The position numbers and the translations under genes were made by a program. Below are positions 1-64,000 of a stretch of 64,000 nucleotides of DNA, piece by piece (position 1 is the stretch's first letter; every line of letters starts with the position of its first letter). Source of the DNA: a virus; the IMG/VR virus record IMGVR_UViG_3300012952_000020, positions 1 through 64,000 of that record; one strand, written 5' to 3'. The notes beneath the pieces were generated by a model that was not told the origin of the DNA, searched no databases, and saw nothing but the letters and a program-made list of their open reading frames with translations.

Positions 1-3000
1 AATCTTTGCGTTGTCCCTCCATGACGGTTTGCGCTGGTCAGGATCGCCGGGAAGCCTGCGTGGGATTCCGTGTAGGTTCATGTGGTGCTGGTTATCACGC
101 CACCCTTCTGGATTGAGCGTACGAGAGTCCTCTTGCACACCTGTAAGTAGGTCCATTACCCGACGACGGTCGGCTGCGTTGCTCAATGAGGGGAAACGGT
201 CCTGATCGCTCAACATGCGCCTCATGGCTCTACGATTGCCTACCGGCATTTCCTCTACGTTGATGCCGTGACGGTCTACCTCCACTTGGAGGGCGTCACG
301 GTTGGTCCTCAAACGCTCTTGCAGACGCGCACGGTCTGGACCCCGGAAGTTTTGGGACAGAGCCTTGTATCGCTCATACTCCTCCTCGATGGCTGCCGCG
401 TTGCGAGACTGCCTGTCCGTCATTGTTACCCTGCGGAGGTACTGGTCCTTTTCCTCTTGGGAGCGCACTGTTCCGTCAGGGTGAGCATCCCGAAACGCAT
501 TGTTCAGCCGAACGTCCAGAGGCGACTTACGGGTATAGGTGTACTCTGCGATGGCTTGCCGCAGAATGGCTACTTGGGTTGCGTTGGTAATATCCGAGTC
601 CATCGTCAAGCCTTCATATTGACTTGTGAACTCTGCTTTCGGTGGGAGTGCTCCCGGTCGGAGCCAGTTTGATATATCCCAGAACTCTCCGATGGTGTTC
701 TTTGCCGCTGTACCCGTCAAACCTACTCGAAACCTAATCGAGCCGCCTGTCAACTCTTGTAGCTGGTCTGCCTTGAAGGAGCCAGCCGCCGTGCTCTGAC
801 TGGTCATCTGGTGGATCTCGTCAATCGCCATGTAGTCAAACGTATTCTTGGCTCGACCGGCAGAAGTCGCCAAATCGTCGTGACCCATGACTGTGTATAG
901 AACGCCTCTACGACGGTCCTCTGCAAAAGACGCCTCTTGCCCCGCTGCGTCCTTGGGCATCCCCTTTACTTGCACTCTTGCCTGACGCTTTGTGATCTCG
1001 GCTTCCAGTTCGTTTGCGTAGTCGTCGCCAACTACGCTTCTATCAGGCACACGACGGGCTGTGCGTTCGTACCTCTTGTATGTAGCCTCGGTCCAAGTTT
1101 CCCCGGAAGCGATAGCATCCTCATACGAATCGTAGAACCGCTTGGTTCTGCCTGACCGAGTGGTGTACTCCCTGTAGTTGGGTACGCCGCCGAGAACTGT
1201 GTCCCTGACGCCCTGCTGCACCACTCGTCGGGTTCCGTTTACCTTTCCCTCGCTGACATAGACTACAACATCACCCTCTGGGGTGAACGCCATGATCTCC
1301 TGTGCCATCTGCGTACGGAGAGGTGCCGGAACGCCGATGCAGCCTGCTCGCACTCTGCCTTGGGAGTTGAGGTCTGCGATAGACGCTACCACCGTAGGTG
1401 TCTTACCGAGTCCAGCCCCAAAGTGTAGAAGACGCCCGTCACCACCGGCTTGGGCATCGTTGATCGTGTCGATAAAGTTGAGGCCCGCGTGCTGCGGCAT
1501 ACTGCCCGGTGTCAGTCCGTCCAGCTTGAAATCGAACTTTGCAGGTTTGCCATCCCTCCAACCATAAAATGCGCCGGTAGAGCGTACGCCCCCAATATCA
1601 GTACGCAGGTTCCTCTCTGCCTTGATTTCCTCTGCCCGCTGGTTTGCGTTGCCTCGCTGCCTGCGGAGCCTCCAGTACTCCCGTAGAACCTCGTCGGGGA
1701 TCTCTGCCGAGAACCTTCCGCTGTCTCGGACAATACGGTAGTTGTCCCTCGATGGGGGCATACCCAAGTCCCTCAACTCCTGTAGGACCACCCGAGCATC
1801 GCCTGTCTTCGCCGTGTTGATACCCCTGCGGGGGTTGGCGAGGTGCCTCTCCAACGCTTGCACAGTGTTGATGATGGAGTTTGCCTGCTGCAACTCACTC
1901 TGGAACGAGGCGTGTATCTTTGCCGATTCTGACGCAACGGTAGACCTCGACAGTGTGGGGTTGTTCTCCAGATGGGCAATCAACTGGTCCCTTCGAGCCG
2001 CTGCTTGGTGTAGGTGCTCCGCTACCCTTGGGGCAAGCGTTTCCTGTAGCGCCAAAGTCCTGTGGTGCGCCTTACGCACTGCGTTGGGGTGGATGCTCGC
2101 CGCCAATAGCCCTGCGGTTCCGTCCACGCCCAGTGCTCTCACCATCTTGCTATCAAACGCATGGGGCGGGAAGCCCAGTTCGACTGCGAGCCTGTTCATG
2201 TTGGCTACGTCGAGATCCGTAACGTCCGAGATATTCATGATCTCGTCAGGGATCTGCCCACGCTCTACAAGGTTGTCGAGGTAGTTGTCCTCCAGCGCCT
2301 CGGCAGGGTGCCAAATCTCCTGCATACACATACAGTTTGGATGCGGCACCTGTGGGAACTGGTCACGTAGGAATAGCCCTTGTAGGTCTACTTGACCGGG
2401 ATCTGCTCCAAGTTGTCGGAGTCTATCAACAACACCGGGTCCGGTTGTGACCGCCAGTACCTCGCATACCTCACCCCCTCCATACCATCTGTGGTTCGGG
2501 GATAGCTTGTAGTACATGAACTCGAACCCGACCTTTCTCGCCAGTTCGGTGTTTGCCTCCTGTAGTGCTCGCCTCTGCTCCGTTCTTTGAATACGCGCCA
2601 GTGCTTTACCAACAGAGCCGCCATCAACACGAGTACGACCGGGCATAGGATCGTGTAGACCACGACGTAGGTGATCCATCGCCCTCGCACGTTCCTTGTT
2701 CGACTGTGCGTTGATGTACTGCTCATACCGTCCTCTCGCTCTACCCGCTTCTCTTGTAAGACGGTCGTTTAGCGACTTATCTGTACCCGGAAACGGATCG
2801 TTCATCACAGTGTTGGTTGCCTGATTCGCCAAAGCGGTCATTTCAGACTTAGACGGAAGTGGCACGCCCATACGACGAAGAACGTCCATCTGCGCCCGCA
2901 TTTCCCGTGTGGTAGCACTGCCGATGGTTTCCCGAATGTTAGCCCCTTGACGCTCAAAGTCCCTGCGAACCAATCGGTCAGCTTGGCTACGAAGCTCCGC

Positions 3001-3345
3001 TTGACGCACTGGGTCGAGAGTGCCTTCTGGTAGGATGCCGCCGCCGCGTTCCGCACTTTGACGCAGCTTGTTGAACTCAGCCGTGGAGCCTCTAAAGGTT
3101 CCCCGCAGAGTCGCCTCCTCCCGAGCAAGGTTGCCCAAGGTGATTCGGCGGGAATCGTTCAACTGGTCGAACTCGCTGATCCGGGGCGGGTCGGGGTTGG
3201 ACGGGTCTACGCTGATTTGAATAGACTCGCCCGTAATGTCCTGAACTGTGTGAGTCTCGCCTACAGAACCACGGAGAGCAGGAACATAACCTCGGTCATT
3301 GTTCTCCGCTGGCGTGGGTTGTTGCTGTGTCCACTCATCGGCCAT
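1..3345 (-). CDS. MuF-like minor head protein fused to an SNF2-type SF2 helicase/ATPase (3' end runs off the window; not in ORF track)
   Basis: Hand-translated open frame from ATG 3345 to base 1. PHPNCMC (2326-2346, cf. MuF HPNCRC); HFGAGLGKT (1399-1425); MAIDEIH (811-831); LTGTAAKNTIGEFWDISNWL (661-720). Directly downstream of portal. Confidence 0.8.
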   Translation of the reverse strand, partial: MADEWTQQQPTPAENNDRGYVPALRGSVGETHTVQDITGESIQISVDPSNPDPPRISEFDQLNDSRRITLGNLAREEATLRGTFRGSTAEFNKLRQSAERGGGILPEGTLDPVRQAELRSQADRLVRRDFERQGANIRETIGSATTREMRAQMDVLRRMGVPLPSKSEMTALANQATNTVMNDPFPGTDKSLNDRLTREAGRARGRYEQYINAQSNKERARAMDHLRRGLHDPMPGRTRVDGGSVGKALARIQRTEQRRALQEANTELARKVGFEFMYYKLSPNHRWYGGGEVCEVLAVTTGPGVVDRLRQLGADPGQVDLQGLFLRDQFPQVPHPNCMCMQEIWHPAEALEDNYLDNLVERGQIPDEIMNISDVTDLDVANMNRLAVELGFPPHAFDSKMVRALGVDGTAGLLAASIHPNAVRKAHHRTLALQETLAPRVAEHLHQAAARRDQLIAHLENNPTLSRSTVASESAKIHASFQSELQQANSIINTVQALERHLANPRRGINTAKTGDARVVLQELRDLGMPPSRDNYRIVRDSGRFSAEIPDEVLREYWRLRRQRGNANQRAEEIKAERNLRTDIGGVRSTGAFYGWRDGKPAKFDFKLDGLTPGSMPQHAGLNFIDTINDAQAGGDGRLLHFGAGLGKTPTVVASIADLNSQGRVRAGCIGVPAPLRTQMAQEIMAFTPEGDVVVYVSEGKVNGTRRVVQQGVRDTVLGGVPNYREYTTRSGRTKRFYDSYEDAIASGETWTEATYKRYERTARRVPDRSVVGDDYANELEAEITKRQARVQVKGMPKDAAGQEASFAEDRRRGVLYTVMGHDDLATSAGRAKNTFDYMAIDEIHQMTSQSTAAGSFKADQLQELTGGSIRFRVGLTGTAAKNTIGEFWDISNWLRPGALPPKAEFTSQYEGLTMDSDITNATQVAILRQAIAEYTYTRKSPLDVRLNNAFRDAHPDGTVRSQEEKDQYLRRVTMTDRQSRNAAAIEEEYERYKALSQNFRGPDRARLQERLRTNRDALQVEVDRHGINVEEMPVGNRRAMRRMLSDQDRFPSLSNAADRRRVMDLLTGVQEDSRTLNPEGWRDNQHHMNLHGIPRRLPGDPDQRKPSWRDNAKI

Positions 3346-3349
3346 CTAC

Positions 3350-4957
3350 CTATTCCCCTGATTCAGCCTTCTGCTGCTTTGTGATGGAACCCTTCTCGCC
3401 TCGGGCATCGGGGTTTCCTCTTTCGGGGTCGGGGTTGCCGGACCTTCGTGGGTCGCCTGCTCCGTAGTTCTCACCGGGCGTGTATAGCTTCTGCCCGACT
3501 TCAAACTCCATTTCAGCCTGCTCCATTGTTTCGTCCTTGAAGTCGTCCATGACCTTATCGATCTCGGACTGGGATAGACCCATCTTCTCCAACTCCATCC
3601 GCTTCGTGGACAGACCCAACTGTAGACGCTTGGCAGCGCGGTCCAGTTCCATAGTCTCGTCCCGTGGCAGCGGGTCAGGGAACACAATGTCGTTCCGGTA
3701 CTTGTTTCCATCCAGCTTGGATAGAGCCTTCCCAAACTTGCCGTCCTTCAAGGACGTGATCTTCAAGATCAGACGATTGACTAAACGGAGTCCGAGTCCG
3801 TACGTCTGAATCTTCACGTTACGACGTTCAATCAGGGGGAGATAGCGCATCGCCAATGCAGACCCGGACATGCCGGACCCGGACTCTTGGAAAGCCCCCA
3901 GAAGCCCCAGCGGGATTCCCGCCAGTTCGTGCATCGACTTCTTCACATTCTCAAGGTACTTCAAACTCGATCCGAGTTCGCCCGAAAGAGCCAGATTCGT
4001 CACTGATGCTCCTTCTGGAAGACCCCACATGCGACTTGCCCCCCGTTCAAGGTTGGACAGCTTCGCACCCGTTACGATTGTGACTGGGGAGCCGTGGTAG
4101 TTGATCACGTCAGACACGTCCGTAGACTTCTCGTTGTACTCCTGCTGGAGTGCCAGAATGTCCATGAGGTCTGACTTGCCGTAGTATTCGGACGCTACGG
4201 GATAGTTGGGGATGTGAACAATCGGGATCTCCCCGAGAGGGTTGGGGATGGTTTCATCTGGTCGCCCATCGTCGTACATCTTCACGCACTTGTCTGGATA
4301 CCACCGCTCGGCATAGAGCCGAATGTCCAGCTTCTTGCCTCGGTTCAGAGAAACAAACTCCGTGGCTCCGCGTCGTCGCTCATACCCCTTATCGGTGCCG
4401 GTGGCGTAGTGAGGGTACAGGACCAGAATGGAGTTGACCTTCTTACGGTCCACACCCCGAGGACCACCAAAGTCGGGGAAGACGTACTGCGAAGGAAGCA
4501 CGTCCACTCGGGCGTACGGTTCCTCCAGCATATCGTTTTCTTCCCAAGAGACACGCAGGAACAGGTCGCCAGTGACAGATCCCATCTGCCCCATTTCAAA
4601 GCATAGGGACTGGAGCCTATTGCGTCTCCAAGTCTCGTCCAGCATGTGACGAATGAACTCTCGGTCCTCGTCTTCCCGCTGTGGGGTGGAGGGGTCGTCG
4701 GGTACTGTGCAACGGAAGCCGTGCTTGAATAGGAAGTTGACATGAGCGTCCACAAACGCTCGGCAGTAGTTGACAGTCACGAACGGTTCGTTCTGGTCCC
4801 GAGTCCAATCCCACTGGTCGCCCTTGTAGAACCGCCAGAGTTTCCGGTACTCGTTCATACGCTTTGAATGAGCAACTTCCACGTCGTGTGCAAGCTGGTA
4901 TACCTGTGCGTCTTTGGACCCGAATGGTGTTCCCGCTATTACTGCTCTTGTCGCCAT
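3350..4957 (-). CDS. Portal protein (SPP1 gp6-like)
   Basis: 535 aa; VNYCRAFVD, NPLGEIPIVHIPN, GKSDL, SGSAL motifs; downstream of terminase. Confidence 0.9.
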   Translation of the reverse strand: MATRAVIAGTPFGSKDAQVYQLAHDVEVAHSKRMNEYRKLWRFYKGDQWDWTRDQNEPFVTVNYCRAFVDAHVNFLFKHGFRCTVPDDPSTPQREDEDREFIRHMLDETWRRNRLQSLCFEMGQMGSVTGDLFLRVSWEENDMLEEPYARVDVLPSQYVFPDFGGPRGVDRKKVNSILVLYPHYATGTDKGYERRRGATEFVSLNRGKKLDIRLYAERWYPDKCVKMYDDGRPDETIPNPLGEIPIVHIPNYPVASEYYGKSDLMDILALQQEYNEKSTDVSDVINYHGSPVTIVTGAKLSNLERGASRMWGLPEGASVTNLALSGELGSSLKYLENVKKSMHELAGIPLGLLGAFQESGSGMSGSALAMRYLPLIERRNVKIQTYGLGLRLVNRLILKITSLKDGKFGKALSKLDGNKYRNDIVFPDPLPRDETMELDRAAKRLQLGLSTKRMELEKMGLSQSEIDKVMDDFKDETMEQAEMEFEVGQKLYTPGENYGAGDPRRSGNPDPERGNPDARGEKGSITKQQKAESGE

Positions 4958-4978
4958 ATCCGGCCTCCTGATTCAGCA

Positions 4979-5007
4979 ACCGTATCAGGATTGCCTGTGT
5001 TTGTCAA
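4979..5007 (-). promoter_or_regulatory. Sigma70-like promoter for portal
   Basis: TTGACA-N17-TACGGT. Confidence 0.55.
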
Positions 5008-5012
5008 GAACC

Positions 5013-5240
5013 CTACCACTTGCTACCTCGGCTCCGCTTCTTGTCCGGTGGGGTCCATCCTTCCTCCCTCATATCACCCTGTATCTCACGGCGAAAGGAC
5101 TTGTCCCACAGATGTTCGAGCCAAGTTTTCACTGTATCCGGGTGAAGGTCGGGCAAAGACTTAGAACGTATTGCTCGACGGACAAACCTTACATCGCTTC
5201 CCGCAAGTGCGGCAACTTGTTCTTCCGATAAGTCCTTCAT
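5013..5240 (-). CDS. Hypothetical protein
   Basis: 75 aa; ATGA overlap with terminase stop. Confidence 0.6.
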   Translation of the reverse strand: MKDLSEEQVAALAGSDVRFVRRAIRSKSLPDLHPDTVKTWLEHLWDKSFRREIQGDMREEGWTPPDKKRSRGSKW

Positions 5241-6937
5241 CTACGTTTACCTCGTCTGCCGCCTTCACGGAACCAAGCCTTTGATCTCTGGTAGTTACCA
5301 CCGATATTCAGACCTCTGCCCATGAGCGGGTTAGCGATCACCTCGGCATCGCCGTAGGCTCCGTGCTGCACAGCATAGTTGAGCAACATCAACGAATCCG
5401 GGTAGTCATCGTGAGCCGAGCCGCCTCCTGATTTAGACCCCTTCGGAGCACGAATGTCCATGTACTTGCCCTTCCACCGCTTCTCCAGATCATAGAGTTG
5501 CTGAACGAAGCGACGGTACTTGGTCATCTTACGAGCGCCTTGTCCCGCAGGGTAGGTCAGACGTTTGGCACGTAGATCCTGATAGAGCAACTGGTATCCA
5601 CGGTGTTTCGACTTCTGATTGAATACGAACGGGATGACGTGTACGTCCTTTAGATCCGACCTAAGACGCGATGCGATGGGATCGCCTCGTCCGGTAGCAT
5701 CTACGATCAATGTCCCTACGTTATAGTTCCGTAGGAACTCCAGTATTTGCGGATACTGAGACTCGTGGTCGTCACCTTGGATCTCCAGCCAGTTCATTAC
5801 ATGAACGTAGTATCTATCTTCACCTGAGACTCGTTGCGGGTTGTCCCACCATACACGACCGACCGTAAGGACCGTAGAGTCATGGGAACGCCCAATGTCG
5901 AGTGACGCTACTTGGTTCACCGTAGACCGATCTTGCGTCCCCGGATAATCTGGACGGACAAAGGTTAGGAGATTGCCGCTCTTGTCCTTGGACTTGAGTA
6001 TGTCCCGCTTCTTGATGCCACAGGAGTCCAGCATCTCTGGAGGGATGAATACACCACGCTCCAATAGCCAGTGAAGCCTGTAGGACATGCGGAAGTCGTC
6101 CGAGTCATAGCCCAGTCGCTCTACCTCTTTGTCGATGTACTTACGATACCGAGGATTCCATCTGGCAGCGTGTTCGTAGTCGTACTCGAAATGGGTCTGC
6201 ACTTCTCCCGGTTTCAGTATTGCTGCCTTCTTGCGCCCACGCTCGCACGCATCATAGAAGTCGTTACGGTGAGGCGAGGGAGTGCCGATCTTCACGATGG
6301 ACGCGTTAGTAGCCGCACCCATTGGGTGGATGGACTTACGAATCTTGTAGTTGCCGATGTCCTGTGTCTCTTCACACAAGATCAGGTGATAGGTCTTCCC
6401 CTCGATGTGGGACTGTGGACCCGCAGAGTTACAGTCACAGAAGCTACCGTTAGGAAGGCGCAACGACTTTCTTCCCGGTCGTAGGCGTATGCCAATATCA
6501 GGGTCAGCCAAGACCTGCGCCATGTCTGCGCTGTTCATACGAGCAGCCATTCGACTGTGCATGATGGCACCCAACTCGTAGGTAGGAGCGAAGATGCCGC
6601 ACCAGAACCCATCCTTGTATTTGTTGATACGGTCGTCCTCGTTCAAGCCGGGTACGGTCGCCAAGGTCGGTAGGATCACCATTAGACCCACTGTGACCAC
6701 CGCAACCGTTTCGGTCTTGCCGGACTGACGCGCAAAGAGAGCCGTGATCTCCTCACCCTCTCCCAGAATCACCGATTGACAGATTCTACGTCCAAACTCT
6801 TGTTGGTAGGGGTACAGCGAAATGCCGCTCGCCTCCATACAGAACTTGAACGCCTTTTCTGCCACGTCCAGAAGCTCATCCCTCGAAAGGGTATGACGCT
6901 CCTCTGCCACCTTGTACTGCTCAATAGCTTGGGCCAT
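5237..6937 (-). CDS. terL: Terminase large subunit
   Basis: LYPYQ, ARQSGKT Walker A, GTP coupling motif, nuclease acidic motifs LDIGRSHD, DATG, HDDYPDS. Confidence 0.93.
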   Translation of the reverse strand: MAQAIEQYKVAEERHTLSRDELLDVAEKAFKFCMEASGISLYPYQQEFGRRICQSVILGEGEEITALFARQSGKTETVAVVTVGLMVILPTLATVPGLNEDDRINKYKDGFWCGIFAPTYELGAIMHSRMAARMNSADMAQVLADPDIGIRLRPGRKSLRLPNGSFCDCNSAGPQSHIEGKTYHLILCEETQDIGNYKIRKSIHPMGAATNASIVKIGTPSPHRNDFYDACERGRKKAAILKPGEVQTHFEYDYEHAARWNPRYRKYIDKEVERLGYDSDDFRMSYRLHWLLERGVFIPPEMLDSCGIKKRDILKSKDKSGNLLTFVRPDYPGTQDRSTVNQVASLDIGRSHDSTVLTVGRVWWDNPQRVSGEDRYYVHVMNWLEIQGDDHESQYPQILEFLRNYNVGTLIVDATGRGDPIASRLRSDLKDVHVIPFVFNQKSKHRGYQLLYQDLRAKRLTYPAGQGARKMTKYRRFVQQLYDLEKRWKGKYMDIRAPKGSKSGGGSAHDDYPDSLMLLNYAVQHGAYGDAEVIANPLMGRGLNIGGNYQRSKAWFREGGRRGKRR

Positions 6938-6972
6938 GTCTTACTCCTGTATCTGCCCAGATTACCGCTCAC

Positions 6973-7104
6973 TCAATAGGATCTACGCTTTTTCGCTCCA
7001 CTCTTGGGTTTTGACGGTTTCCTCGGTTTGGACGGTTTTGACGGCGATTTACGCTTTTTCCCACCACTCGACGGTTTTTCCTTCTTTTTCCCGTATTTCG
7101 CCAT
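6973..7104 (-). CDS. 43-aa lysine-rich basic peptide
   Basis: MAKYGKKKEKPSSGGKKRKSPSKPSKPRKPSKPKSGAKKRRSY; GGGAG RBS and TTGACA (7136-7141) upstream; below the ORF-track size cut-off. Confidence 0.7.
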   Translation of the reverse strand: MAKYGKKKEKPSSGGKKRKSPSKPSKPRKPSKPKSGAKKRRSY

Positions 7105-7414
7105 TTACTGCTCCCAATGTCAGCCTGTCCGTGTTTGTCAATAAGATAACTGATTTACGCGCCCCAGTATAGTCACTTGCCCGCTCTCATGCCCCCGTCG
7201 CCCTTCTCACGGGTACTCGCCCCCCTCTGATAACTGCAAAACCCCGTAGGAGTGACTGGCCGGGCTGACCGGACTGGACCCGAACGACTCGACCCCGCCG
7301 ACTGGCCTCGACCCCTGGGACTGGCATGGCCCTTGCATAGCACTCGACCTCGCCTCGAACTGGTGGAGCAAATCACTGGACGGTCCAACGCCAAGCCCCC
7401 CATGCACATCACAC

Positions 7415-7443
7415 TCCGTATCATGCCTTGCCATGTTTGTCAA
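7415..7443 (-). promoter_or_regulatory. Putative promoter
   Basis: TTGACA-N17-TACGGA with TG extension. Confidence 0.45.
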
Positions 7444-7449
7444 GCAGTA

Positions 7450-8200
7450 TCCTATACTATCCTACCCTATAGGCCCTCCCCTTATAGCCCCCTCCCCCTG
7501 TGTGCCTGCCCTATGTGAGCACTCGCCCGTAGCCCTCAGCCCCGCATGCCCACCTCGGCCCAGCCCCTATGCCCTGTGGACTATCCAGCCCTATATACCC
7601 CTCTATAGTACGTGACCAATCCTCCGCCTGCCTCACAGCGCCCTCTACAGGACTGGCACTGTGGCGCTCGCCAAGTCCCGCCCTATGGACGACCCTATAT
7701 GGTGGGTATAGCCCTTTACATATCCAATACGCTACCTACCCATTATTCCCCCTCTGGGTATACCCCTCCCCTCGACAATCTCCCCTCTATCTGCGCCTTT
7801 ACGCCGATTTTCGCCTCTATATGCGCCCATCTTGACAAACCCGCTTGTCTGGTCCCTGCATTTGGCCCCTGTATACCCCGTTGACCCCTCTACTATGGGG
7901 ACCAAGTACCCCTGCGTTGGGGGACCAAAATCCCCTCCCCGCAAAATCCGTAGTGTACTCAGGTGGTTGCCGACCCCTATATACCGACCCCTGTGTAGCC
8001 CCGCATATACCCCTCTCATGCGCCGGTTTGCCCGGTTTTACCTTCACCTTGTTTGTCAATAACTACCCCCGCGAAAACCGTAGGTAGAACAAGGGTTTAC
8101 GAGCACCCATATTTACCGACCTATATTACCGGCATATCCTTCCCCTTGGGTGAAACCGTCAGATCCGAGCCTATATCGCCATATATGCCCCCTCTGTTAG
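7450..8200. repeat. Non-coding C-rich region with degenerate CCC(T/TC)TAT repeats; candidate packaging/terminus region
   Basis: About a dozen CCCTAT/CCCTCTAT-like copies, strong C skew, no credible ORF, lies between early genes and terminase. Confidence 0.5.
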
Positions 8201-8262
8201 ACGGCGACTGTGGGGGCGTAACGGGCATACTGGAGGTGATTCCTGACCCCAAAATACCCATG

Positions 8263-8300
8263 AAAAAAGGCCCATAAGTGCCGAAACACCTATGGACCTT
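8263..8300 (-). terminator. Intrinsic terminator ending the early operon
   Basis: AAGGTCCATAGGTG-TTTCGG-CACTTATGGGCCTT then TTTT. Confidence 0.8.
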
Positions 8301-8343
8301 ACCCTCCGACTCCCCGGTCGAGACGGTTGCTTCCCCCTACTTA

Positions 8344-8760
8344 CTACTCGTTCGCCTCTTGTTCGCCTGCGCTCTCGCCTGCTTCGGACGCTTCCTCGGG
8401 TTCCGGCAACTCGTCTACCAAATCCGAGGGATCGGCTGGCTCCAGTTCCTTGGGCATGTTGTCGAAGGCCAGCGCCACCGCCTTCATCACCTCATCCACC
8501 TCGCCGTTCCAGTCAATCTGCAACTTGGACTGTGGGTGTTCGTGACTGGGGTAGGGCCAGAAGACCTTGAAGCATGACCATTTCTTGAACCAGCAGATGC
8601 TCGCCGCAGCGAACGGATTGTCGTCCGTCTTGCGCCGAATCACCATGTGGGGAACGCCCTTCTTGGACAGCATACAGCCGAAGCTATAGCCAGCCTCCAG
8701 AAGTGGCTCCGTTAGACTCTTGTAAGCCTCGAAACGTGGATCGTTGATACTTGCTCTCAT
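8344..8760 (-). CDS. Hypothetical protein with acidic tail
   Basis: AAGGAG RBS before ATG 8760. Confidence 0.7.
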   Translation of the reverse strand: MRASINDPRFEAYKSLTEPLLEAGYSFGCMLSKKGVPHMVIRRKTDDNPFAAASICWFKKWSCFKVFWPYPSHEHPQSKLQIDWNGEVDEVMKAVALAFDNMPKELEPADPSDLVDELPEPEEASEAGESAGEQEANE

Positions 8761-8808
8761 GCGACTTTCTCCTTTCCTGACACCGGGAGCCGCCGCCCCC
8801 GATGGGTG

Positions 8809-8854
8809 TGAGGTAGAGATCACATGCCTATGAATGACCGTGACCTCTACCTCA
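8809..8854 (-). other. 15-bp intergenic RNA hairpin
   Basis: TGAGGTAGAGGTCAC-N16-GTGATCTCTACCTCA (one G-U pair). Confidence 0.6.
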
Positions 8855-8861
8855 ATCCTTA

Positions 8862-9191
8862 TCACATCAGGCCCATCTCCATCAACATCGTCCGTTGATC
8901 CTGACGCCACTGGTTGTCCCTCTCCGCTGTCGGGTACGCGGCTACTATGAGCCTCCCAGCCTCGGATTCGGATCGGGCCTTCATACGGCGACCATCTGGC
9001 ATCCTTGCCTCGTAGCAGACCGAGTAGTCGGTTCCAACACCGCAGGAGCAAGCGTGCCATTCCCTGACTACAACCACGTCTGCGAACTCGACCTCTCCGT
9101 CTTCGTCCTCGATGATGTACCGTTCCCGATTATCGGGCAACTCAAAGCCGTGATCAACCACCTCATACCCTCTACAATCCTCGCAAGCCAT
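8862..9191 (-). CDS. Hypothetical protein (CxxC and CxC motifs)
   Basis: GGAG RBS; MACEDC...HACSCG. Confidence 0.65.
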   Translation of the reverse strand: MACEDCRGYEVVDHGFELPDNRERYIIEDEDGEVEFADVVVVREWHACSCGVGTDYSVCYEARMPDGRRMKARSESEAGRLIVAAYPTAERDNQWRQDQRTMLMEMGLM

Positions 9192-9393
9192 GTCGTTCTC
9201 CTTTGTGTGCGAGCGGGGCATTTACCCCACAGTTGTTCGTAACAAATCCGCTGGTAGATCCAGTCTCCCCGAAGCCTCGCTCTACGAAAGCGTCCCAGCA
9301 CCAACGCCCTCTCTGCCTCTGTGACTGCGTGTTGAACCGTCGTGCATCGACAGGCAACCTCGCCGCAACTATCGTCCCACCTTTCCATGTCAT
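9172..9393 (-). CDS. Hypothetical protein
   Basis: GGAGG RBS and ATGA coupling; alternative frame 9068-9388 possible. Confidence 0.4.
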   Translation of the reverse strand: MTWKGGTIVAARLPVDARRFNTQSQRQRGRWCWDAFVERGFGETGSTSGFVTNNCGVNAPLAHKGERHGLRGL

Positions 9394-9896
9394 GCCTCCC
9401 CGACGTGGGGAGCGTGCGCCAAGTACAACAAAGCCAACGCATCAGCCGAGAAGTCCTCTGGAGACAGCGACGAGCGTAACTGTTGGAGCCTTGCGACTGT
9501 CTCCGGCAGGAGTTCATCGACGAATGTGGGGTCCAGCAACAGCAACTTGAGTATCCCTACCTCCGTCAACTTCCAGACCGGATACTCGACATGACCAGAA
9601 CCTATCTCAATCCCTGTGTCCTCGAACCAGCCTGTCTCTACCAACTGACCGGCTACCTTCCCCCACCGTTTGCCCCAGTCCGTGACCTTCATGATCAAGC
9701 CTGCGTCGGGGAGCGGAGGAAACAGATCGACGTTGACCGTCAACCGACTGTAGGGAGTACCGTCCGGCGACCATGCCATGAGAAGCAGACAGTGTGGAGA
9801 CTCGACAAAGCGACCAATCTCCAAAGTGACCTTCTCCCCATCCAACTCTACCTCACCGAAGACCATGCTCCGGGTTCTTCCAAGTTGCCTTTTCAT
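9390..9896 (-). CDS. DUF4313-like protein
   Basis: PYSRLTVN ... TGIEIGSGHVEYPVWKL pattern. Confidence 0.6.
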   Translation of the reverse strand: MKRQLGRTRSMVFGEVELDGEKVTLEIGRFVESPHCLLLMAWSPDGTPYSRLTVNVDLFPPLPDAGLIMKVTDWGKRWGKVAGQLVETGWFEDTGIEIGSGHVEYPVWKLTEVGILKLLLLDPTFVDELLPETVARLQQLRSSLSPEDFSADALALLYLAHAPHVGEA

Positions 9897-10468
9897 GACT
9901 TGCCCTCCGCTGACCAAGCGCCACTCAGCCCAAATGCTTCCGGCTCGTCAGGGACGAACCAGCCGTGCTCACACAGTGCGTCAAAGATTGCCTCGTCCGT
10001 GGGCGAGATTCCGTGGTAGCTCCAATCCAACTCTCGGCCCAATACGATGTGGTCCACTTCCTCGTGAACCTCTCCGTCGTGCTTGTACGCTACCCGCTGC
10101 AACTCCTGACCCATGTGCTCCGAGTGGATCTCCCATTCCCTGCGGGAGTGGTCCTCGTCATCCAGCACCGGGTAGTTAGCCAGTGCCGCCTCGATTTCCT
10201 CTGCCACCTTTGCCGCTGGTGTGTCCGGCTTGACGATGATGATCTCAAACCAGCCACAGCCCCAGTGGTTGAACGAGTGCTCCTCGTAGTCCTCGCCGGG
10301 AGAATCCTGCTCCAGCATCCTGATTGCCGAGTCGTAGTTTGACTGAGCCAGCACCTCCGAATCCCGATTTCTTCCGACCGGGACGACCAACCAATCCTGT
10401 CGGTCGTGGAGCGAAAGCCCCGCAACGTCGAACCCTGTAGGTCTGAACTGTTTGTACGTTTCCATCAT
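9893..10468 (-). CDS. Conserved phage hypothetical protein
   Basis: RDSEVLAQSN, HWGCGWFE, NYPVLDDEDHS motifs; GGAGG RBS. Confidence 0.7.
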   Translation of the reverse strand: MMETYKQFRPTGFDVAGLSLHDRQDWLVVPVGRNRDSEVLAQSNYDSAIRMLEQDSPGEDYEEHSFNHWGCGWFEIIIVKPDTPAAKVAEEIEAALANYPVLDDEDHSRREWEIHSEHMGQELQRVAYKHDGEVHEEVDHIVLGRELDWSYHGISPTDEAIFDALCEHGWFVPDEPEAFGLSGAWSAEGKS

Positions 10469-10614
10469 GCACCTCCCTTGGATTCCGCTTCCTCGATTGC
10501 CTCGATTGCCGTCCACTTGATGACCCCGCACTTGAGCACCGGGTCGGTGGGGCGAGTCGCTTCCGCGAGGATTTCCTTCAACGCTTTCAACAGCTTCCTT
10601 TCCAACGCAGTCAT
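10465..10614 (-). CDS. 49-aa hypothetical protein
   Basis: MTALERKLLKALKEILAE...; GGAGG RBS; coupled at both ends. Confidence 0.55.
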   Translation of the reverse strand: MTALERKLLKALKEILAEATRPTDPVLKCGVIKWTAIEAIEEAESKGGA

Positions 10615-11072
10615 CACTCACCTCCCGTCTGCGCCATCGTCGGTGCGTCCAGAATGTCACTCGTATCGACTTTCACATCGCCGTAAAGCCAGCCCATCGC
10701 CCGCTTCATGATCTGTGCGTCTGCCCTGACAATAGCCCCGATGCTAATGCCAAAAACCCTGTGGGTAACGTCCCGATCCCACTGGGAGAAGAACGCATCC
10801 GTGTTGGGAATCTCCGCAGGGTTTCCTCCCTCCGGTCCTGCGTGGCACTGCCTCGGGGCGTGAGTAGCCTCGTAGCAACGCAGGTCTGCCCTGCTCAACA
10901 GGACCGTATCAATGTCCAGCCCTTCGTGCATGACTGGTGTTTGCGTGGCGATTGAAACCTGACGGTTATCCATCTGAAAGACGATGTTCGCCGTCTTCCC
11001 CCACGGTGTGACTATTGGTTGGTGTCCAAAGACCTTCCAGCCCTTGCTCTCATTCGACTCTGATTCTGACAT
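10614..11072 (-). CDS. Hypothetical protein
   Basis: GGAGG RBS before ATG 11072. Confidence 0.7.
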   Translation of the reverse strand: MSESESNESKGWKVFGHQPIVTPWGKTANIVFQMDNRQVSIATQTPVMHEGLDIDTVLLSRADLRCYEATHAPRQCHAGPEGGNPAEIPNTDAFFSQWDRDVTHRVFGISIGAIVRADAQIMKRAMGWLYGDVKVDTSDILDAPTMAQTGGE

Positions 11073-11110
11073 AATGTCCTCCCGGCCTGCGCCGTTCGTT
11101 GGTGGGAGTC

Positions 11111-11142
11111 GGTGAACCGATACACCATTGTACCGATTCACC
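11111..11142 (-). other. 14-bp intergenic RNA hairpin
   Basis: GGTGAATCGGTACA-ATGG-TGTATCGGTTCACC (two G-U pairs). Confidence 0.6.
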
Positions 11143-11155
11143 TTTCCCTTGTTTG

Positions 11156-11611
11156 TCAAGTACCTCGTTCCAAGACCTTGACCATTTCAGCTTGACCATC
11201 CTCATGCTTGACGCATCCGATGACCGTTCCATGTCGGAACTCGAACTCGGTTCCGTCCGACAGATTGTGCCGGATCTTGTCCTCGCTGTTGAACGGGACG
11301 TATGCGAGCAGGTTCCTGACTCCGGTAGAATCCTCTACCACCATCTTCGCCGCTCCCCACTTCAACCCGTTTTCCTTCGGGTCGATGTCCTCTGACGCAA
11401 AGTACGCTCCGAGGAAGTGACAGAACTCGCACCGAGCCTCCGGGTTGACCAGATACTTCGGGAGCAACGGGGTGCCTCGATCTCCGGGGTGTCTGCCCTG
11501 TTTCTTGATGACGATGGTTCCAGTTTCCTGACCACAGGCACCGCAGGCTTCCATGAACGGATGACCGACTGGTGCGCGCATGAAATCCTCTTGGGTTGCG
11601 TAGTTATTCAC
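11156..11611 (-). CDS. Hypothetical zinc-finger protein
   Basis: CGAC and CEFC motifs; GTG start. Confidence 0.65.
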   Translation of the reverse strand: MNNYATQEDFMRAPVGHPFMEACGACGQETGTIVIKKQGRHPGDRGTPLLPKYLVNPEARCEFCHFLGAYFASEDIDPKENGLKWGAAKMVVEDSTGVRNLLAYVPFNSEDKIRHNLSDGTEFEFRHGTVIGCVKHEDGQAEMVKVLERGT

Positions 11612-11789
11612 CTCGCACCCCCTCGACCTTCCGCTTCGCCAAAATGTCCTTGAGCGTAGCCTCGGGTCCGTAGACCTCAACCATCTGATTCAACAGGTTC
11701 GACACGTCCTTGGCTTTGCCTGCCATCCGCATGGACCGAAGCCCCATGTCTACCTTGACCCTTCCTCGTCCGTTGCGTGACTCAGCCAT
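11604..11789 (-). CDS. Hypothetical protein
   Basis: 61 aa; AGGAGG RBS. Confidence 0.6.
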   Translation of the reverse strand: MAESRNGRGRVKVDMGLRSMRMAGKAKDVSNLLNQMVEVYGPEATLKDILAKRKVEGVRGE

Positions 11790-11985
11790 TGGACACCTCC
11801 TTGGCTTGCGCCTCGCTGCGGGAAACGTCAGCGGTCTTGACTGCGTACTGCATACCGCCTTCTCCGCATCGCTTCACCTTTACGGTGTCACCGGGTACGA
11901 ATCCCTCGTTCTCCAACCTTGACCTATGCTCGCTGGCTTCCGCGTACGAGTTGTAGGTCGCCTGAATCTTCCATGTTCTACTCAT
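11782..11985 (-). CDS. Hypothetical protein
   Basis: AGGAGG RBS before ATG 11985. Confidence 0.65.
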   Translation of the reverse strand: MSRTWKIQATYNSYAEASEHRSRLENEGFVPGDTVKVKRCGEGGMQYAVKTADVSRSEAQAKEVSNG

Positions 11986-12026
11986 GGTTTCCTCCTGCCT
12001 TTCGGCGTTCACTGAATCGGGTGTCT

Positions 12027-12094
12027 GCCTCGTCAGCACCGGGGTAACAAATCCCCGATGTACCCGTCGCCTCCTTGGGACGACGAGTTTCGGC
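12027..12094 (-). ncRNA. Hammerhead ribozyme, type II (HHR-1)
   Basis: gcc GAAA CUCGUCGUC-loop-GGCGACGGG UA/ CAUCGGGG-loop-CCCCGGUG CUGACGA ggc: full core, three stems; predicted cut after 12061 (GUA). Confidence 0.85.
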
Positions 12095-12102
12095 TATGGT
12101 TT

Positions 12103-12378
12103 CTACGATTGCTTGAAGTACAGGATCTTCCAATCCGAGTCAGGTTCCGTCGCCTTGGACAGCCACCGCTTCAAGGTCTGCTTTTGCACACCCATCATGT
12201 CCGATGCCATGTCCAAGTTGCCGCCCTTCGCCTCGATGTGGTTGAGAGCACCGATTGCCCTCTCCCGCTGATACTGGGTGTAGCTGATCCTTCTCGCCAC
12301 ACCGTTCAGCCTTCGTGCGTGTCCGTGCATTTCAATACAGATCGCAATCACCTCGTCGCCGGACAACTTCTTACTCAT
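12103..12378 (-). CDS. HTH-containing protein
   Basis: NLDMASDMMGVQKQTLKRW helix-turn-helix pattern. Confidence 0.6.
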   Translation of the reverse strand: MSKKLSGDEVIAICIEMHGHARRLNGVARRISYTQYQRERAIGALNHIEAKGGNLDMASDMMGVQKQTLKRWLSKATEPDSDWKILYFKQS

Positions 12379-13060
12379 CGCCGCCTTCCTCTACCGCTGG
12401 GTGCCTTGCAGCATCCTCGATAGCCTGACGTTGTTCCTCGATCCGAGCCTTGATTGCCTCCTGTTCTTCACGAACCTCCCAAGGAGGACGTTTCTCAGCC
12501 CGACGCCAATCGTGCTCCCAGCCAGCCCGCATACCCAAAATCGTCTCCTTCGGTACTGCGTGCTCCGTTCGCTCTGCGAGGTCGTGAACCGACAGCCCGC
12601 CGTCCAACATGTCCAAGACGTGAACTCGAACCTCGTGGGCATCTGCCAGTCGGAAGTACGGCTCCATTGTCCACCGCTTGTCGAACGTGTTGTGGACGAC
12701 GATGAGGTCAGCCTTGTTCTCACCAAACAGTCGGTCCACCTCGTCAGCGCACCAGCGATGAGCCTTACCGAGAAGATGACCGCTCCAGCGATACTCGACC
12801 TCTCCGTAAGACGCTGGGTCAAGCCGCTGGTCGTACTGATCCGGGTCTTCGATTGTTGCCATCTGACTACGGCGAACATCAATCACCGGGTCGTCATCCT
12901 TCAACCGCTTCTTCAACCCTTCCGGGGGTGTGCCTTTGTACAGGCACATGTAGTCATCCGCTGACCGCATGAACCTTCGGTCGTTGTCTCCGCAGATCAA
13001 CCTCGCCATTGAGGTCTTTCCTGATCCGCTCAATCCTCTCAACAATATCAACGTCTTCAT
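12371..13060 (-). CDS. P-loop kinase (AAA_33 / N4BP2-like, polynucleotide-kinase type)
   Basis: LILLRGLSGSGKT, SADDY, VVHNTF, HAVPKETI. Confidence 0.8.
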   Translation of the reverse strand: MKTLILLRGLSGSGKTSMARLICGDNDRRFMRSADDYMCLYKGTPPEGLKKRLKDDDPVIDVRRSQMATIEDPDQYDQRLDPASYGEVEYRWSGHLLGKAHRWCADEVDRLFGENKADLIVVHNTFDKRWTMEPYFRLADAHEVRVHVLDMLDGGLSVHDLAERTEHAVPKETILGMRAGWEHDWRRAEKRPPWEVREEQEAIKARIEEQRQAIEDAARHPAVEEGGDE

Positions 13061-14112
13061 ACTTTCTCTCCGATTGTGTGACTGCCGACGGCTCTCGCAC
13101 TGTCGATGGTGCAGTCCTGTTGTTGTTTATCCTGATGCCACTCTACAAAGTTGGGGTGACGGACGGCACCGTTGGGAAAGACTCCCTTTCCGTTCACCTT
13201 GAATACCCTCCCGACGAACTTGCCGGGATTGTCAAACATCTCCGTTCGCTGTGCCTCGGTCAAGCCGGAAACGCGAACCGCCTCCTTCAACTCTCCCTCG
13301 ACGTACAGACCTCCGATGACTGACTTGACCATGCGCCCCTTGTACTTGTCTGCGTTGCTCTGCCGGAATCCCATGCAGACATAATCGACTTCGTACGTGC
13401 GCTTGATTCTCGCCCAGCCCTCTCCGAAGGGTGCCGATCCCTCTTTCAGAATCAGCCCCTCCCAATCCTCTGCCAGAACCCAATCAGCCCAGATTCGCTG
13501 TACCAAGTCCGTGATGCCCTCGTCCCGAGAAGTCCTCCACTGCGGTATGCACTGGATTCGACCTCGCGACGTGACCGACAGGGGATTCGGTGACGAGTGG
13601 GTCGCAATCGACGGAAGCCCCGCTGACGGCTTGCCGAAAACAACCTGCTCCAGAAACGCCCGCCGTGTCCATTGGGGCTTGTCTCGGAAACACTGCCCTC
13701 CGAACTCCACCAAGTCGAAGGCCATGAACTGACCTGTCAACTTTCGCCGCTTCGACCAGTTGGTGCCGAACATGAACTCCCCGTGAAGCACGATCCGACT
13801 CCCGCCGACTGCGTACCCCGTGTCGTCCTCTCCCGAGTCCCGAAAGTAGCCCCAAGGACTGAATGGGACCGCCAGCTTGAACTCATCCTTCAAGGTTCCG
13901 TTTCGGGAGTAGACCTTGACCGAGGTTCCCTCAATCACCATCTGCCCCCAGATGCCATCGCCTTTCAACTCAACGACGTTCCAAGGTGGCTCCGGGTTGC
14001 CCTTCCACTGGAGGACGCTCTGCCCTGCCGCCTCGTACTTGAATCGTACGTTGGTGAACTTCGGACGGTTCAGAACCATCCCCTCGTAGACCTTCTGCTT
14101 GGTTCCCATCAC
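13057..14112 (-). CDS. ATP-dependent DNA ligase
   Basis: Motif I ELKGDG, LHGE, AFDL, EGLILK, OB-fold C-terminus with RHP. Confidence 0.85.
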   Translation of the reverse strand: MMGTKQKVYEGMVLNRPKFTNVRFKYEAAGQSVLQWKGNPEPPWNVVELKGDGIWGQMVIEGTSVKVYSRNGTLKDEFKLAVPFSPWGYFRDSGEDDTGYAVGGSRIVLHGEFMFGTNWSKRRKLTGQFMAFDLVEFGGQCFRDKPQWTRRAFLEQVVFGKPSAGLPSIATHSSPNPLSVTSRGRIQCIPQWRTSRDEGITDLVQRIWADWVLAEDWEGLILKEGSAPFGEGWARIKRTYEVDYVCMGFRQSNADKYKGRMVKSVIGGLYVEGELKEAVRVSGLTEAQRTEMFDNPGKFVGRVFKVNGKGVFPNGAVRHPNFVEWHQDKQQQDCTIDSARAVGSHTIGEKV

Positions 14113-14534
14113 TCACCTCCTTCGACTGGTCGTCGGTACTCGGTGGGGAGTTCCACGACCTCCCCGTCATTTGTGACGCCGAGGTGCTCGTGCTCGTTCT
14201 CCCCTCCCCAGTCATTCAAGTCCTCTGCAATCTCCGGGATCGTGAACATCACGTTTGCCCGAACAGCGCCGTTGCTTTCGGGGTCCATCGCCGTGATGGT
14301 CCTTGCCCCGATGTACCCGTCGTACCTCGCCAGCGCCAAACTGTCGTTCTCACCTTCCAGCAACTCCCGCATACGCTCTGCGAGCCTTGCAACGGCGATG
14401 CCCATGTCCGTCAGACGTTTGCGTGGGGAGTAGTCGAGGAAGTCCTCACCGCACTCCGTAAACTCCCCACTCATTTCATCGACCAGCCTATCGACCATGA
14501 TCTCAATGTCCTCTCGTTCCAAGTTGCTACTCAT
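14109..14534 (-). CDS. Hypothetical protein
   Basis: 141 aa, translationally coupled. Confidence 0.65.
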   Translation of the reverse strand: MSSNLEREDIEIMVDRLVDEMSGEFTECGEDFLDYSPRKRLTDMGIAVARLAERMRELLEGENDSLALARYDGYIGARTITAMDPESNGAVRANVMFTIPEIAEDLNDWGGENEHEHLGVTNDGEVVELPTEYRRPVEGGE

Positions 14535-15265
14535 TTCGCACCTCGCTTGCCGAACGCCTGCTCGACTTCTTCCTGTGACTCAAACCGTTTGAGGACCATT
14601 TGGGTCAACGTACCCTCTGGCGTGATTGCCGCCTCCGTCAGACTCTCTTTCAAGACTTGAAGGAACGGTGTGCTCGCTATCCGGGCAACACCGTTAGCCT
14701 TGTTCGCCTTGGCACAGTGCTCCGGGTCTTCCGTCGAGAACCACGTACGGCAGTTCCAAGGACGGTGCTCGTAGACTGAACAGGCACCATCGACCAACAG
14801 TGGACAGGGCGTGTTCGATGCCTGCGCTTCCCTGAACATCGCCTTCGCCGTGCGCTTGTCATCCTTCTCCAGCATCCTTCGGACATGCCGTGGACCGAAC
14901 AACGCTTTTCGGAAGTAACCTTCCTTGTCCTTGATTGGCGACTGCCCAGCGAACCGTTCCATCCACTCTGACATGTTGTCCTTGACCCGAAGACGAACTG
15001 GCTCCGGCAGGTTGTGGATTGCCACCGTCAGGACAATCGCCTCTGCCGGATTGATCTCGACGCGCTCGTAGCAACAGGCTGTGCAGCCTACGCCGAGGCA
15101 CTTGATTTCCGAGAGGCTTCCGTCTGCCTTCATCCTCTCGACCATACGGTCTGCCTGTTGAAACAGACCCATCACGAACTCGTAGACACGCTCCGTGATG
15201 TCCTCTCCGTCTGGTCCTTCGACCAGCGGCTTGCCGCCCACTCGGGGCATAATCAACTCATCCAT
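14531..15265 (-). CDS. YkgJ-family cysteine-cluster protein
   Basis: CLGVGCTACC ... CPLLVDGACSVYEHRPWNCR. Confidence 0.85.
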   Translation of the reverse strand: MDELIMPRVGGKPLVEGPDGEDITERVYEFVMGLFQQADRMVERMKADGSLSEIKCLGVGCTACCYERVEINPAEAIVLTVAIHNLPEPVRLRVKDNMSEWMERFAGQSPIKDKEGYFRKALFGPRHVRRMLEKDDKRTAKAMFREAQASNTPCPLLVDGACSVYEHRPWNCRTWFSTEDPEHCAKANKANGVARIASTPFLQVLKESLTEAAITPEGTLTQMVLKRFESQEEVEQAFGKRGAK

Positions 15266-15524
15266 TGGACACTCCTTTCAGTCCGGCTTGCTCGATGCTC
15301 GCCATCTTCCTGTTGAACTCGACCTTGGTGATGTGGGTTCCGATTGCCGAGCGCACGGTCAAGAAGATGCGCCAAGGTGTCATACCGAACTCGATGGTTG
15401 CCTGATCTACGAGATTCACCAGCGCCCTTGTTTGCTCGTCGGTGGAGCAGGGCCAAGCGAACCTCAACCAATCTCCGAACGTCGGGGCCTTGCCCAACGT
15501 CGGTTCCTTGTGTTTCGTACTCAT
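15258..15524 (-). CDS. Hypothetical protein
   Basis: GGAGG RBS, ATGA coupling. Confidence 0.6.
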   Translation of the reverse strand: MSTKHKEPTLGKAPTFGDWLRFAWPCSTDEQTRALVNLVDQATIEFGMTPWRIFLTVRSAIGTHITKVEFNRKMASIEQAGLKGVSNG

Positions 15525-15925
15525 GCTGTCCTCCACTGCACTGTGGAGCGGAGCCATTTCCAAAGCCGGATGTACCAAGGGAGCCTGACGACCAGCGGTG
15601 CCGGGTGCGTCTTGCTCTCCTTCCACTCAAGGAACGGGACGCCGGGATCGACTCTCCTATACATGGCGTACTCCCTGCGGAGCATCGCCGTTCGACTGAC
15701 CGTTCGGTACGACCAGCCTCCGTTGCCGTGGTACTTGCTCCACCCGTGTTGGGGAATACCGACCTGCAACCCAGCCTTGACGCACATGTCCCATACGCCT
15801 GACTTGGTTCGCCGTTGTCCTCCAGGTCCAGTGCTGGTGACTGGACCGAACACGAATGAACCGTCCTCCAACTCCGTCAGCCAAGGGATGCCTGTGTTCG
15901 TTGGTTCTCCAGTAGCCGCCCTCAT
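15521..15925 (-). CDS. Hypothetical protein
   Basis: 134 aa, coupled. Confidence 0.6.
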   Translation of the reverse strand: MRAATGEPTNTGIPWLTELEDGSFVFGPVTSTGPGGQRRTKSGVWDMCVKAGLQVGIPQHGWSKYHGNGGWSYRTVSRTAMLRREYAMYRRVDPGVPFLEWKESKTHPAPLVVRLPWYIRLWKWLRSTVQWRTA

Positions 15926-16116
15926 TGGACACCTCCCTTCTCCAAGTCACGCTTGTAGGACTGTGCCTGCATCCGTGAGCACCCACTGACGATGGGTCGG
16001 GCTTCTCCGTGAAAGACAACCCCTCGGTGTCCTTTGGGGAGATCCGACTTGCGGAAGACCGCCCAACTGTAACTGTCATCGCCATTGAACTTTCGCAACG
16101 TGTATGCCGGTTTCAT
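15922..16116 (-). CDS. Hypothetical protein
   Basis: MKPAYTLRKFNGDDSYSWAVF...; coupled. Confidence 0.6.
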   Translation of the reverse strand: MKPAYTLRKFNGDDSYSWAVFRKSDLPKGHRGVVFHGEARPIVSGCSRMQAQSYKRDLEKGGVQ

Positions 16117-16343
16117 TCGACACCCCCGTTCTGCTCGACGTAGCACTCCTCGTACGCTGCCTTGTGACCTTCGTACGTGAAGTTGACTCCTGCATCTTCC
16201 AGCTTCGCCGTGGCACAGTCGTAAGCCGACCACCAGCGAGCCTCCTTTGCCGGTTGCGCTACCAGAATCCAGTAGCCCAATCCGACAACCACGATGGCTG
16301 CAAAGAACAGCCCTGCCAACAGTTCCTTTGTGCGCTCGCTCAT
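16113..16343 (-). CDS. Small membrane protein
   Basis: N-terminal hydrophobic helix. Confidence 0.65.
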   Translation of the reverse strand: MSERTKELLAGLFFAAIVVVGLGYWILVAQPAKEARWWSAYDCATAKLEDAGVNFTYEGHKAAYEECYVEQNGGVE

Positions 16344-16600
16344 GCTTCACCTCCACCGAAATACTCTGTGGAGTAGGTGACGATCCAAGGAGCGTTGCCC
16401 GCACCTTTCTGCATCGCCTTGTAGATGCACGTTTCACCGAGGAACGCGACGATGGTTCCTGCGTCCTTGTCGTGCTCGACCTTGAAGCCCTCAAGCCACA
16501 CCATGTGCTTCACGAGGTCCATCACCTCCTTGTGGGTTCCGAGGCACGAACGCCTTGGGCGTACTGGACTGTTTGCAAATCCTTTTACTGCTGCTTCCAT
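16340..16600 (-). CDS. Hypothetical protein
   Basis: GGAGG RBS. Confidence 0.65.
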   Translation of the reverse strand: MEAAVKGFANSPVRPRRSCLGTHKEVMDLVKHMVWLEGFKVEHDKDAGTIVAFLGETCIYKAMQKGAGNAPWIVTYSTEYFGGGEA

Positions 16601-16655
16601 TTTACTATCCTCCGTCCTCTCGGACTTCTTCGGGTAGGTTTACCCTTGTTTGTCA

Positions 16656-16721
16656 ATGACCTGTCTCATCAGCACGGGGAGGTCATCTTCCGTGGACTCC
16701 CCCCGAAGGGGGAGTTTCGAC
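16656..16721 (-). ncRNA. Hammerhead ribozyme, type II with pseudoknot (HHR-2)
   Basis: guc GAAA CUCCCCC UUCG GGGGGAG UC/ CACGG..AUGACCU..CCGUG CUGAUGA gac AGGUCAU; loop I pairs 7 bp with the 3' tail; cut after 16695 (GUC). Confidence 0.92.
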
Positions 16722-16723
16722 TG

Positions 16724-18112
16724 TTACTTCTTCCGCTGCTGCAACAGGTGAATCATCGCCTGCGTAGCAAGGTCCAACTGCCGACGCTCATGGGCAACGT
16801 CACCGTCATCCCCTGCGAGGTGAGCGACCTCGTGGAACATGACCTCGATGGTGTCTGCCAAGTTGCCGACCGTCTTCCGACTCAGGCAGATGACCTTCTC
16901 CCCTGACTTGAAGGTGCCTCGCACATCATCACCCTCGAACTCCACGACGTTCACATGTGAGAGCACGTCGTACTCGAAAGTGTCCGTTGCGTCCGTTGCC
17001 TGAATCAACCTGCACGCATCGTCGATGTTCTCCTGCTCCTGATCCGTCAGGTCATCCCAACTGTACGTCTGCGTGACCGTCATCCTCCCGTCCCGCTTGG
17101 CGAGGTGGAAGCCTTTGATCCGGGTGTCCTGCTCCAGAACCTCCAATCGGCTTCTGCCTACCACAACGCCCTTCTTGCCAACGTGTGCCAGCTCCTTGGC
17201 TTGGGACAGGTTCTCAACTGGAACTGCGCCTTCACCGTGCTTCCCGAGGAACCGATCTCCGATGTGCTTGACCACTGTGGAATCGTTGACGAAAGCGTAA
17301 GCCTGCTGCGCCTCCATCGCATTGGGATTGTCCAGCACCGCTTCGACGTGATCCCCGAACTCATCCGGCTCATCCCTGAAAGCGGCGACGGTCAGCTTGC
17401 CCAGCGCCCACTTCAAATCCCACTCGTCCACCAACTCACGGTCACGATTGGTTGCCCGTCGGAGGTCGTACCCGTAGGACAGATTGTCCGGTCGCTGCAT
17501 CACCAGCACGCCCTTGTTGAAGATCATGCCCTTGAACTCAGGCTGGAGTAGAATCCGCTCGCCCTCGTACCCGACCGTCTTCACCTTCTCCGGGTCGAAC
17601 GCCTCGTTGGTGAACAGGAACCGATTGCGGAGAGCATCGTACTCCTCCTGCGATACCCCGTACACCTTGACCAAGAACCCTTCACGCGGGTTCTTCAACT
17701 TTCGTGTACGGATGTGGAGCGTGTGACAGTCGAGGTCGCCGTGATGCCTAATCTCGGGAATCCACTGCTCGTCCATGTTCCGAATCACCATGTGGTATCG
17801 GCTCGACCGAGCGATGGTCAACATCGCCATCGGCAGTCCCTCTCCGAACTCACCAATCAGGTTTGCATCACTGCGGGAACCCGAATGGCCCATCGCCATC
17901 GCCTCTGCCGGAACCTTGATACCGAAGTTGTAGATGTTGACGCAGCCGACGAATCCCTGATGCTCCTGCTTCGGGTGAAACTCGACTTTCAGCTTGCCGA
18001 GTCCGTCATGCCTGCTCTCCTCTCCGTCCTTGCCGTTCGCCATCAACTCTCGCAGTGCGTGGTTGATGTTCCATCCCGGCTGATAGTTCATATCCAGTGT
18101 CGTCTTGATCAT
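16724..18112 (-). CDS. GHKL (HATPase-like) ATPase with C-terminal HExxH metallopeptidase-like domain
   Basis: RELMANGKD N-box, IGEFGEGL G-box, C-terminal MFHEVAH..H. Confidence 0.75.
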   Translation of the reverse strand: MIKTTLDMNYQPGWNINHALRELMANGKDGEESRHDGLGKLKVEFHPKQEHQGFVGCVNIYNFGIKVPAEAMAMGHSGSRSDANLIGEFGEGLPMAMLTIARSSRYHMVIRNMDEQWIPEIRHHGDLDCHTLHIRTRKLKNPREGFLVKVYGVSQEEYDALRNRFLFTNEAFDPEKVKTVGYEGERILLQPEFKGMIFNKGVLVMQRPDNLSYGYDLRRATNRDRELVDEWDLKWALGKLTVAAFRDEPDEFGDHVEAVLDNPNAMEAQQAYAFVNDSTVVKHIGDRFLGKHGEGAVPVENLSQAKELAHVGKKGVVVGRSRLEVLEQDTRIKGFHLAKRDGRMTVTQTYSWDDLTDQEQENIDDACRLIQATDATDTFEYDVLSHVNVVEFEGDDVRGTFKSGEKVICLSRKTVGNLADTIEVMFHEVAHLAGDDGDVAHERRQLDLATQAMIHLLQQRKK

Positions 18113-18168
18113 GCTACTTTTCCTCCGTCCGTACCCTCCCCTCGGAGGGTGTTGGACTTCTATGGTTA

Positions 18169-18230
18169 CTCCCCTGTCTCATCAGTACAGGTAGGGGAAA
18201 CTTCCTGTAGACCCCGTTAGGGGTTTCGAC
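18169..18230 (-). ncRNA. Hammerhead ribozyme, type II with pseudoknot (HHR-3)
   Basis: guc GAAA CCCC UAAC GGGG UC/ UACAGG..UUCCCCU..CCUGUA CUGAUGA gac AGGGGAG; 7-bp loop I/tail pairing; cut after 18210 (GUC). Confidence 0.92.
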
Positions 18231-19258
18231 TATTTCTTGCTCGCCTTGCGCCTGATGTACTTGGCGTTCGCAGCCACTCGCTGCGACCTCGACTTCTTCT
18301 CGACCTTGACCGTTTCCTTCGCCACTCGAATCTTGGCTCCTGCGCCCTTCTCGATTGCGAAAGCGTGTGCCTTCGCCTCGGCATCGGCTCCGGTGAACCT
18401 CCACCACTTCCGACCGCCCTTGACCTTCACCTCGTACCCGACGACCTTCTCGTACGTCTCCGTCGCTGGTCTGCGCTTGGGCAACGCCGACTGCCCCTTG
18501 GCATCTGCGTACCTTGCCCGCTTCCCACTGTGCCAGCACTTCTTGGGACCGACTCGCTTCTTGTGAGCCTCGACATCCTCGGGGGCGAAGAACTCTGCCG
18601 TTGCCACCAACCCTGTCGTCTTCTTGCTCCAGTCCCACACGGCTGGGAGGACTGCCAACTTCCTTCCCCACTTGTCGGTACGCCACTTGGGTTCGTTGAT
18701 GTTGTACTTGGGTACGTCTGCGGCTTCAATAACTGGGATGCGTACGAACACGATGGCGGGTGACTCGCAGGCGACCACGACCTCCAGAATGTACTTGTCA
18801 GCACCGGGCATCCGACTGATTCGGTGGGCGAAGTCCTTTCGGAAGTAGTCCTTGACCACGACCCACCGGCTACCGAGAAGGCACTTGTTTCCGCTCACCG
18901 TATCGGCAACCTTCTCCGTGCGCTTCGCCCTCGCAGCCTTCTTCCGACGACGGGTTGCTGTGGCCCGCTTCGCTGCTGACCGTCGGACCTTCTTCATCAC
19001 GAACTTCTCAGCCTCGGTGTACACCTCGTCCTGCGTGTCGTGGTCTGCCTTGTTCACTGCGGCGACTGCTGCGGTGACCAACTGGTAGAATGTTTCCTCG
19101 TCCCTGTCGGGATTGCACTTGGGGTCGTTCTCGTTCGCCTTGTGGAACTTCGCACCCCACTTGGCGATCCACTTGTTGTGTCGCTCCGTGGGGGTCACGC
19201 CACGGGAGGTGGTCTGGTCAGTCCCCAAACCGGGCATTGAGTTTCCGAGGCCGATCAT
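18230..19258 (-). CDS. Lys/Arg-rich hypothetical protein
   Basis: 342 aa, GGAGG RBS. Confidence 0.75.
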   Translation of the reverse strand: MIGLGNSMPGLGTDQTTSRGVTPTERHNKWIAKWGAKFHKANENDPKCNPDRDEETFYQLVTAAVAAVNKADHDTQDEVYTEAEKFVMKKVRRSAAKRATATRRRKKAARAKRTEKVADTVSGNKCLLGSRWVVVKDYFRKDFAHRISRMPGADKYILEVVVACESPAIVFVRIPVIEAADVPKYNINEPKWRTDKWGRKLAVLPAVWDWSKKTTGLVATAEFFAPEDVEAHKKRVGPKKCWHSGKRARYADAKGQSALPKRRPATETYEKVVGYEVKVKGGRKWWRFTGADAEAKAHAFAIEKGAGAKIRVAKETVKVEKKSRSQRVAANAKYIRRKASKK

Positions 19259-19431
19259 GCTGCACCTCCACCGCCGACGATTGAATCGTACCCGGCGAGG
19301 TATCCGACGCTGTGGTCCTGTCGCTGCTTGCCAGCTTCGGCATCCTGTGCGCCCTTGGCGTAGTCCTCGTTCCAGTTTTCAACGAGTGGCGAACTCGGTG
19401 TCGGGAACTTGATTGTCAACTGCTGTGTCAT
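19255..19431 (-). CDS. 58-aa hypothetical protein, first gene of the early operon
   Basis: MTQQLTIKFP...YAKGAQDA...GYLAGY; AGGAGG RBS. Confidence 0.6.
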   Translation of the reverse strand: MTQQLTIKFPTPSSPLVENWNEDYAKGAQDAEAGKQRQDHSVGYLAGYDSIVGGGGAA

Positions 19432-19509
19432 TCGATCCTCCTGCCTTTCGGCTTTCTACGGTTTTCATAGAGACTGCGTCTTTATCTCTTTCTCAATCTC
19501 TATATATAT

Positions 19510-19538
19510 AATATAGCATGTTTACAGGGGTTTGTCAA
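19510..19538 (-). promoter_or_regulatory. Strong sigma70-type promoter of the early operon
   Basis: TTGACA-N17-TATATT with TG extension; A-rich upstream. Confidence 0.8.
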
Positions 19539-19591
19539 GCACTTTCTTTTACGCGATCACCCGAGCGTTTTCGCCGCGTCTGTGGGCTACT

Positions 19592-20056
19592 CTACGATTT
19601 TTGACCCGGAAGCTGGATCAAACCGTGCCGCATGTGAAACGCTGACTCTCCGGGGCCGGGAAACTCATCCGACACCCAAACTTCGACTCGTGGCTCTCCT
19701 CCAACCTCGGCGTAGACCTTGAGCGTGGCTCCCGCTACCACCTGTGAATCGTCCGTCCAACAATCCTTCATGGCGTCCAGCACGATCTTCCTGATGTTGT
19801 CCATGTCCGGTCGAACGGTGGCCCAAAGAAATCCTTTGTGGTCCTTCTTCCGATGGTACTTCTTCGGTCGGGGTAGGACCGCGAGAATGTCAACTCGTAC
19901 TGGACCCTCCAGCTTCTCCGTGATTGCCGCCCGAGCGAAGATACCAGCCTTGGTTTCCCACTGCTTCGTACGCTTGGGCGTGTACATCCCAAAGCGCCCT
20001 TGCCTCGGTCGTCCCTTTCCTATCGGAGCCAACTGGATTGTGAACTTCTCCCTCAC
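19592..20056 (-). CDS. rusA: RusA-like Holliday junction resolvase
   Basis: KGRPR, RPDMDNIRKIVLD, DDSQV. Confidence 0.9.
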   Translation of the reverse strand: MREKFTIQLAPIGKGRPRQGRFGMYTPKRTKQWETKAGIFARAAITEKLEGPVRVDILAVLPRPKKYHRKKDHKGFLWATVRPDMDNIRKIVLDAMKDCWTDDSQVVAGATLKVYAEVGGEPRVEVWVSDEFPGPGESAFHMRHGLIQLPGQKS

Positions 20057-20436
20057 TCCTTCCCCCAAAGGCTCGGCAGGTACTTGCGCCACTGGAACCA
20101 AGGTCGCTCATACAGGTACAGGGTTTGGGAGTCGTGGTTGTACGCTTCCACCTCAAACGGATTCATCCTGTATGCCTTCTTCCCGCTGCGGTGCGTCACC
20201 AACCCGATGAGGAAGAACAGCCCGTACAGAATCCACTGAAACACGAATAGCAACTCCAACTGCTGCCTGTAGTGGATCGTTTCGTGCCTCCGCGTCCGTT
20301 CGTTCATTTCGCCTCGACACCAAACAAAGAAGCCGATGCTGATTGCCCAAATCTCAATGGGTGCAACCTTGCTCAACCAAACTGGAACCTTGCTGTTCTC
20401 CACCATGATGGGTGACAGCCACTTCTTGCCTTCCAT
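20053..20436 (-). CDS. HExxH (zincin-like) hypothetical protein
   Basis: RRHETIHYRQ ... NPFEVEAY. Confidence 0.7.
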   Translation of the reverse strand: MEGKKWLSPIMVENSKVPVWLSKVAPIEIWAISIGFFVWCRGEMNERTRRHETIHYRQQLELLFVFQWILYGLFFLIGLVTHRSGKKAYRMNPFEVEAYNHDSQTLYLYERPWFQWRKYLPSLWGKE

Positions 20437-22013
20437 TACTCACCTTCTGGATCGGGGTGTGATACCGATACCGATGTTGCCTCAATGACCTTCGCCGTGT
20501 TTGTAAGCCTGACCTCTTGTGGAGCACCTGACTCACCGAACTGGTCGAGAGGACTGTTATCCTCTGTCTTCAACGACTCTGCTGGACTGGTCCCTCCTGC
20601 CCTACCGTAGCCGCCGAACATCTTGGCGATGATGCCTGAGCCTTTCGCCTCGATCTTGATTGTGTCCCTGTCGTCGGTCATAGCCTTTATCTGCCCGCAC
20701 AGCCCGACAAAGTTCTTCAACTCCTTGGACACCTCCGGGTCGAGAAGACCGCCTTTGACACGCTCCGTAGCCAACGCAAACTGTAGCCTGTCGAACGCCT
20801 GCGTCATTAGCTGACGGAGCATCGACCCGAGATCGCCTGTCGTGGGTTGACCCGCTGCGTCTACAGGAGTGAACGGGACCGTACACTCTGAACCTTGCTT
20901 GAAGAACGGACACTTATCTGCGATGTAGCACTGGTCACACCATCGACCAATCTTCGCCGTCTGATCCAACTCCCGCTTTTCGGGCATCGCCAAAGCCGTG
21001 ATCTGCGGTCCTTCATCCAACGCCTTCACTACAGGATCGTTACGGTGCTGCATGTCGATGACGGTTTGGTACTCACACCAGACCGCCGCGTTGTACCTAT
21101 TGACTGCGTACGGATCGTCAGACACCAACTCGTCGTGACTGATGTGGTACTTCTCGCACATGTCCTTGATCCATGGATTCGTCCTACGAATGTCCTTGTT
21201 CTTACTGTCAGCCGTTTTCAACTCGTTGCCTTTGAGGTGGTACGTCACTCCGTACTGCTGCCCCGCCAGCCAAGAGGTTGAATCCACAGAGTAGAACGAG
21301 AGGTTCCTAAAGACCTCCTTGTTCGTCATGGCGAATCCGTGAACCGGCTTCTGGTACTTGTTCGACATAGCCAGCAACGGCAGGTAGTCATCCCGAGGCC
21401 AACCACCAGCGAGTCCCAGATACTTCATGTTCGGGTTCTTACACCACTCTTCCCAAATGAGCATCCGAGCCGCTTGCCTCTGCGGTGCCGCGTCGTTCTG
21501 TGCATCCCAGCCTGACTCGCCTCCGAGAAGACCACGAGTAACCAGCGTGTTGTACTCGATGGACTTGTGATACACCGGGACCGGGTAGACCTCATCTGCC
21601 CACATGTCATCGCGCCATTTACGGACCTTGCCCATACCGACGCCTTTGACAGCACCAATATCCAGTTCAACGTACTCGTTGAAAAACTCCCCGTACTCCT
21701 TCAACCATGCGTGGTACTTCCGCATGTATTCTTCCGGGGCATCCGTCTTCTGCGTTGTGCCTTGTTTGTGCTTGAACAGCGACGTGCTCAACTGACCGTG
21801 AGCCGAGAAGAACGTGTGAGCGCCAGAGTCGAGCATACACCACGCATCGATCTCCTTCATCTTCTCCAGCAAGGCGTGAAGCGTCGCCTTCTTCATACGC
21901 TTCATGTAGAAATACGACATGAGGATCTGCAACGGCTTGTCCGTGTACTGCCCTACATGGCACAAGTCCTTGAAGTGACTCTGACTTTGCGCTCCTGCGA
22001 GTAGTACCCTCAT
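20436..22013 (-). CDS. TGT-fold guanine transglycosylase (DpdA-like) with C-terminal Cys4 domain
   Basis: MLDSGAHT, ELDI, PVYH, VHGFA, SVDSTSW; then CDQC-x5-C-x8-C. Confidence 0.75.
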   Translation of the reverse strand: MRVLLAGAQSQSHFKDLCHVGQYTDKPLQILMSYFYMKRMKKATLHALLEKMKEIDAWCMLDSGAHTFFSAHGQLSTSLFKHKQGTTQKTDAPEEYMRKYHAWLKEYGEFFNEYVELDIGAVKGVGMGKVRKWRDDMWADEVYPVPVYHKSIEYNTLVTRGLLGGESGWDAQNDAAPQRQAARMLIWEEWCKNPNMKYLGLAGGWPRDDYLPLLAMSNKYQKPVHGFAMTNKEVFRNLSFYSVDSTSWLAGQQYGVTYHLKGNELKTADSKNKDIRRTNPWIKDMCEKYHISHDELVSDDPYAVNRYNAAVWCEYQTVIDMQHRNDPVVKALDEGPQITALAMPEKRELDQTAKIGRWCDQCYIADKCPFFKQGSECTVPFTPVDAAGQPTTGDLGSMLRQLMTQAFDRLQFALATERVKGGLLDPEVSKELKNFVGLCGQIKAMTDDRDTIKIEAKGSGIIAKMFGGYGRAGGTSPAESLKTEDNSPLDQFGESGAPQEVRLTNTAKVIEATSVSVSHPDPEGE

Positions 22014-23194
22014 TTGCCAACCCTACCTGCGATGCGCGACTTATCCTGATCGGGGAGTTCCCCGTCCTTCCCTATCTTCCAATCCTTGACCGGAAGACCG
22101 CCACGACCATCCATCATATTTACCAACTTTGCCTTGTTTGTCAAGAACCGCTTTTCCACATCCTTGATGATGTACTGGGCGATTGCTTCTGCTACCCGAC
22201 CTTGGTTGCTTCCGAACAACAGGTCACATCGAGACAGCCTCTTTGACCTCATTGGATCGACCGATGGCTTCTCAGCCCACTCCAATGCTGCGTCCACAAC
22301 TATTCTGGCTTCCTCTGTTGCCGTGAACTGTAGGAACACGTCCCTCCAACGGTACGAGTCATCCTCGGTATCGAACGCCGTGGTCGTGGGCAAACCCTTC
22401 AACCCTGCGCCGTGTCGGTCCTTCCACCACTCCCAACTGTTGTACGCGATGACAGGTCTTCCCGTGGCGAGGAACATGAACAGGGCAGACCCGGTATCTC
22501 CTATGAGGACTGCCGCCTCATCGAAGTGATCCGTAACATCGTCCTCTCCGCTGGTACATTCCACGTTGTCGTACTTGTTGACCACATCGAAAGTCTCCGT
22601 GAGAGATCCTTTGTCCGTGTGCGGGTGCATAGCCACAACAATCTTGTAGCCCCGAGAACGATAGTAGCCTGCGTGGTTCTCGATGAACTCCCTCACCCAT
22701 CGAAGGTGGGAACAGAACCGCTGATTCCACGTCGGAGCCAACAGGATTGTCTTGCCAGTAGCCTTGCCTTGGCGAACCGAATCCATCTGGACGTACCCGA
22801 GCGGCACCTGTCTGGACGTGTCAATGCCACGAGCCTCTGCCTGTTGGACTGCGTACCAAGATGCCACAAACTCACTGACCACCTGCTTTGGTTTGACGTG
22901 GTACGTGTGGTTCTTGTTTGAGCCGACTCCGTGGTGGATGTGGTAGACTGGGAGGTTCGCTTCCTCGACCTCCCTACGAGCGGCGAAGGTCCAGTTTGCC
23001 GTGATAGCTACATCGCCTTCTCGGAAGTCCGGCACATCGTTACGCATCGCCTCGTAGTCCATCCAGTACGGTCGAATGTCCAAGTCAGGCTTCAACGCCA
23101 ACAGTGCGTCTGCCACCTTCTGACACAGCACCAGCGTAGACTTCCTGTAATACAGCATCCAGATGACTGGACCTCTTTCCTCTTTAGTTGCCAT
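22010..23194 (-). CDS. CDP-glycerol glycerophosphotransferase (TagF-like) family protein
   Basis: HIHHG, LGYVQMD, ILLAPTW, HPH, LIGDTGSALFMFLATGRPVI. Confidence 0.8.
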   Translation of the reverse strand: MATKEERGPVIWMLYYRKSTLVLCQKVADALLALKPDLDIRPYWMDYEAMRNDVPDFREGDVAITANWTFAARREVEEANLPVYHIHHGVGSNKNHTYHVKPKQVVSEFVASWYAVQQAEARGIDTSRQVPLGYVQMDSVRQGKATGKTILLAPTWNQRFCSHLRWVREFIENHAGYYRSRGYKIVVAMHPHTDKGSLTETFDVVNKYDNVECTSGEDDVTDHFDEAAVLIGDTGSALFMFLATGRPVIAYNSWEWWKDRHGAGLKGLPTTTAFDTEDDSYRWRDVFLQFTATEEARIVVDAALEWAEKPSVDPMRSKRLSRCDLLFGSNQGRVAEAIAQYIIKDVEKRFLTNKAKLVNMMDGRGGLPVKDWKIGKDGELPDQDKSRIAGRVGK

Positions 23195-24179
23195 TTGACT
23201 TCTCCTCAAAGCAATCCATTAGTTTCGACAGTACGCAGTCCATGTCGTACTGCTTTACTTTGTGCCAGCTATGTGGAGCGGTCAGGGCGTGCCTTACCTT
23301 CTCCCGAATGTCCGAGATCGAGAACGGGTCATACATCCCGTCCTCCAGATACTCGGTGTAGGGTGCCATGCGTGGTGCCACGGGGCTTGCTCCAGATGCG
23401 ATGCCCTCAATGACTGACAGGTTGAGCGTGTCCCAACCTCCCGCAGTCACAACTACCTTTGAGCGAGCCAACAGATCCTCGTAGGTGCTGCCTCGGCACT
23501 CCATCAACACTGCGTATCCTAACCGCTGTAGGTACACAGCCATCTTGACCTTCTGTGACTTGCCTCCCTCGGGACTATCCGCACTCTCACCTGTGGCGAA
23601 TACTACTCGGTCGGAGAACGGCTCCAACGCCTTTGCCAGCAACGGCAACTGCTTCTCATGGGCGAACCTGCCTGTGACCGCAATCAACGTCTTCGGGGCT
23701 GTGGCTACGTCGAACCTACTAAAGTCCATCGGGAACCCAATGATCTTTGCCTTGTCTGCTGCCTTGTCTCCGTAGTGCTTACGGATAGCCTGCTGGTGCG
23801 CCACGCTGTTGATCGTGACGAACTCCAAATCTCGATACAGTTGTGACTGGTCGGGGGTGCGAGCGCCCATCATCACGTCACAGAACTGACCTGTCTCTAC
23901 GCCTCCGTGCGAGTGCGTAGCCACCTTCTCTCCCATGCCCAGTAGCATGGGGATAGACCAATCGTCCGAACGGATGACGTACCACAGGTCAGCCTGCGGT
24001 GACGATTTCAGACTGTCTTGAACTGACTCCTTGGGAAGACCGAACACCTCAACCTGTGTGACTGTGTATCCTCGGTCCTCAAGTCCCGAGCAAACGGCCT
24101 TGGCGAAACCGCCAGACCAGTTTCCGGGTTGGGTCTGCGTGACGACGTTGATCCTATATCGCCCTTTCCTTGTTGCCAT
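23184..24179 (-). CDS. Glycosyltransferase (GT-B, GT4-like)
   Basis: GRFAHEKQ, DTLNLSVIEGIASGASPV. Confidence 0.8.
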   Translation of the reverse strand: MATRKGRYRINVVTQTQPGNWSGGFAKAVCSGLEDRGYTVTQVEVFGLPKESVQDSLKSSPQADLWYVIRSDDWSIPMLLGMGEKVATHSHGGVETGQFCDVMMGARTPDQSQLYRDLEFVTINSVAHQQAIRKHYGDKAADKAKIIGFPMDFSRFDVATAPKTLIAVTGRFAHEKQLPLLAKALEPFSDRVVFATGESADSPEGGKSQKVKMAVYLQRLGYAVLMECRGSTYEDLLARSKVVVTAGGWDTLNLSVIEGIASGASPVAPRMAPYTEYLEDGMYDPFSISDIREKVRHALTAPHSWHKVKQYDMDCVLSKLMDCFEEKSNGN

Positions 24180-24204
24180 GTCTTGCTCCTATGTCTGGTG
24201 TTTG

Positions 24205-24975
24205 TCACTTGTTTAGCTCCGCGAATAGTGCCTCAACCATTTTCACGTCTTCCGGGGTGTCGAACTCGATTACCGTTTTCTCCCCTATCTCTAACGCCTT
24301 GAAGGACATGTCGGACTCGTCAATCAGCTTGTCGAACAGATCCTCGTAATACAGTTTGGAAGCGTAGGGACCGTACGCCAAGTGGAACGCTACTGCTGCT
24401 GGTGGAGACAGAAAGTAGATGCCTACTGTTTCGCCTCGACACTCAGCGGGTTCCAATCCCTTGCCGATACGCAGGATCTTACCGTCCTGCTTGCCGCCCT
24501 CCACGCAGATTGCTTTGACTTCTTCCTCTGCGACTGTGCTTGGGTCCAGCAACGCTGTGGATACGCCGTGCTCTGCCATGTCCCTAATCACTTCGCTGAA
24601 CATTGGGTGGGCAATCACGAGGTCTGCGTTGGTGACATAGACTCCCTCAAAGCCGAGCATCGTCCTACCGCCAGAGTTTGGTACGAGATCGTTCATCCCG
24701 AGATCCAAAGACGCTGCGGTCTGCGTGGTTGCGTACTCCGGGTTCACCACGAAATCCCAAGTGACGTTTGCCCAAGTCATCATCACTTCGTTCGCAGCAT
24801 CCATCACCTTGTCACGCTTGTACCCGACTACAAATCGGACGTGATCAACGTGTGGGAGAAACGGCTCCAAAAGTCTGTCCAGCACAACACCGTAGTCATC
24901 GAACCGCATCAAGCACTTCGATGCCCCTCCGAGTCGTTTGGCTCTACCAGCCGCCAGCACAATAAGACCTTTCAT
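24205..24975 (-). CDS. Nucleotidyltransferase (LicC / phosphocholine cytidylyltransferase-like)
   Basis: VLAAGRAKRL..SKCL, VVGYK, VNPEY, NADL, YYED, EFDTPED. Confidence 0.85.
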   Translation of the reverse strand: MKGLIVLAAGRAKRLGGASKCLMRFDDYGVVLDRLLEPFLPHVDHVRFVVGYKRDKVMDAANEVMMTWANVTWDFVVNPEYATTQTAASLDLGMNDLVPNSGGRTMLGFEGVYVTNADLVIAHPMFSEVIRDMAEHGVSTALLDPSTVAEEEVKAICVEGGKQDGKILRIGKGLEPAECRGETVGIYFLSPPAAVAFHLAYGPYASKLYYEDLFDKLIDESDMSFKALEIGEKTVIEFDTPEDVKMVEALFAELNK

Positions 24976-25014
24976 ACCATCTCCTATATCAACTTGTCCT
25001 TGTTTGTCAAGAAC

Positions 25015-25560
25015 CTACAGCCTCTCCACCATGAATGATTCGACGGGTCGGTCTGCGAAGTCCATCCTACGCAGGAACTCTGCCTGCGAGTTGTGAGACA
25101 AGATTGCTCTACGCTTTGTCCTCCAGTCATCCTCGGTTGGTAGAAACGACACGTTACTCTGAACTCCTATACCGAAAGTGGCGAACACTCCGTCCCACTT
25201 CTTGTCCTTTAGGTACTGCTTCACTGCTTTGTGGACTTCCACATGCTCTGGGTGCAGATTCAACTCTCCGATATGACTGTGGGTCAGTACCATGTCCCAC
25301 TCCTCGATACGCTGCTTCTGCAACTGCTCCTTCAAGTCTACAAAATCATCCCAACCATCCAGCATGACTGGTCGAGCGTTGTAGTGCTTGCACGCAGCCT
25401 CGAACTCGGCTTCCCTCTCGGGACTACCGTACTCTCCCTCACGCTCCGGGGAGCAACAGATGAACGTCAACTCTACGCCGAGCCGTTTCAACATAGACAG
25501 GGTGGTCCCAGCCCAAAGGCACTCGTCATCCGGGTGCGCTGTGATCTGTACCAACCTCAT
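25015..25560 (-). CDS. PIG-L/LmbE-family deacetylase
   Basis: AHPDDE, REAE, LTH..HPEH, HNSQ. Confidence 0.88.
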   Translation of the reverse strand: MRLVQITAHPDDECLWAGTTLSMLKRLGVELTFICCSPEREGEYGSPEREAEFEAACKHYNARPVMLDGWDDFVDLKEQLQKQRIEEWDMVLTHSHIGELNLHPEHVEVHKAVKQYLKDKKWDGVFATFGIGVQSNVSFLPTEDDWRTKRRAILSHNSQAEFLRRMDFADRPVESFMVERL

Positions 25561-25865
25561 TTCGCCGCCTTGTTGATAGCCTTAGACAAAGCCCGAAGAT
25601 CCGATGCGGCTTCCTTGTTCATCGTTGTCGCCAGAACCACGCCCGACGATGTGACCAGTTGGTGCTCTGCCTTGCCTGTCTTCTTGACCGTCTTCCGTTC
25701 CTTTGCAGTCGCCTTTCCCACAGATCGGACTACAGTTTCAGCCGCCTGCTCTCGATGCCCTGCAAGCACCGCTGGGCTGCCTTCGTTGGGAACATGGGTC
25801 AGTCCCTTGTCCTTCGTTACTGTCAGCACCTTCTGGTACTTGGTCTTGTTATACAAAGCGGCCAT
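25557..25865 (-). CDS. Basic hypothetical protein
   Basis: 102 aa, AGGAGG RBS. Confidence 0.6.
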   Translation of the reverse strand: MAALYNKTKYQKVLTVTKDKGLTHVPNEGSPAVLAGHREQAAETVVRSVGKATAKERKTVKKTGKAEHQLVTSSGVVLATTMNKEAASDLRALSKAINKAAK

Positions 25866-26838
25866 TGTCGCCTCCTAAATCTGTCAAACCTTCCAAGTCA
25901 GCCTTGACCACATCGAATCCGGTGTGTGCCTTCTCCCAAGGACCGTGAACGTGGATCGGTTTGCACTCCATGATGAACTTGAAGGCACTATCTACTGTGT
26001 CGAACCTGTGGCTATACAAGTCACGGTACGACAGTCGGTTCGGCACGATGGGCATGGCTCCCAAGTAGCCTGCCTCCATAGCTGCGATACCGAATGTCTC
26101 CGATGGGGGCCAACAGACTACAAACTCTGCCCTGCCGAGAGCCTTGTAGTATTCGGACTTTGACGAGCAACGCTCCCAAGTCCTGTAAACGTGCTGACCT
26201 GATTCTTCCAGCTTGGCAATCAGCCTTTCACCCTCGGGGCTTACCTTGTCTGGTCCCGGTCGGTGAGGCCAAAGCACTCGAATCGACTTCTGGTCGCTCC
26301 GGTAGTATTCCAAGTCGTGCAGTGCAGCAGGAAACGGAACGACTCGAACCTTGAAGTCCGGTACGCCACGGTGCGTCATAAGCTGACGTTTGTGGTGCTC
26401 CGAGAAGACCAAGATCCTGTCGAGGCGACGAAGCCAGCCCCTCTCTACGTCTGCTGCCCAGTCGTTCATACCTGACCGATGCAACAGGTCGTGCCTTGAG
26501 TACGAGCCACAGTGCATGAAGCCTGCAACCTTCACATCAAGACCTCGTGCGTCGAGCATATAGAAGACCTGCTCTAACGGGAACCACAGGTCGTGGAAGA
26601 ACAAGCAGTCGTTCTCCTTGATTGCTCCCGCCTCGATCAACTCCGCGATCTTGATGACCTGCGAAGCCTTGTACTTGTGGGTGTTGAACACATCCAGAAA
26701 GTCTCCGGTGCCGATCTCTCCCGAAACCGAGTCACCGTAAATCCAGCGTGTCTGCTCTCCCCAAGTTGCAGCGAACCACCTGTTCCAATCTGCCGAGTAT
26801 CTACCTTCCAGTGGTTCTATCGGAACCGTCCATATCAT
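25849..26838 (-). CDS. Glycosyltransferase (GT-B)
   Basis: FFHDLWFP, WPHR..PDK, ETFGIAAMEA, PNRLSY. Confidence 0.8.
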   Translation of the reverse strand: MIWTVPIEPLEGRYSADWNRWFAATWGEQTRWIYGDSVSGEIGTGDFLDVFNTHKYKASQVIKIAELIEAGAIKENDCLFFHDLWFPLEQVFYMLDARGLDVKVAGFMHCGSYSRHDLLHRSGMNDWAADVERGWLRRLDRILVFSEHHKRQLMTHRGVPDFKVRVVPFPAALHDLEYYRSDQKSIRVLWPHRPGPDKVSPEGERLIAKLEESGQHVYRTWERCSSKSEYYKALGRAEFVVCWPPSETFGIAAMEAGYLGAMPIVPNRLSYRDLYSHRFDTVDSAFKFIMECKPIHVHGPWEKAHTGFDVVKADLEGLTDLGGDNGRFV

Positions 26839-26853
26839 CGCACCCTCCTTTGG

Positions 26854-27528
26854 TCACTGCGGCTTGACCGCAAACCAAGAGACAGTGCCTACGTGGTCTT
26901 CGTGGTGACCGCTGGGTTGGTCCGTGAAGAACAGTTCCCAACCAAACTTATCTGCGTACAGGTCAACTGCTTCCTTGACCCTGTTCCATGCTCCCCGGTA
27001 GTTCCAGCGAATGTCACTGTAGTCGTGACCTCCGATGATGCCTCCCGGCTGAACCTTTCTGTACCAACTGTGAATGTCCTGACGCACCGCCTCATAGGTG
27101 TGGTTCCCATCCAAGTAGACGAACGACAACGAATCATCGTCCACCCACAGCGAAGCCTGCTCCGAGGTCATACGCTTCATCAACACTTTGCCTGATAGGT
27201 ACTGCTCTACATTCTTCCGAGTAGCCTCCATGTTGGCACGGTGCTCTACGGTACTGCGGTTTCGACCAGCACGTTCACTGCGGTCTGTCGATGGACTCCA
27301 AGGTTGCTCCACGTACCTCGGTGGAAACTTCCACCACTCGCCATCGGCGGGTACTGGGTCAAAGTGTGTCCAAGGATCTACCAACCATAGTTCCTCTCCG
27401 TCCCACCGTTCTGCCAGTACCTTGCTGTACTCGCCACGATAAACGCCTACCTCGACTCCCTTGCCAACAAGCCCCAGCGAGTTCAACAAGTGCGGTAGGT
27501 CATCCCTGCTATCCAATCGGTGACTCAT
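26854..27528 (-). CDS. Class I SAM methyltransferase (Methyltransf_24-like)
   Basis: GVEVGVYRG, VDPW, YLDGNHTYE, GGIIGGHDY. Confidence 0.88.
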   Translation of the reverse strand: MSHRLDSRDDLPHLLNSLGLVGKGVEVGVYRGEYSKVLAERWDGEELWLVDPWTHFDPVPADGEWWKFPPRYVEQPWSPSTDRSERAGRNRSTVEHRANMEATRKNVEQYLSGKVLMKRMTSEQASLWVDDDSLSFVYLDGNHTYEAVRQDIHSWYRKVQPGGIIGGHDYSDIRWNYRGAWNRVKEAVDLYADKFGWELFFTDQPSGHHEDHVGTVSWFAVKPQ

Positions 27529-27896
27529 TTCGATGGCCTCGCACAGAGCACAGCCCCGTTCTCTCCATCCTCCGTCACCTTGACTACATAGGCTCGGTCC
27601 TCTCCCCACTGACTTGAACAATAGTCCAAGATCCACTGCGCCATCATTTCACACGACTTGCCGAGGGGCCAAGTGGGGTACGACTCTCCGATGAACGCAT
27701 CCAGCTTGTCGAGTGCGTACAGGTACTCTACATCCCGGTCGTCGTGAAACTGCTGGATTCGTACAGTGACGTGGAAGACGTGCCTGTGCATATTCCGAAG
27801 GTGCTCATGGGGATGACCTTCTGGTGCTCCTGCCCACTGGTGCATCCCTTTGAACCGCGTAGTGATCTCCGCGTAGCTTTCCGTTTTCATTCCCAT
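27525..27896 (-). CDS. QueD-like T-fold protein, DpdL (CDG decarboxylase)-type
   Basis: LRNMHRHVF (LxxxHRHxF), DRDVE, SCEMMA, VTEDGENGA; DpdL motif recalled from literature, not searched. Confidence 0.7.
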   Translation of the reverse strand: MGMKTESYAEITTRFKGMHQWAGAPEGHPHEHLRNMHRHVFHVTVRIQQFHDDRDVEYLYALDKLDAFIGESYPTWPLGKSCEMMAQWILDYCSSQWGEDRAYVVKVTEDGENGAVLCARPSK

Positions 27897-27897
27897 A

Positions 27898-28101
27898 TCA
27901 ATCGCCTCGCTTACAGGCTTCAAGCTCCTGCACTAATGCTGACATGTCCTCTACCGTTGCGAACGGGACTCGCTCGTCTGGACACTCGCAAACATGCTCC
28001 GGGGCGTTAGCCACGAACGAATGGAGAAGCCAGTACCCACTTACTGCCAAGATGACTGCCCCCAGCGTGAAGTGGATCTCAATGTCCCGTTTTGTACGCA
28101 C
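27898..28101 (-). CDS. Small membrane protein
   Basis: Single hydrophobic segment. Confidence 0.55.
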   Translation of the reverse strand: MRTKRDIEIHFTLGAVILAVSGYWLLHSFVANAPEHVCECPDERVPFATVEDMSALVQELEACKRGD

Positions 28102-28103
28102 AC

Positions 28104-29006
28104 CTACTCCTTCACCGGGAGCGAGTCTGACACGTACTGTTCAATCTCAAACTTTGGACGCCACCTGTAGACAATCGTGGCTGGTCTGGACGCTGGGTAG
28201 CACCACTCCTTCGGTACGCCTCCTGTCCTCTTTGTGACGTTGGCTGCGTATCCGAGTGACCGAACCAAATCTACAAGTTCGTCCGGCGAGTAGTGCTTGC
28301 CCTTACAGGCATTGATCACTGGCTTCGGCAACGACTTGGGTAGCTTCTCCGCAACGTCAGCTACGAGTGAAGCCACATCCTCAACCGACACCATGTCGAA
28401 CCGATCCAGTCCGTTCCTCTCAAACACTACTGGCGTGGAGTCGAGCGCAGCACTGATGACTGATTCAACGATTCCATATCGTGAGTCGATACGCTGCCCT
28501 TTGCCGTATACCACCTTGGGCAACCTGATCGATGCCCACGGTTGCTCCCCTTGGGACAGCATCTTTTCACAGATCAGCTTGCTCCGTGACGGCCAATCTA
28601 CTGCGTTGTCTCCGTTCACCTCATTGTGGGGGTCCAGCGAAGATGACGGTCCAGTGATGCTCGCCTCGGACAGCATAATCAAACTCGCTGCGGGGAGGTG
28701 GCACATCATCGCCGTGGTTATCGCCGTATCTACCGACACAATATCCATAGGTGGATCGTCCGTGAGCGACACGCCAGCACAGTTGATAGCCACTGCATAG
28801 GACGCTTGCACCTTCCAAGTCTCCGGCTTCGTTGCATCTACCAGCTTTACGGAAAGACGGTCATGTCCTTCCAGCCTGCCTTCCTGTCCTGTGCGTAGGT
28901 CATCCCACACCTCAACCCAATAGCCTCGCTCCAGTAGCTTACGCACTACAGCGGTGCCGATGAATCCCAGCCCTCCGATGACCAAAATAGGACGGGTACT
29001 ACCCAT
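28104..29006 (-). CDS. NAD-dependent epimerase/dehydratase-like protein
   Basis: LVIGGLGFIG, DDLRTG, VYGKGQ, RFDMVSVEDVA. Confidence 0.8.
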   Translation of the reverse strand: MGSTRPILVIGGLGFIGTAVVRKLLERGYWVEVWDDLRTGQEGRLEGHDRLSVKLVDATKPETWKVQASYAVAINCAGVSLTDDPPMDIVSVDTAITTAMMCHLPAASLIMLSEASITGPSSSLDPHNEVNGDNAVDWPSRSKLICEKMLSQGEQPWASIRLPKVVYGKGQRIDSRYGIVESVISAALDSTPVVFERNGLDRFDMVSVEDVASLVADVAEKLPKSLPKPVINACKGKHYSPDELVDLVRSLGYAANVTKRTGGVPKEWCYPASRPATIVYRWRPKFEIEQYVSDSLPVKE

Positions 29007-29559
29007 TCTTGCCTGCCTCGATAAGACGAAGGAACTCAGTCTTGTCGATTGACTCCGACGTTGGACGAATAGCGTGGGTACTGGTGTGCGTACCGTGAAC
29101 TTGCACCCCTCGCATAGACATGCACATGTGCTCCGCTGACAGGAAGACGGCCACACCCTTCGGGCGCAGCCTTTCCGTGATGTAGTCAGCGATCTGAACT
29201 GTCAGTCGTTCCTGCACTTGTGGGCGTGCCGCAAAGTGCTTGACCACCCGTGCAAACTTGGACAGCCCCACTACCCACTTGTCGGGGATGTACCCGATGT
29301 GTGCTACTCCGTGGAACGGAACAAGGTGGTGCTCGCACAAAGAGTAGAACGGGATGTGGGAAACCACGACCATTTGGTCACAGTCAACCCCATCCTGATC
29401 CTTCGGGAACACCGTCATCTTTGGTGGGTCATCGTCCAGTCGGATCAACTCGTCGTACATTTCAACTACACGGCGAGGTGTGTCCTTTAGTCCGATACGG
29501 TCGGGGTTCTCCCCCATACCCGCCAACAGGTTCCTGATTACATCCTCATCAATCGGCAT
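28999..29559 (-). CDS. folE: GTP cyclohydrolase I
   Basis: GLKDTPRR, SLCEHHLVPF, GLSK, QVQERLT, HMCMSMRG. Confidence 0.97.
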   Translation of the reverse strand: MPIDEDVIRNLLAGMGENPDRIGLKDTPRRVVEMYDELIRLDDDPPKMTVFPKDQDGVDCDQMVVVSHIPFYSLCEHHLVPFHGVAHIGYIPDKWVVGLSKFARVVKHFAARPQVQERLTVQIADYITERLRPKGVAVFLSAEHMCMSMRGVQVHGTHTSTHAIRPTSESIDKTEFLRLIEAGKNG

Positions 29560-29563
29560 GTCC

Positions 29564-30025
29564 TTACCCCTGTTGTCCGGGCTTGAACGCTCCCGCCGCG
29601 TTCTTGACGAACGCAGAGTCCAACATCAAACCTGTGTTGCGAAGGATCTCCCCGATGGTTCGCACCGAACTGATCTGGTCAGCCACATCCATAGCCATAC
29701 GCATGACCTCATGCGGAGTAGCCAAGTGGTGCAACTTCATGTCCTTCAAGTTGGTCACTGGGACGACCGTTCCGTTGTGCATCTGCACAAGGAGGACTGC
29801 GGTGTATGCTTCCGAATCCTCTGGAACGTCTGCCCCTGTTTCGATTGCGTCTGGACGGTTCCGGTTGGGGTCACTGTCACCCTCCGGTTTAGGAAGGGAC
29901 TCTGTGTCCACACCACCGGCACCCTCAAACCCCTCCGGGTTCGCTGGTTCCGCCTTCTGCTCTTTGCCCTCGGCCTTTGCTTGCGACTTTGATACCGGCT
30001 GATCGCCTTCTCGATAGTTACCCAT
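29564..30025 (-). CDS. Hypothetical protein
   Basis: GGAG RBS; in operon. Confidence 0.65.
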   Translation of the reverse strand: MGNYREGDQPVSKSQAKAEGKEQKAEPANPEGFEGAGGVDTESLPKPEGDSDPNRNRPDAIETGADVPEDSEAYTAVLLVQMHNGTVVPVTNLKDMKLHHLATPHEVMRMAMDVADQISSVRTIGEILRNTGLMLDSAFVKNAAGAFKPGQQG

Positions 30026-30344
30026 GTTCCATAGCTCCTGTAGTTTCGGTTGGAATAAATCGGTACAGCATCCCGTCTTGTGGCTCACAAGAAACCTCGG
30101 TCAACTGAACCCTGCGTTGTTGTTTTGTGGAATACAAAAAGTCAGTGAGGACCGTCCACATAGCCCACACCATTTCCTCTGCCGTGTACCGCTTTTCAAC
30201 CATAGACGGCCAATACTTTTGGGCAATCTCTCCAAGGTCTACGTCGAGGATACGCTGCTCGTCTGACAGTTCCTCGCACGACAAAACGACATGGAAAGTT
30301 GCCCTTGGTTTGTCAAGATGTATCGCCTGCTCCAGAACGTGCAT
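30018..30344 (-). CDS. Hypothetical protein, possibly a degenerate T-fold (QueD-like)
   Basis: TAATG coupling to queE; YTAEEMV and LTEVSCE weakly resemble QueD. Confidence 0.5.
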   Translation of the reverse strand: MHVLEQAIHLDKPRATFHVVLSCEELSDEQRILDVDLGEIAQKYWPSMVEKRYTAEEMVWAMWTVLTDFLYSTKQQRRVQLTEVSCEPQDGMLYRFIPTETTGAMEHG

Positions 30345-31036
30345 TACGGTACTCCCATAATCTTGTGCGTCTGGAGACTGATTCTCCACGATGGGTTGTC
30401 CCTGATGAACGCAAGACACGCCCGCAGATGCAACTGCTGACGTGTGGGATGCTGACAGTCTGTAGGCTGCACGAATCGCTCCGTGGCGTAGGTTTCCCAA
30501 TCCAGTGGGTTGGCTGTTCCGGGTGTGGCATCGTACACAACCTTCACCTCATGGTACGGCTGGTCAACCACTGGCATGGGAGGCTTCGGTGACAAGACCA
30601 CCCAATCCAAGCCCTCGGGGAGAGCCTTTGATCCGTTTGTCTCGACGTGGATCTGACAGCCGACCTTCTTCATCGCCTTCACCAGATTGTCGTCCAGTTG
30701 AAGGGACGGTTCGCCGCCCGTACACACCACAAGGGGAGGACCGTGGAGCCGCTGCTCCGCATCTCCGTTCTTCACCCAAAGACCCATAATCACATCGGTC
30801 AACTCCTCGGCTGTGTACTTGCCTCCGAGTGTTCCGTCAGTGCCTACAAAGTCCGTGTCACACCAACGAGCGCAAACACCCTTCTCCGCTGCCTTCTGTC
30901 TGTCCTCATGCTTACCGCTCCAAATGTTGCAGCCAGCAAACCGGACAAAGATTGCCACGGAGCCTGTGTGATGCCCTTCGCCTTGCAGTGTGAGGAAGAC
31001 CTCCTTTACCGCGTACTTTTTCTCCCGTTTTGCCAT
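30344..31036 (-). CDS. queE: 7-carboxy-7-deazaguanine synthase (radical SAM)
   Basis: EVFLTLQGEG, FVRFAGC..C..WCDTDF, TGGEP, ETNGS, SPK, SLQTHK. Confidence 0.96.
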   Translation of the reverse strand: MAKREKKYAVKEVFLTLQGEGHHTGSVAIFVRFAGCNIWSGKHEDRQKAAEKGVCARWCDTDFVGTDGTLGGKYTAEELTDVIMGLWVKNGDAEQRLHGPPLVVCTGGEPSLQLDDNLVKAMKKVGCQIHVETNGSKALPEGLDWVVLSPKPPMPVVDQPYHEVKVVYDATPGTANPLDWETYATERFVQPTDCQHPTRQQLHLRACLAFIRDNPSWRISLQTHKIMGVP

Positions 31037-31243
31037 GTCTTATCCTGTGTCAACTGTAGTCTCGCAAGTACACGATGACCGACGCTCCTACCAATAATCC
31101 TAAAATGAAACTCATTTCTCGCACCGTTTACAGATTCGGGTCTTCACCCAAACGCCTACCACCGTGGATGATCCTGCCAGCCAAGGCCAGATCATGTGCT
31201 CCCCACAGCCACCTCCGAACAAATGAAATACGTGCTCCATACC

Positions 31244-31714
31244 TCAATAAATCCTTGCACTGTTTTTGTCGTTCTCACGAACCTCAACTGAATGAAGCCA
31301 CACGCGACCGCCTGTTTCCTGTAGAAGCCAGTCATCGACCCACTTCTTGACAAACTCACAGGTTCCTTCCATGCCCACATCCTCGTACACTACGAGTTTG
31401 CAAGCACCCTTGGATTCCAGTTCCCTAAACTGTGGTATCAGCGGGTCGTCAGAATCCAAAAGCAACGTGTGATCGAACACGTCCTCCAGCCACGCTTTGA
31501 CAGCCTTCAGTTTCCCGAAGTCCATAACGAAGCCGTTTTCTGTTCGCTCCTTGGCACGAAACCAAAAGGTGAAACTTCTGCTGTACCCATGCACCAAAGC
31601 ACAATGGTCACTGTGCTTGTGGCGGCGATGAGCACAAGGAAAGTTCCTGAACGTCTTTGACGACTCTATCACTGGGTGGTCGCTTGACTCGCTTCTTTTG
31701 CCCGTCAGCCACAT
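31244..31714 (-). CDS. queD: 6-carboxytetrahydropterin synthase (start uncertain, possibly GTG 31672)
   Basis: CAHR, HCALVHGY, GFVMDFG, FDHTLL, VEVRE. Confidence 0.92.
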   Translation of the reverse strand: MWLTGKRSESSDHPVIESSKTFRNFPCAHRRHKHSDHCALVHGYSRSFTFWFRAKERTENGFVMDFGKLKAVKAWLEDVFDHTLLLDSDDPLIPQFRELESKGACKLVVYEDVGMEGTCEFVKKWVDDWLLQETGGRVWLHSVEVRENDKNSARIY

Positions 31715-31796
31715 ACCGAATCGCCTGCACTGCTTTTCGTACCATAACACCACCTTTGCGAGATCCCTCGCACTCTCCCTGTCGTGGACCACATGA

Positions 31797-32105
31797 TCAC
31801 CGCCCAACATGGACGTACACCTTGATGGCCGTCTTCTTGTCGGTTCCGACCATTTCATCGGAGAAGCCGCAGGTAAACCACAGGTCCAAGCCCGAGGTAG
31901 CTGCCATGCCCCTTCCGATAGCCATAGACTTCATCATCTGGTTCACGGCACCTGCGCCGATTGCGATGAGTGAAACCTTTGCCCGCTCATTGATGTACTT
32001 CACCATAGCCCCCGCTACTGACGTAGCGTTGGAGCCTCCGGCTACACGTAGCGTGATCTCTTCCCCGCGCCTTGCGGGTTCTGCTCTATTTGGACTCGTC
32101 ATCAT
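31797..32105 (-). CDS. spoVS: SpoVS-like protein
   Basis: LRVAGGSNATSVAGAM..AIGAGAVNQMMKSMAIGRG. Confidence 0.85.
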   Translation of the reverse strand: MMTSPNRAEPARRGEEITLRVAGGSNATSVAGAMVKYINERAKVSLIAIGAGAVNQMMKSMAIGRGMAATSGLDLWFTCGFSDEMVGTDKKTAIKVYVHVGR

Positions 32106-32578
32106 GATCTCCCGTATTCAGACGTTCTTCGGGTTAGTTCCCTACTAATAGCCTGGTACTTCTTCTCGTAGCCCCAATGAAGGGCTGACAGGACTTTGAG
32201 GTCGGCACGAAGACGAGCAGCCTTTTTCTGCTTTGTCCTCACCGCTCTCGATGCGCCCGTCATGTGACGACGATCCGTAACCGTGGTTTCCGTAGACATG
32301 GAATACCGAGCATCAAACTCCTGCTCGGCTTCGACTGACGCGATGGTGGTCGCGCCGTCGAGTATTGAAACTTGAAACTGACTGTACGAAGCCATAGCCG
32401 CCCAATACGACAGGTGCTCGCCCAACTCGTCTGCGGAAATGTCTCCCAATGACTCGGGAAAAGACTTCACATCCTTGGGTCGATCCGGCACGGGCATCCC
32501 CGCTGCCTTGGCTATTGCCACTGCCCTATCGTGCTCGCCTTCTACGAAAGCTGCCGCTATGTCCGATACAGTCGTCAC
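32102..32578 (-). CDS. Helical hypothetical protein (possible recombination mediator)
   Basis: Coiled-coil character, ends ISRELTRR; context. Confidence 0.55.
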   Translation of the reverse strand: MTTVSDIAAAFVEGEHDRAVAIAKAAGMPVPDRPKDVKSFPESLGDISADELGEHLSYWAAMASYSQFQVSILDGATTIASVEAEQEFDARYSMSTETTVTDRRHMTGASRAVRTKQKKAARLRADLKVLSALHWGYEKKYQAISRELTRRTSEYGRS

Positions 32579-32817
32579 TATCTTTTCTCCCTTCGTGGGT
32601 CATTCGCATTGAGGTATTCCAAAGACACGCCGAGAAGGTCATACCAACGGTTGACCTCGTACATATCGCCCTTTCGTAGTGCGCCTTGCAACTCAGTTAT
32701 CCTGCTTTGCGCCTCAATGGTTTCGTCCTTGAACGCACCATCACGCTTCCGCTTTGTCGGCTGCCGCTTGTCTGCGCTGAACGCTCCACTGTATCCATTC
32801 GATGTACTACTCATCAC
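32578..32817 (-). CDS. Hypothetical protein
   Basis: 79 aa, coupled. Confidence 0.55.
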   Translation of the reverse strand: MMSSTSNGYSGAFSADKRQPTKRKRDGAFKDETIEAQSRITELQGALRKGDMYEVNRWYDLLGVSLEYLNANDPRREKR

Positions 32818-33793
32818 AACCTCTCACGCCACTTGCTTCAACCCAACCTTGTCTACCAGCTCCAAGTTCCCAACACGCAGAAACACCTTGGCACCGCTTG
32901 GCACGTTCTGACCTTGGGGTTTTGCACTCGGGGATTCTGACAGGGAGTTCCTCTTTTGCCAAAGCCTCTCTGTACTCGTCAATGCGAGCGTACAGACCAG
33001 CCAGCACCTCGGGATTGGTATTGCTCCAATAGTGCTTCTCAACACTGGTGTTCTTGTTGACGTAGATATTCCAGCCGCCTGTTGGCTTCTGGATTTCCTT
33101 GGGCCAACCCGGATTGAACGTGCCGTCCACGGTCAGGTTGGTTGGAACGCCTGACAGATACAACTGCAACTGTCGAGCGTGGGTGACTTTCGGCTCCTGT
33201 AGGAACCCGAACCCACGGTCGTTGATGGACTTGACCTCAACCAAAGCCGTAGACCCATCCTCCAATACGATGATGCCATCGCAGTGACCGCCGATGTTGT
33301 ATTCCTCATTCCACATGGCGGGTTCCACGTAGGTCCAATCTGGACCCGGCATGAACCCAATCACAGGTTCCGGCATCTTGCCCATTACAAGAGCGTCCAT
33401 CAGTGCCGTTTCGCCCGGAACCCACTTGCCCCACAGAAGACCTGCGGGACCGAGTACCTTGTGCTGGTACATCCAATGAACGCCGTGACCCATGTTGAAG
33501 ATCCTCATCAACCGTGGGTCAGGATAATCCTTCCCTCCAAGCAACGAAGCCCCTGCTCCACCCTTTGATTCGGGCTTCGACAGATGCGCCAGTGCCTTGA
33601 AGCGTGGACACAACCCGCTGCTCACCTCGGATGGGTGAAACACGTCCTTGTCGTGCCAATCGGGATCGAACTTGGGTGCTCTCGCTGCACGAAGCAGGTG
33701 AGTGTCCAAAGTTTGAACTATAGAGTCCGGCTCGCCTACTTTATCGGCTGTAGCCTTGACCTTCCTAATAAGGTCTTTCAGTGCCATTGTCAT
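32807..33793 (-). CDS. Cas4-like PD-(D/E)xK exonuclease
   Basis: FHPS..CPR, GHCDG, VEVKS, QLQLY, C-terminal cysteines. Confidence 0.85.
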   Translation of the reverse strand: MTMALKDLIRKVKATADKVGEPDSIVQTLDTHLLRAARAPKFDPDWHDKDVFHPSEVSSGLCPRFKALAHLSKPESKGGAGASLLGGKDYPDPRLMRIFNMGHGVHWMYQHKVLGPAGLLWGKWVPGETALMDALVMGKMPEPVIGFMPGPDWTYVEPAMWNEEYNIGGHCDGIIVLEDGSTALVEVKSINDRGFGFLQEPKVTHARQLQLYLSGVPTNLTVDGTFNPGWPKEIQKPTGGWNIYVNKNTSVEKHYWSNTNPEVLAGLYARIDEYREALAKEELPVRIPECKTPRSERAKRCQGVSACWELGAGRQGWVEASGVRGCDE

Positions 33794-33838
33794 TCTCCGT
33801 GTCTGATACTGTGTCTAATAGAGCGTGACTGTGAAAAT

Positions 33839-33867
33839 ACAGTATTACGCCCAACTTGGTTTGTCAA
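33839..33867 (-). promoter_or_regulatory. Sigma70-like promoter
   Basis: TTGACA-N17-TACTGT. Confidence 0.65.
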
Positions 33868-33888
33868 GATCCTTGTGAACATAGGACA

Positions 33889-33918
33889 AGCCCCGCCCCT
33901 CTTTCAAGGGACGGAGCC
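33889..33918 (-). terminator. Terminator-like hairpin
   Basis: GGCTCCGTCCCT-TGAAAG-AGGGGCGGGGCT; weak U-tract. Confidence 0.45.
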
Positions 33919-33926
33919 TCTAACTG

Positions 33927-34277
33927 TCACAGGGTGCGCTTCTCCGTGTGCTTATTGTACGCATCGAAGCTAACGTCGAGCCAAAGATCCTGCGCTGGTG
34001 GGATGCCCTCCTTGAACCTGCGAGCGGGTTTCACGTCCGGCTTGACTGCAATCAGCCATTGGGTTCGGAGGTGACTATCTACTCGCCTGCCTGCCACATG
34101 GTCGTGGGGCATGGACATTTGAAGGAGGTGTACTCCATCCGGGTCGAGGACTGCTGCCAGCTTGTCGATGCAAGCCGAACGATTCCTCGATTGACCTGCC
34201 TGCGAATCAAACGCAGCGTCCTTCGCCAACGCTAAAATGCCTTCTGTGGTTGTTACCACGCACGTCTTCGGTTTCAT
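33927..34277 (-). CDS. Hypothetical protein
   Basis: 116 aa, AGGAG RBS. Confidence 0.65.
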   Translation of the reverse strand: MKPKTCVVTTTEGILALAKDAAFDSQAGQSRNRSACIDKLAAVLDPDGVHLLQMSMPHDHVAGRRVDSHLRTQWLIAVKPDVKPARRFKEGIPPAQDLWLDVSFDAYNKHTEKRTL

Positions 34278-34286
34278 CCGTTTCTC

Positions 34287-35315
34287 CTATGCTGCCGCAC
34301 GCCAGAACGAATCCGGCTTGGTGATGAGAGAACCACCGAACCGTTCGATCTCCAGACGGTCGTCGTAACTCTCGACGTTCTGTGCAGCCCGTGTAAACGC
34401 ATTGATGATCCCGAACCGATTGTCCTCCGGTTCCGCGTTGAAGGCAAGCAGCACGGCATCCGTCGCACGCTTGCTGTACTTGGACTTCTTCGTCAGCTTG
34501 CGAATAACGTCTTCCGGCTTCTCGATCTTTTCCTCTCGGGACTTCAACATGCGGTCCAACAACTGATCGCCACTGCGGAAGGCGTAGTTGATAGACTGTG
34601 TGAGCGCATACTTCACGTAGTCCACGTTCACATGCTGGTGCCGTTGACGAATCATCCTGTCCACGACAACCTGTGCGTCGTTGGTACAGGACTGACGGAA
34701 GATGAACGGTTCGCATGAGAGCATACGAGCACCGACCTCCGAGTTGCCGATGGTGAACCCAACCTTCAACTCCATTCCGTTGCCGCCCGGTGACGGGTCT
34801 GGAATCGACAGGTCATCGCACGTCACCTTCAAGTAGAACTGCTTGTCCGATACCGAGTAGCTACGGATGGTGTGCGAGAACTTGCCCTCGGTGAGATCGT
34901 GTACGATTCCCACTATGTCCTTGTCATCAATGACCGAGTAGGAATCAGACAAGAACCCACGAACGGCACGACCTTTGGCTCGCACCAGAAAGTTGGAGGA
35001 CTTGCGACTGGTCATCGCCCGACTGGTCATCTGCGCCAACCCGTGATTGAGCATAGCGTCCGACAACGCAGGCTTGGTGTCCCTGACCTTTCGGTAGTAC
35101 CCGACCGGAACATCCATCCGACCGCAAACCTGACCCTCGGCATGTTCGGTCAACGCAAAGTGCTTGAACTGCTGTGGGCCTTGGGGCGAAGCCGTTACCA
35201 ACTCACCCTCCTTGAATGTCATGTCCAATGCCTTGGACTCAAAATCGAACTTGTGGGTGTCGTTCGACTTGATTGAAGCGGCTACGGTTTCCCATGAGCC
35301 TGATCCGTAATACAT
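34287..35315 (-). CDS. DUF932-like protein
   Basis: VRGFLSDSY, NSEVG, FRQSCTN, GIINAFTRAAQ. Confidence 0.75.
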   Translation of the reverse strand: MYYGSGSWETVAASIKSNDTHKFDFESKALDMTFKEGELVTASPQGPQQFKHFALTEHAEGQVCGRMDVPVGYYRKVRDTKPALSDAMLNHGLAQMTSRAMTSRKSSNFLVRAKGRAVRGFLSDSYSVIDDKDIVGIVHDLTEGKFSHTIRSYSVSDKQFYLKVTCDDLSIPDPSPGGNGMELKVGFTIGNSEVGARMLSCEPFIFRQSCTNDAQVVVDRMIRQRHQHVNVDYVKYALTQSINYAFRSGDQLLDRMLKSREEKIEKPEDVIRKLTKKSKYSKRATDAVLLAFNAEPEDNRFGIINAFTRAAQNVESYDDRLEIERFGGSLITKPDSFWRAAA

Positions 35316-35447
35316 ATCTATCTCCTGTGTCTTATGACGTGACTGGTTCAGTTTTGACGGGTTTGTCAATAACCGATGCCCGAAGGCGTGTGGGCTTTCC
35401 ACCCCACTCGAAGGCTTGGTACAGGTGCCTCGAACCTGTTTGGCTGA

Positions 35448-36395
35448 TTAGCCGTTGACGACCATCGCCTCGTCAGCCTCCTCCGACTCCTCACCGTCGT
35501 CGAAGTCACTGGCTCCCTCTGCGTCATACGCATCGACCATGTACTCGAACACTTGGTTGAGGTGCTGGAGGTCATCGACGGGGAGCGAAAGCCAGTCAAT
35601 CGCACGAACCGCTTGGATCGACAATCCCGACAACTTCTCGTCCGTCACGCCCTTGGCGATGAGGTCACACAGGGACGTGAGGATGGACGCCGCGATCTCC
35701 GTGGGGTTCACATCATCCACGTCATCCGCTTCGACCATGTCGTCCTCAAGATCCTCGTCGTCCAGCGCCTCGGGGTTGTTCGCCGCATCAATGCGTGCCA
35801 ACTCCTTGTCCACCAGATCCGACAACTTGGTGACGGTAAGCCCAGCGGCAATATCAATGAACCGCTCCTGCTTGTCCTCGGGCAACTCGGAAATCTTCCG
35901 AGCCTGATTCACAGTGACACGTTCTTCGGCAACCGCCTGCTGAACGTCCTCGCTGTACTCCAGAAGTGCGAGCCGCTGCGTGTACAGCGTCTTGCTCCAA
36001 CCGAGGGACTCGATGACTTCCTTCTCAAGCATCCCGGCGTCCAGAAGACGACGAGCACCGTGAGACTCTTCCATCGGGTTGAGGTTTCGACGAGTCACGT
36101 TCTCCTGCAAGTTGAGCAGAATCAACGCTCCCGCGTCCGTCTTGGTGGGGTACACCATAGCCGGTACGGACTCGACGCCGATCTCGGTTGCCGCTGCAAA
36201 GCGACGGAATCCGTAGACCAGAGCGTACTTGCCGCCCCGCTTCTTCTGGACACCGATGGGGGTCTGGACTCCGATGCTCCCGATGGAAGCAACGAGATCG
36301 CTCACGTCACCCACTTCGGTACGAGCGTTGAAGCCCGAATCCACTTTGATGTCACTAAGGTTGATGGTTTCCTGTACTGGATTGATTGTAGCCAT
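35448..36395 (-). CDS. ParB/Spo0J-like protein
   Basis: FNAR, LVASIGSIGVQTPI, YGFRRF, LQENVTRRNLNPMEE, HTH. Confidence 0.9.
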   Translation of the reverse strand: MATINPVQETINLSDIKVDSGFNARTEVGDVSDLVASIGSIGVQTPIGVQKKRGGKYALVYGFRRFAAATEIGVESVPAMVYPTKTDAGALILLNLQENVTRRNLNPMEESHGARRLLDAGMLEKEVIESLGWSKTLYTQRLALLEYSEDVQQAVAEERVTVNQARKISELPEDKQERFIDIAAGLTVTKLSDLVDKELARIDAANNPEALDDEDLEDDMVEADDVDDVNPTEIAASILTSLCDLIAKGVTDEKLSGLSIQAVRAIDWLSLPVDDLQHLNQVFEYMVDAYDAEGASDFDDGEESEEADEAMVVNG

Positions 36396-36412
36396 GTCGG
36401 TCTACTCCTATG

Positions 36413-37117
36413 TCAAGTGCCTTTCAATCGGCACGGTGTCGTGTGAGCCTGTTGTCTAAACAGTTTCTCGTGACGAACGACCTCGGAAGGGTTGTTCGCC
36501 AGCCCGCTTACGTGAATGACGGCCCACATGCCATCCTCGTTTACGAGCACTTCTGACTCCGACAGACTCAAGCCTTGACTATCAAGACTCTCGGCAAGCC
36601 TGCCCTCGTCCACTTCTGGACCGAACGCCTTTCCCAACGGTGCTCGGTCAAACACAATGAGCCTGTGAATCGACTTGCCCATCCAAGGCTTCCATCGACC
36701 CACCGAAACCTCCTTACCAAACTCGGCTCGTAGCTTGGTTCTCACTAACATTGACACTCGCCCAACCTCCCAAGCGAACTCCGTATTCGCTACGGGTGTA
36801 GGCACTTCTACACTCTTGTCCTTTCGGACTGCGATTAGCGTTTCACTAACGCGAACGCTGTCGTACTGACCTTCTACCGAAACACGCATTTGAACTCGCC
36901 CTCCAGTTTTTATCAGCCTGCTGACCAGCACTTCTTGCCTATTCCGTTCAACAGCGACTTGCGTGATCAACATGTCGATCATGTCATTACGCATTGTCGC
37001 TGGTGTATCAGATGAGTACGCGAACTGCCTTAGCACTTCTACCGAAGCCTTGGGATGGCCTCGGTCTTTCAACCACGTCCGAATGAAACGCCACCGCACT
37101 TGTCGGCTGCCCTTCAT
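36413..37117 (-). CDS. Hypothetical protein
   Basis: Follows a consensus promoter. Confidence 0.65.
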   Translation of the reverse strand: MKGSRQVRWRFIRTWLKDRGHPKASVEVLRQFAYSSDTPATMRNDMIDMLITQVAVERNRQEVLVSRLIKTGGRVQMRVSVEGQYDSVRVSETLIAVRKDKSVEVPTPVANTEFAWEVGRVSMLVRTKLRAEFGKEVSVGRWKPWMGKSIHRLIVFDRAPLGKAFGPEVDEGRLAESLDSQGLSLSESEVLVNEDGMWAVIHVSGLANNPSEVVRHEKLFRQQAHTTPCRLKGT

Positions 37118-37145
37118 GTCTTCTCGCTTTGTTGAATGTAAATAC

Positions 37146-37174
37146 ATTATATCAAGAAAACTGGGGTTTGTCAA
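37146..37174 (-). promoter_or_regulatory. Consensus sigma70 promoter
   Basis: TTGACA-N17-TATAAT with TG extension. Confidence 0.85.
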
Positions 37175-37206
37175 GTACCTTGTTTTACTTGGGTTACTGG
37201 GTCAAA

Positions 37207-37734
37207 TCACGTAACCATAAGAGAACACTGGGGAAATCGCCTGTAGACGTTGAACCCTGCGTGTGCCGGTTTGAAGACCAAGATGGCACTGCCTTTGGGT
37301 GCTCCGGCAACAGGTTCACCTGTGTCGGGGTGCAGGAACTTGACTCGTCCTGTGATGAATCGAACCTCTGTCATCCGAGGCCAAGCCTTTGCCCACCACA
37401 ACGTGTCGGTGCAAGCTGACACAAGGACTACCACGGTAGATCCGAAACAAGCCTCCTTGTACGCACGGCGAACCCATCTGCCTACCTCCTTACCATACGG
37501 AGGGTTCAGCCAAATGGCTCCACCGTCACTCTGCTTCGCCCACTCCCCAAGGGGCTTAGACAATGCGTCATCCTCTTTAGTGAAGTACCTATCGCACTTG
37601 TGGTTACTGTCCGACGCTGCTGCGTCGAGCGTGAAATGGAACTCGCCATCCAGCTTCTTGAACAGGCCCAATGGCGTAGCCCAATCCATACGGTCGCTAC
37701 TATGTATGACCGACCACTTGTCCGATTTCTCCAC
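37207..37734 (-). CDS. dam: Phage N6-adenine DNA methyltransferase
   Basis: DWATP, FTLDAAAS, WLNPPY, GRVKF. Confidence 0.9.
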   Translation of the reverse strand: MEKSDKWSVIHSSDRMDWATPLGLFKKLDGEFHFTLDAAASDSNHKCDRYFTKEDDALSKPLGEWAKQSDGGAIWLNPPYGKEVGRWVRRAYKEACFGSTVVVLVSACTDTLWWAKAWPRMTEVRFITGRVKFLHPDTGEPVAGAPKGSAILVFKPAHAGFNVYRRFPQCSLMVT

Positions 37735-38306
37735 TATTCCTCCTCACCGAGCCACGCTTGAAACACGGGACCAACCTCTGGACAGTCATCGCTACTGTGG
37801 TGCGGCTTGAAGTCCCGTTGCCTTGACCTGTCGGGGATGCTGTACGATCCCGTTTTCTCCTTAACCTTTTTCATCGTCGCTTCATCCGAGGACACCATGC
37901 GCCCATCGTTGAACCCGAAAGGCATCGCCACACCCGGCTCCAATACCCACAAGTGGTACTGGTTAGCCAAGTCGGTCATACGAGACTCAGCCGGAAACAA
38001 CTCTACGCCTTCGCAAGTCGTCCCGCACAACTCGTTTTTGATCCTTTGGAGGTCGCGCCAATCACGGATGGTTGTACGCTCATGGGTCTTGATGGACAGG
38101 TGTACCATCTTCGGCATCTCCAAACCCTCGTTGGCTTCCTGCCTGTAGACGAACACCTGATAGAGACTGTTTACCCAAGTCTCCTTGGTGTCCACCCTCG
38201 GATCGCCTGTGTGAGTTATCGGAGTCCCGCGAGTGAACGGGGTCCACTTCGTCAGCAGGTTCCTCGCCTTCGCTTTCGCCTTCTTCCTTCTGCCATATCC
38301 AGACAT
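37734..38306 (-). CDS. Conserved phage hypothetical protein
   Basis: HLSIK..DWRDLQRIKNEL..ELFP..NQYHLW. Confidence 0.75.
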   Translation of the reverse strand: MSGYGRRKKAKAKARNLLTKWTPFTRGTPITHTGDPRVDTKETWVNSLYQVFVYRQEANEGLEMPKMVHLSIKTHERTTIRDWRDLQRIKNELCGTTCEGVELFPAESRMTDLANQYHLWVLEPGVAMPFGFNDGRMVSSDEATMKKVKEKTGSYSIPDRSRQRDFKPHHSSDDCPEVGPVFQAWLGEEE

Positions 38307-38358
38307 GTCTTCTTCCTTATCTTGTGCCGTGTCATGTTTTGCCTTGTTTGTCAATCTC

Positions 38359-39099
38359 CTAACACCCGTCAGGTGTAAGGTCACGAAGCCTCCGAGTCAT
38401 TGACTCTACTCTGGAGGTGTACGTTTCATTGTCCACGCACCTGTTACCCTGATTGTAGTGACAGATGCCTTTCCTTCTGTCCCGTAGTCTACGGATGAAC
38501 CTCGCACATACGCCTGCGGAATACTCTACGCTTTGTAGCTCCGCGCACTCGTCAGCGACGGTCCTTCCAGAATCTCGTAGCCAACTCCGATTGCCGGTGT
38601 AGCCATACGAATACTTTGCCTGCTGTTGAAACATCCCGCACGACCTTCCTTGGTCGCCAGTGACGTTCTCCGTCCACCGGCTCTCGACATACCCAACTGC
38701 TGCCAGTTCGTATACGTCAACACCTTCGTACAAGGCTGCGAGGATCATCGCCGCTGCGAACCTGCGAGCGTCCTCCAACTCCAACCTCGGTTGGACCTCC
38801 TGCATGGCGTTAGCCAAATAGTACACGTAGTCCCTGACTCCTGCCTCATGTGCAGGGATGGACGTGTCTACGCAGCACTCTGGACACTTAGCACAGTGGT
38901 CCTCGACGTAGCGTTGATGCCAGTTCTCCTGCTCCGGGTCAGGCTCCGGTTCGGAAACTGGTTCCGAGGTGGGTGCCTCTGTGGTCGGTTCGGGAGGACT
39001 CTCCGGTTCCTCGCCTCCGCAACTGCCAAGGTAGCTAATGATGCCTACCGTCAACCCTGTCACTATTCCGTACACAAAGTACCGTGCTATCGCCTTCAT
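38359..39099 (-). CDS. Membrane-anchored/lipoprotein lytic transglycosylase (SLT-like)
   Basis: Hydrophobic N-terminus ending LGSC, Pro/Glu linker, VESRW, GMFQ, HYN. Confidence 0.65.
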   Translation of the reverse strand: MKAIARYFVYGIVTGLTVGIISYLGSCGGEEPESPPEPTTEAPTSEPVSEPEPDPEQENWHQRYVEDHCAKCPECCVDTSIPAHEAGVRDYVYYLANAMQEVQPRLELEDARRFAAAMILAALYEGVDVYELAAVGYVESRWTENVTGDQGRSCGMFQQQAKYSYGYTGNRSWLRDSGRTVADECAELQSVEYSAGVCARFIRRLRDRRKGICHYNQGNRCVDNETYTSRVESMTRRLRDLTPDGC

Positions 39100-39477
39100 C
39101 TAATCCTCCATAATCTCCTTCAGCACCGAGAGCGGCATGAGCACCCAGTCCTTTTCTACATGGTTTGGTAAAGCCTCCAGAGTCACAACCATACAAGGCT
39201 TCTTGCCCGCCTTGTACGCCTCCCTGTTTACTTTACGAATCAAGGATTCCGTCACCGTGAAACGGTCCTTGTTTGTCAACTTCGCTTCTATCAACAACCC
39301 TTCGGTTTGAACGTCACCCTTCTTTGAACCGAAAGGTGTCGCTCCCGAGTTGGGCGTGACTGTACCACGGACTTCCTTGGCTACTCGCCGTTCTTGCCTC
39401 TGGCTTCGATGACGATTGACCTTGGATTCTTCCTCATCCCACATACGGGGCTTGGGTGTCTTGTCTCCGAGACTCAC
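39100..39477 (-). CDS. PD-(D/E)xK resolvase-like nuclease
   Basis: QERRVAK, NSGA, KGDV..LIEAK. Confidence 0.75.
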   Translation of the reverse strand: MSLGDKTPKPRMWDEEESKVNRHRSQRQERRVAKEVRGTVTPNSGATPFGSKKGDVQTEGLLIEAKLTNKDRFTVTESLIRKVNREAYKAGKKPCMVVTLEALPNHVEKDWVLMPLSVLKEIMED

Positions 39478-40613
39478 GACGATTCCTTACTCGTCGCCCA
39501 ACCTGTTTCCCGTTCCATGACCTTGTTGGTCAGCATCTCCAGTAGCTTCCTGTTCTCCGATGCCATGAGCATATTCGCAGCCTCGTTCGCTCCCTGCGCC
39601 TTGATGCCCTTTGCCATTTCGTACCAAGCGCCACTCTGCCTGACCAGTTTCCAGAAGACTGCAAGGTCGAGCACCTGTCGAGCGACGTTGGTGGAGCCTG
39701 CCACTCTTGCGGGAGCGTACGCATCCGTGAATACCAAAGTGAACCCTGCACTCCTATTCGGGGGTGCGGTCTTGTTCTTTGTGACTGCGATCTCCATCTT
39801 CAAGCCGACCGTCATTTCATCCTTGGACTGCAAGTAGCCGCGCTTCTTCACCTTGATGATCATGGACGAATGGAACCCTACACCCTTACCACCGGGACTT
39901 GTCTCGGGGCTACCGTACATGACTCCAATCTTCATACGGATTTGGTTGATCAGGATGACGCTACACTGACCCGACCCTGCTCCAAGACCTCCTGCGTTGG
40001 TGGCACTCGTCCACTTACGCATAGCCTTGTTCATCAGTCGGGCGTGAACACCCATCTGCCACTTCTCCGCAGATTCCTCAATCTCCACTGACGGGGTTAG
40101 GGCAGCCACGGAGTCCACGACCAGCAGGTCACACTCACCACTCCGAATGACTGCATCAGCCACGTCGATGCCTTGTTCTGCGAAAGCCGTTCGGATGACG
40201 TAGACATTATCCACGTCCACTCCGAGCCGTTCGGCCCAATCGTTCTCCCAACACCCTTCCGCATCGAACCAGACAACCCTACAGGGTTCCGCGTTCTTAC
40301 AGCACCGTTTCGGGGTCTTGGTCATCGTCAACTCGTCCCAATCGAACATCGCACGACCACAGTTGCGGCAGTGCCTTTGGAACGCTGCCGCTGACTTCAA
40401 AGCCAGTGCGGTCTTACCTGACGAGTATTCCCCCAACAGGGTGGTCATGCGACCCACTGGTATTCCACCGCCCGTGGCTACATCGAAGCCGAAAATACCA
40501 GTGGGTACACGTTGGACCCTCGATAGCAACTTGGCATCTGCCGCCTTGGTGATGGTCAACGAACCATACCGTTTGTTGACCGATGCCAACAACTTGTCGA
40601 GTTCCCTGCTCAT
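39474..40613 (-). CDS. recA: RecA/UvsX-like recombinase with Cys-rich insertion
   Basis: GGGIPVGR, GEYSSGKT, FDAE, VVDSVAAL, INQIR, ETSPGG, KNKTAPP. Confidence 0.93.
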   Translation of the reverse strand: MSRELDKLLASVNKRYGSLTITKAADAKLLSRVQRVPTGIFGFDVATGGGIPVGRMTTLLGEYSSGKTALALKSAAAFQRHCRNCGRAMFDWDELTMTKTPKRCCKNAEPCRVVWFDAEGCWENDWAERLGVDVDNVYVIRTAFAEQGIDVADAVIRSGECDLLVVDSVAALTPSVEIEESAEKWQMGVHARLMNKAMRKWTSATNAGGLGAGSGQCSVILINQIRMKIGVMYGSPETSPGGKGVGFHSSMIIKVKKRGYLQSKDEMTVGLKMEIAVTKNKTAPPNRSAGFTLVFTDAYAPARVAGSTNVARQVLDLAVFWKLVRQSGAWYEMAKGIKAQGANEAANMLMASENRKLLEMLTNKVMERETGWATSKESS

Positions 40614-40614
40614 G

Positions 40615-40929
40615 TCACTCCCCGCGTCCGTCAGCCTTGGCACCACGAATAGCAGCGACCTGTTCGATCACCTCACGCTCGCACTTGTCCCAAGCCTCCT
40701 TGAAAGCGTCATCGACTTCCTCGGGGTAGCACGGAAGCTCCACGCCTGCGTCCACTCGACCCGACTCATAGTTGCCGAGGTTGAGCGTCAACCCATACGC
40801 CACTTTGACTGTAGCGTGCGGAGACTCAAACGACCGGACCTCGATCTGAACGTCCTTGTCTCCAATGGAGTTGCCTGCGTAGTGAGCCGATGCCCATACA
40901 CGTCCTGCTGTCTTCTTCTTACCTGCCAT
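40615..40929 (-). CDS. Conserved phage hypothetical protein
   Basis: TLNLGNYES motif. Confidence 0.7.
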   Translation of the reverse strand: MAGKKKTAGRVWASAHYAGNSIGDKDVQIEVRSFESPHATVKVAYGLTLNLGNYESGRVDAGVELPCYPEEVDDAFKEAWDKCEREVIEQVAAIRGAKADGRGE

Positions 40930-40964
40930 GTCTTTCTCCTATTTCTGTTGTCCTGTTGGACGGT

Positions 40965-41486
40965 TTACGCGGGGGCTGTGTCCTTCACACCACCCACAAG
41001 ATTGTTCCACGCTGTGTGGACTGCATCAATGAACTCGTCGGTCAACTCCCAACGAGAATACTTCCTCTTGAACTCCTCGTAGACCTCTTTCAAAGCCTGC
41101 GCCTGATCCACGGTGTAGAGCCTGTGACCACCTTTGCTGGAGTAGATTGCCTGTGGCATGACTCCGAGCCGTTCCCACTTGCGTAGGGTCTGCGTGGAGA
41201 TACGGAGCCGGTGAGCCATCTTCCCGATGGACAGCATTTCCGTTACCACCTTATCCCCGTCAGGCAGGGTGATCCTCATTCGCTTACCGGGACGGTGGGT
41301 TCGGGGTACTGCGTTGGCTTCCGCTTCTGCCCTTTCCTCCTTCTCACGCTTGCGCTGCTCCGCTCTGCGGGCGAGCACCTGCTTCCGGTAATCCATATCG
41401 AACTTGTACCGATTCGCTTTCCTTTTAGCTATCCGGTCCTTGTTCTTCTCGTAGTAATCACGGTTGTAGTTTGCCGAGTTTGCCAT
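40965..41486 (-). CDS. MerR-like HTH DNA-binding protein
   Basis: SIGKMAHRLRISTQTLRKWERLG..GHRLYT. Confidence 0.8.
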   Translation of the reverse strand: MANSANYNRDYYEKNKDRIAKRKANRYKFDMDYRKQVLARRAEQRKREKEERAEAEANAVPRTHRPGKRMRITLPDGDKVVTEMLSIGKMAHRLRISTQTLRKWERLGVMPQAIYSSKGGHRLYTVDQAQALKEVYEEFKRKYSRWELTDEFIDAVHTAWNNLVGGVKDTAPA

Positions 41487-42000
41487 TTTCGCCTCCCTTT
41501 ATTGCAGCGGTGACTTGATCGGGTTTGACGACCCGGAGGGAATACTGAACCTTGCTGTCGTAGCAATCGGACAACTCGTCCAAGCTGACCCTTCCCTCTG
41601 CTACAAGGTTTTCGACCTTCTTCTCATCCGGCACGAACTTGACCGACCCCGCTTCTTTCAACGGGATCTCCTTCTCGTTCAACAACGCCGTAAGGCGAGC
41701 CGGATTGATCTTGATGATGTGGGACGCTTGCTTGGTGACTTTGCCACCGTGCTCCATGACCTTTGTGGAACTGCCCTTCTCGTCCTGCGTTCCATCTTCC
41801 TCTGCGTGGGTCATCAACTCAGTACGGAGAGTCGCCTTGCGTGCCTTCGCCACCTTCTCGATGTGGTCGAGGATGCTCCAAGCAACGTGAATCTCCGGTG
41901 CGGTCATATCCGCTACTGGCGTGTGAAGCAGCCTTTCGCTGCCGTTGACGATTGCGGTCCCTTCCACGGCGGGACGCAGTACGAGTGCTTTTTCTGACAT
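41458..42000 (-). CDS. Hypothetical protein
   Basis: 180 aa; own promoter and RBS. Confidence 0.7.
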   Translation of the reverse strand: MSEKALVLRPAVEGTAIVNGSERLLHTPVADMTAPEIHVAWSILDHIEKVAKARKATLRTELMTHAEEDGTQDEKGSSTKVMEHGGKVTKQASHIIKINPARLTALLNEKEIPLKEAGSVKFVPDEKKVENLVAEGRVSLDELSDCYDSKVQYSLRVVKPDQVTAAIKGGENGKLGKLQP

Positions 42001-42045
42001 GATGTTCTCCTATGACTGCCTTTCGGCTTGTCGTGTCTGTGATAC

Positions 42046-42074
42046 AGTGTATCGGGTTTTACTATGTTTGTCAA
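42046..42074 (-). promoter_or_regulatory. Sigma70-like promoter
   Basis: TTGACA-N17-TACACT. Confidence 0.7.
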
Positions 42075-42080
42075 GTACCT

Positions 42081-43376
42081 CTACAGATACCCGAGGGCTG
42101 CGTACTTCTTCCGGCGACTACCCCAGTAGGCTCCGAGCACGTCAATACGGGCATCTACAAAGTCGAGCACCACTGGCTCCTGCTTCTCCGGGTGGTCACG
42201 CAAGATTCGCCCAACCGCCTGTGTCACCGAGGTCTTCGGGGTAGCCAACAACAGGGTGTCGAGGTCTGGAATATCCAACCCTTCCTGTGCCATCTGGTAC
42301 GTCGCCACGATGACCTCTGCCTTTGCCGCCTCGTCCAGTTCTTCCTGCTTCATGCCTCCGACGTACTTCGACACAAGCATGTCGTCCCATTCCTTGTCCT
42401 CAAACAGACCGGCCAAAGACATGTGCATAATATCGACATGCTTCCTCCGCTCCGTGAGAATCAGGATCTTCCTTCCCACCGCTGCCGCTCGGACTGCGTA
42501 GTGTAGGACGGACACTGTGCGTCGGTCATCCTCTGCAATCAACGAGATCAGCTTTCCTGTGTTCACCTCTCCGTTCCACCGGAACTTGTATTCCTCTGCC
42601 GGGATGTAGGTACTCAACTCGATCTTGTGGATCGTCGGGTTCAGTTGCTCCGTCCTCGGCATCGAGTGGGCCAATGGTCCGATGTGCTTGAAGAACACGC
42701 ACTGCATACCATCCCTACGGTTTGGGGTAGCCGTAAGTCCCAACCGGAACTTGGCTCCAAACTGCACAATGGCACTCTGCCATGTGGGTGCAGCGAACCG
42801 ATGCACCTCATCCGTGATGATCGTACCGAACGAATCGTACAACTCCTGCGGGTACTCCCTGTTGCTCGTAAGGGACTGGACCATAGCAATCACGAAATCA
42901 CAGTCCTCATCTGGAACCTTGTCCCGTTGCCAAACACCTACCTTGGCGTCCGGCAGGAACTCCTCGATTCGGTCCTTCCACTGGTCCATGAGGAACGTCT
43001 TGTGTACGAGCACGCATGTTCTTCTGTTCAACCTACGTGCGATCTCCAATCCCATCACAGTCTTGCCTTGCCCGCACGGAGCGTGGAGGATTCCCCCGAA
43101 GGACTCTTCCAAAACACTCATAGTGTCTTGCACTGCTCCCGGTTGCTGACCTCGCAACCCAATGGGTTCCAATCCAGACTGCATGGGGTTTCCGTCTACT
43201 GTTTCCACCTTCTCCGAGAACCGCACATGAAGACTGCGTGGGATGAGCACCCAGCCTCCCTCTTGACGATACAACTGCACGTCCTGTCCGTCGTCCGTGC
43301 ATACGGTCAACTCTGCTTGCAGAGCCGGTGTCCAGTGTTCCGGTGGCAACTTGAACCACCCCTTTTGCCTACTCAT
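42081..43376 (-). CDS. SF2 DExH helicase (UvsW/XPB-like)
   Basis: APCGQGKT, DEVH, LTATP, EGLDIP, QAVGRILR. Confidence 0.92.
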   Translation of the reverse strand: MSRQKGWFKLPPEHWTPALQAELTVCTDDGQDVQLYRQEGGWVLIPRSLHVRFSEKVETVDGNPMQSGLEPIGLRGQQPGAVQDTMSVLEESFGGILHAPCGQGKTVMGLEIARRLNRRTCVLVHKTFLMDQWKDRIEEFLPDAKVGVWQRDKVPDEDCDFVIAMVQSLTSNREYPQELYDSFGTIITDEVHRFAAPTWQSAIVQFGAKFRLGLTATPNRRDGMQCVFFKHIGPLAHSMPRTEQLNPTIHKIELSTYIPAEEYKFRWNGEVNTGKLISLIAEDDRRTVSVLHYAVRAAAVGRKILILTERRKHVDIMHMSLAGLFEDKEWDDMLVSKYVGGMKQEELDEAAKAEVIVATYQMAQEGLDIPDLDTLLLATPKTSVTQAVGRILRDHPEKQEPVVLDFVDARIDVLGAYWGSRRKKYAALGYL

Positions 43377-45265
43377 TTTGCTGCCTCCCAGTTAGGGCCA
43401 CTTGACGGTTCAGCGATGAGAGGTACGCGCAGCTTCACTGCTGCTTCCATTTCCCTCTGGATAAGTCCTCCGACCGTATCCACCAAGTCATCCCGAACCT
43501 CAAAGATCAACTCATCGTGGACCTGCGATAGCATGAAGGCACCGTCCCTCCAGTAGCCCTCATCCTTGAGAGCACGGTCGATGTTCCTCATAGCCACCTT
43601 GATCACGTCCGAAGCCGATCCCTGAATCTTGGTATTCACTGCCTTGCGCTCCGCTGGTCCCTTCACCTTCCAGTCATCCGACTTGATCTCGGGAAGATAC
43701 CTTCGCCTACCCAACAGGGTTGACGAATAACCAGTTGCACGGGCGAGCGTGATAACCCTGCCTTGATACTCTTTCACTGCGCTGTACTTCTGGAAGTACC
43801 GCTGCCACCAGACTTTCGCCTCGTTGACGGGAGCCTTGATCTGTGCTGCCAAGGTCTTCGGCGACATACCGTACATCAGACCAAAGTTGATTGCCTTGGC
43901 GTGCTGCCTCGTACAACCACAAGCATCTGCCGTCTGCTGGTGAATGTCACCTCCTTCCGTGTACACCTCCAGCATGGTTTCATCCTTGGAGAAGTGAGCC
44001 ATCAGCCGCAACTCCACTTGAGAGTAGTCACAGGTCATCATCGTGAACCCGTCCCTCGGAATGAACGCCTCCCTGATACTGACTGACGACTTACGTGGGA
44101 TGTTCTGGAAGTTGGGGTTCCTACACGAGAATCGCCCTGTGCGTGTACCGATCTGTCGGAACGACGCATGTACGCGACCATCAGCCTGCACGTCGTCAAT
44201 CAGCGACTCGGTGTACGTGGACCGTAGCTTCTGAGCCTTGCGATACTCCAAGATGAGTTCCGCAACCTCCTGTCCTGCCTTGGTCGTGCCACGAACGCCT
44301 TGCGCCCACTTCTGGACGTGGCTCTCCTTGGTCGAGTAGTACCCGTTCTTCCCTTTGGCTCCAATCGGGGGCCACCAACATAGGTGCTGGATGAACGTCC
44401 GGCAAAGCCACTGGGTAGAACCAATGTTTGCCTCTCCGTCCACGCCATTCGTCCGAAGCAGCGTACGGATGCGTTGGAGGATGACCGTCATACGGTTCTG
44501 CAAGTCCGTGGAAACCTTGGACAGATGGTCAACGTCAAGACGCATACCGTTCTGCTCCATTTCTTCCAAGATGAAGATGATCGGCATCTCCAACTCCCAG
44601 AACACCTTGACGCTATGCTCACCCATAGCCGCCAGCTTCCTGCCGAGGTCCGTGGATAGCCTGTCCAACCACTTCACGTCATCGCACGCATACTGCGTCA
44701 TCGGTCCAACTGGGATAGCCCACACGGGAAGCACGCCCTTGCGTCTGCCACCTTGGACCCAGTTGTCCAGTAGGGTCGTGAACTCCAACATGGAGTACCC
44801 GTACATTTCCTTCACCAAGCCTTTCAGCCCGTGACGCTTCGTGTCCGTCTCCGCAGTCACCCACGAAAGGACCATAGTGTCACCGAGCCGAGCCTTGATG
44901 GTCGAGGGATCGATGCCGTCATTACGCATAGCCTTCAAGTCGAACTTCCAGTTATGCGCCCAAATCTCCCTGTCCTCTACGGAGAAGATTTCCTTCAAAG
45001 CCTCAAGCGCCAAGTCCAGCGGTGCGTTCTGAAACGCCGTGGACGATGCGGCATCGGGGAGCCTTTGTCCTGCTGGTCGGTGCCTCATCGGGACGTAGTA
45101 AGCCTGATCCCGTGTGGCTACCGAGAAGCCGACAATCTGCCGGTCGAACGATAACCCGTCCGTTTCCGTATCAAAGGCGAGCCAGTTCTCGCCAGCCAAC
45201 TTAGCCATCATCGCTTTGAGCGCACGACCTGTGTTGACTATCTGGTCTGTCTTATACTGTGTCAT
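43373..45265 (-). CDS. polA: Family A DNA polymerase with 3'-5' exonuclease
   Basis: FDTET, HNWKFD, YACDD; DYSQVELR, AKAINFGLMYG, QVHDEL. Confidence 0.96.
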   Translation of the reverse strand: MTQYKTDQIVNTGRALKAMMAKLAGENWLAFDTETDGLSFDRQIVGFSVATRDQAYYVPMRHRPAGQRLPDAASSTAFQNAPLDLALEALKEIFSVEDREIWAHNWKFDLKAMRNDGIDPSTIKARLGDTMVLSWVTAETDTKRHGLKGLVKEMYGYSMLEFTTLLDNWVQGGRRKGVLPVWAIPVGPMTQYACDDVKWLDRLSTDLGRKLAAMGEHSVKVFWELEMPIIFILEEMEQNGMRLDVDHLSKVSTDLQNRMTVILQRIRTLLRTNGVDGEANIGSTQWLCRTFIQHLCWWPPIGAKGKNGYYSTKESHVQKWAQGVRGTTKAGQEVAELILEYRKAQKLRSTYTESLIDDVQADGRVHASFRQIGTRTGRFSCRNPNFQNIPRKSSVSIREAFIPRDGFTMMTCDYSQVELRLMAHFSKDETMLEVYTEGGDIHQQTADACGCTRQHAKAINFGLMYGMSPKTLAAQIKAPVNEAKVWWQRYFQKYSAVKEYQGRVITLARATGYSSTLLGRRRYLPEIKSDDWKVKGPAERKAVNTKIQGSASDVIKVAMRNIDRALKDEGYWRDGAFMLSQVHDELIFEVRDDLVDTVGGLIQREMEAAVKLRVPLIAEPSSGPNWEAAK

Positions 45266-45302
45266 TAGATTTTCCGTTGTTTGTCAATAACCGTGTCTAC
45301 GG

Positions 45303-45337
45303 ATAAAGCACCGCCGGGGCCGAAGCCCCGACGATGC
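45303..45337 (-). terminator. Intrinsic terminator
   Basis: GCATCGTCGGGGC-TTCG-GCCCCGGCGGTGC-TTTAT. Confidence 0.7.
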
Positions 45338-45361
45338 AGGTTTCCCAACCTTCCCTGTTGA

Positions 45362-46015
45362 TTAGAATGGAACGGGGTCTTCCGTTTCAGCGACCACCGC
45401 TCCGACAATGCCTTCAAGCTCATCCGCAGACTTGGGAGCGAAACAGTCGAGGTAGTTGTAAGCCTGAATCGACTCATCCAACTCGACCTTCTCCTCAAAG
45501 TCGTAGGAGTTGCCCACGTTGGGCGACTTGTCACCGAGCCTCGAAATGGTCACGGTACAGCCACGAAGACCTTTCCGCTTTGAAGCCAACTTCTGCAACA
45601 GCTTGTAGGTACTGCTGCTGGTCTTGACCACGTACAGCTTCAACTCATCCTTGTGCTTCGTTCCGTTACGGTCCTCCCACTCGCTGTGGTCGATGACCGT
45701 GTAGACCGCCACTTGCGAGGCACGGGAATCCGAGTTCTCACAGATGGGGCAAGTCTGACCCATCGGGCGAAGGCACGTAAAGAAGTTGCGCCAGTGACCG
45801 TTCAGTTGCATCTGGTGTTCCTTGACAACGAACGGAACCTCCAGCTTGTACTTCTGACCGTCGTGAATGACTTCACGGGGTGTGGTGTCGTCATCTACAA
45901 AGGTGACGACCTTCTCCGCATCTTGCGGCATCCAAAAACGACTGACACGCGAAGCATCCTTCTTCCGCGTGTCTTCCTCTACGATGGCATCATAGCCAGT
46001 TGCAAACCATGACAT
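45362..46015 (-). CDS. Single-stranded DNA-binding protein (gp32-like)
   Basis: RFWM, H..C..CPIC zinc site, acidic tail ending DPVPF; next to polymerase. Confidence 0.75.
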   Translation of the reverse strand: MSWFATGYDAIVEEDTRKKDASRVSRFWMPQDAEKVVTFVDDDTTPREVIHDGQKYKLEVPFVVKEHQMQLNGHWRNFFTCLRPMGQTCPICENSDSRASQVAVYTVIDHSEWEDRNGTKHKDELKLYVVKTSSSTYKLLQKLASKRKGLRGCTVTISRLGDKSPNVGNSYDFEEKVELDESIQAYNYLDCFAPKSADELEGIVGAVVAETEDPVPF

Positions 46016-46110
46016 GTTACATGTCTCCTTTTCTGTGGGGACTATACCCCGGTAAATAGAAACTCCCCGCCAACACGGACTTGTGCTGTCGGATCAGTGT
46101 CTCTAATATC

Positions 46111-46139
46111 AATATAGCATGTTTGACTGGGTTTGTCAA
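46111..46139 (-). promoter_or_regulatory. Sigma70-type promoter, near copy of the 19510 promoter
   Basis: TTGACAAACCC..AAACATGC-TATATT, 17-bp spacer. Confidence 0.8.
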
Positions 46140-46166
46140 ACACTGCGATCTGACGCTATCTGGACG

Positions 46167-47303
46167 CTATTTACGGCGTCGTCGGCCTTTTCCTTTGATT
46201 CTGTCCGGCCTCGGTACGTTCCTACGCCTCATCATCTGTGATGACACTGGACCGGCTGTCTGGAGAAGATCGATCACTTGTGCTCCCAACGACGAGGGGT
46301 CTTTCATCTGCCGTCGAGCCTTGTTCCTCATTGTGGGGTCGTGGATACGGTCGTGCTGGAGTAGAGCGTTCCAGTTGACCGACAGGGTTCGGATACGTCT
46401 TCCGATTGACTTTGCCAACCAGCCGACACCCTCATGCCCTGCGTAGTCATTGTCGAACATGATGATCACTTCACTGCTCAACTGGAGCACCTTCTGTACT
46501 TGCCTGTCCGTCATGCGAACACCCATCGTAGCCATGACGTTGTAGAAGGCACGCTTCTCCTTCAACTGCTGCCAAACACAGATTGCGTCGAACGCCCCCT
46601 CGACCAAGATGGTGGTCTTCGCCGGATCAGCCATGTGCTCGCCTACAAGAAACTTGCCCTTGTCGAAAGCCTTGACGATTCCACTCTCACTGCGGGCGGG
46701 CCAATAGTTCTTGTACCTCGGGTCGCCCTGATTGTGGATGATCCTTCCAATGGCACCGACGTAGTGACCGGACACGTCTTTCACGGGAATCAGCACTCTA
46801 TGTTCACGCTTGTCGAACCCAATGTCCCATGCGAGAGCCGCGTTTTGGCCTATGCCTCGCTTCTCCAAGTAGGAGTGCCAAAGGTGGGAGTACGGCTCCC
46901 ACTCCGCTGCGGGGTAGACTGGGTAGTCTTTCCCTGTGTATCCAAACTGCTGGTATCCCGCCGCATTGTCGAGGATCACATCCAGTTCCAGCTTGTCTAC
47001 GTCACGGGCTTCCTGCACCAAGTCGTTTTCAATGTCACCGAAGAACTCCAAATCCTCGAACAGCTTTGCGAGGTTGGCAGCACGGTATCCACAGGTGAAG
47101 CAGTGTACGAGACAAGAGTTATTCTCCCGTACCAGAATCCCCATCGACGGCTTGTTGTCTACGTCGCCCTTGTGCTTCTTGGTGTGCTTTGCCATCGGGC
47201 AACTGATCATGAGGTTCTTGCCCTGCGGCAATACCGTCTTCACTCTTGGAAGCCGCTCCAACAATGAAATCACTGATTCTCTCTTCCAAACTTGCTCGCT
47301 CAT
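46167..47303 (-). CDS. DNA primase (zinc finger + Toprim)
   Basis: CP..H..CFTC, LVEGAFD, MFDNDYAG. Confidence 0.9.
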   Translation of the reverse strand: MSEQVWKRESVISLLERLPRVKTVLPQGKNLMISCPMAKHTKKHKGDVDNKPSMGILVRENNSCLVHCFTCGYRAANLAKLFEDLEFFGDIENDLVQEARDVDKLELDVILDNAAGYQQFGYTGKDYPVYPAAEWEPYSHLWHSYLEKRGIGQNAALAWDIGFDKREHRVLIPVKDVSGHYVGAIGRIIHNQGDPRYKNYWPARSESGIVKAFDKGKFLVGEHMADPAKTTILVEGAFDAICVWQQLKEKRAFYNVMATMGVRMTDRQVQKVLQLSSEVIIMFDNDYAGHEGVGWLAKSIGRRIRTLSVNWNALLQHDRIHDPTMRNKARRQMKDPSSLGAQVIDLLQTAGPVSSQMMRRRNVPRPDRIKGKGRRRRK

Positions 47304-47637
47304 CTAACGCCTCTACTATGCTATCGGTGTGCATCCCAAGCGCATCAGACAACGACCTCTGGATAAGAGCCGCAACTGCTACAGCACCTCTACGGTATGC
47401 TTGTACCTCAACTTTTGTTTGTTTGTCAAGAAGCCAACCCTCTTGATCCACTGGTCCCCAGTCAAAATCATCCTTGTCTATGTTCCAAATAACCTCTGCC
47501 ATCTGCTCATAGAACGATTGAAGCGATCCACGCATCATCGCCTCCCACCAGATGATCTTCTCACTCAAAGCCGTGGGGCGCATAAGCTCCTTACGCACGG
47601 CTTTGATGTACTCGTCGTCAAAACGAAACTGGCTCAT
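47119..47637 (-). CDS. Hypothetical protein
   Basis: GGAGG RBS; 3' end overlaps primase start. Confidence 0.55.
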   Translation of the reverse strand: MSQFRFDDEYIKAVRKELMRPTALSEKIIWWEAMMRGSLQSFYEQMAEVIWNIDKDDFDWGPVDQEGWLLDKQTKVEVQAYRRGAVAVAALIQRSLSDALGMHTDSIVEALDERASLEERISDFIVGAASKSEDGIAAGQEPHDQLPDGKAHQEAQGRRRQQAVDGDSGTGE

Positions 47638-48862
47638 CTTCCGCCTCCGTCAGACTGCTTGTCTGGTTCCCGATCTCCGTGAAGTCCATATTCTCCATAT
47701 CCCATACAAGAGAGATCGTACCTCGCTCACCCTCACGTTGTTTGAGTATTCGCAGTTCCATGATCCGGTTCAGCCGTTGGTCCTCGGTCTGGAACATGCC
47801 GAGAATCAAATCCGCTTCCTTCGCCACGTCTGCGTACGCAATCTGTGAAGCGTCACCGCGAGAATCACTCGCTGACCTGTTGAACTGCATAGACACCACA
47901 ATGGGGATCTGCGCCCGTTTAGCCAGCCGCTTCAAGTCACGGGCTACGTTGGTAATCCTCTGCCAAGAGGAATCGCCTCGTCGGTCGTCCTCCATCAAGT
48001 ACATACCGTCGATGTAAACTATGTCCGGTTTGTACCTCTCGATCTTAGCCGCCACCAGCGATACGCCGCCGCCTTCCTCTCCGATGATGTAGAAGGGACG
48101 CTCGCCTCGGATCTTATCCATTTCCTCCTTCCACCTGCTCTCCGTGTGGAAGTCCAGCTTACCGCTACGGAGTTCCTGATACGGGAGTTTGAAGTTACGG
48201 GAGTCCAAGCGCCGAGCGATCTGGAAGGACGACATTTCCTTGGAGAACAGGATCGGCTTGTGTCCTGTCATCCAGTTGTGGTGAGCCATGACAACTTCAA
48301 GCCACGTCTTACCCACACCCTGTCGAGCCACAATGAATACCAGTTCCTCCGGGTGGAAACCTTGCGTCGATAGATCCAGCGTCGGAAACCCTGACTCGAT
48401 CCCGTCGATGCCCTTGGCGTCTGCTAAATCACGATACTTCTTGAAGCGTTCATCTACTGTGTACGCCCAATCCACGTCTGCCGTTGCTGACCCCAAGTCG
48501 TCCACTTGTTGGACGGCTTCACGCATGATCTCCACGGCATCCATCGGGTCACCGTTTTCTGCGAGGATCTGACCTGCCTCCCTCATGTGCTCCAAGGCAG
48601 TGTTGTACGCGAACTTGTGCCTCAACTGACTCGCATAGTAGCTCACCGTTTCCGTGGTGGGCATCAACTCGTACGAGGGGTGAGCCTGACTCAGTGCGTC
48701 ACTTCCCGGCGAGACTCCATGTGTCCTGTAGTGCTCGATGCACCACTCCCACACCTCTCTTGACGGTCCATCGAAAAGACGTGCTGACAGGTTCTCGTCA
48801 ATCGCCTTCCCCATTTCATCTGCGTGTACCACCCTACTGATTAGGGCCTGTTCTATGTCCAT
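47618..48862 (-). CDS. dnaB: DnaB-like replicative helicase
   Basis: ARQGVGKT, FSKEM, YIDG, QFNR, KQREG. Confidence 0.92.
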   Translation of the reverse strand: MDIEQALISRVVHADEMGKAIDENLSARLFDGPSREVWEWCIEHYRTHGVSPGSDALSQAHPSYELMPTTETVSYYASQLRHKFAYNTALEHMREAGQILAENGDPMDAVEIMREAVQQVDDLGSATADVDWAYTVDERFKKYRDLADAKGIDGIESGFPTLDLSTQGFHPEELVFIVARQGVGKTWLEVVMAHHNWMTGHKPILFSKEMSSFQIARRLDSRNFKLPYQELRSGKLDFHTESRWKEEMDKIRGERPFYIIGEEGGGVSLVAAKIERYKPDIVYIDGMYLMEDDRRGDSSWQRITNVARDLKRLAKRAQIPIVVSMQFNRSASDSRGDASQIAYADVAKEADLILGMFQTEDQRLNRIMELRILKQREGERGTISLVWDMENMDFTEIGNQTSSLTEAEDEPVSF

Positions 48863-49266
48863 TTGCTATTGCTCCTTCGGTATCTGCTGCCTGACCAATC
48901 GAACAACACCGTCCGATGATCAACCAACCTGTTTCTGTCTGCTACGATAAACTCGACTGACTGGTTCGACGCACGGAAGCTGGAAAGTGCCTCCCCCGCT
49001 GTGCGGAACTCACGGACCTCAAAGAAGTAGTCCGTTGGGTCCAGCGACGAATCCACTGCCACATCCTCCTTGTCACCCATCCATGCGAGAACGAGTTGAA
49101 GGTGTGACCCTGCGCCCCAAAGCCAATCCTTGATTCCTTCACGGTAGACCCACGAAGGACGCTTCCAAAACTGCCACCACGGAGGGGTCTTCTTGACAAA
49201 CACACAAGAAGCGTCAACCCACAAGGTTCCCGCCGTGGATGTGCTCATCTTTCCCCTACGCATCAA
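48853..49266 (-). CDS. Hypothetical protein
   Basis: Coupled within replication operon. Confidence 0.6.
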   Translation of the reverse strand: MMRRGKMSTSTAGTLWVDASCVFVKKTPPWWQFWKRPSWVYREGIKDWLWGAGSHLQLVLAWMGDKEDVAVDSSLDPTDYFFEVREFRTAGEALSSFRASNQSVEFIVADRNRLVDHRTVLFDWSGSRYRRSNSKWT

Positions 49267-49904
49267 CGCCTCCGCATATACTCGCCCATCTTGCGGGCGG
49301 CTGCGGCACGGCGCATGTCCGTACCCTTGACCTCTACCGAGATCATAGACTCCATCGCTATTGCCGCCGCTGACTTGTCGTAGCGATCACGGAATGACTT
49401 GGGGTCCAAGTTGGTCGTGATGATGGTGGGCAAAAGTTCACGGCTCCTTTTCCGAATCATGTTCTCAAAACACAACTCAGCCCAACCGCTGCCTTTACCG
49501 CTGTACTCTTTGCCGAGGTCTTCAAGTAGGAGTACGTCTACTGATTCTACTCGCTGGACAATCGTTTGGCTCGGGTCGAACCGTTGTCCGTCGATGTAGG
49601 CTGACTTCAACACGTCGGACAGTACGCAGTAGCTACTGTACCCCTTGTTGGTCAACTCCTTCAAAACCGCCGCTGCTGCGAAGGTCTTACCGACTGAGTT
49701 CGCTCCCCAAAGGAACAAACCCCAACCGCCTTCCCAGTTGGACTGGAAATCGTTGAGGTACAGTCGGATTGCGTCACGATGTACGCCGGGTTGAATACCG
49801 TCAAGCGTAGCCTGCCAGTACCTTCTCCCTATGTTCATTCGCAACAAGTGTTCCTCGGTGAGTTCACCCCTGCTGCGCCTTACCCTTTGCTTTAGTTCTG
49901 CCAC
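49263..49904 (-). CDS. DnaC/IstB-like helicase loader ATPase
   Basis: GLFLWGANSVGKT, LLLEDLGKE, PTIITTN, GTDMR. Confidence 0.9.
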   Translation of the reverse strand: MAELKQRVRRSRGELTEEHLLRMNIGRRYWQATLDGIQPGVHRDAIRLYLNDFQSNWEGGWGLFLWGANSVGKTFAAAAVLKELTNKGYSSYCVLSDVLKSAYIDGQRFDPSQTIVQRVESVDVLLLEDLGKEYSGKGSGWAELCFENMIRKRSRELLPTIITTNLDPKSFRDRYDKSAAAIAMESMISVEVKGTDMRRAAAARKMGEYMRRR

Positions 49905-50397
49905 TGGTCTTCTTCCTTGTCTTTGTCTGTGTCTTCACTGGTGTTACTGCTTCCGGTTCCTGCGTCTTGGCTTCTGCCTTCTTACGCGCTGCTGCCTTCT
50001 CCTGCTGTTCAGCCTTGGCTGCCGCTGCTGCTGCCTTCGCTGCTTCCTGTGCGGCTTTCACTTCGGCCATGCTCACGGGCTTGCGATCCTTTTCCAACGG
50101 GATCTGCTGGTCCTCGGTGAACTGCACATTCTGGAAGGGGATTCGATACTTGGTACACATGGCGTTGGCGTACCTGCGTCCGTCAGGTGCCTTGACCCTG
50201 TTTCGGTAAAGCTGCCTGCGGGAACCACGGCTGTCGGGTGCTGAAAGGATACGAATATCCCAATGCGTTCCATCCCCCATGCTGATCTGCATAGCCCGAT
50301 GACGCTTCAATGCCTGATCGCTGATACGCTTTCCGTAGAACTGACCGATGCGTTCCTTCTTCCAGCGTCGGCGCTCCTCCAATGTCTTCTCATCCAT
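49864..50397 (-). CDS. Hypothetical protein with Ala/Lys-rich tail
   Basis: 177 aa, AGGAG RBS. Confidence 0.65.
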   Translation of the reverse strand: MDEKTLEERRRWKKERIGQFYGKRISDQALKRHRAMQISMGDGTHWDIRILSAPDSRGSRRQLYRNRVKAPDGRRYANAMCTKYRIPFQNVQFTEDQQIPLEKDRKPVSMAEVKAAQEAAKAAAAAAKAEQQEKAAARKKAEAKTQEPEAVTPVKTQTKTRKKTSGRTKAKGKAQQG

Positions 50398-50424
50398 TAT
50401 CTTCTCCTTGGTTTGTCAAGATGT

Positions 50425-51402
50425 TTACCAGCCGATCTCGCTGCCGTCCTCACGAGAAGTCGACTCATCAAACTGTGTTCCTGCGCCCTTCTTCTTACCC
50501 TTCCCGTCGAGCACCATCGGGAAGATTGAGTTCCTATATCCCCAGAACAGGGGCATCGACGGATAGCCGTTCACATTCAGGCGACCTGAATAGTCCGTCC
50601 AACCACCTATTGCTTCCTTTATCACACGAGCGACGTTGGAAGCACCATAATGAGAGATCAAGTCCTTGGCGTGCTTACGATCCCTACTGGTAAACTTGGG
50701 TGGTGGGGTCTTCCATCCGGTTTCCTTCCACGCTATGCCGAGAACCAGCTCCATGTCGTTGCAGTTGTACTGGCGAGGATCTTTCTCCAAGAAACTGCGT
50801 ACCCTCTTTGCCGCTGTGGGAGAAGTCCTCGCCTTCTTCCTTCCTTTTGACTGGGCGGAAGCGACACTCATCGCCTGCTCAATGGTACGCGACAGCGTGC
50901 CAGTGTTGTTCTTTGGTTGTTGTACTATTCGTGTACTTCTACTGGGTGATACTTGGGTAGCCTGAGTAGGTAAATCCGGGGTAGTCTCCTCGGTAACACT
51001 TACCTCCGGGGCATCCAGCAGTTCGATTTCCTGTGGGACCGCTTTCGCCACTGGCTTCTCGTCGGGGTGACTTGGGAGGGTTGCCACCTCTTTCAGCCGA
51101 CTGAACAACGGAGAAAAGTCGTACTCATTGGAACGACCTTGACGGCTTCGGGTCTTCAAGAGTCCCTTGTTCCGCAGTGAACGAATGTACGTTCTGATCG
51201 TCTTCTCACTCTTGCCGCTGTAGCGACAAAGCGTAGCGACCTTGGGGAAGGGTACTGAACCGTTCCACGCATAGTCGAGAACATGAAGGATCAACATCGC
51301 CTCTTCCATGCTGATTCCCAGCCTCACGTAGTGCTGGAGGAACGCACGCGAAACTGCCGTGAATCCCTTATCTGTCGTGCCTCCCCAATCAAGCATCACC
51401 AT
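50425..51402 (-). CDS. Replication initiator-like protein (N-terminal wHTH)
   Basis: GFTAVS..FPKVATL..SEKTIRTYIRSLRNKGLL..SNEYDFSPL; upstream of loader and helicase. Confidence 0.75.
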   Translation of the reverse strand: MVMLDWGGTTDKGFTAVSRAFLQHYVRLGISMEEAMLILHVLDYAWNGSVPFPKVATLCRYSGKSEKTIRTYIRSLRNKGLLKTRSRQGRSNEYDFSPLFSRLKEVATLPSHPDEKPVAKAVPQEIELLDAPEVSVTEETTPDLPTQATQVSPSRSTRIVQQPKNNTGTLSRTIEQAMSVASAQSKGRKKARTSPTAAKRVRSFLEKDPRQYNCNDMELVLGIAWKETGWKTPPPKFTSRDRKHAKDLISHYGASNVARVIKEAIGGWTDYSGRLNVNGYPSMPLFWGYRNSIFPMVLDGKGKKKGAGTQFDESTSREDGSEIGW

Positions 51403-51613
51403 CTCCTTCGGACTCCAAGTCCTCGATGGTTGCCGATCCCTCGGACTCACCCTTTACGATTGCGATTGCCTTCTGAACGTCAAAACCGTTCTCCGTGACC
51501 CATCGGCACTGCAAACCCCATGTGAACAGAGTTTGAAGCACTGTCAAAGCCAAAGAGCGACCGGCTTCCGAGTCCAGTTCAATGACGAGCCGTTTGTTGT
51601 CAACGGATAGCAT
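51389..51613 (-). CDS. Hypothetical protein
   Basis: AAGGAG RBS. Confidence 0.6.
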   Translation of the reverse strand: MLSVDNKRLVIELDSEAGRSLALTVLQTLFTWGLQCRWVTENGFDVQKAIAIVKGESEGSATIEDLESEGDGDA

Positions 51614-51735
51614 GACTTACTCCTTTGTCTGGTTGCTGTGACTGAAAACCGGAATCCTCAAAACGACAGAGGCACCCAAGACGCGCCGAAACGTCGAGGA
51701 TGCCCCATAGTGGTGCAGAATGACCGGCTATAAGT

Positions 51736-51764
51736 GTTGTATCATGCACGGGCGCACATGTCAA
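51736..51764 (-). promoter_or_regulatory. Promoter of the replication operon
   Basis: TTGACA-N17-TACAAC with TG extension. Confidence 0.6.
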
Positions 51765-51797
51765 GTAACTTTTACCAGTCAAAGCTACTACCCATTA

Positions 51798-52376
51798 TTA
51801 CCAGTCTACGAGGGTGTACGTGAAGGTGCTACCGTACTTTTCAGCCGACCGCTGACAAAGGGACATGAACACATCAAAGTCGTGGGGGTTCTGGAACACT
51901 TGGCAACCGGCACTGTACTTTTCGACCTGCCGACTGCCTCCTTTGGCTGTAGAAGACCTGTGGATGTTGATGCCGAAGTACCCTTGCGCCACCGCCTCGG
52001 GGTCGTGGTCAAGCACCTCATCCTTGTTGTTGTCACGCCATACCTTGACACGACCTCCTGTCTGGACAAGAGCCAGATACTTACCCCTGTGCTTGCCGAG
52101 TTTGTAGACCCCTCGGTACTGACCGGGACACAGAATAGCTGTGCCTTCAACTCGCATGGGGTGTTCAAGCCAATAAAGTCCGGGGTCCGTTGTGATGGGG
52201 AACTTGAGATCCTTCCACTCGTCATCCTGCTTGAAGACGACATGCATCCAATCGTCAAACGTATTCGCCAACCGAGAGGGTGTACGAACACCGATGATGT
52301 TGAGGTTGTAGTCGCCGCGTGTGAACACGGCATGACCCCTGCTTCCAAGTTTGTTGAGTATTGCTGGTACGCTCAT
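51798..52376 (-). CDS. Putative L,D-transpeptidase-like cell-wall enzyme
   Basis: NIIGVR, TTDPG, GINIH...YSAGCQV (H..SxGC). Confidence 0.6.
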   Translation of the reverse strand: MSVPAILNKLGSRGHAVFTRGDYNLNIIGVRTPSRLANTFDDWMHVVFKQDDEWKDLKFPITTDPGLYWLEHPMRVEGTAILCPGQYRGVYKLGKHRGKYLALVQTGGRVKVWRDNNKDEVLDHDPEAVAQGYFGINIHRSSTAKGGSRQVEKYSAGCQVFQNPHDFDVFMSLCQRSAEKYGSTFTYTLVDW

Positions 52377-52407
52377 AATGATCCTCGTATCATATTTACA
52401 TGGTTTG

Positions 52408-53754
52408 TCAAAAACCGTGGAAGCCTGTCGCCTCCCTGATCTCGTCAGTACGGTCTTCTCCATATAGAACATTCCCATCCCAGATGATGGTCCCATCCGA
52501 TATGGGTACGGGGAACATGCTTACGTGCTCCTCTCCGTCAGGTGTGGTGGTCTTGTCCACAACTCCTAATCCTTGCTGCCAGTTCGATCTCTTACTGGAG
52601 CCGGGTACAGCGCCGTCGAGTGCTGTGATGCAGCCGGGTGACATGGAGTAGATAAACCTGCGACCGTCCTTTGTCTGGATAGTCCTCGACGCCATTTCCA
52701 CTCTGTGAATGTGACCGAAGACTGTGGAGTGTGACGCTTCCCTAATAACTGCCTGCGTGGTTGCGCCTGACTTGCCTCGGACCACAACGCCGTGAAGGAT
52801 ATGCACGGTGTCGAACAGCCAGAAGTCCCCTTCGGGGTAGGGGCCGAGGTACTCAATGTCCAGCGACTCCAAGTCCAGCAGGGCAGGAACCGACAGTGCT
52901 GGAAGGTCACGATTCACGGCAGACAAATCCACGGCTTCCTTGACTGAATCACACATGATCTTCGCCAACCGAGCCTCATGGTTTCCTTCCAAGTAGATGA
53001 TCCTCGCTGCGGGAGCGGCGAGCCTCAACTGTGACAGCCACCAGTGCAGTTCCAGCAACGTAGGTCGGGTCGTGAACGACAGATCGGACGTGGTTGTGTA
53101 CTTGCCGAACGGTGCGAAGTCACACATGTCACCGAGCATGACAATGTACTGGGGTTGCATACGTTGAGCGACTTGGATTGCCAAGTCCCACGCCTTGCGG
53201 TCGTGCAGAGGACGGTACGTGTTGTCTCGCCGATTTACACGGTATCCGTTCTGCGAGTCCGGTATGATCAGCGCCCGCTCTACGTCACGCTCGGAGCCAC
53301 GGCTTGGCTGACGAGGTAGGGGTTTGACAGCCTTGACAGGTTCCAGCATGAACGCCGGTATGCGCTCCAGCCAGACCTTGATCTGCCACATAGGAACCTG
53401 ACCCTCCTTGGTCATGGCATCCCACTTGTTGGCTACCCAGTTCTTGATTGCCCACTTGTTACGGTCAACCTTTGCCTCTTTCAGCAACTCATCAAGTGAC
53501 TGGATTCTGCCTCGATTACTGATGACGGTCTGATCGCCGTCAGACTTTACGGTGATGTTCTTGCCTGCATCGGACATATCCGACACGTCATCTACAGCGG
53601 TAAGATCCGTCGCTTCGTAAGCCTTGACCTTCTCCCGCTGAATACGTCGATACACGGTCGAGCGGTTGATGCCCAGCATCTCCGTGATCTCCTTTACCGT
53701 GTAGCCTTGCTGTTTCAACTCCCATGCGGAAGCTGACTTTGAACCTTTCTTCAT
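52408..53754 (-). CDS. HTH + calcineurin-like metallophosphoesterase
   Basis: EMLGINRSTVYRR; IPDSQ, LGDMCD, EGNHE, LHG, GHIHR. Confidence 0.85.
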   Translation of the reverse strand: MKKGSKSASAWELKQQGYTVKEITEMLGINRSTVYRRIQREKVKAYEATDLTAVDDVSDMSDAGKNITVKSDGDQTVISNRGRIQSLDELLKEAKVDRNKWAIKNWVANKWDAMTKEGQVPMWQIKVWLERIPAFMLEPVKAVKPLPRQPSRGSERDVERALIIPDSQNGYRVNRRDNTYRPLHDRKAWDLAIQVAQRMQPQYIVMLGDMCDFAPFGKYTTTSDLSFTTRPTLLELHWWLSQLRLAAPAARIIYLEGNHEARLAKIMCDSVKEAVDLSAVNRDLPALSVPALLDLESLDIEYLGPYPEGDFWLFDTVHILHGVVVRGKSGATTQAVIREASHSTVFGHIHRVEMASRTIQTKDGRRFIYSMSPGCITALDGAVPGSSKRSNWQQGLGVVDKTTTPDGEEHVSMFPVPISDGTIIWDGNVLYGEDRTDEIREATGFHGF

Positions 53755-53757
53755 GGG

Positions 53758-54060
53758 TCATCCTGCGTTTACATCTTTGTCAGTGACAATGCCCAATAAG
53801 GCATAGCCGCAAATGTCTCGCCAAGGACTTTCCCCGAAAGCCTCCTTCCTATTTGCAAGGCGAAACAGCTTATCCAACACCCTCACTACTGCGAGCATGT
53901 CCTTATACTGGTGGGGTTGGACGCCGTTTGGGTACAGCGTTTTCAGAACGGTCGCTGCCTGTTGGAACGAGTCTCCGTATGCAGCACGCTTCTCGACTGT
54001 TAGCCTTCCGACTTCACATGCTGCCTGTAGTATTGGGTCGTCGACTGATGGTTCGGTCAC
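53758..54060 (-). CDS. Nucleotide-modification-associated helical domain (DUF1599/MazG-like)
   Basis: KRAAYGDSF, DKLFR, DICGYALL. Confidence 0.7.
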   Translation of the reverse strand: MTEPSVDDPILQAACEVGRLTVEKRAAYGDSFQQAATVLKTLYPNGVQPHQYKDMLAVVRVLDKLFRLANRKEAFGESPWRDICGYALLGIVTDKDVNAG

Positions 54061-54308
54061 GGGTCACCGCCCTTTCTCAAATCATCAAACGCAGCCTTGA
54101 GATCCTCAAGGTCAACCTCGATGGTATTGAACTTGTGGGAGCAGGAAACGCACTGGCGGGAGCGAACCCTAAAGCCACCGGGGTCCCACCATCCGTAAAC
54201 TTTACTGGCGACTTGAAGCATCTTCACTGACCACCGCCATTCCCGGTCGGGGTCGGGAAGACGAGAATCCTTGACCCTCGTAGCTTCTCCGCACTTCGGA
54301 CATTCCAT
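54057..54308 (-). CDS. NrdR-like zinc ribbon protein
   Basis: MECPKCG..VKDSR..RQCVSCSHKFNTIE. Confidence 0.75.
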   Translation of the reverse strand: MECPKCGEATRVKDSRLPDPDREWRWSVKMLQVASKVYGWWDPGGFRVRSRQCVSCSHKFNTIEVDLEDLKAAFDDLRKGGDP

Positions 54309-54468
54309 TATCGCCCCCTTGTGGGGCCGCCGTGAGAGGAAACTTCTTTTGCAACCAACCAGACAACCATTCAACAGCACGCTGGCGTGCGGCAGACCTG
54401 TACCAAAGAGGTACGAGCACTACCGTAACCGCCAAAGCGAGCACTACTGATTGGTATGAAGTTTCCAT
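54202..54468 (-). CDS. Small membrane protein
   Basis: N-terminal TM; overlaps next gene. Confidence 0.45.
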   Translation of the reverse strand: METSYQSVVLALAVTVVLVPLWYRSAARQRAVEWLSGWLQKKFPLTAAPQGGDNGMSEVRRSYEGQGFSSSRPRPGMAVVSEDASSRQ

Positions 54469-54517
54469 TGGTTTGTAAAGTCCTACTTACTCGCCCCGAG
54501 TTTATTCACAATACGTT

Positions 54518-54781
54518 TCATTCGCCCTCCTGCTCACAACGCAACAGCGCGGCTTGCAAGCCTTGCTCATGTTGGAGTCTCCGTAGCATCCACCCTTTTG
54601 AAACGGTGTACGTCCCGTCGGGATTCTCCGTTATCTCACTACTGTCAACGACGACCACGGACGGGTCTGTGATCAAGTCCGGCCTGTGACAGCAGCCTGT
54701 CATGCTTTGCCCAAACAGAAGCAACATCAACAGCGTTGCCGCTGTTGAGTGCTTTAGCCAAGTCATTGAGTGCCTTATCAT
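54518..54781 (-). CDS. Outer-membrane spanin (Rz1-like lipoprotein)
   Basis: Hydrophobic stretch + MTGC lipobox-like; overlaps previous gene in another frame. Confidence 0.6.
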   Translation of the reverse strand: MIRHSMTWLKHSTAATLLMLLLFGQSMTGCCHRPDLITDPSVVVVDSSEITENPDGTYTVSKGWMLRRLQHEQGLQAALLRCEQEGE

Positions 54782-54905
54782 GTCGTTCTCCTGTAACCAC
54801 CAACGGTGAGGGTTTTCTACCTGACAACCCTGACAGCCAGTTGATGAGCAACGGGAGCACGGCAGCGAGCAGACCTAAAAGGCCACTTGCTATGTCCGGT
54901 GTCAT
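54645..54905 (-). CDS. Inner-membrane spanin (Rz-like)
   Basis: N-terminal TM; follows holin and endolysin. Confidence 0.55.
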   Translation of the reverse strand: MTPDIASGLLGLLAAVLPLLINWLSGLSGRKPSPLVVTGERHDKALNDLAKALNSGNAVDVASVWAKHDRLLSQAGLDHRPVRGRR

Positions 54906-54914
54906 GGCGACCTC

Positions 54915-55295
54915 CTACGAAATCACCTTGTCACCAGTGGCACCCACTCCAGACATGGACGCGATCTCCTCATGGATGATCCGTTCCAAATCGTCTGGAG
55001 CCATCTTGGGCCACTGCTTGTCGAGCGTGGAAATAACCCAGCCGAGCTTGTCCATGTCCTCGCCCTTGTCCTCCAACTTGAGTTTCTTCGCAGCCAGTTC
55101 TTCTGCCGCGCCGATAGCTGCACGCACAGCCTGACGAATGGCAGCGTCCTTGGTGAGTTCGACCTCAACGCCCAGCTTGGTAGCCAAACGCTTCAATCCC
55201 CAAGAGGACAACGCAGTGAGCATAACAGCACAAGCAGGAATGAGATATTCCAAAGTCCCGTGCCAAACCTGATACCAAAGAGTTGGTTCTTCCAT
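54915..55295 (-). CDS. Holin-like protein (LL-H type)
   Basis: One TM then AVRAAIGAAEE..K..I.EEI pattern; next to endolysin. Confidence 0.6.
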   Translation of the reverse strand: MEEPTLWYQVWHGTLEYLIPACAVMLTALSSWGLKRLATKLGVEVELTKDAAIRQAVRAAIGAAEELAAKKLKLEDKGEDMDKLGWVISTLDKQWPKMAPDDLERIIHEEIASMSGVGATGDKVIS

Positions 55296-55305
55296 TTCTT
55301 ATCTC

Positions 55306-55953
55306 CTATCTTCCAGTACGCTGGAAGTGCATATCATCAGCCGTTCTCCAACGCCCGCCCCATGTCCAACCGGCATCCTCAAAAACGTGCACAAAGTTCA
55401 TGCTCGTTTCATCTTGACGGAGCCTCGTCCCTTCCTTCTTACCGTAAGGGTTGAGTTTCCAATCAATGTCGAACGCGATTCCCCAAGAGTGGGTAGACAG
55501 AGACTTAGATGGATTCCACATAGTGTGTCGAGGCACGTACATACCGATCTTGGCAGGTGTGTACTCCGACAGTCGGCACGCTTCTTCATACAAGCGCACC
55601 ATTTCATCCGCTACAGCACGGTGGCACGAAATACGTTGACCAGTGTGCAGCTTTACACGAACGATATTCGCACGAACCCACTTCGGGTCGGGAATGATCC
55701 GACCCCCGTGACCCTCGCGCCATTCAAACGCACCGTAGACCCGAGCAATATCATCCCGCTTACCACTGGGGATGGGACACTCACCTTGGATGGCTTTGTC
55801 CACTGCACGGAGAGTGATCGGCCCTGCAAGACCATCGACCGTAAGCCCGAACTCCTCTTGGATAGCCCGAGCGCCACGTTCGATGATGTACATGTGTTGG
55901 GCTGGTGACCAGTCCTCTACTTTCTTTGCGTTGTAGTCAAACGGTTTTGTCAT
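55306..55953 (-). CDS. Endolysin, M15-family peptidase with PG-binding motif
   Basis: GLTVDGLAGPIT; STHSWGIAFDID; WGGRW..DDMHFQ. Confidence 0.9.
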   Translation of the reverse strand: MTKPFDYNAKKVEDWSPAQHMYIIERGARAIQEEFGLTVDGLAGPITLRAVDKAIQGECPIPSGKRDDIARVYGAFEWREGHGGRIIPDPKWVRANIVRVKLHTGQRISCHRAVADEMVRLYEEACRLSEYTPAKIGMYVPRHTMWNPSKSLSTHSWGIAFDIDWKLNPYGKKEGTRLRQDETSMNFVHVFEDAGWTWGGRWRTADDMHFQRTGR

Positions 55954-55959
55954 GCACGC

Positions 55960-56256
55960 CTACCCTGTCTGCTGCTGGTTCTGCTCCAGAGCACTGACCT
56001 GGGTTTCCAGACGGACTACGCGCTCCTTGGAACTGTTGATCTCCTGCCAAATCTCGGCACGAGACTGACGCGCCCCTTCGTGAAGGGACGCATGCTGGTT
56101 CATCATCGTAGCCTGCGCCTCAAGACGAGCCTCAAACTTGGCAGTCAAAGTCTCCATCAAGCCCGCAACCTTTTGGATGCGGGTTGACAGAAACCAGACC
56201 GCTCCGATGAGCGTGGTGATCATACCACCGATCTGTGCAATATCCTGCAACTCCAT
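55960..56256 (-). CDS. TM + coiled-coil protein of the lysis region
   Basis: N-terminal TM, RVVRLE C-terminus. Confidence 0.7.
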   Translation of the reverse strand: MELQDIAQIGGMITTLIGAVWFLSTRIQKVAGLMETLTAKFEARLEAQATMMNQHASLHEGARQSRAEIWQEINSSKERVVRLETQVSALEQNQQQTG

Positions 56257-56292
56257 AAGAAGCCTCCTCTGGATTGTCCCAGTAGAGACTCC

Positions 56293-56751
56293 TTACTCGT
56301 CACGCATGTTCGACGGAACTCGCTTGGCAGTTACAGCAACGATCACAGTACCGGGGTCACCATCACCGAGTACAGAAGTAACAGCAATACGCAGGTCACG
56401 AGGACGAACGCGCATGATGTCATCCTGTGTTCCGATGATGTAAGACGTAGCACCGGTCATGGTAAGACCAGCACTGTCCTTCTCCCAAGGGATCGCAATC
56501 CACTCAGCAGTCTCGCCGTCAGCGGCGTAGCCCTTGACTTGAAGTTGGAAGCTCGTGGCTTCCATATCAGCATCGCCACCGGAGTTACCACTGATAGTGA
56601 TGTAGAGCGCACGACGCCGAGGATCGAATCCAAGGTTAGTCGAGTTGAGCGGTAGCGTGTTTGCTACCTCGGGGGTTGCGCCGTTTTCATCATCATCCCA
56701 AAAGGTGTTGAACGTGATGACCTTATGCTTTGTGCCGTAGTTACGAGCCAT
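56293..56751 (-). CDS. Probable virion structural protein
   Basis: 152 aa, beta-rich; AGGAG RBS. Confidence 0.65.
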   Translation of the reverse strand: MARNYGTKHKVITFNTFWDDDENGATPEVANTLPLNSTNLGFDPRRRALYITISGNSGGDADMEATSFQLQVKGYAADGETAEWIAIPWEKDSAGLTMTGATSYIIGTQDDIMRVRPRDLRIAVTSVLGDGDPGTVIVAVTAKRVPSNMRDE

Positions 56752-56878
56752 TCTCTTCTCTCCTTGCCCTGAATGGGCGACAGTTTACGTCAGTCGGAGG
56801 ACTGACAACCCGATTCGTAGAATCGGGAGGTTTATAGGACTATCCTTATCGTTTTCACTTTGTTTGTCAATAACACTT

Positions 56879-59800
56879 CTACTGATGGCCCAAGATGTGG
56901 AATGTCTCAAGAGCCTCTCCGTGGTGTTCTCCAGTAGCATCCTCACCGTAGGACGGACGCTTCTCGTTCGGACGGTTCACCTCAACAGTAGCGTTGATGT
57001 GGCAACCACTGAACGGTGGGTTCACGTTATTCGGTACTGTTCCGTTGATCATCCGCTGTCCGTATCGCCCTGTGTATAGCACGAACAGAATCTCATGATC
57101 TCCGGGTGCGGTCAACTCCTCCACTGTGGGCATCTGATCCATCAGTGTTCCAATGTCGCCTTCCTCATCCAGACCATGTGCTGCTGCGTTCTCTCGGACG
57201 TACCTCAACTCGGACACCAGATCGATCTCGATGCCACAGTTGTTCTGCAACCTGTCCGTTTGAGCAACCTTGACCAGCGCACCATCACCGACACCGTGTT
57301 GGGTGTCCTGATAGGTGGCAGAGGCAAAGTCGAACGGGTCAGCGACATAGCAGTCACCGTGTGGCGCATTGGCGAACTCGTTATTGGCGAACTCTGCTGC
57401 ACTCACATCCGTTTCCGTCATCGGGTCGGTATCGTACAAGTACCCGGATGATGCAGGGACTCCCTCAACGTAGCCGCCGAGGTTGTCACTGATCATGGGG
57501 TACAGGTGGCCGGTGTACGCGTGATTGGGGTGGGCGTTGAATGGACCACCCCCACCGCCAGCAGCCGGGTGGATAGACTGGAAGTGAAGGAACGGCTTGT
57601 CTTCCATAGTGTCGGGTGCTGTGGGCCACTGGACCGCAGAACCGTTCTGCCTATCTCGGACAAGAAACAACTCCGTGAGGGATTTGGGAGCACTCGAACG
57701 ACGAGTGTTGGGGTGTCCACCGCCTTGATAGGACGGGGAGTAACCACCACCGGGGCGAGCATGAAGGACGCGGAAAGAACAGTTCCAAAGTAGCTTTTGC
57801 GCCAGACCCGCATTGAACAACGCAGTGTACGTGTTCATCAGGGGTTGCCACTCTACATCAGCAGTTCCGTTCCACGCAGCCTGCACCTCATGTTCCATTA
57901 GCTGGAAGGCATCGTGACAGGTGTTGCGGGGATCGCCGTCTTCAAGTGTAGACGGTACTGTGTCGAAGCCGTTTGGCAGGTTGGTGCCTGTCTTCCAATC
58001 GAACGAACCCATCGAGAACGTGAGTGGGTTTGCGTAGAAGGTACGAGCGCCATCGTAGCTGGAGTCGAGCACGATACCCGTACCAGTGTCACCGATGAAC
58101 TGCGTATCCACGTCGAAGTCAGGCCCTTGGCCGGGGATTGCGTTTCCGGGTCCGTCAAGCATGTCGCCGTTGAACTCTGAATCGTCATCATCAGACACAG
58201 ACCAAGGGGAGGTGGCATCCCAAGTCAGCTTCAACACATCCGCTGCTTCCATAGCATCACAGATAGCGGCCAAGGTCGTGGTGCCAATCTTGGCACGCAT
58301 GACCGGAGCCTGCCAGTCGTAAGCTGACCGTGCGAACAGTTGGTTGTCGTCGGGGAACCCGATGTAGCCACGGTTGTAGCCTTGAGTGCCTTGACCAAAT
58401 CCAACGCCAGTGTAGTACGGACCAGTTGCTTCCGCTGCGGAGTACCAGTTGTTCTGGATCTCCACAATCTTGTCGATGAGCGGGAAGCCTTTGAACAAGT
58501 CCTCTCCTTCGGAGGACGACGGGTGGGTACGGAACACGGGATGTAGATCCCACATATCGCCGCCCGTGTTCTCCGAGTAGTACCCCGAGTCGTCGTAGTA
58601 AATGTCACCGGAGTTCTCGCCCTTCAAGTACCACTTGAACGCAGGCATGAACGTAGGACCGGGCTTACCGTAGACACTGAATCCGGGGTACGCAAGCTGA
58701 CTCGTCACACCGTCAGGAACAAACGGGAACGCTGCCAGATTGTTCGGGACTGTGATAGTCGCCCCATCCACGTTGACCGTACCAGAGTACGTTGTAGACG
58801 CCGTGCCGGGGTTGGTGTTGTGATTACCAAGACGAGGAATCTGCGACCATAGCTGCGTCGTCCCCAGTTCGTTTGATGACGCGAAGTCGTCCAGACCCCA
58901 GTAGTCCAAATCGTTTACCGATTTCAGACCTTGTGTGGATGACTGCTCACCCAAGAACTGATCCGTGGGTTGCGTCGTGATCGTGGGGATAATCAGTGAC
59001 CGCTCACCCCATCGGTTGTAGACGGGATAGGCTACGCCATCAAACTGTGGGTAGGAATCCGCGCCGCCGAACAGGGAAGCGTTCTCGTCCCAGTCACCGT
59101 GAGGGAACCTAATGGATTCCATGAACGGGTGATACCAGTGGACGAATGGTTGGAACGCATCGGGGATCGGAGTGTCGCGCCAATCTCGGTCGCCAATCTC
59201 CAAAGCCACGTTGGGGTCCATTGTTCCGAAGGCTGCGTTTTCGCCGCTGTTACCTCCGGGTTGCCCGAGGTCCGGTGACGTAGCGATGATCTTGGGAAGA
59301 CCGTCCTCATCAATCAGGTTCTCCGTAATCCACTCCAAGTTGACTCGTTCAATGAACGAGAGCAGCCCGTCAAGCATGGACATTCGACCTTGCAGGACGT
59401 TGTGCTGGTGCTTGGGCAGGGTTGCCCAGTGCGTCAGAGACAACGGTTCAAACCGAACGAACAGGTTGAGAGTGTCAACCAAAGCGTTGGTCTTTGTGCC
59501 TGTGGGAGCACCGTCAGCGTCCAGCGTTTCGGGGCCGGGATAGTAGTCGCCAATGTGATAACGAAGGCGAGCCACGGTGCATCGGTTCTCCCATGTGTCG
59601 AGTGGGTTCACCTCGTCCGTGGGGAGAGTAGGGAACCGGCCCCAAGGACCAGCTTCCATATCCATACGCACGTCAGCCTCGATAACGTCCTGATTCACGT
59701 CTGCGGGGTTTGACACATCCGCTACGTTGATAGCGTGATGACCCCAACGGATCAGATCGTTAGCCTCCAGACCTTCGCCCGGAGTTTCATCAGCGTCGCC

Positions 59801-62572
59801 TTCACCCGGTGGGAAGTTGGACAAGCTGGCAGGCGTGGCGACTGTGCCGTCCGAAAGGACACCAGCTCCAACTCCGTAAGACTGTAGATTCACTGGGGAG
59901 TTGCCGTGCTCGTCTTCCTCGGGGTGTCCGTACGGTTGGCTAATGTCCTGACCACTGACCATAGAGGTGTCGAGGAACGCTGCCGCCGAAGCCATGATGA
60001 AGCCGTCGTAGGAGTTGCCGCTAACATCGCCAGCGCCGTCCTGTGACTGCTTCCAAGTACGAGGTAGTGAATCAGCCTCGGTGGTGTCGTAGTACATCAC
60101 CCGCCAAGGCGCAGCCACATGGTAGTTGAACATGTCCATCTGGACATGCCCTTGTGTCTTGATTGCCAGCTTTCGGAACATCAACGCTTGCCGCATGAGT
60201 TCCGCTTGTCGCTGACCGTCAGCCGTTCCACGCTGCGTGAAGTCCGGCTCCGTGGATGAACCCGTTGCCTTTGCATAGTCCTGTGCTGCAAAGTTGTAGA
60301 AGCCCCAGCCTTGCTCACTGTCTACGGTGATCTCATCACCGCCACGAGTAATATACTTACCGTATCCGGGGATGAACTCTCCAGACCACCAGTGACCTGA
60401 TCGAACGCCATCCTCGATTGTGACTACACCTGTGCCTGCGTCCTGCGAGACACCTCCGACCAGCGGGTCGATTGAGCATACGGTTCCGACAGACTTATCG
60501 GTCGGGTTGAGTGACGTGTTGTCAGGAGTGTACGCGAACACTTCCGCAGACTGTCCCGAAGCGAACAGCGCCGTAGTATCTCCGTTTGCAACGTACTGAT
60601 TTGACGAGGGTAGTCCGTAGGCTGTGTCCTCGATGAGGTTGCCGGAGTTGTCACGCTGCTGCCCGAAAGCCCACTGCGCTGACATACCCATCTGGTGTCC
60701 AAGACCCGACTGGTTCAGATACCAGTTGGTAAGACTGGAGATCCCGCAACCGAGGGACTGGTACTGGAGAGGGATGTTTCCGTGTCGGTCATACAGCGCC
60801 GTGATGCCACGAGCAATCGGCGCACCGCCGCCCGCTTTCTCAGCCGTAGTCATGCCTACGACCGCTGTAGCGTTTACAAGTGAGCGAGACATTTCCGCTA
60901 CACCCATGACAATCTTGGGTGGCTGCATCATGCCGCCCATAAACAGGAGGCCAGTATCTCCGGGGTTCATGCCCCCATTAGTGACGATGTTGTTTTCACG
61001 ACCGTACATTCCCACCATTGGGATAGACATGATTCCGCCTCCATCATCCCAAAGAGGGTGCAGGAGGCCGGGAATAAAGTACGGAGATAGAACGTCGTCG
61101 TCGTGAAGATCCGTGGAGGTTGGGTCCATCCGCTTCCAAGGAGGCATAATCCAAGCGAGCGGTACAATGTGGGACTCTGCCCCGCCACAAGTCTCTTGAA
61201 GCAGACAGTGAGCCGCAGTCCACCAACGGTCAGACGAGAACTCAACGTCGCCTGTCCCGAAGCCTTCCGAAATCTTCATAGCAAACGACGGAGTTGCGCC
61301 GAAGTTGCCGGGGCCTTGATCGAACCACTGTGATACTGCGGTGCCTGACCCGTCGGGGTCAATGGCAGGAACCTGTGTAGCGGTATGCCGCAAAGCCTCG
61401 ATGGGGTCTACTGCATAGTCAACGATCAAGGAGTTACCTACCGAGTGGTAGTGAGGCTCCTTGTTCATGTCATCCAGTAGGCGTGCGAGGTGCCACTCTG
61501 TGATCGGAGACAGACCCGGCATGTCCGTGGTCATGCTCCACTTGGAGAGGCACATACGAACGCAGTAACGAACCTGTGTTCGGTGGGTAGTCTCCATGCC
61601 GAGAGTAACGTCCAGAAGATCCTCATCCTCGTCAGACGAAATGTCCTCATTGAAGACTTGAACGTACATCATCGGGTAGCGCACAAGACCTGCGTAGGTC
61701 TGGTCAGCAGCCTGCGCTCCGGTCATGGCATCGAACTGGGCTTTCCAGTTTACAAGGTCGTTGCCCGGAATGATGTAGTACTCATCACCTTGAGCCAAAG
61801 CAGCCGGTAGATTCGTGAGCCACTGCACAGAGGTAGCCGTGTAACCTGTAATGTCACGGACCTCGCCAGCGTTCGCACCAGTGACGAAATAGATTCGACA
61901 CGCAGACTCTTCTACTCGAAACTGAAAAGCAGCCGGTGTCGCTGTGCCTGCTGGAAGCGGCTCGTCGTGAACCGGACCTGTCGGTCCCGAAACTACAACT
62001 TCACGGTAGCCGCCTGCCTCGGTCGATGTGCCGAGCAGGTTGTGACTTGCCGTGAACATCTTATTCTCATCGAACATTTCGTCGATGAGTCCTGCCCCGG
62101 CTGCCGTGACCTTGCCGTGGAACATGTGGTTAGCCCACGGGCGCATCGTGGCCCCTGCTGCTCCAAGGTCAACGATCCGGTGCCAGTCAAAGATGATCTG
62201 CGATTCCAGATTGGCCGTGTCGATCTCGTTACTGTTGTCGAGCACTCCGAGGGGCGTAAGGAGAGAACCCATCGTGACTGCAAAGTTACAGTTGTTCGCA
62301 TCGACCTCACCCTCGATACCGCTACCTCCGATAGCACGAGAGACTGGTACAACAGTCCACTGCCTGTTACCGAGTACGGTCTGTGGGGTTTGATCGCCGC
62401 GAACAGCCATCTGTGCGACGTGCTTGGTCTGATTAGCTGCCAAGTCCTGTGCGTCGTTCAGATCCACATCGAGGACGGGCGACCCCTGCTGGAAGCGCAC
62501 GTCCTTATAGTTCTTACTCTCGTCAACCGTACCCGTTCTGGACAGGTTCGGCTTGTTTGTAGGGTTTGCCAT
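56879..62572 (-). CDS. Large tail fibre/baseplate-associated protein (DUF6519-like N-terminus)
   Basis: 1897 aa; YKDVRFQQGSPVLDVDLNDAQD and EDEDLLD..ETTHR motifs; Gly/Asp-rich. Confidence 0.75.
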   Translation of the reverse strand: MANPTNKPNLSRTGTVDESKNYKDVRFQQGSPVLDVDLNDAQDLAANQTKHVAQMAVRGDQTPQTVLGNRQWTVVPVSRAIGGSGIEGEVDANNCNFAVTMGSLLTPLGVLDNSNEIDTANLESQIIFDWHRIVDLGAAGATMRPWANHMFHGKVTAAGAGLIDEMFDENKMFTASHNLLGTSTEAGGYREVVVSGPTGPVHDEPLPAGTATPAAFQFRVEESACRIYFVTGANAGEVRDITGYTATSVQWLTNLPAALAQGDEYYIIPGNDLVNWKAQFDAMTGAQAADQTYAGLVRYPMMYVQVFNEDISSDEDEDLLDVTLGMETTHRTQVRYCVRMCLSKWSMTTDMPGLSPITEWHLARLLDDMNKEPHYHSVGNSLIVDYAVDPIEALRHTATQVPAIDPDGSGTAVSQWFDQGPGNFGATPSFAMKISEGFGTGDVEFSSDRWWTAAHCLLQETCGGAESHIVPLAWIMPPWKRMDPTSTDLHDDDVLSPYFIPGLLHPLWDDGGGIMSIPMVGMYGRENNIVTNGGMNPGDTGLLFMGGMMQPPKIVMGVAEMSRSLVNATAVVGMTTAEKAGGGAPIARGITALYDRHGNIPLQYQSLGCGISSLTNWYLNQSGLGHQMGMSAQWAFGQQRDNSGNLIEDTAYGLPSSNQYVANGDTTALFASGQSAEVFAYTPDNTSLNPTDKSVGTVCSIDPLVGGVSQDAGTGVVTIEDGVRSGHWWSGEFIPGYGKYITRGGDEITVDSEQGWGFYNFAAQDYAKATGSSTEPDFTQRGTADGQRQAELMRQALMFRKLAIKTQGHVQMDMFNYHVAAPWRVMYYDTTEADSLPRTWKQSQDGAGDVSGNSYDGFIMASAAAFLDTSMVSGQDISQPYGHPEEDEHGNSPVNLQSYGVGAGVLSDGTVATPASLSNFPPGEGDADETPGEGLEANDLIRWGHHAINVADVSNPADVNQDVIEADVRMDMEAGPWGRFPTLPTDEVNPLDTWENRCTVARLRYHIGDYYPGPETLDADGAPTGTKTNALVDTLNLFVRFEPLSLTHWATLPKHQHNVLQGRMSMLDGLLSFIERVNLEWITENLIDEDGLPKIIATSPDLGQPGGNSGENAAFGTMDPNVALEIGDRDWRDTPIPDAFQPFVHWYHPFMESIRFPHGDWDENASLFGGADSYPQFDGVAYPVYNRWGERSLIIPTITTQPTDQFLGEQSSTQGLKSVNDLDYWGLDDFASSNELGTTQLWSQIPRLGNHNTNPGTASTTYSGTVNVDGATITVPNNLAAFPFVPDGVTSQLAYPGFSVYGKPGPTFMPAFKWYLKGENSGDIYYDDSGYYSENTGGDMWDLHPVFRTHPSSSEGEDLFKGFPLIDKIVEIQNNWYSAAEATGPYYTGVGFGQGTQGYNRGYIGFPDDNQLFARSAYDWQAPVMRAKIGTTTLAAICDAMEAADVLKLTWDATSPWSVSDDDDSEFNGDMLDGPGNAIPGQGPDFDVDTQFIGDTGTGIVLDSSYDGARTFYANPLTFSMGSFDWKTGTNLPNGFDTVPSTLEDGDPRNTCHDAFQLMEHEVQAAWNGTADVEWQPLMNTYTALFNAGLAQKLLWNCSFRVLHARPGGGYSPSYQGGGHPNTRRSSAPKSLTELFLVRDRQNGSAVQWPTAPDTMEDKPFLHFQSIHPAAGGGGGPFNAHPNHAYTGHLYPMISDNLGGYVEGVPASSGYLYDTDPMTETDVSAAEFANNEFANAPHGDCYVADPFDFASATYQDTQHGVGDGALVKVAQTDRLQNNCGIEIDLVSELRYVRENAAAHGLDEEGDIGTLMDQMPTVEELTAPGDHEILFVLYTGRYGQRMINGTVPNNVNPPFSGCHINATVEVNRPNEKRPSYGEDATGEHHGEALETFHILGHQ

Positions 62573-62585
62573 GCTGTGTCTCCTT

Positions 62586-63158
62586 CTATGGCTCCAAGAA
62601 CTCGATCTGGATCGTCCGAGTGATGGTCAATGTTGCGTCCTTATTGATAAGCGGGTGAACAATCCAGTTCAGAATATGCCCCGAGTCCGGTAGACCAGTT
62701 GCGAATCCACAGAACAAACCAAACTCCCGCATGGCACCGTTAGCGTCAGCCGGGAGGAACGTCGATTCTATCTGAATCATACGGGAAGGACCAGCCACAA
62801 CAGGGTGCGCTGGGTCGTCAGCGTCCAAAAAGGACATATCAGAAGCGAGGATCGACTGACGATAATACTCTGTGGTTAGGGTCGTGTCTGCACGATCCTG
62901 CGGCACGGTTCCGGGCGCAAGAGCATCCCAAGCTACATCGCCACTTCCCACAGCGATGTACGAAATGCCCTCGAAAGGTACGGGAACCTGCCCAGCGGGT
63001 AGCTCATCCCAACGATGAAACAGACCGGCAGCGATGATGGGGGCGACGTTCTGGATCTGGTTGTGGGTCCACTCGGTTTCCTCAACAAGCTCACCGTCAC
63101 GGTAATACTTATCTTTCCACCTACCAATCATTCCCAGTCTTGCTCGCTCTTTGTCCAT
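62586..63158 (-). CDS. Tail collar/baseplate-associated protein
   Basis: YIAVGSG..LTTEYYR..ANGAMREFGLF..INKD. Confidence 0.7.
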   Translation of the reverse strand: MDKERARLGMIGRWKDKYYRDGELVEETEWTHNQIQNVAPIIAAGLFHRWDELPAGQVPVPFEGISYIAVGSGDVAWDALAPGTVPQDRADTTLTTEYYRQSILASDMSFLDADDPAHPVVAGPSRMIQIESTFLPADANGAMREFGLFCGFATGLPDSGHILNWIVHPLINKDATLTITRTIQIEFLEP

Positions 63159-63211
63159 TATCTGTATCTCCTAATCATGTTTCACTTGGTTTGTCAATAA
63201 CCGTGTCACGC

Positions 63212-64000
63212 TCAATCGCCGCCGTCGTTGACGAAATCACCACCAGAGTTGTCTCCACCCCCGCCGCCGAAGTTGTTGTCCCCATCCAAGGAGTTGTTCA
63301 TACCGGAACTGCCAATGACGATGACCCGAACTGCTGTTGCTGTGTTTCCGTCGGAGTCAGTAGCTTTGTATCCTAAAATGTACGAACCTTCCACACTTGT
63401 ATCCCCGGTAAACGTGGTTGCTTCGGAGTCAATGTTCACTTGAACATTACCATCCTCCGCATCAGTGGCGAAAGCACCAGCTTCCTCGTAGCCGTGATAC
63501 TGCTGGACGAACGCTGGGTTCTCTCCGAGTATGTGGATCACCGGGTAGTTGTCACTCACCACAACTACGTTGCGGTAGGCCAGTGTTTCGTTGCCTGCGT
63601 TGTCAACCGCTTTGTAGGCGACTGTGTAAGAGCCTGCAACGCTGTTGTTCACTTGCGAATCGTCTACGCTGACCAGATCCGTAACGTCACCGTCCTGTGC
63701 GTCGTGTGCTGTGTAGCCCGGTTCAACCCAAGACTCTGCCACGCTGATAGTGACCGTTCCTCCGGTCAACGTGATCGTCGGTGGGGTGTTGTCCGAAACG
63801 ACCACAGTTCTCGATGCCGTAGCCGTATTGCCCGACGAGTCTTGGACTGTGTAGGTCACGGTGTAAGTGCCTGCCACGTTTGAGTTTACAGGATCGCCTC
63901 CTGTTACGATGGCTGCGGTCAGGTCGCCGTCCACTGCGTCAACCGCTGTGGCTCCTGCGTCCGAGTATTCACCGCCTCCCTGACTAATCGTGACCACCGA
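63212..64000 (-). CDS. Protein with tandem Ig-like (DUF5011-like) repeats (5' truncated)
   Basis: Three units of P.I.L.G..GATA.D..DGD.T..VAG.Y.V.Y.A.D..GN.A...R.V.V. Confidence 0.85.
   Translation of the reverse strand, partial: SVVTISQGGGEYSDAGATAVDAVDGDLTAAIVTGGDPVNSNVAGTYTVTYTVQDSSGNTATASRTVVVSDNTPPTITLTGGTVTISVAESWVEPGYTAHDAQDGDVTDLVSVDDSQVNNSVAGSYTVAYKAVDNAGNETLAYRNVVVVSDNYPVIHILGENPAFVQQYHGYEEAGAFATDAEDGNVQVNIDSEATTFTGDTSVEGSYILGYKATDSDGNTATAVRVIVIGSSGMNNSLDGDNNFGGGGGDNSGGDFVNDGGD

What the first reader, a model, noticed from the sequence alone, without database searches (positions are those of the whole stretch)
16656..18230. A single GHKL-ATPase/HExxH gene bracketed by two ribozymes
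Seen: HHR-3 and HHR-2 flank exactly one ORF; double cleavage would release a 1515-nt RNA (18209 to 16695) holding RBS, full ORF and stop. The protein joins a GHKL N-terminus to a zincin-like HEVAH C-terminus. Inference: a separately stabilised, possibly circular, mRNA for an ATP-dependent protease-like host-takeover or anti-defence factor; or a ribozyme-flanked mobile cassette.
Basis: partly seen in the sequence, partly recalled or inferred. Interest (0 to 1): 0.75.

Follow-up and report, generated by a model that had tools for sequence, protein, structure and literature searches.

The report
Ribozyme-flanked phage ATPase-protease gene
In an uncultured marine phage, two self-cutting hammerhead RNA motifs sit on either side of one gene, an already published way for phages to chop long messages into single-gene pieces; the gene itself encodes an uncharacterised but widespread phage protein that joins an Hsp90-like ATPase to a Wss1/SprT-like zinc protease.

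Summary
The window is a 77.5-kb IMG/VR phage record with its genes on the minus strand. It carries three type II hammerheads on that strand. Each starts at or within 7 nt of a stop codon and is followed by an RBS and ATG. A strict structural scan found 3, against a mean of 0.01 in 200 shuffles.

HHR-3 (18168-18231) and HHR-2 (16655-16722) bracket only ORF 16724-18112. Cutting at both would give a 1515-nt RNA (18209-16695).

The layout is published: Perreault 2011 describes clustered hammerheads flanking single prophage genes. This scan has also noted it many times.

The bracket is not tied to the gene. Hammerheads occur near it in 3 of 51 homologue loci, in varying slots, and never on both sides.

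Nothing supports a circle or a mobile cassette. Only a 3-bp stem II would hold the ends together, GC content is flat, and the same gene order exists without ribozymes.

The protein reading holds. Residues 1-290 are a GHKL fold plus transducer (TRAP1 Z 12.7, GRP94 Z 11.9). Residues 349-460 are a Wss1-like zincin (Z 9.8) with a conserved HExxH. The family is large and mostly viral, with 1283 50%-identity clusters at E<=1e-30. Its function is unknown, and the adenine-binding Asp is replaced by Asn or Thr.

Verdict: a new member of a known kind, of modest interest.

The parts
18168..18231 (-). HHR-3, a type II hammerhead. It begins with the AG of the TAG stop (18232-18230) of the upstream 342-aa ORF. 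The predicted cut is between C18210 and U18209. Loop I (UUUCCCCU) is complementary to the 3' tail (AGGGGAG), the usual type II pseudoknot.
   Evidence: RF02276 at 29.5 bits, E 1.9e-5, below the gathering score of 37. Core and stems of 5 and 6 bp. The MFE fold pairs loop I with the tail. The pseudoknot was read by eye.
18113..18209 (-). 97-nt leader of the released RNA: stem I hairpin, CUGAUGA, stem II 3' strand, pseudoknot tail, a CCCUCC/GGAGGG hairpin, and RBS GGAGG at 18126-18122.
   Evidence: Sequence; fold (z -1.77, not significant).
16724..18112 (-). ORF of 462 aa. Residues 1 to about 170 are a Bergerat (GHKL) fold, about 170-290 a transducer-like domain, about 290-348 a linker, and 349-460 a Wss1/SprT-like zincin (HEVAH 427-431, D436, H441).
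   Evidence: phrog_6077, 9.3e-42; pLDDT 87.3.
16655..16722 (-). HHR-2, a type II hammerhead that starts 1 nt after the TAA stop (16726-16724). The predicted cut is between C16695 and C16694. Loop I AUGACCU pairs with tail AGGUCAU as a pseudoknot.
   Evidence: RF02276 at 40.1 bits, above the gathering score of 37. Stems of 9 and 5 bp. The MFE fold pairs loop I with the tail.
12019..12095 (-). HHR-1, a type II hammerhead with a CUGACGA core and a GUA cut site (A12061/C12060). It lies 7 nt after the TAG stop (12105-12103) of a 91-aa ORF and is followed by AGGAGG and ATG 11985. It closes the next segment, 16694..12061, about 4.6 kb.
   Evidence: RF02276 at 34.7 bits, below gathering. Stems of 10 and 8 bp. 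Sequence.
18230..19258 (-). Upstream ORF of 342 aa with no family match. Its stop overlaps the start of HHR-3. Homologues sit upstream of the GHKL gene in L011 and in L004/L008/L009.
19510..19538 (-). Sigma-70-like promoter match (TTGACA-17-TATATT, 11 of 12, with TG), a possible start of the transcript that the hammerheads cut. No terminator-like site lies on the minus strand between 11500 and 19500.
   Evidence: One promoter-like site was found against 2.3 expected, so it is a consensus match only.

Best explanation
Three canonical type II hammerhead ribozymes punctuate a long minus-strand phage transcript that has no intrinsic terminators. This transcript lies in the DNA-metabolism region, between RusA/DpdA and the terminase.

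Each ribozyme sits directly after a stop codon and ahead of the next gene's leader and RBS. Self-cleavage therefore cuts the polycistronic RNA into segments.

The HHR-3/HHR-2 pair yields a linear 1515-nt monocistronic mRNA:
- Its 5' end is a 5'-OH followed by the stem I hairpin and pseudoknot.
- Its 3' end is the stem III hairpin with a 2',3'-cyclic phosphate.

This would uncouple the stability and translation of this gene from its neighbours. That step is inferred.

The hammerheads belong to the operon architecture of this phage lineage, not to the gene.

The gene encodes a member of a large, mostly viral, uncharacterised family (phrog_6077 / MPN635_N-type). An Hsp90/sacsin-like GHKL nucleotide-binding fold plus transducer is fused to a Wss1/SprT-like zinc protease with an intact HExxH. 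The most likely action is a nucleotide-gated protease working on DNA-bound or client proteins during infection. This is inferred from the domains only.
For: RNA:
- All three motifs carry the full core, the A15.1-U16.1 pair, a non-G at the cut site, and paired positions next to the core. These are the acceptance rules quoted from Perreault 2011.
- The strict scan found 3 hits against 0.01 expected.
- All three lie on the coding strand, in gaps between genes, 0-7 nt after a stop codon.
- No minus-strand terminator-like site lies between 11500 and 19500.
- A related hammerhead occupies the same slot in L011, right after the stop of the homologue of the 342-aa ORF.
- The L007 and L012 hammerheads are 74 of 85 identical. 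They differ by 2 compensatory and 2 one-sided pair changes, and every pair is kept.
- Published precedent: clustered hammerheads flank single genes or short blocks in prophages and cleave in vitro and in E. coli (PMC3088659). Type II hammerheads near phage-like genes cleave in vivo (PMC8782182).

Protein:
- AF2 model with pLDDT 87.3.
- GHKL plus transducer: TRAP1 Z 12.7; GRP94 Z 11.9 (242 aligned, 5.0 A); ParE and T6 topo II ATPase Z 11.1. Foldseek gives Hsp90 at E 3e-8.
- C-terminal domain modelled alone: pLDDT 93. Wss1 Z 9.8 (107 of 128 aligned, 2.9 A). All matches with Z >= 5.3 are zincins or YbeY.
- E22, N26, D29, GEFGEG 87-92 and NRDR 222-225 are conserved.
- HATPase_c hits in 5 of 16 homologues and SprT-like hits in 5 of 16.
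Against: - No RNA evidence of any kind. No RNA run holds the locus.
- Two of the three hammerheads score below Rfam's gathering score.
- The bracket is not conserved. 0 of 14 homologue loci with both flanks have any hammerhead, and 0 of 22 further viral loci do.
- The claim about stability is inference.
- In the protein, the G1-box Asp that contacts adenine in GHKL ATPases is Asn62 here and Asn, Thr or Ser in relatives. ATP binding is therefore not assured.
- The protein itself has no Pfam hit. The Pfam hits in homologues are below the curated cut-offs, apart from HATPase_c and HATPase_c_3 in the distant P0017.
- 26 of 160 family members lack HExxH.
- No conserved gene neighbour points to a substrate.
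Confidence: 0.7

Rival explanations
1. The excised 1515-nt RNA is circularised, either by host RtcB or by the phage's own kinase-like protein and ligase, and is translated as a stable circular mRNA.
For: - Hammerhead products carry the 5'-OH and 2',3'-cyclic phosphate that RtcB-type ligases join (established knowledge).
- HHR-2 and HHR-3 share the same stem II strands (GUC/GAC). A junction would therefore rebuild a complete chimeric hammerhead (read).
- The next segment encodes an AAA_33 kinase-like protein and an ATP-dependent ligase.
Against: - In type II topology the two ends are held only by a 3-bp stem II, and the pseudoknot lies wholly within the 5' end. Self-ligation is therefore poorly supported (inference).
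- Perreault 2011 looked for circular or spliced products from prophage clusters and did not detect them.
- The bracket is not conserved in relatives.
- No RNA data exist.
Confidence: 0.06
2. The gene plus its ribozymes is a mobile, ribozyme-bounded cassette, in the manner of a retrozyme.
For: - Hammerhead-plus-leader modules look duplicated. L007 and L012 copies are 74 of 85 identical while their upstream flanks are unrelated, at 14 of 37.
- HHR-2 and HHR-3 share 20 of 23 nt around the core (family D15).
Against: - GC is 0.56-0.585 inside the gene, the same as its surroundings.
- No flanking direct repeats beyond the ribozyme cores.
- The same gene order occurs without hammerheads in L004/L008/L009.
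- Relatives have hammerheads in other slots: upstream of a two-gene block in L012, and with a 96-aa ORF in between in L011.
- What moves appears to be the ribozyme-plus-leader module, not the gene.
Confidence: 0.03
3. The hammerheads are regulatory rather than constitutive. Cleavage is tuned, for example by competition between pseudoknot and RBS pairing, to set the timing or level of the flanked gene.
For: - In the fold of the cleaved leader, loop I (UUUCCCC) pairs with the RBS region instead of with the tail.
- The HHR-1 tail (CCCGAU) can pair with the 5' strand of its own stem I (read by eye).
- Perreault 2011 raises regulated cleavage for phage hammerheads.
Against: The alternative fold is not better than shuffles (z -1.77). 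There is no covariation evidence for the alternative pairings, and nothing has been tested.
Confidence: 0.12
4. One or more of the motifs are inactive relics or chance look-alikes, and the bracket has no function.
For: HHR-3 and HHR-1 fall below Rfam's gathering score. The bracket is not conserved.
Against: The strict scan expects 0.01 hits by chance and found 3, all on the coding strand in intergenic gaps. The cores are fully canonical and pseudoknot partners are present.
Confidence: 0.07

Closest known systems
Clustered hammerhead ribozymes flanking single genes or short gene blocks in prophages (Perreault et al. 2011, PMC3088659; for example the A. tumefaciens triple arrangement around ardA)
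   Same: Several hammerheads lie on the coding strand in intergenic gaps of a phage operon and bracket one gene. The loop I-tail pseudoknot and very short stem II are shared. The proposed role is the same: processing long transcripts into gene-length mRNAs.
   Different: The flanked gene differs, and the paper itself says gene identities are not constant. This is an uncultured lytic-looking marine phage contig, and activity is untested.
Rfam RF02276 Hammerhead_II
   Same: Full-length matches (model positions 1-66) for all three motifs, with a canonical core.
   Different: Only HHR-2 passes the gathering score. HHR-1 (34.7 bits) and HHR-3 (29.5 bits) do not.
Hsp90/HtpG/TRAP1 and other GHKL ATPases (topo II/ParE ATPase, MORC, MutL)
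   Same: Bergerat fold plus transducer-like second domain. The N-box (E22, N26, D29), an Hsp90-like lid (SGSR) and a GxxGxG G2 box are present.
   Different: There is no Hsp90 C-terminal dimerisation domain. The G1-box Asp is replaced by Asn62. The protein is much shorter and is fused to a protease.
Wss1 / SprT (SPRTN) DNA-protein-crosslink proteases
   Same: The zincin fold is the best structural match (Wss1 Z 9.8), and HExxH is present with a downstream His.
   Different: Pfam SprT-like hits occur only in homologues and fall below the cut-off. The spacing to the third ligand is 10 residues to H441, with an invariant D436 as an alternative. No SHP, VIM or ubiquitin-related modules are present (this comparison is from recall). 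DNA dependence is unknown.
Tiamat / sacsin-like GHL defence ATPases (bioRxiv 10.64898/2026.09.30.754977, section 17 and passages read)
   Same: A GHL ATPase with an Hsp90-like transducer is combined with a Wss1-like metalloprotease fold in one polypeptide. NCBIfam's sacsin ATP-binding-like model hits 8 of 16 family members, below its cut-off.
   Different: Tiamat's Wss1-like fold lacks HExxH, and Tiamat carries TPR-like folds and a PD-(D/E)xK nuclease. Here HExxH is intact, there is no nuclease, the protein is only 462 aa, and it is phage-borne. PADLOC gave 0 of 16 hits.
phrog_6077 GHKL-only phage proteins (for example Acinetobacter phage ABPH49 'histidine kinase-like ATPase', Luteibacter phage Pluto 'histidine kinase')
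   Same: They are homologous over residues 1 to about 308 (23-29% identity) and lie in early or DNA-metabolism regions among small unknown ORFs.
   Different: The two cultured-phage proteins whose annotation was read are 357 and 398 aa by CDS coordinates, and no tblastn match reaches past about residue 310 of the query, so the zincin part is not matched.

Membership tests
Hammerhead ribozyme, type II (RF02276) | Conserved core CUGANGA ... GAAA, with a non-G nucleotide at the cleavage site | tested here: met
   All three motifs: CUGAUGA twice and CUGACGA once, CGAAA, and cut sites GUC, GUC and GUA.
Hammerhead ribozyme, type II (RF02276) | Stems I and III closed by hairpins and stem II open, with pairs directly next to the core intact (A15.1-U16.1, 1.1-2.1, 10.1-11.1) | tested here: met
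   Stem III is 5, 9 and 10 bp; stem I is 6, 5 and 8 bp; the first stem II pair is present in all three.
Hammerhead ribozyme, type II (RF02276) | Score at or above Rfam's gathering threshold of 37 bits | tested here: inconclusive
   HHR-2 scores 40.1 and passes. HHR-1 (34.7) and HHR-3 (29.5) do not.
Hammerhead ribozyme, type II (RF02276) | Self-cleavage activity | not testable with these tools
   No RNA run holds the locus, and no assay was possible.
Clustered gene-flanking hammerheads of prophages (Perreault 2011) | Several hammerheads on the gene strand, in intergenic gaps, bracketing single genes or short blocks in a phage genome | tested here: met
   Three hammerheads within 6.2 kb, all minus strand, each 0-7 nt after a stop codon. 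One segment holds a single gene. The phage context is shown.
GHKL (Bergerat-fold) ATPases | Bergerat fold | tested here: met
   VIA Z 8.3-12.7 to TRAP1, GRP94, ParE, topo II, MORC2, MutL and HtpG. Foldseek gives Hsp90 at E 3e-8.
GHKL (Bergerat-fold) ATPases | N-box with the catalytic Glu and the Mg-binding Asn | tested here: met
   E22 is kept in at least 90% of sequences. N26 and D29 are at least 90% in A1 and invariant in A5. The box aligns to the HtpG/TRAP1 N-box.
GHKL (Bergerat-fold) ATPases | G1-box Asp that contacts the adenine | tested here: not met
   The position is Asn62 here and Asn, Thr or Ser in relatives. It aligns to the Asp of HtpG's DNG.
GHKL (Bergerat-fold) ATPases | G2-box GxxGxG | tested here: met
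   G87, G90, E91 and G92 of GEFGEG 87-92 are invariant in A1 and A5; F89 in A1. GxFGxG occurs in 136 of 160 family members.
GHKL (Bergerat-fold) ATPases | Pfam HATPase_c above its cut-off | tested here: not met
   The protein itself has no hit. The best homologue scores 25.5 bits against a cut-off of 26.4. Only the distant 708-aa P0017 passes.
Wss1/SprT-like zincins | Zincin fold closest to Wss1/SprT | tested here: met
   Domain model: Wss1 5xbn Z 9.8 (107 of 128 aligned, 2.9 A), 5ln5 Z 8.1, SPRTN 6mdx Z 6.0. Whole model: the same Wss1 matches.
Wss1/SprT-like zincins | HExxH plus a third metal ligand | tested here: met
   HEVAH 427-431. HExxH is present in 11 of 11 sequences in A7 and 134 of 160 in the wider family. 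D436 is present in 11 of 11 and H441 in 9 of 11. Which residue is the third ligand is not settled.
Wss1/SprT-like zincins | Pfam SprT-like (PF10263) above its cut-off | tested here: not met
   The protein itself has no hit. Homologues score about 17-18 bits against a cut-off of 25.6.
Tiamat defence protein | Match to Tiamat models, and a C-terminal PD-(D/E)xK nuclease | tested here: not met
   PADLOC gave 0 of 16 hits. The protein ends with the zincin helix and has no nuclease domain.
Retrozyme or viroid-like hammerhead circular RNAs | Hammerhead halves that hold the RNA ends together through an extended helix, and a detected circular form | tested here: not met
   The motifs are type II, and the ends share only a 3-bp stem II. 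The circular form itself could not be tested.

The most novel reading that the evidence does not exclude
The ribozyme-insulated gene encodes an active-protease counterpart of the Tiamat/sacsin type of GHL protein. On this reading it is a compact, phage-borne, nucleotide-gated clamp. Its Wss1-like zincin would cleave DNA-bound proteins, either host defence or nucleoid proteins, or enzymes trapped on the phage's own modified DNA. Hammerhead processing would give it its own expression window. This would define a new class of phage ATP-dependent protease, present in over a thousand sequence clusters.
Probability: 0.25. Interest if true: 0.6.

Novelty: new member of a known kind. Interest (0 to 1): 0.33.

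Why it matters
The RNA layout adds one more clean example to a published pattern: hammerheads as punctuation marks in phage operons. This example has a tidy geometry of stop codon, ribozyme, then RBS.

The more useful outcome concerns the protein. A large, almost wholly viral and unnamed family turns out to combine an Hsp90/sacsin-like GHKL module with a Wss1/SprT-like zincin that keeps its active-site motif. A recently described defence protein, Tiamat, carries the same pair of folds but with a dead protease. Phages and hosts may therefore be using mirror-image versions of one architecture. This is easy to test with ATPase and protease assays and with point mutants.

Tried and rejected
- RNA evidence: the look-up of sequencing runs listed no RNA holder. 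Read laying was not used, because the holders are DNA contigs or small shares that cannot show RNA ends.
- Complex prediction, to test homodimerisation, was not available. Dimerisation is therefore unexamined.
- The Rfam E<=10 scan of the whole window missed HHR-3. It was recovered by pattern and by the per-record search.
- Other weak Rfam hits are far below their gathering scores and were treated as chance. They are fluoride riboswitch-like at 38984-39054 on the plus strand (22.9 against 34), mir-9428, sR30, c4-a1b1 and Ocean-VII.
- The structural scan gave one extra weak hit at 31446-31540 (-), with stems of 4 and 4 bp and a 62-nt stem III, inside a coding region. It was rejected.
- The relaxed scan of the 22 viral loci gave two long hits with non-canonical cores in L044 and L056. 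Both were rejected.
- Direct sequence searches gave nothing usable. phmmer against the PDB gave only a designed protein at E 0.55. The profile search against the PDB gave HtpG/TRAP1 at E 0.12-0.33, used only for motif register.
- The protein itself matched only DUF6782 in Pfam, at E 0.064.
- Genome contigs: no relative was found with the two peptide patterns used. This says little about distant prophage copies.
- Megablast of 20 kb of the window against the phage collection: no match.
- The broad 66-sequence alignment A5 was too diverse for the search for related loci. The 12-sequence alignment A6 was used instead.
- The upstream neighbour as a conserved partner: the L012 and L010 neighbours are unrelated to the 342-aa ORF.
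- Gene neighbourhoods in 19 viral loci (93 ORFs) showed no constant partner. A phrog_1967 helicase is adjacent in 3 loci.
- Literature: 'SprT' + 'GHKL' + 'phage' gave 2 papers, and neither describes this fusion in phages. 'MPN635' gave 1 irrelevant paper. 'hammerhead' + 'phage' + 'circular RNA' + 'RtcB' gave 8 papers, none on phage circular mRNAs judging by title and abstract.
- Figures and supplements of Perreault 2011 were not seen. Supplements of the Tiamat preprint are closed.
Full report
**What the window is.** The window is the first 64 kb of a 77,536-bp linear IMG/VR virus record that CheckV rates 78% complete. Almost every long ORF is on the minus strand. Read in the direction of transcription, PHROG and Pfam matches give this order:
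- a replication module (DnaB-like helicase, primase, DNA polymerase, helicase, UvsX-like recombinase);
- ParB-like protein, methyltransferases and a Cas4-like exonuclease;
- QueD, QueE and a DpdA-like transglycosylase (20436-22013), with sugar-handling enzymes among them;
- RusA (19592-20101);
- the region of the finding;
- a CxxCxxCC protein, an ATP-dependent ligase (13057-14112) and an AAA_33 kinase-like protein (12371-13060);
- terminase large subunit (5237-6937) and portal.

The record has no close relative in the phage collection. The only full holder among sequencing runs is a marine metagenome that may be its own source.

**The observation.** ORF 16724..18112 (-) encodes 462 aa, with GGAGG 9 nt before the ATG.
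- HHR-2: Rfam's Hammerhead_II model matches 16655-16722 (-) at 40.1 bits, above the gathering score of 37.
- HHR-3: the upstream motif was missed by the whole-window scan at E<=10. It is found by pattern and by the per-record search at 18168-18231 (-), with 29.5 bits and E 1.9e-5.
- HHR-1: a third copy lies at 12019-12095 (-), 34.7 bits.

All three have CGAAA, CUGAUGA or CUGACGA, and a GUC or GUA cut site. Stem III is 5, 9 and 10 bp and stem I is 6, 5 and 8 bp. The pairs next to the core are intact. These are the acceptance rules given in the methods of Perreault et al. 2011.

In HHR-2 and HHR-3, loop I is complementary to the tail just after stem II (AUGACCU/AGGUCAU and CCCCU/AGGGG). This is the pseudoknot typical of type II hammerheads. 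The free-energy fold even prefers this helix over stem I.

The loose motif alone is not significant: 12 of 100 shuffles reached 3 matches. A strict structural scan gives 3 hits against a mean of 0.01 in 200 dinucleotide shuffles, and none of the shuffles reached 3.

The predicted cuts after C18210 and C16695 give an RNA running 18209..16695.

**Anatomy of the punctuation.** Each hammerhead starts at or just after a stop codon.
- HHR-3 begins with the AG of the TAG stop of the 342-aa ORF.
- HHR-2 begins 1 nt after the TAA stop of the GHKL gene.
- HHR-1 begins 7 nt after a TAG stop.

Each is followed within about 45-100 nt by a strong RBS and an ATG. There is one strong sigma-70-like match at 19538-19510 (-), and no terminator-like site on the minus strand between 11500 and 19500. 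These are consensus matches only.

The simplest reading is one long transcript cut into three kinds of piece:
- an upstream piece ending with the 342-aa ORF;
- the single-gene 1515-nt piece;
- a piece of about 4.6 kb (16694..12061) holding some nine ORFs, including the ligase and the kinase-like protein;
- a downstream remainder running towards the packaging genes.

Each 3' end would carry the stem III hairpin and a 2',3'-cyclic phosphate. Each 5' end would carry a 5'-OH followed by the stem I hairpin. That this changes stability or translation is inference.

**Is the bracket tied to the gene?** No.

First set of loci. Relatives of the protein were fetched from viral and metagenome contigs: 29 loci, L004-L032. 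L004 and L009 are the same contig, and L008 carries the same protein.
- Rfam at E<=1 was run on 28 of the 29 loci. My structural scan was run on all 29.
- Both find a type II hammerhead on the gene strand in 3 loci.
- L007 (44% identity): 14 nt after the gene's stop.
- L011 (38%): right after the stop of a 274-aa ORF that is homologous to the window's 342-aa ORF. This is the HHR-3 slot, but a 96-aa ORF lies between it and the GHKL gene.
- L012 (46%): upstream of an unrelated 303-aa ORF that precedes the gene.
- Of the 14 loci with at least 300 nt upstream and 120 nt downstream, none has a hammerhead.
- L006, the closest relative at 47%, has 270 nt upstream and 2.4 kb downstream and has none.
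- L004/L008/L009 keep the gene order DpdA-like, RusA, homologue of the 342-aa ORF, GHKL gene, but have no ribozyme.

Second set of loci. A further 22 viral loci with 2.5-kb flanks were fetched. One of them is again the L004 contig. They gave 0 hammerheads by my scan of all 22 and by Rfam at gathering level on 20 of them.

In total, 3 of 51 loci have a hammerhead. All three are among the nearer relatives, and none has hammerheads on both sides.

L007 and L012 encode 93%-identical proteins. Their hammerheads are 74 of 85 identical, with two compensatory and two one-sided changes that keep every pair. The sequence upstream of them is unrelated (14 of 37), while the leader and start region downstream is shared. 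If the two contigs reflect one genome type, near-identical modules of hammerhead plus leader bracket a two-gene block there. What spreads therefore looks like the ribozyme-plus-leader module, not the gene.

GC content is the same inside and outside the gene. HHR-2 and HHR-3 share 20 of 23 nt around the core and the same stem II strands.

**Comparison with the literature.** Perreault et al. 2011 (PMC3088659; passages read, figures and supplements not seen) make these points:
- The gene identities are not constant.
- This implies processing of long phage transcripts into operon-length or single-gene-length mRNAs.
- Spliced or circular products were considered but not detected.
- Three such clusters cleaved in vitro, and one cleaved in E. 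coli.

Olzog et al. 2021 (PMC8782182; passages read) showed in vivo cleavage of three type II hammerheads near phage-like genes. This scan's own notes hold 433 hammerhead findings, with several phage operons punctuated in the same way. These notes are leads, not evidence. The RNA arrangement is thus a new instance of a known kind.

**Circular mRNA?** The two ends of the 1515-nt RNA could rebuild a chimeric hammerhead, because HHR-2 and HHR-3 share stem II (GUC/GAC). In type II topology, however, that 3-bp helix is the only pairing between the two cleavage products, and the pseudoknot lies wholly in the 5' end. Ribozyme-mediated religation is therefore poorly supported (inference). Ligation by RtcB, or by the phage's kinase-like protein and ligase, cannot be excluded. 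Nothing points to it either, and no RNA run is available.

**The protein.**
- Sequence matches. The protein matches phrog_6077 over residues 1-329 (E 9.3e-42). It has no Pfam family apart from a sub-threshold DUF6782 hit at E 0.064.
- Close homologues. Sixteen homologues of similar length (30-52% identity over the alignment) were aligned with it. Among the 16 sequences scanned, 5 hit HATPase_c and 5 hit SprT-like, all below the Pfam cut-offs. Eight hit NCBIfam's sacsin ATP-binding-like model, also below its cut-off. PADLOC gave none.
- Whole-protein model. The AF2 model is confident: pLDDT 87.3 and pTM 0.70. Foldseek ranks Hsp90 proteins first at E 3e-8, with TM only 0.38 because the model has several domains.
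- N-terminal part. The exhaustive structural search places residues 1 to about 290 on GHKL ATPases with their transducer domains. The matches are TRAP1 Z 12.7; GRP94 Z 11.9 (242 aligned, 5.0 A); ParE and T6 topoisomerase II ATPase Z 11.1; MORC2 Z 10.0; MutL Z 8.9.
- C-terminal part. The same search places residues 349-460 on Wss1 at Z 9.8 (109 aligned, 3.0 A). Modelled alone (pLDDT 93.0), the C-terminal domain again has Wss1 first: 5xbn Z 9.8 with 107 of 128 aligned at 2.9 A, and 5ln5 Z 8.1. Minigluzincins, YbeY and SPRTN (Z 6.0) follow.
- Conserved GHKL residues: E22, N26 and D29 (N-box), an Hsp90-like SGSR lid, GEFGEG 87-92, and an invariant NRDR 222-225 in the transducer-like part. NRDR is a candidate gamma-phosphate sensor by analogy (inference).
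- Conserved zincin residues: HEVAH 427-431, D436 and H441.
- A deviation: the G1-box Asp that contacts adenine in GHKL enzymes is Asn62 here, and Asn, Thr or Ser in relatives. Nucleotide use is likely but its specificity is open.

**Size and spread of the family.**
- A profile search of 1.84 billion representatives finds 3997 proteins at E<=0.001 and 1283 at E<=1e-30. The best 150 are all 431-544 aa, and most match nearly the full profile, zincin part included.
- Of 160 family sequences in hand (P0017 was dropped as a distant 708-aa form), 134 keep HExxH in the last 40% and 26 have lost it.
- ESM Atlas clusters nearest to the protein are 67-93% viral (Uroviricota) and carry PF25856 MPN635_N in 26-57% of members. 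Related clusters of about 480-500 aa are mostly from Bacillota.
- tblastn against cultured phages matches 92 records, and no match reaches past about residue 310 of the query. The two annotated proteins I looked at are 398 and 357 aa (by CDS coordinates) and are labelled histidine kinase-like ATPase.
- In 19 further viral loci the neighbours are mostly small unknown ORFs. A helicase is adjacent in 3 of them, and no partner is constant.

**What it probably does.** The domains suggest a nucleotide-operated GHKL module that gates or positions a Wss1/SprT-like protease. Wss1 and SPRTN cut proteins bound or crosslinked to DNA (established knowledge). Iyer et al. 2021 (PMC7824862, passages read) suggest that phage SprT-like and ArdC-like zincins target host proteins. 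They also note that rIIA-type phage proteins combine a GHKL domain with variable C-termini.

The Tiamat preprint (10.64898/2026.09.30.754977; section 17 and passages read, supplements closed) describes a defence protein with a sacsin/Hsp90-like ATPase, a transducer, and a Wss1-like fold that has lost HExxH, followed by a nuclease. The phage family here has the same two folds but with the protease motif intact and no nuclease. It is not a Tiamat member. I rate a role as a nucleotide-gated protease acting on DNA-associated or client proteins at about 0.4. Counter-defence specifically is lower. Dimerisation could not be tested.

**Verdict.** The RNA layout is ordinary for phages. The protein is a member of a big, unnamed, uncharacterised viral family with an architecture worth a bench test.

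Noticed in passing
window 12371-14112 (-): An AAA_33 kinase-like protein (with a weak polynucleotide-kinase PHROG hit) and an ATP-dependent ligase sit side by side inside the segment bounded by HHR-2 and HHR-1. Such a pair could in principle heal and seal 5'-OH ends, but it is more likely a DNA-repair pair.
   Followed up: no
window 11987-12012 and 19433-19458: A shared leader on the minus strand, GCCGAAAGGCAGGAGGA (a GAAA-loop hairpin plus RBS), precedes both the ORF after HHR-1 and the 58-aa ORF just downstream of the promoter-like site (families D2 and D5).
   Followed up: no
L007:1416-1499 and L012:2386-2461: Near-identical modules of hammerhead plus leader, RBS and start lie in different slots of two contigs whose GHKL proteins are 93% identical. 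Compensatory stem changes are present and the upstream flanks are unrelated. This suggests the ribozyme-plus-leader unit is duplicated as a block.
   Followed up: partly
window 12019-12060 (-): The HHR-1 tail (CCCGAU) is complementary to the 5' strand of its own stem I (AUCGGG). This is a possible alternative pairing that would compete with the active fold. It was seen by eye.
   Followed up: no
protein family (P0016, P0020, P0026 and others): 26 of 160 family members have lost HExxH while keeping the rest of the protein. This parallels the dead Wss1-like fold of Tiamat.
   Followed up: partly
ESM Atlas structure row 3: A cluster of 815-aa Ascomycota proteins aligns to the whole model, with TM 0.77 by the query and 441 residues aligned. 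The GHKL-plus-zincin arrangement may therefore also exist in fungi.
   Followed up: no
window 38984-39054 (+): A weak fluoride-riboswitch-like match (22.9 bits against a gathering score of 34, E 0.05) lies on the non-coding strand inside a gene. It is probably chance.
   Followed up: no
window 15265-16724 (-): Gene calls are ambiguous here. Arginine-rich 134-aa and 190-aa ORFs overlap smaller ORFs of 86 aa and 76 aa that have proper RBSs. The first gene after HHR-2 is most likely the 86-aa ORF starting at 16600.
   Followed up: no

Follow-up and report, generated by a model that had tools for sequence, protein, structure and literature searches.

HHR-3, a predicted type II hammerhead ribozyme flush with an upstream stop codon, and the stop-codon layout of phage type II hammerheads

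In the DNA of an uncultured marine phage analysed here, a hammerhead-like element, designated HHR-3, is located between two genes on the minus strand, and its stem II begins on the final G of the stop codon that closes the upstream gene. This raises the questions of whether the element is a genuine ribozyme, what its cleavage would do to the RNA of the two genes, and whether the overlap couples cleavage to translation, as was proposed in an earlier note on this DNA. The window, which is the whole stretch of DNA that was analysed, comprises 64 kb of a 77.5-kb virus record with an estimated completeness of 78%, the sequence of which is present in a marine metagenome run. The large ORFs are nearly all found on the minus strand, and three hammerheads, HHR-1, HHR-2 and HHR-3, have been identified in the 77.5-kb record, all of them on the gene strand. 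All positions are those of the window, so that minus-strand features read 5′ to 3′ in descending order.

HHR-3 extends from 18169 to 18232 on the minus strand if the stop codon that it overlaps and the tail of its pseudoknot are counted in, and was delimited by the sequence itself, the Rfam model RF02276, a covariance model designated R2 and a structural scanner. The upstream UAG stop codon occupies 18232–18230, and its G18230 doubles as the first base of the stem II 3′ strand GUC (18228–18230), in which G18230-U18229-C18228 pairs with the GAC formed by G18178-A18177-C18176. The GAAA core (18227–18224) and the stem III hairpin together span 18211–18227; stem III consists of ACCCC and GGGGU (18224–18220 with 18215–18211) with a UAAC loop. 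The stem I hairpin (18186–18209) is built from UACAGG, a 12-nt loop AAGUUUCCCCUA and CCUGUA, with 18209–18204 pairing with 18191–18186. The remaining segment (18169–18185) contains the CUGAUGA core (18185–18179), the stem II 5′ strand GAC and the tail AGGGGAG. The lengths of stems III, I and II are 5, 6 and 3 bp, respectively. A pseudoknot of 7 bp, including one G-U pair, can be drawn between UUCCCCU in loop I (18199–18193) and the 3′ tail AGGGGAG (18175–18169). The cleavage triplet is GUC, with C17 corresponding to C18210, and the cut is predicted between C18210 and U18209.

Every invariant core position is intact in HHR-3, which has the CUGANGA and GAAA segments, the A15.1-U16.1 pair (A18224-U18211) and an N-U-H triplet. 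The type II permutation is evident from stems I and III being closed by loops and stem II being open, with the G10.1-C11.1 pair represented by G18178-C18228. The helix between loop I and the tail begins at the base directly after stem II, and the alignments of RF02276 and R2 to HHR-3 span the full models. The coordinates given for HHR-3 in the earlier note all agree with the sequence, and the sharing of G18230 between the UAG codon and stem II, which had been pointed out there, was confirmed on the minus strand. Judged by its sequence, HHR-3 is a genuine type II hammerhead (Rfam RF02276, clan CL00010), ordinary in kind, and it is predicted to be self-cleaving.

The Rfam model alone gives HHR-3 a modest score. 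Both in a scan of 161 bases around HHR-3 and in a search of the whole virus record, RF02276 assigned 29.5 bits (E 1.9e-5 per genome), which is below the curated gathering cut-off of 37 bits, an operational criterion and not a defining trait; the score stays below this value because the loop and stem lengths differ from those of the Rfam seed. HHR-3 was absent when RF02276 was run permissively over 12 kb and over the full 64 kb, where it was lost to the filters. The default Rfam scan of the window reported HHR-2 only (16655–16722, 40.1 bits), and the permissive scans of 12 kb and 64 kb added HHR-1 (12019–12095) with 34.7 bits.

The model R2, a covariance model with 15 base pairs and an explicit structure, has as its seed 110 type II hammerheads that were taken from viral contigs other than this one. 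It took the place of a first model, R1, which was dropped as it captured stem III alone. With the filters off, R2 scored 62.9 bits for HHR-2, 52.0 bits for HHR-3 (E about 2e-13) and 35.9 bits for HHR-1 over the whole window; the best match outside the hammerheads reached 13.8 bits, so that only the three hammerheads exceed 14 bits. Among the 110 seed sequences, 60 had been gathered by a core pattern that HHR-3 also matches, and its R2 score is therefore high partly by construction; the pattern has no bearing on the terms for stems and loops. With a strict structural scanner, the same three sites were identified in the window, and there was no match in mononucleotide shuffles of 60 loci. When the window was scanned for type I and type III hammerheads, the sole match was an artefact overlapping HHR-1.

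In nested folding, only stem III was stable, with a pair probability of 0.90–0.97 in all flank contexts (0–120 nt upstream and 0–60 nt downstream). The minimum free energy of the 68-nt element in pseudoknot-free folding was no better than that of shuffled sequences (z = −0.12), and in the corresponding structure the pseudoknot helix displaces stem I. The pair probabilities of stems I and II are uninformative because the pseudoknot competes with them in a nested model, and it follows that folding of this kind cannot tell whether the flanks disturb HHR-3.

The two other hammerheads of the window have a related organization. HHR-2 (16655–16722, minus strand) is predicted to be cleaved after C16695; it is above the Rfam cut-off, and the UAA stop codon (16726–16724) of the 462-codon gene located between HHR-3 and HHR-2 ends 3 nt before its first stem II base. 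HHR-1 (about 12019–12096, minus strand) has a CUGACGA core and a GUA triplet and follows a 91-codon ORF with the stop codon UAG at 12105–12103; a second in-frame UAG, 9 nt later at 12096–12094, overlaps its first stem II base. In the window, the stops thus lie 0, 3 and 9 nt before base 11.3 for HHR-3, HHR-2 and HHR-1, respectively, and the 3′ spacers are loose, with 34–56 nt. The stem II sequences of HHR-3 and HHR-2 are identical (GUC/GAC), and the pseudoknots differ in sequence, UUCCCCU/AGGGGAG in HHR-3 as compared to AUGACCU/AGGUCAU in HHR-2. The same geometry had been claimed for both pseudoknots. This applies to the 12-nt loop I, to the 7 bp of the helix and to its start right after stem II; however, stem I is one pair longer in HHR-3 (6 bp) than in HHR-2 (5 bp), and 4 loop bases precede the pseudoknot in the former as compared to 3 in the latter.

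The difference between the two pseudoknot sequences had been interpreted as natural covariation, and this interpretation was borne out for the class as a whole. A core pattern common to HHR-2 and HHR-3 yielded at least 141 instances in at least 119 loci (sample A), and the structural scanner, applied to sample A and to the loci with homologues of the flanking gene, identified at least 200 sites. After removal of 6 sites with a stem II shorter than 3 bp and of duplicates, defined by an identical ribozyme together with 30 nt upstream, 183 unique sites were retained among the matches listed, including the three of the window. A pseudoknot helix of at least 5 bp can be formed at 136 of these 183 sites, among the matches listed; when the tails were permuted among the sites in 200 permutations, the mean was 36.5 and the maximum 50. 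The loop side of the helix is represented by 73 distinct strings over the 183 sites, among the matches listed. A 12-nt loop I was found in 9 of 183 sites and a pseudoknot of at least 7 bp in 15 of 183, which places both lengths of HHR-3 in the upper tail of the sample, again among the matches listed.

Pseudoknotted type II hammerheads that cluster around prophage genes have been described before (Perreault et al. 2011, PMC3088659). According to the available text of that paper, this class and HHR-3 have in common the canonical core and a loop I pseudoknot with a tail located right after a short stem II. HHR-3 departs from the Rfam class in scoring below the cut-off and in the length of its loop I (12 nt) and of its pseudoknot (7 bp). 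The genomic setting of HHR-3 is the one expected for a phage or prophage cluster, with several coding-strand hammerheads flanking genes and with HHR-3 and HHR-2 bracketing a single gene. Among eight neighbouring proteins that were annotated, a RusA-like resolvase, an ATP-dependent DNA ligase and a DpdA-like transglycosylase were identified. For the region 15900–19300, no DNA match to named phages was obtained.

Upstream of HHR-3, an ORF of 342 codons is located on the minus strand (18230–19258), which was taken from the ORF list and ends with the UAG codon at 18232–18230. In codon usage, the reading frame of this ORF has a log-likelihood of +0.56 per codon, as compared to −0.58 and −0.37 in the other frames, and the last 50 codons, with +0.70 per codon, are coding up to the end; the GC3 value is 0.78. 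Its composition marks the 342-codon ORF as a real gene. For its product, neither Pfam nor PHROG gave a match, and a search of the protein collection returned only the ORF itself. A second minus-strand ORF that extends across HHR-3 (18114–18686) was rejected with a coding score of −0.21 per codon. An ORF on the plus strand (17714–18220) also crosses HHR-3. The idea that UAG is a rare stop codon in this phage was discarded, as 26 of 77 ORFs end in UAG.

Downstream of HHR-3, a leader of 56 nt (18113–18168, minus strand) precedes a gene of 462 codons (16724–18112, minus strand), which was assigned to phrog_6077 by a PHROG match; relatives of the encoded protein carry HATPase_c, and a C-terminal HExxH is invariant. 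In the leader, an outer GUCC/GGAC helix (18157–18154 with 18130–18127) surrounds a 7-bp hairpin (18150–18133) and is followed by the Shine-Dalgarno sequence GGAGGA (18126–18121). The leaders behind HHR-3 and HHR-2 both contain a GUCC...GGAC helix directly 5′ of GGAGGA, and the 10-mer GGACGGAGGA occurs in the window, as an exact match, in these two leaders only.

A promoter-like site, TTGACA-17-TATATT with TG and 11 of 12 consensus positions, is located at 19510–19538 on the minus strand and belongs to an over-represented [C/A]TTGACAAA motif. It is found 1.3 kb upstream of HHR-3, the genes between are all on the same strand, and no terminator-like site was detected on the minus strand between 19538–19510 and HHR-3. 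The site probably starts a transcript which comprises a 58-codon ORF, the 342-codon ORF, HHR-3 and the 462-codon gene and extends to HHR-2.

On this basis, HHR-3 is very likely a functional type II hammerhead of the pseudoknot type, located between co-transcribed genes and cutting the RNA of the operon within a standard phage architecture. Self-cleavage in vivo, stabilization of the resulting ends and co-transcription from the site at 19538–19510 are the parts of this model that we infer. HHR-3 would fold during transcription and would cut the polycistronic RNA between C18210 and U18209, 20 nt past the upstream stop, and this cutting would most likely be constitutive. The upstream product would retain its stop codon and 20 nt, with the stem III hairpin at its end and a 2′,3′-cyclic phosphate, and the downstream product would begin with a 5′-OH on the stem I hairpin, which is paired from its first base, and would continue with the structured leader and the ribosome-binding site. 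Since only the 3-bp stem II joins the two products, they would be expected to separate. Together, the cuts of HHR-3 and HHR-2 would trim the message of the 462-codon gene to a single-gene RNA of 1,515 nt. In bacterial RNA decay, both hairpin-capped ends should resist nucleases that depend on a free end. The order of stop codon, ribozyme, leader and start codon is the layout usual for phage members of this class.

A comparable arrangement has been engineered in synthetic ribozyme insulators, which are placed between promoters or cistrons, and in which self-cleavage uncouples the parts of a transcript and leaves a defined, hairpin-capped 5′ end. These insulators are engineered parts with other hammerhead topologies, and their likeness to HHR-3 is an analogy only.

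Among natural systems, three type II hammerheads self-cleave in cells of Desulfovibrio vulgaris, as detected by cyPhyRNA-seq (PMC8782182). They resemble HHR-3 in the type of ribozyme and in the location near phage-like genes, with the cutting in vivo being shown there; however, they are from a different organism, and the available text of PMC8782182 is silent on where they are located with respect to stop codons. In the haloviruses HF1 and HF2, the hammerhead HHphage is located in a polycistronic transcript just upstream of a gene, with a mapped 5′ end within three nucleotides of the cleavage site (PMC3088659). As described in the available text, it has a variant core, needs high salt and is located 13 nt before a start codon, in contrast to HHR-3 with its canonical core and a structured leader of 56 nt. 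In the available part of a 2019 review, processing of polycistronic transcripts is treated as suggested but unproven (PMC6765202). The biological function of bacterial and phage hammerheads is likewise described as unproven in the available texts of PMC3088659 and PMC6765202.

Stop positions were surveyed in two samples, both of which were picked by exact core patterns, with upstream ORFs defined as stop-to-stop frames of at least 60 codons and not as curated genes. In sample A, one site at an edge was set aside, and 182 sites were evaluable among the matches listed. Sample B was collected with an independent pattern, in which stem II is GGC/GCC and the two preceding bases are free; it comprises at least 146 instances, of which 144 were unique and 138 evaluable. 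Among the matches listed, the upstream stop in sample A ends on base 11.3 at 64 of 182 sites, one base before it at 36 and two to four bases before it at 27, and 9 of the 182 sites have no upstream frame of at least 60 codons. The corresponding numbers in sample B, again among the matches listed, are 18, 29 and 36 of 138.

A stop was designated flush when the upstream ORF ends at −4 to 0 relative to base 11.3, with the scan being extended through the ribozyme. With the sites of the window removed, flush stops were found at 124 of 179 sites in sample A and at 81 of 137 in sample B, and the upstream ORF ended inside or beyond the ribozyme in 5 cases in each sample, among the matches listed. When a single site per contig was counted, the flush fraction was 0.73 (A) and 0.61 (B), among the matches listed. 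When upstream ORFs of at least 100 or 150 codons were required, flush stops were found at 76–80% (A) and 63% (B) of the listed matches with such an ORF. As a control, 3,711 of 42,115 same-strand stop triplets (8.8%) close a frame of at least 60 codons, compared to 64 of 88 for the UAG triplets at position 11.3. The flush stop is thus the norm for the class of phage type II hammerheads, and HHR-3 is not special in this respect.

The spacing on the 3′ side was measured from 7 nt beyond stem II, about where the pseudoknot tail ends. From there, the next start codon is reached after a median of 20 nt, and the distance is 10–29 nt at 129 of 175 sites, among the matches listed; since the 3′ side is usually tight, the typical unit consists of a stop codon, the ribozyme, a ribosome-binding site and a start codon. 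The flush norm holds regardless of this spacing: among the matches listed, the flush fraction for gaps below 30 nt and of at least 30 nt was 0.73 and 0.78 in sample A and 0.64 and 0.61 in sample B. Of 2,856 junctions in the same loci that lack a hammerhead, 34% have gaps of up to 15 nt, a crude baseline in which small genes and those encoded on the other strand are overlooked. In the window, 42 of 76 gene junctions are longer than 10 nt. Within G-Y-C-GAAAC no stop codon can be written, and position 0 is therefore the closest that a stop can approach the core. Perhaps, the abutment is in part a matter of packing. The survey data are also compatible with a preference for an actively translated 5′ flank, without proving one.

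Literature searches returned no paper describing the abutment of stop codons by phage type II hammerheads. In the main text of PMC3088659, the term "stop codon" occurs 0 times, and the flush layout is therefore undescribed in that main text; the gene-context figures and alignments in the supplement of Perreault et al. might show the layout. The term likewise occurs 0 times in the available texts of PMC6765202 and PMC8782182. In that of PMC13725137 it is found twice, once for a luciferase reporter construct and once for ORFs in totivirus circular RNAs. The term "type II hammerhead" occurs in 10.64898/2026.09.16.752053, in the available part, in figure legends on circular-RNA replicons.

A bacterial ribosome with UAG in the A site shields about 9–10 nt past the stop. 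Placed on the HHR-3 sequence, this footprint extends from U18229 to about C18220, so that it takes in the GAAA core together with the stem II 3′ strand and the larger part of the stem III 5′ strand. The geometric premise of the coupling that had been proposed, namely that a terminating ribosome covers the 5′ arm of the ribozyme, thus holds, and it implies that the active fold is impossible as long as the ribosome occupies the UAG codon. From this, an explanation of the layout can be derived in which the flush stop has been selected because it places the ribozyme under the control of ribosomes translating the upstream gene. Ribosomes that terminate or queue there may melt or occlude the 5′ arm, and the fate of the downstream message would follow the translation of the upstream gene. 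Alternatively, ribosomes might keep the 5′ flank unstructured and thereby aid correct folding.

Such translation-gated cleavage is the strongest competitor of constitutive cutting, and we consider it unlikely. It is consistent with the G18230 shared by stop codon and stem II, with the flush layout throughout the class at 124 of 179 and 81 of 137 of the sites listed, and with a flush share which exceeds the crude compaction baseline of 34%. A flush fraction that is class-wide and independent of the tightness on the 3′ side would fit a link to translation that has been selected, and the same is true of the window itself, where the stops are found 0, 3 and 9 nt before base 11.3 in spite of 3′ spacers of 34–56 nt. 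However, saving of space alone predicts a pile-up of stops at the closest position permitted by the sequence, and a need for an unstructured 5′ flank predicts a similar pile-up at the edge of the ribozyme. In addition, the compaction baseline is crude, the typical member of the class is also tight on its 3′ side (median distance to the start codon 20 nt among the matches listed), and the hammerheads tested in the available text of PMC3088659 are fast constitutive cutters. The more general proposal, that the flush stop is a selected design principle by which upstream ribosome traffic gates the folding of the 5′ arm and the cleavage between the cistrons, appears slightly less likely again.

Two further explanations concern the paired arrangement of HHR-3 and HHR-2 and the distribution of hammerheads along phage genomes. 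In one of them, the 1,515-nt RNA is excised and its ends are rejoined, either by a chimeric hammerhead or by a ligase of the RtcB type, to give a circular message. The predicted same-strand cuts at 18210/18209 and 16695/16694 do bracket a single gene, 1,515 nt equals 3 x 505, and the identical stem II sequences of HHR-3 and HHR-2 would permit a chimera. However, the ORF has a normal stop codon, and therefore no obvious coding gain would result from a circle; 3 bp represent a weak clamp for two ends; and no RNA ligase gene is present among the eight annotated neighbouring proteins. The identity of the stem II sequences also carries less weight as GUC/GAC is the commonest stem II, found in 171 of 213 scanner matches listed, a count which is biased by the search pattern. 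Circularization is thus regarded as very improbable.

In the other explanation, the core serves mainly as a point for recombination or joining of phage gene cassettes, so that units of ribozyme, leader, gene and stop are joined head to tail and the flush stops are a by-product. This is in agreement with hammerheads being arrayed around individual small genes, as with eight in 4 kb at locus L159 and five in 3 kb at locus L019, and with the varying identity of the flanked genes reported in the available text of PMC3088659. It is also in agreement with the patchy presence of hammerheads next to relatives of the 462-codon gene. Single-protein queries with the two flanking proteins identified no close relatives in viral contigs, and a search with the alignment A1 identified one viral locus and 24 metagenome loci with relatives. 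At these, a hammerhead was found in 2 of 20 loci by the Rfam scan and in 2 of 25 by the regex scanner, in both cases at L125 and L129; the scanner alone covered L133, L142 and L145, and L127 is a duplicate of L123. The hammerhead of L125 is located just downstream of the gene and that of L129 1 kb upstream, neither of them directly upstream like HHR-3, and the one virus record searched, that behind L123, gave no hammerhead match. As far as can be judged from these sequences, the HHR-3 site is not conserved by synteny among the scanned loci with relatives of the 462-codon gene. Against a role as a cassette boundary, the core, the stems and the covarying pseudoknot have been maintained, which argues for selection on the function of the RNA and not on a DNA site, and this explanation is considered just as improbable as circularization.

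The least credible explanation is that HHR-3 resembles a hammerhead by chance or is the relic of one and has no activity, which would fit its 29.5 bits against the gathering cut-off of 37 bits, its removal by the filters in the wide scans and a pseudoknot-free fold energy equal to that of shuffled sequences (z = −0.12), but is opposed by the invariant core, three stems and 7-bp pseudoknot being all in place, by 52 bits with R2 against 13.8 bits for the best background match, by 0 scanner matches in shuffled sequence, and by two more hammerheads of like architecture in the same operon region.

With HHR-3 as a hammerhead that very likely cuts an operon RNA between two genes, one more phage type II hammerhead is added which standard Rfam thresholds miss. 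For the class, the survey revealed that at about 60–70% of the roughly 320 sites listed the upstream gene ends on the first paired base of the ribozyme or within 4 nt of it. If this layout is due to tight packing alone, it still provides a rule for annotation, namely to look for hammerheads right after stop codons. The flush layout also enables a precise experiment on why phages carry these ribozymes. If cleavage were gated by translation, this would be a coupling of mRNA processing to translation which depends neither on a protein nor on a ligand, and bacterial and phage hammerheads would have a concrete regulatory role, in which the translation of the upstream gene would be reported by how stable the downstream message is and how well it is translated.

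The type II hammerheads HHR-3 and HHR-2 bracket a minus-strand gene (16724-18112) encoding a 462-aa product assigned to phrog_6077, a family of unknown function. HATPase_c (GHKL ATPase) domains are present in some relatives of this protein, and a C-terminal H427-E428-x-x-H431 motif is kept in all 15 of the 15 aligned family members, which together suggest from sequence a fusion of an ATPase with a metallopeptidase-like module.

Downstream of both hammerheads, the leaders contain on the minus strand a GUCC...GGAC helix, located in each case immediately 5' of GGAGGA (18121-18157 for HHR-3 and 16608-16626 for HHR-2). The HHR-2 copy of this helix closes a GAGA tetraloop; the HHR-3 copy has an inner hairpin of 7 bp within it. 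The exact 10-mer GGACGGAGGA was identified only in these two leaders when the whole window was searched. The leader of the third type II hammerhead, HHR-1, contains GCC-GAAA-GGC followed by AGGAGGA. On the 5' side of HHR-1, the preceding ORF closes with UAG-AAA-CCA-UAG (12094-12105, minus strand); both UAG triplets share the reading frame, and stem II of HHR-1 starts at the G of the second one.

The motif [C/A]TTGACAAA, with at most one mismatch allowed, was found 34 times in the window versus 13.6 matches expected; none of 100 shuffles gave as many as 34. The gene strand carries 27 of the 34 matches, often directly 3' of stop codons; examples from the one-mismatch search, in which the motif lies mostly on the minus strand, are the copies at 19531-19539, 16649-16657, 25003-25011 and 42067-42075. 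Two copies stand close to hammerheads: one shares bases with the HHR-2 pseudoknot tail, and the other is included in the promoter-like site that precedes the operon of HHR-3. The motif is probably the -35 element of promoters in this phage.

The best-matching phage family for a 525-aa protein encoded at 20436-22013 (minus strand) is phrog_887, 'queuine tRNA-ribosyltransferase' (E 2e-35), which hints at a 7-deazaguanine modification of the phage DNA. Elsewhere in the window, the fluoride riboswitch aptamer gave a weak hit at 38984-39054 on the plus strand, opposite to the genes (22.9 bits versus a cut-off of 34 bits, E 0.05); this hit is probably due to chance.

Among the other viral contigs with matches listed, some carry a type II hammerhead behind nearly every small ORF, in dense arrays, namely L159 (at least 8 sites in 4 kb), L019, L046, L171 and L087. 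In the alignment of phage type II hammerheads (A3), one subgroup has a short loop I without an obvious pseudoknot and a 3' tail ending in CC-AUCAG, as in L102:4463-4520, L221:3897-3968, L200:6652-6722, L196:2236-2297, L255:856-914, L264:1252-1309 and L180:3562-3634. The AUCAG of this tail is the reverse complement of CUGAU in the catalytic core, and judged by this complementarity, the tail could form a hairpin sequestering the core, a possible alternative inactive fold of these ribozymes.
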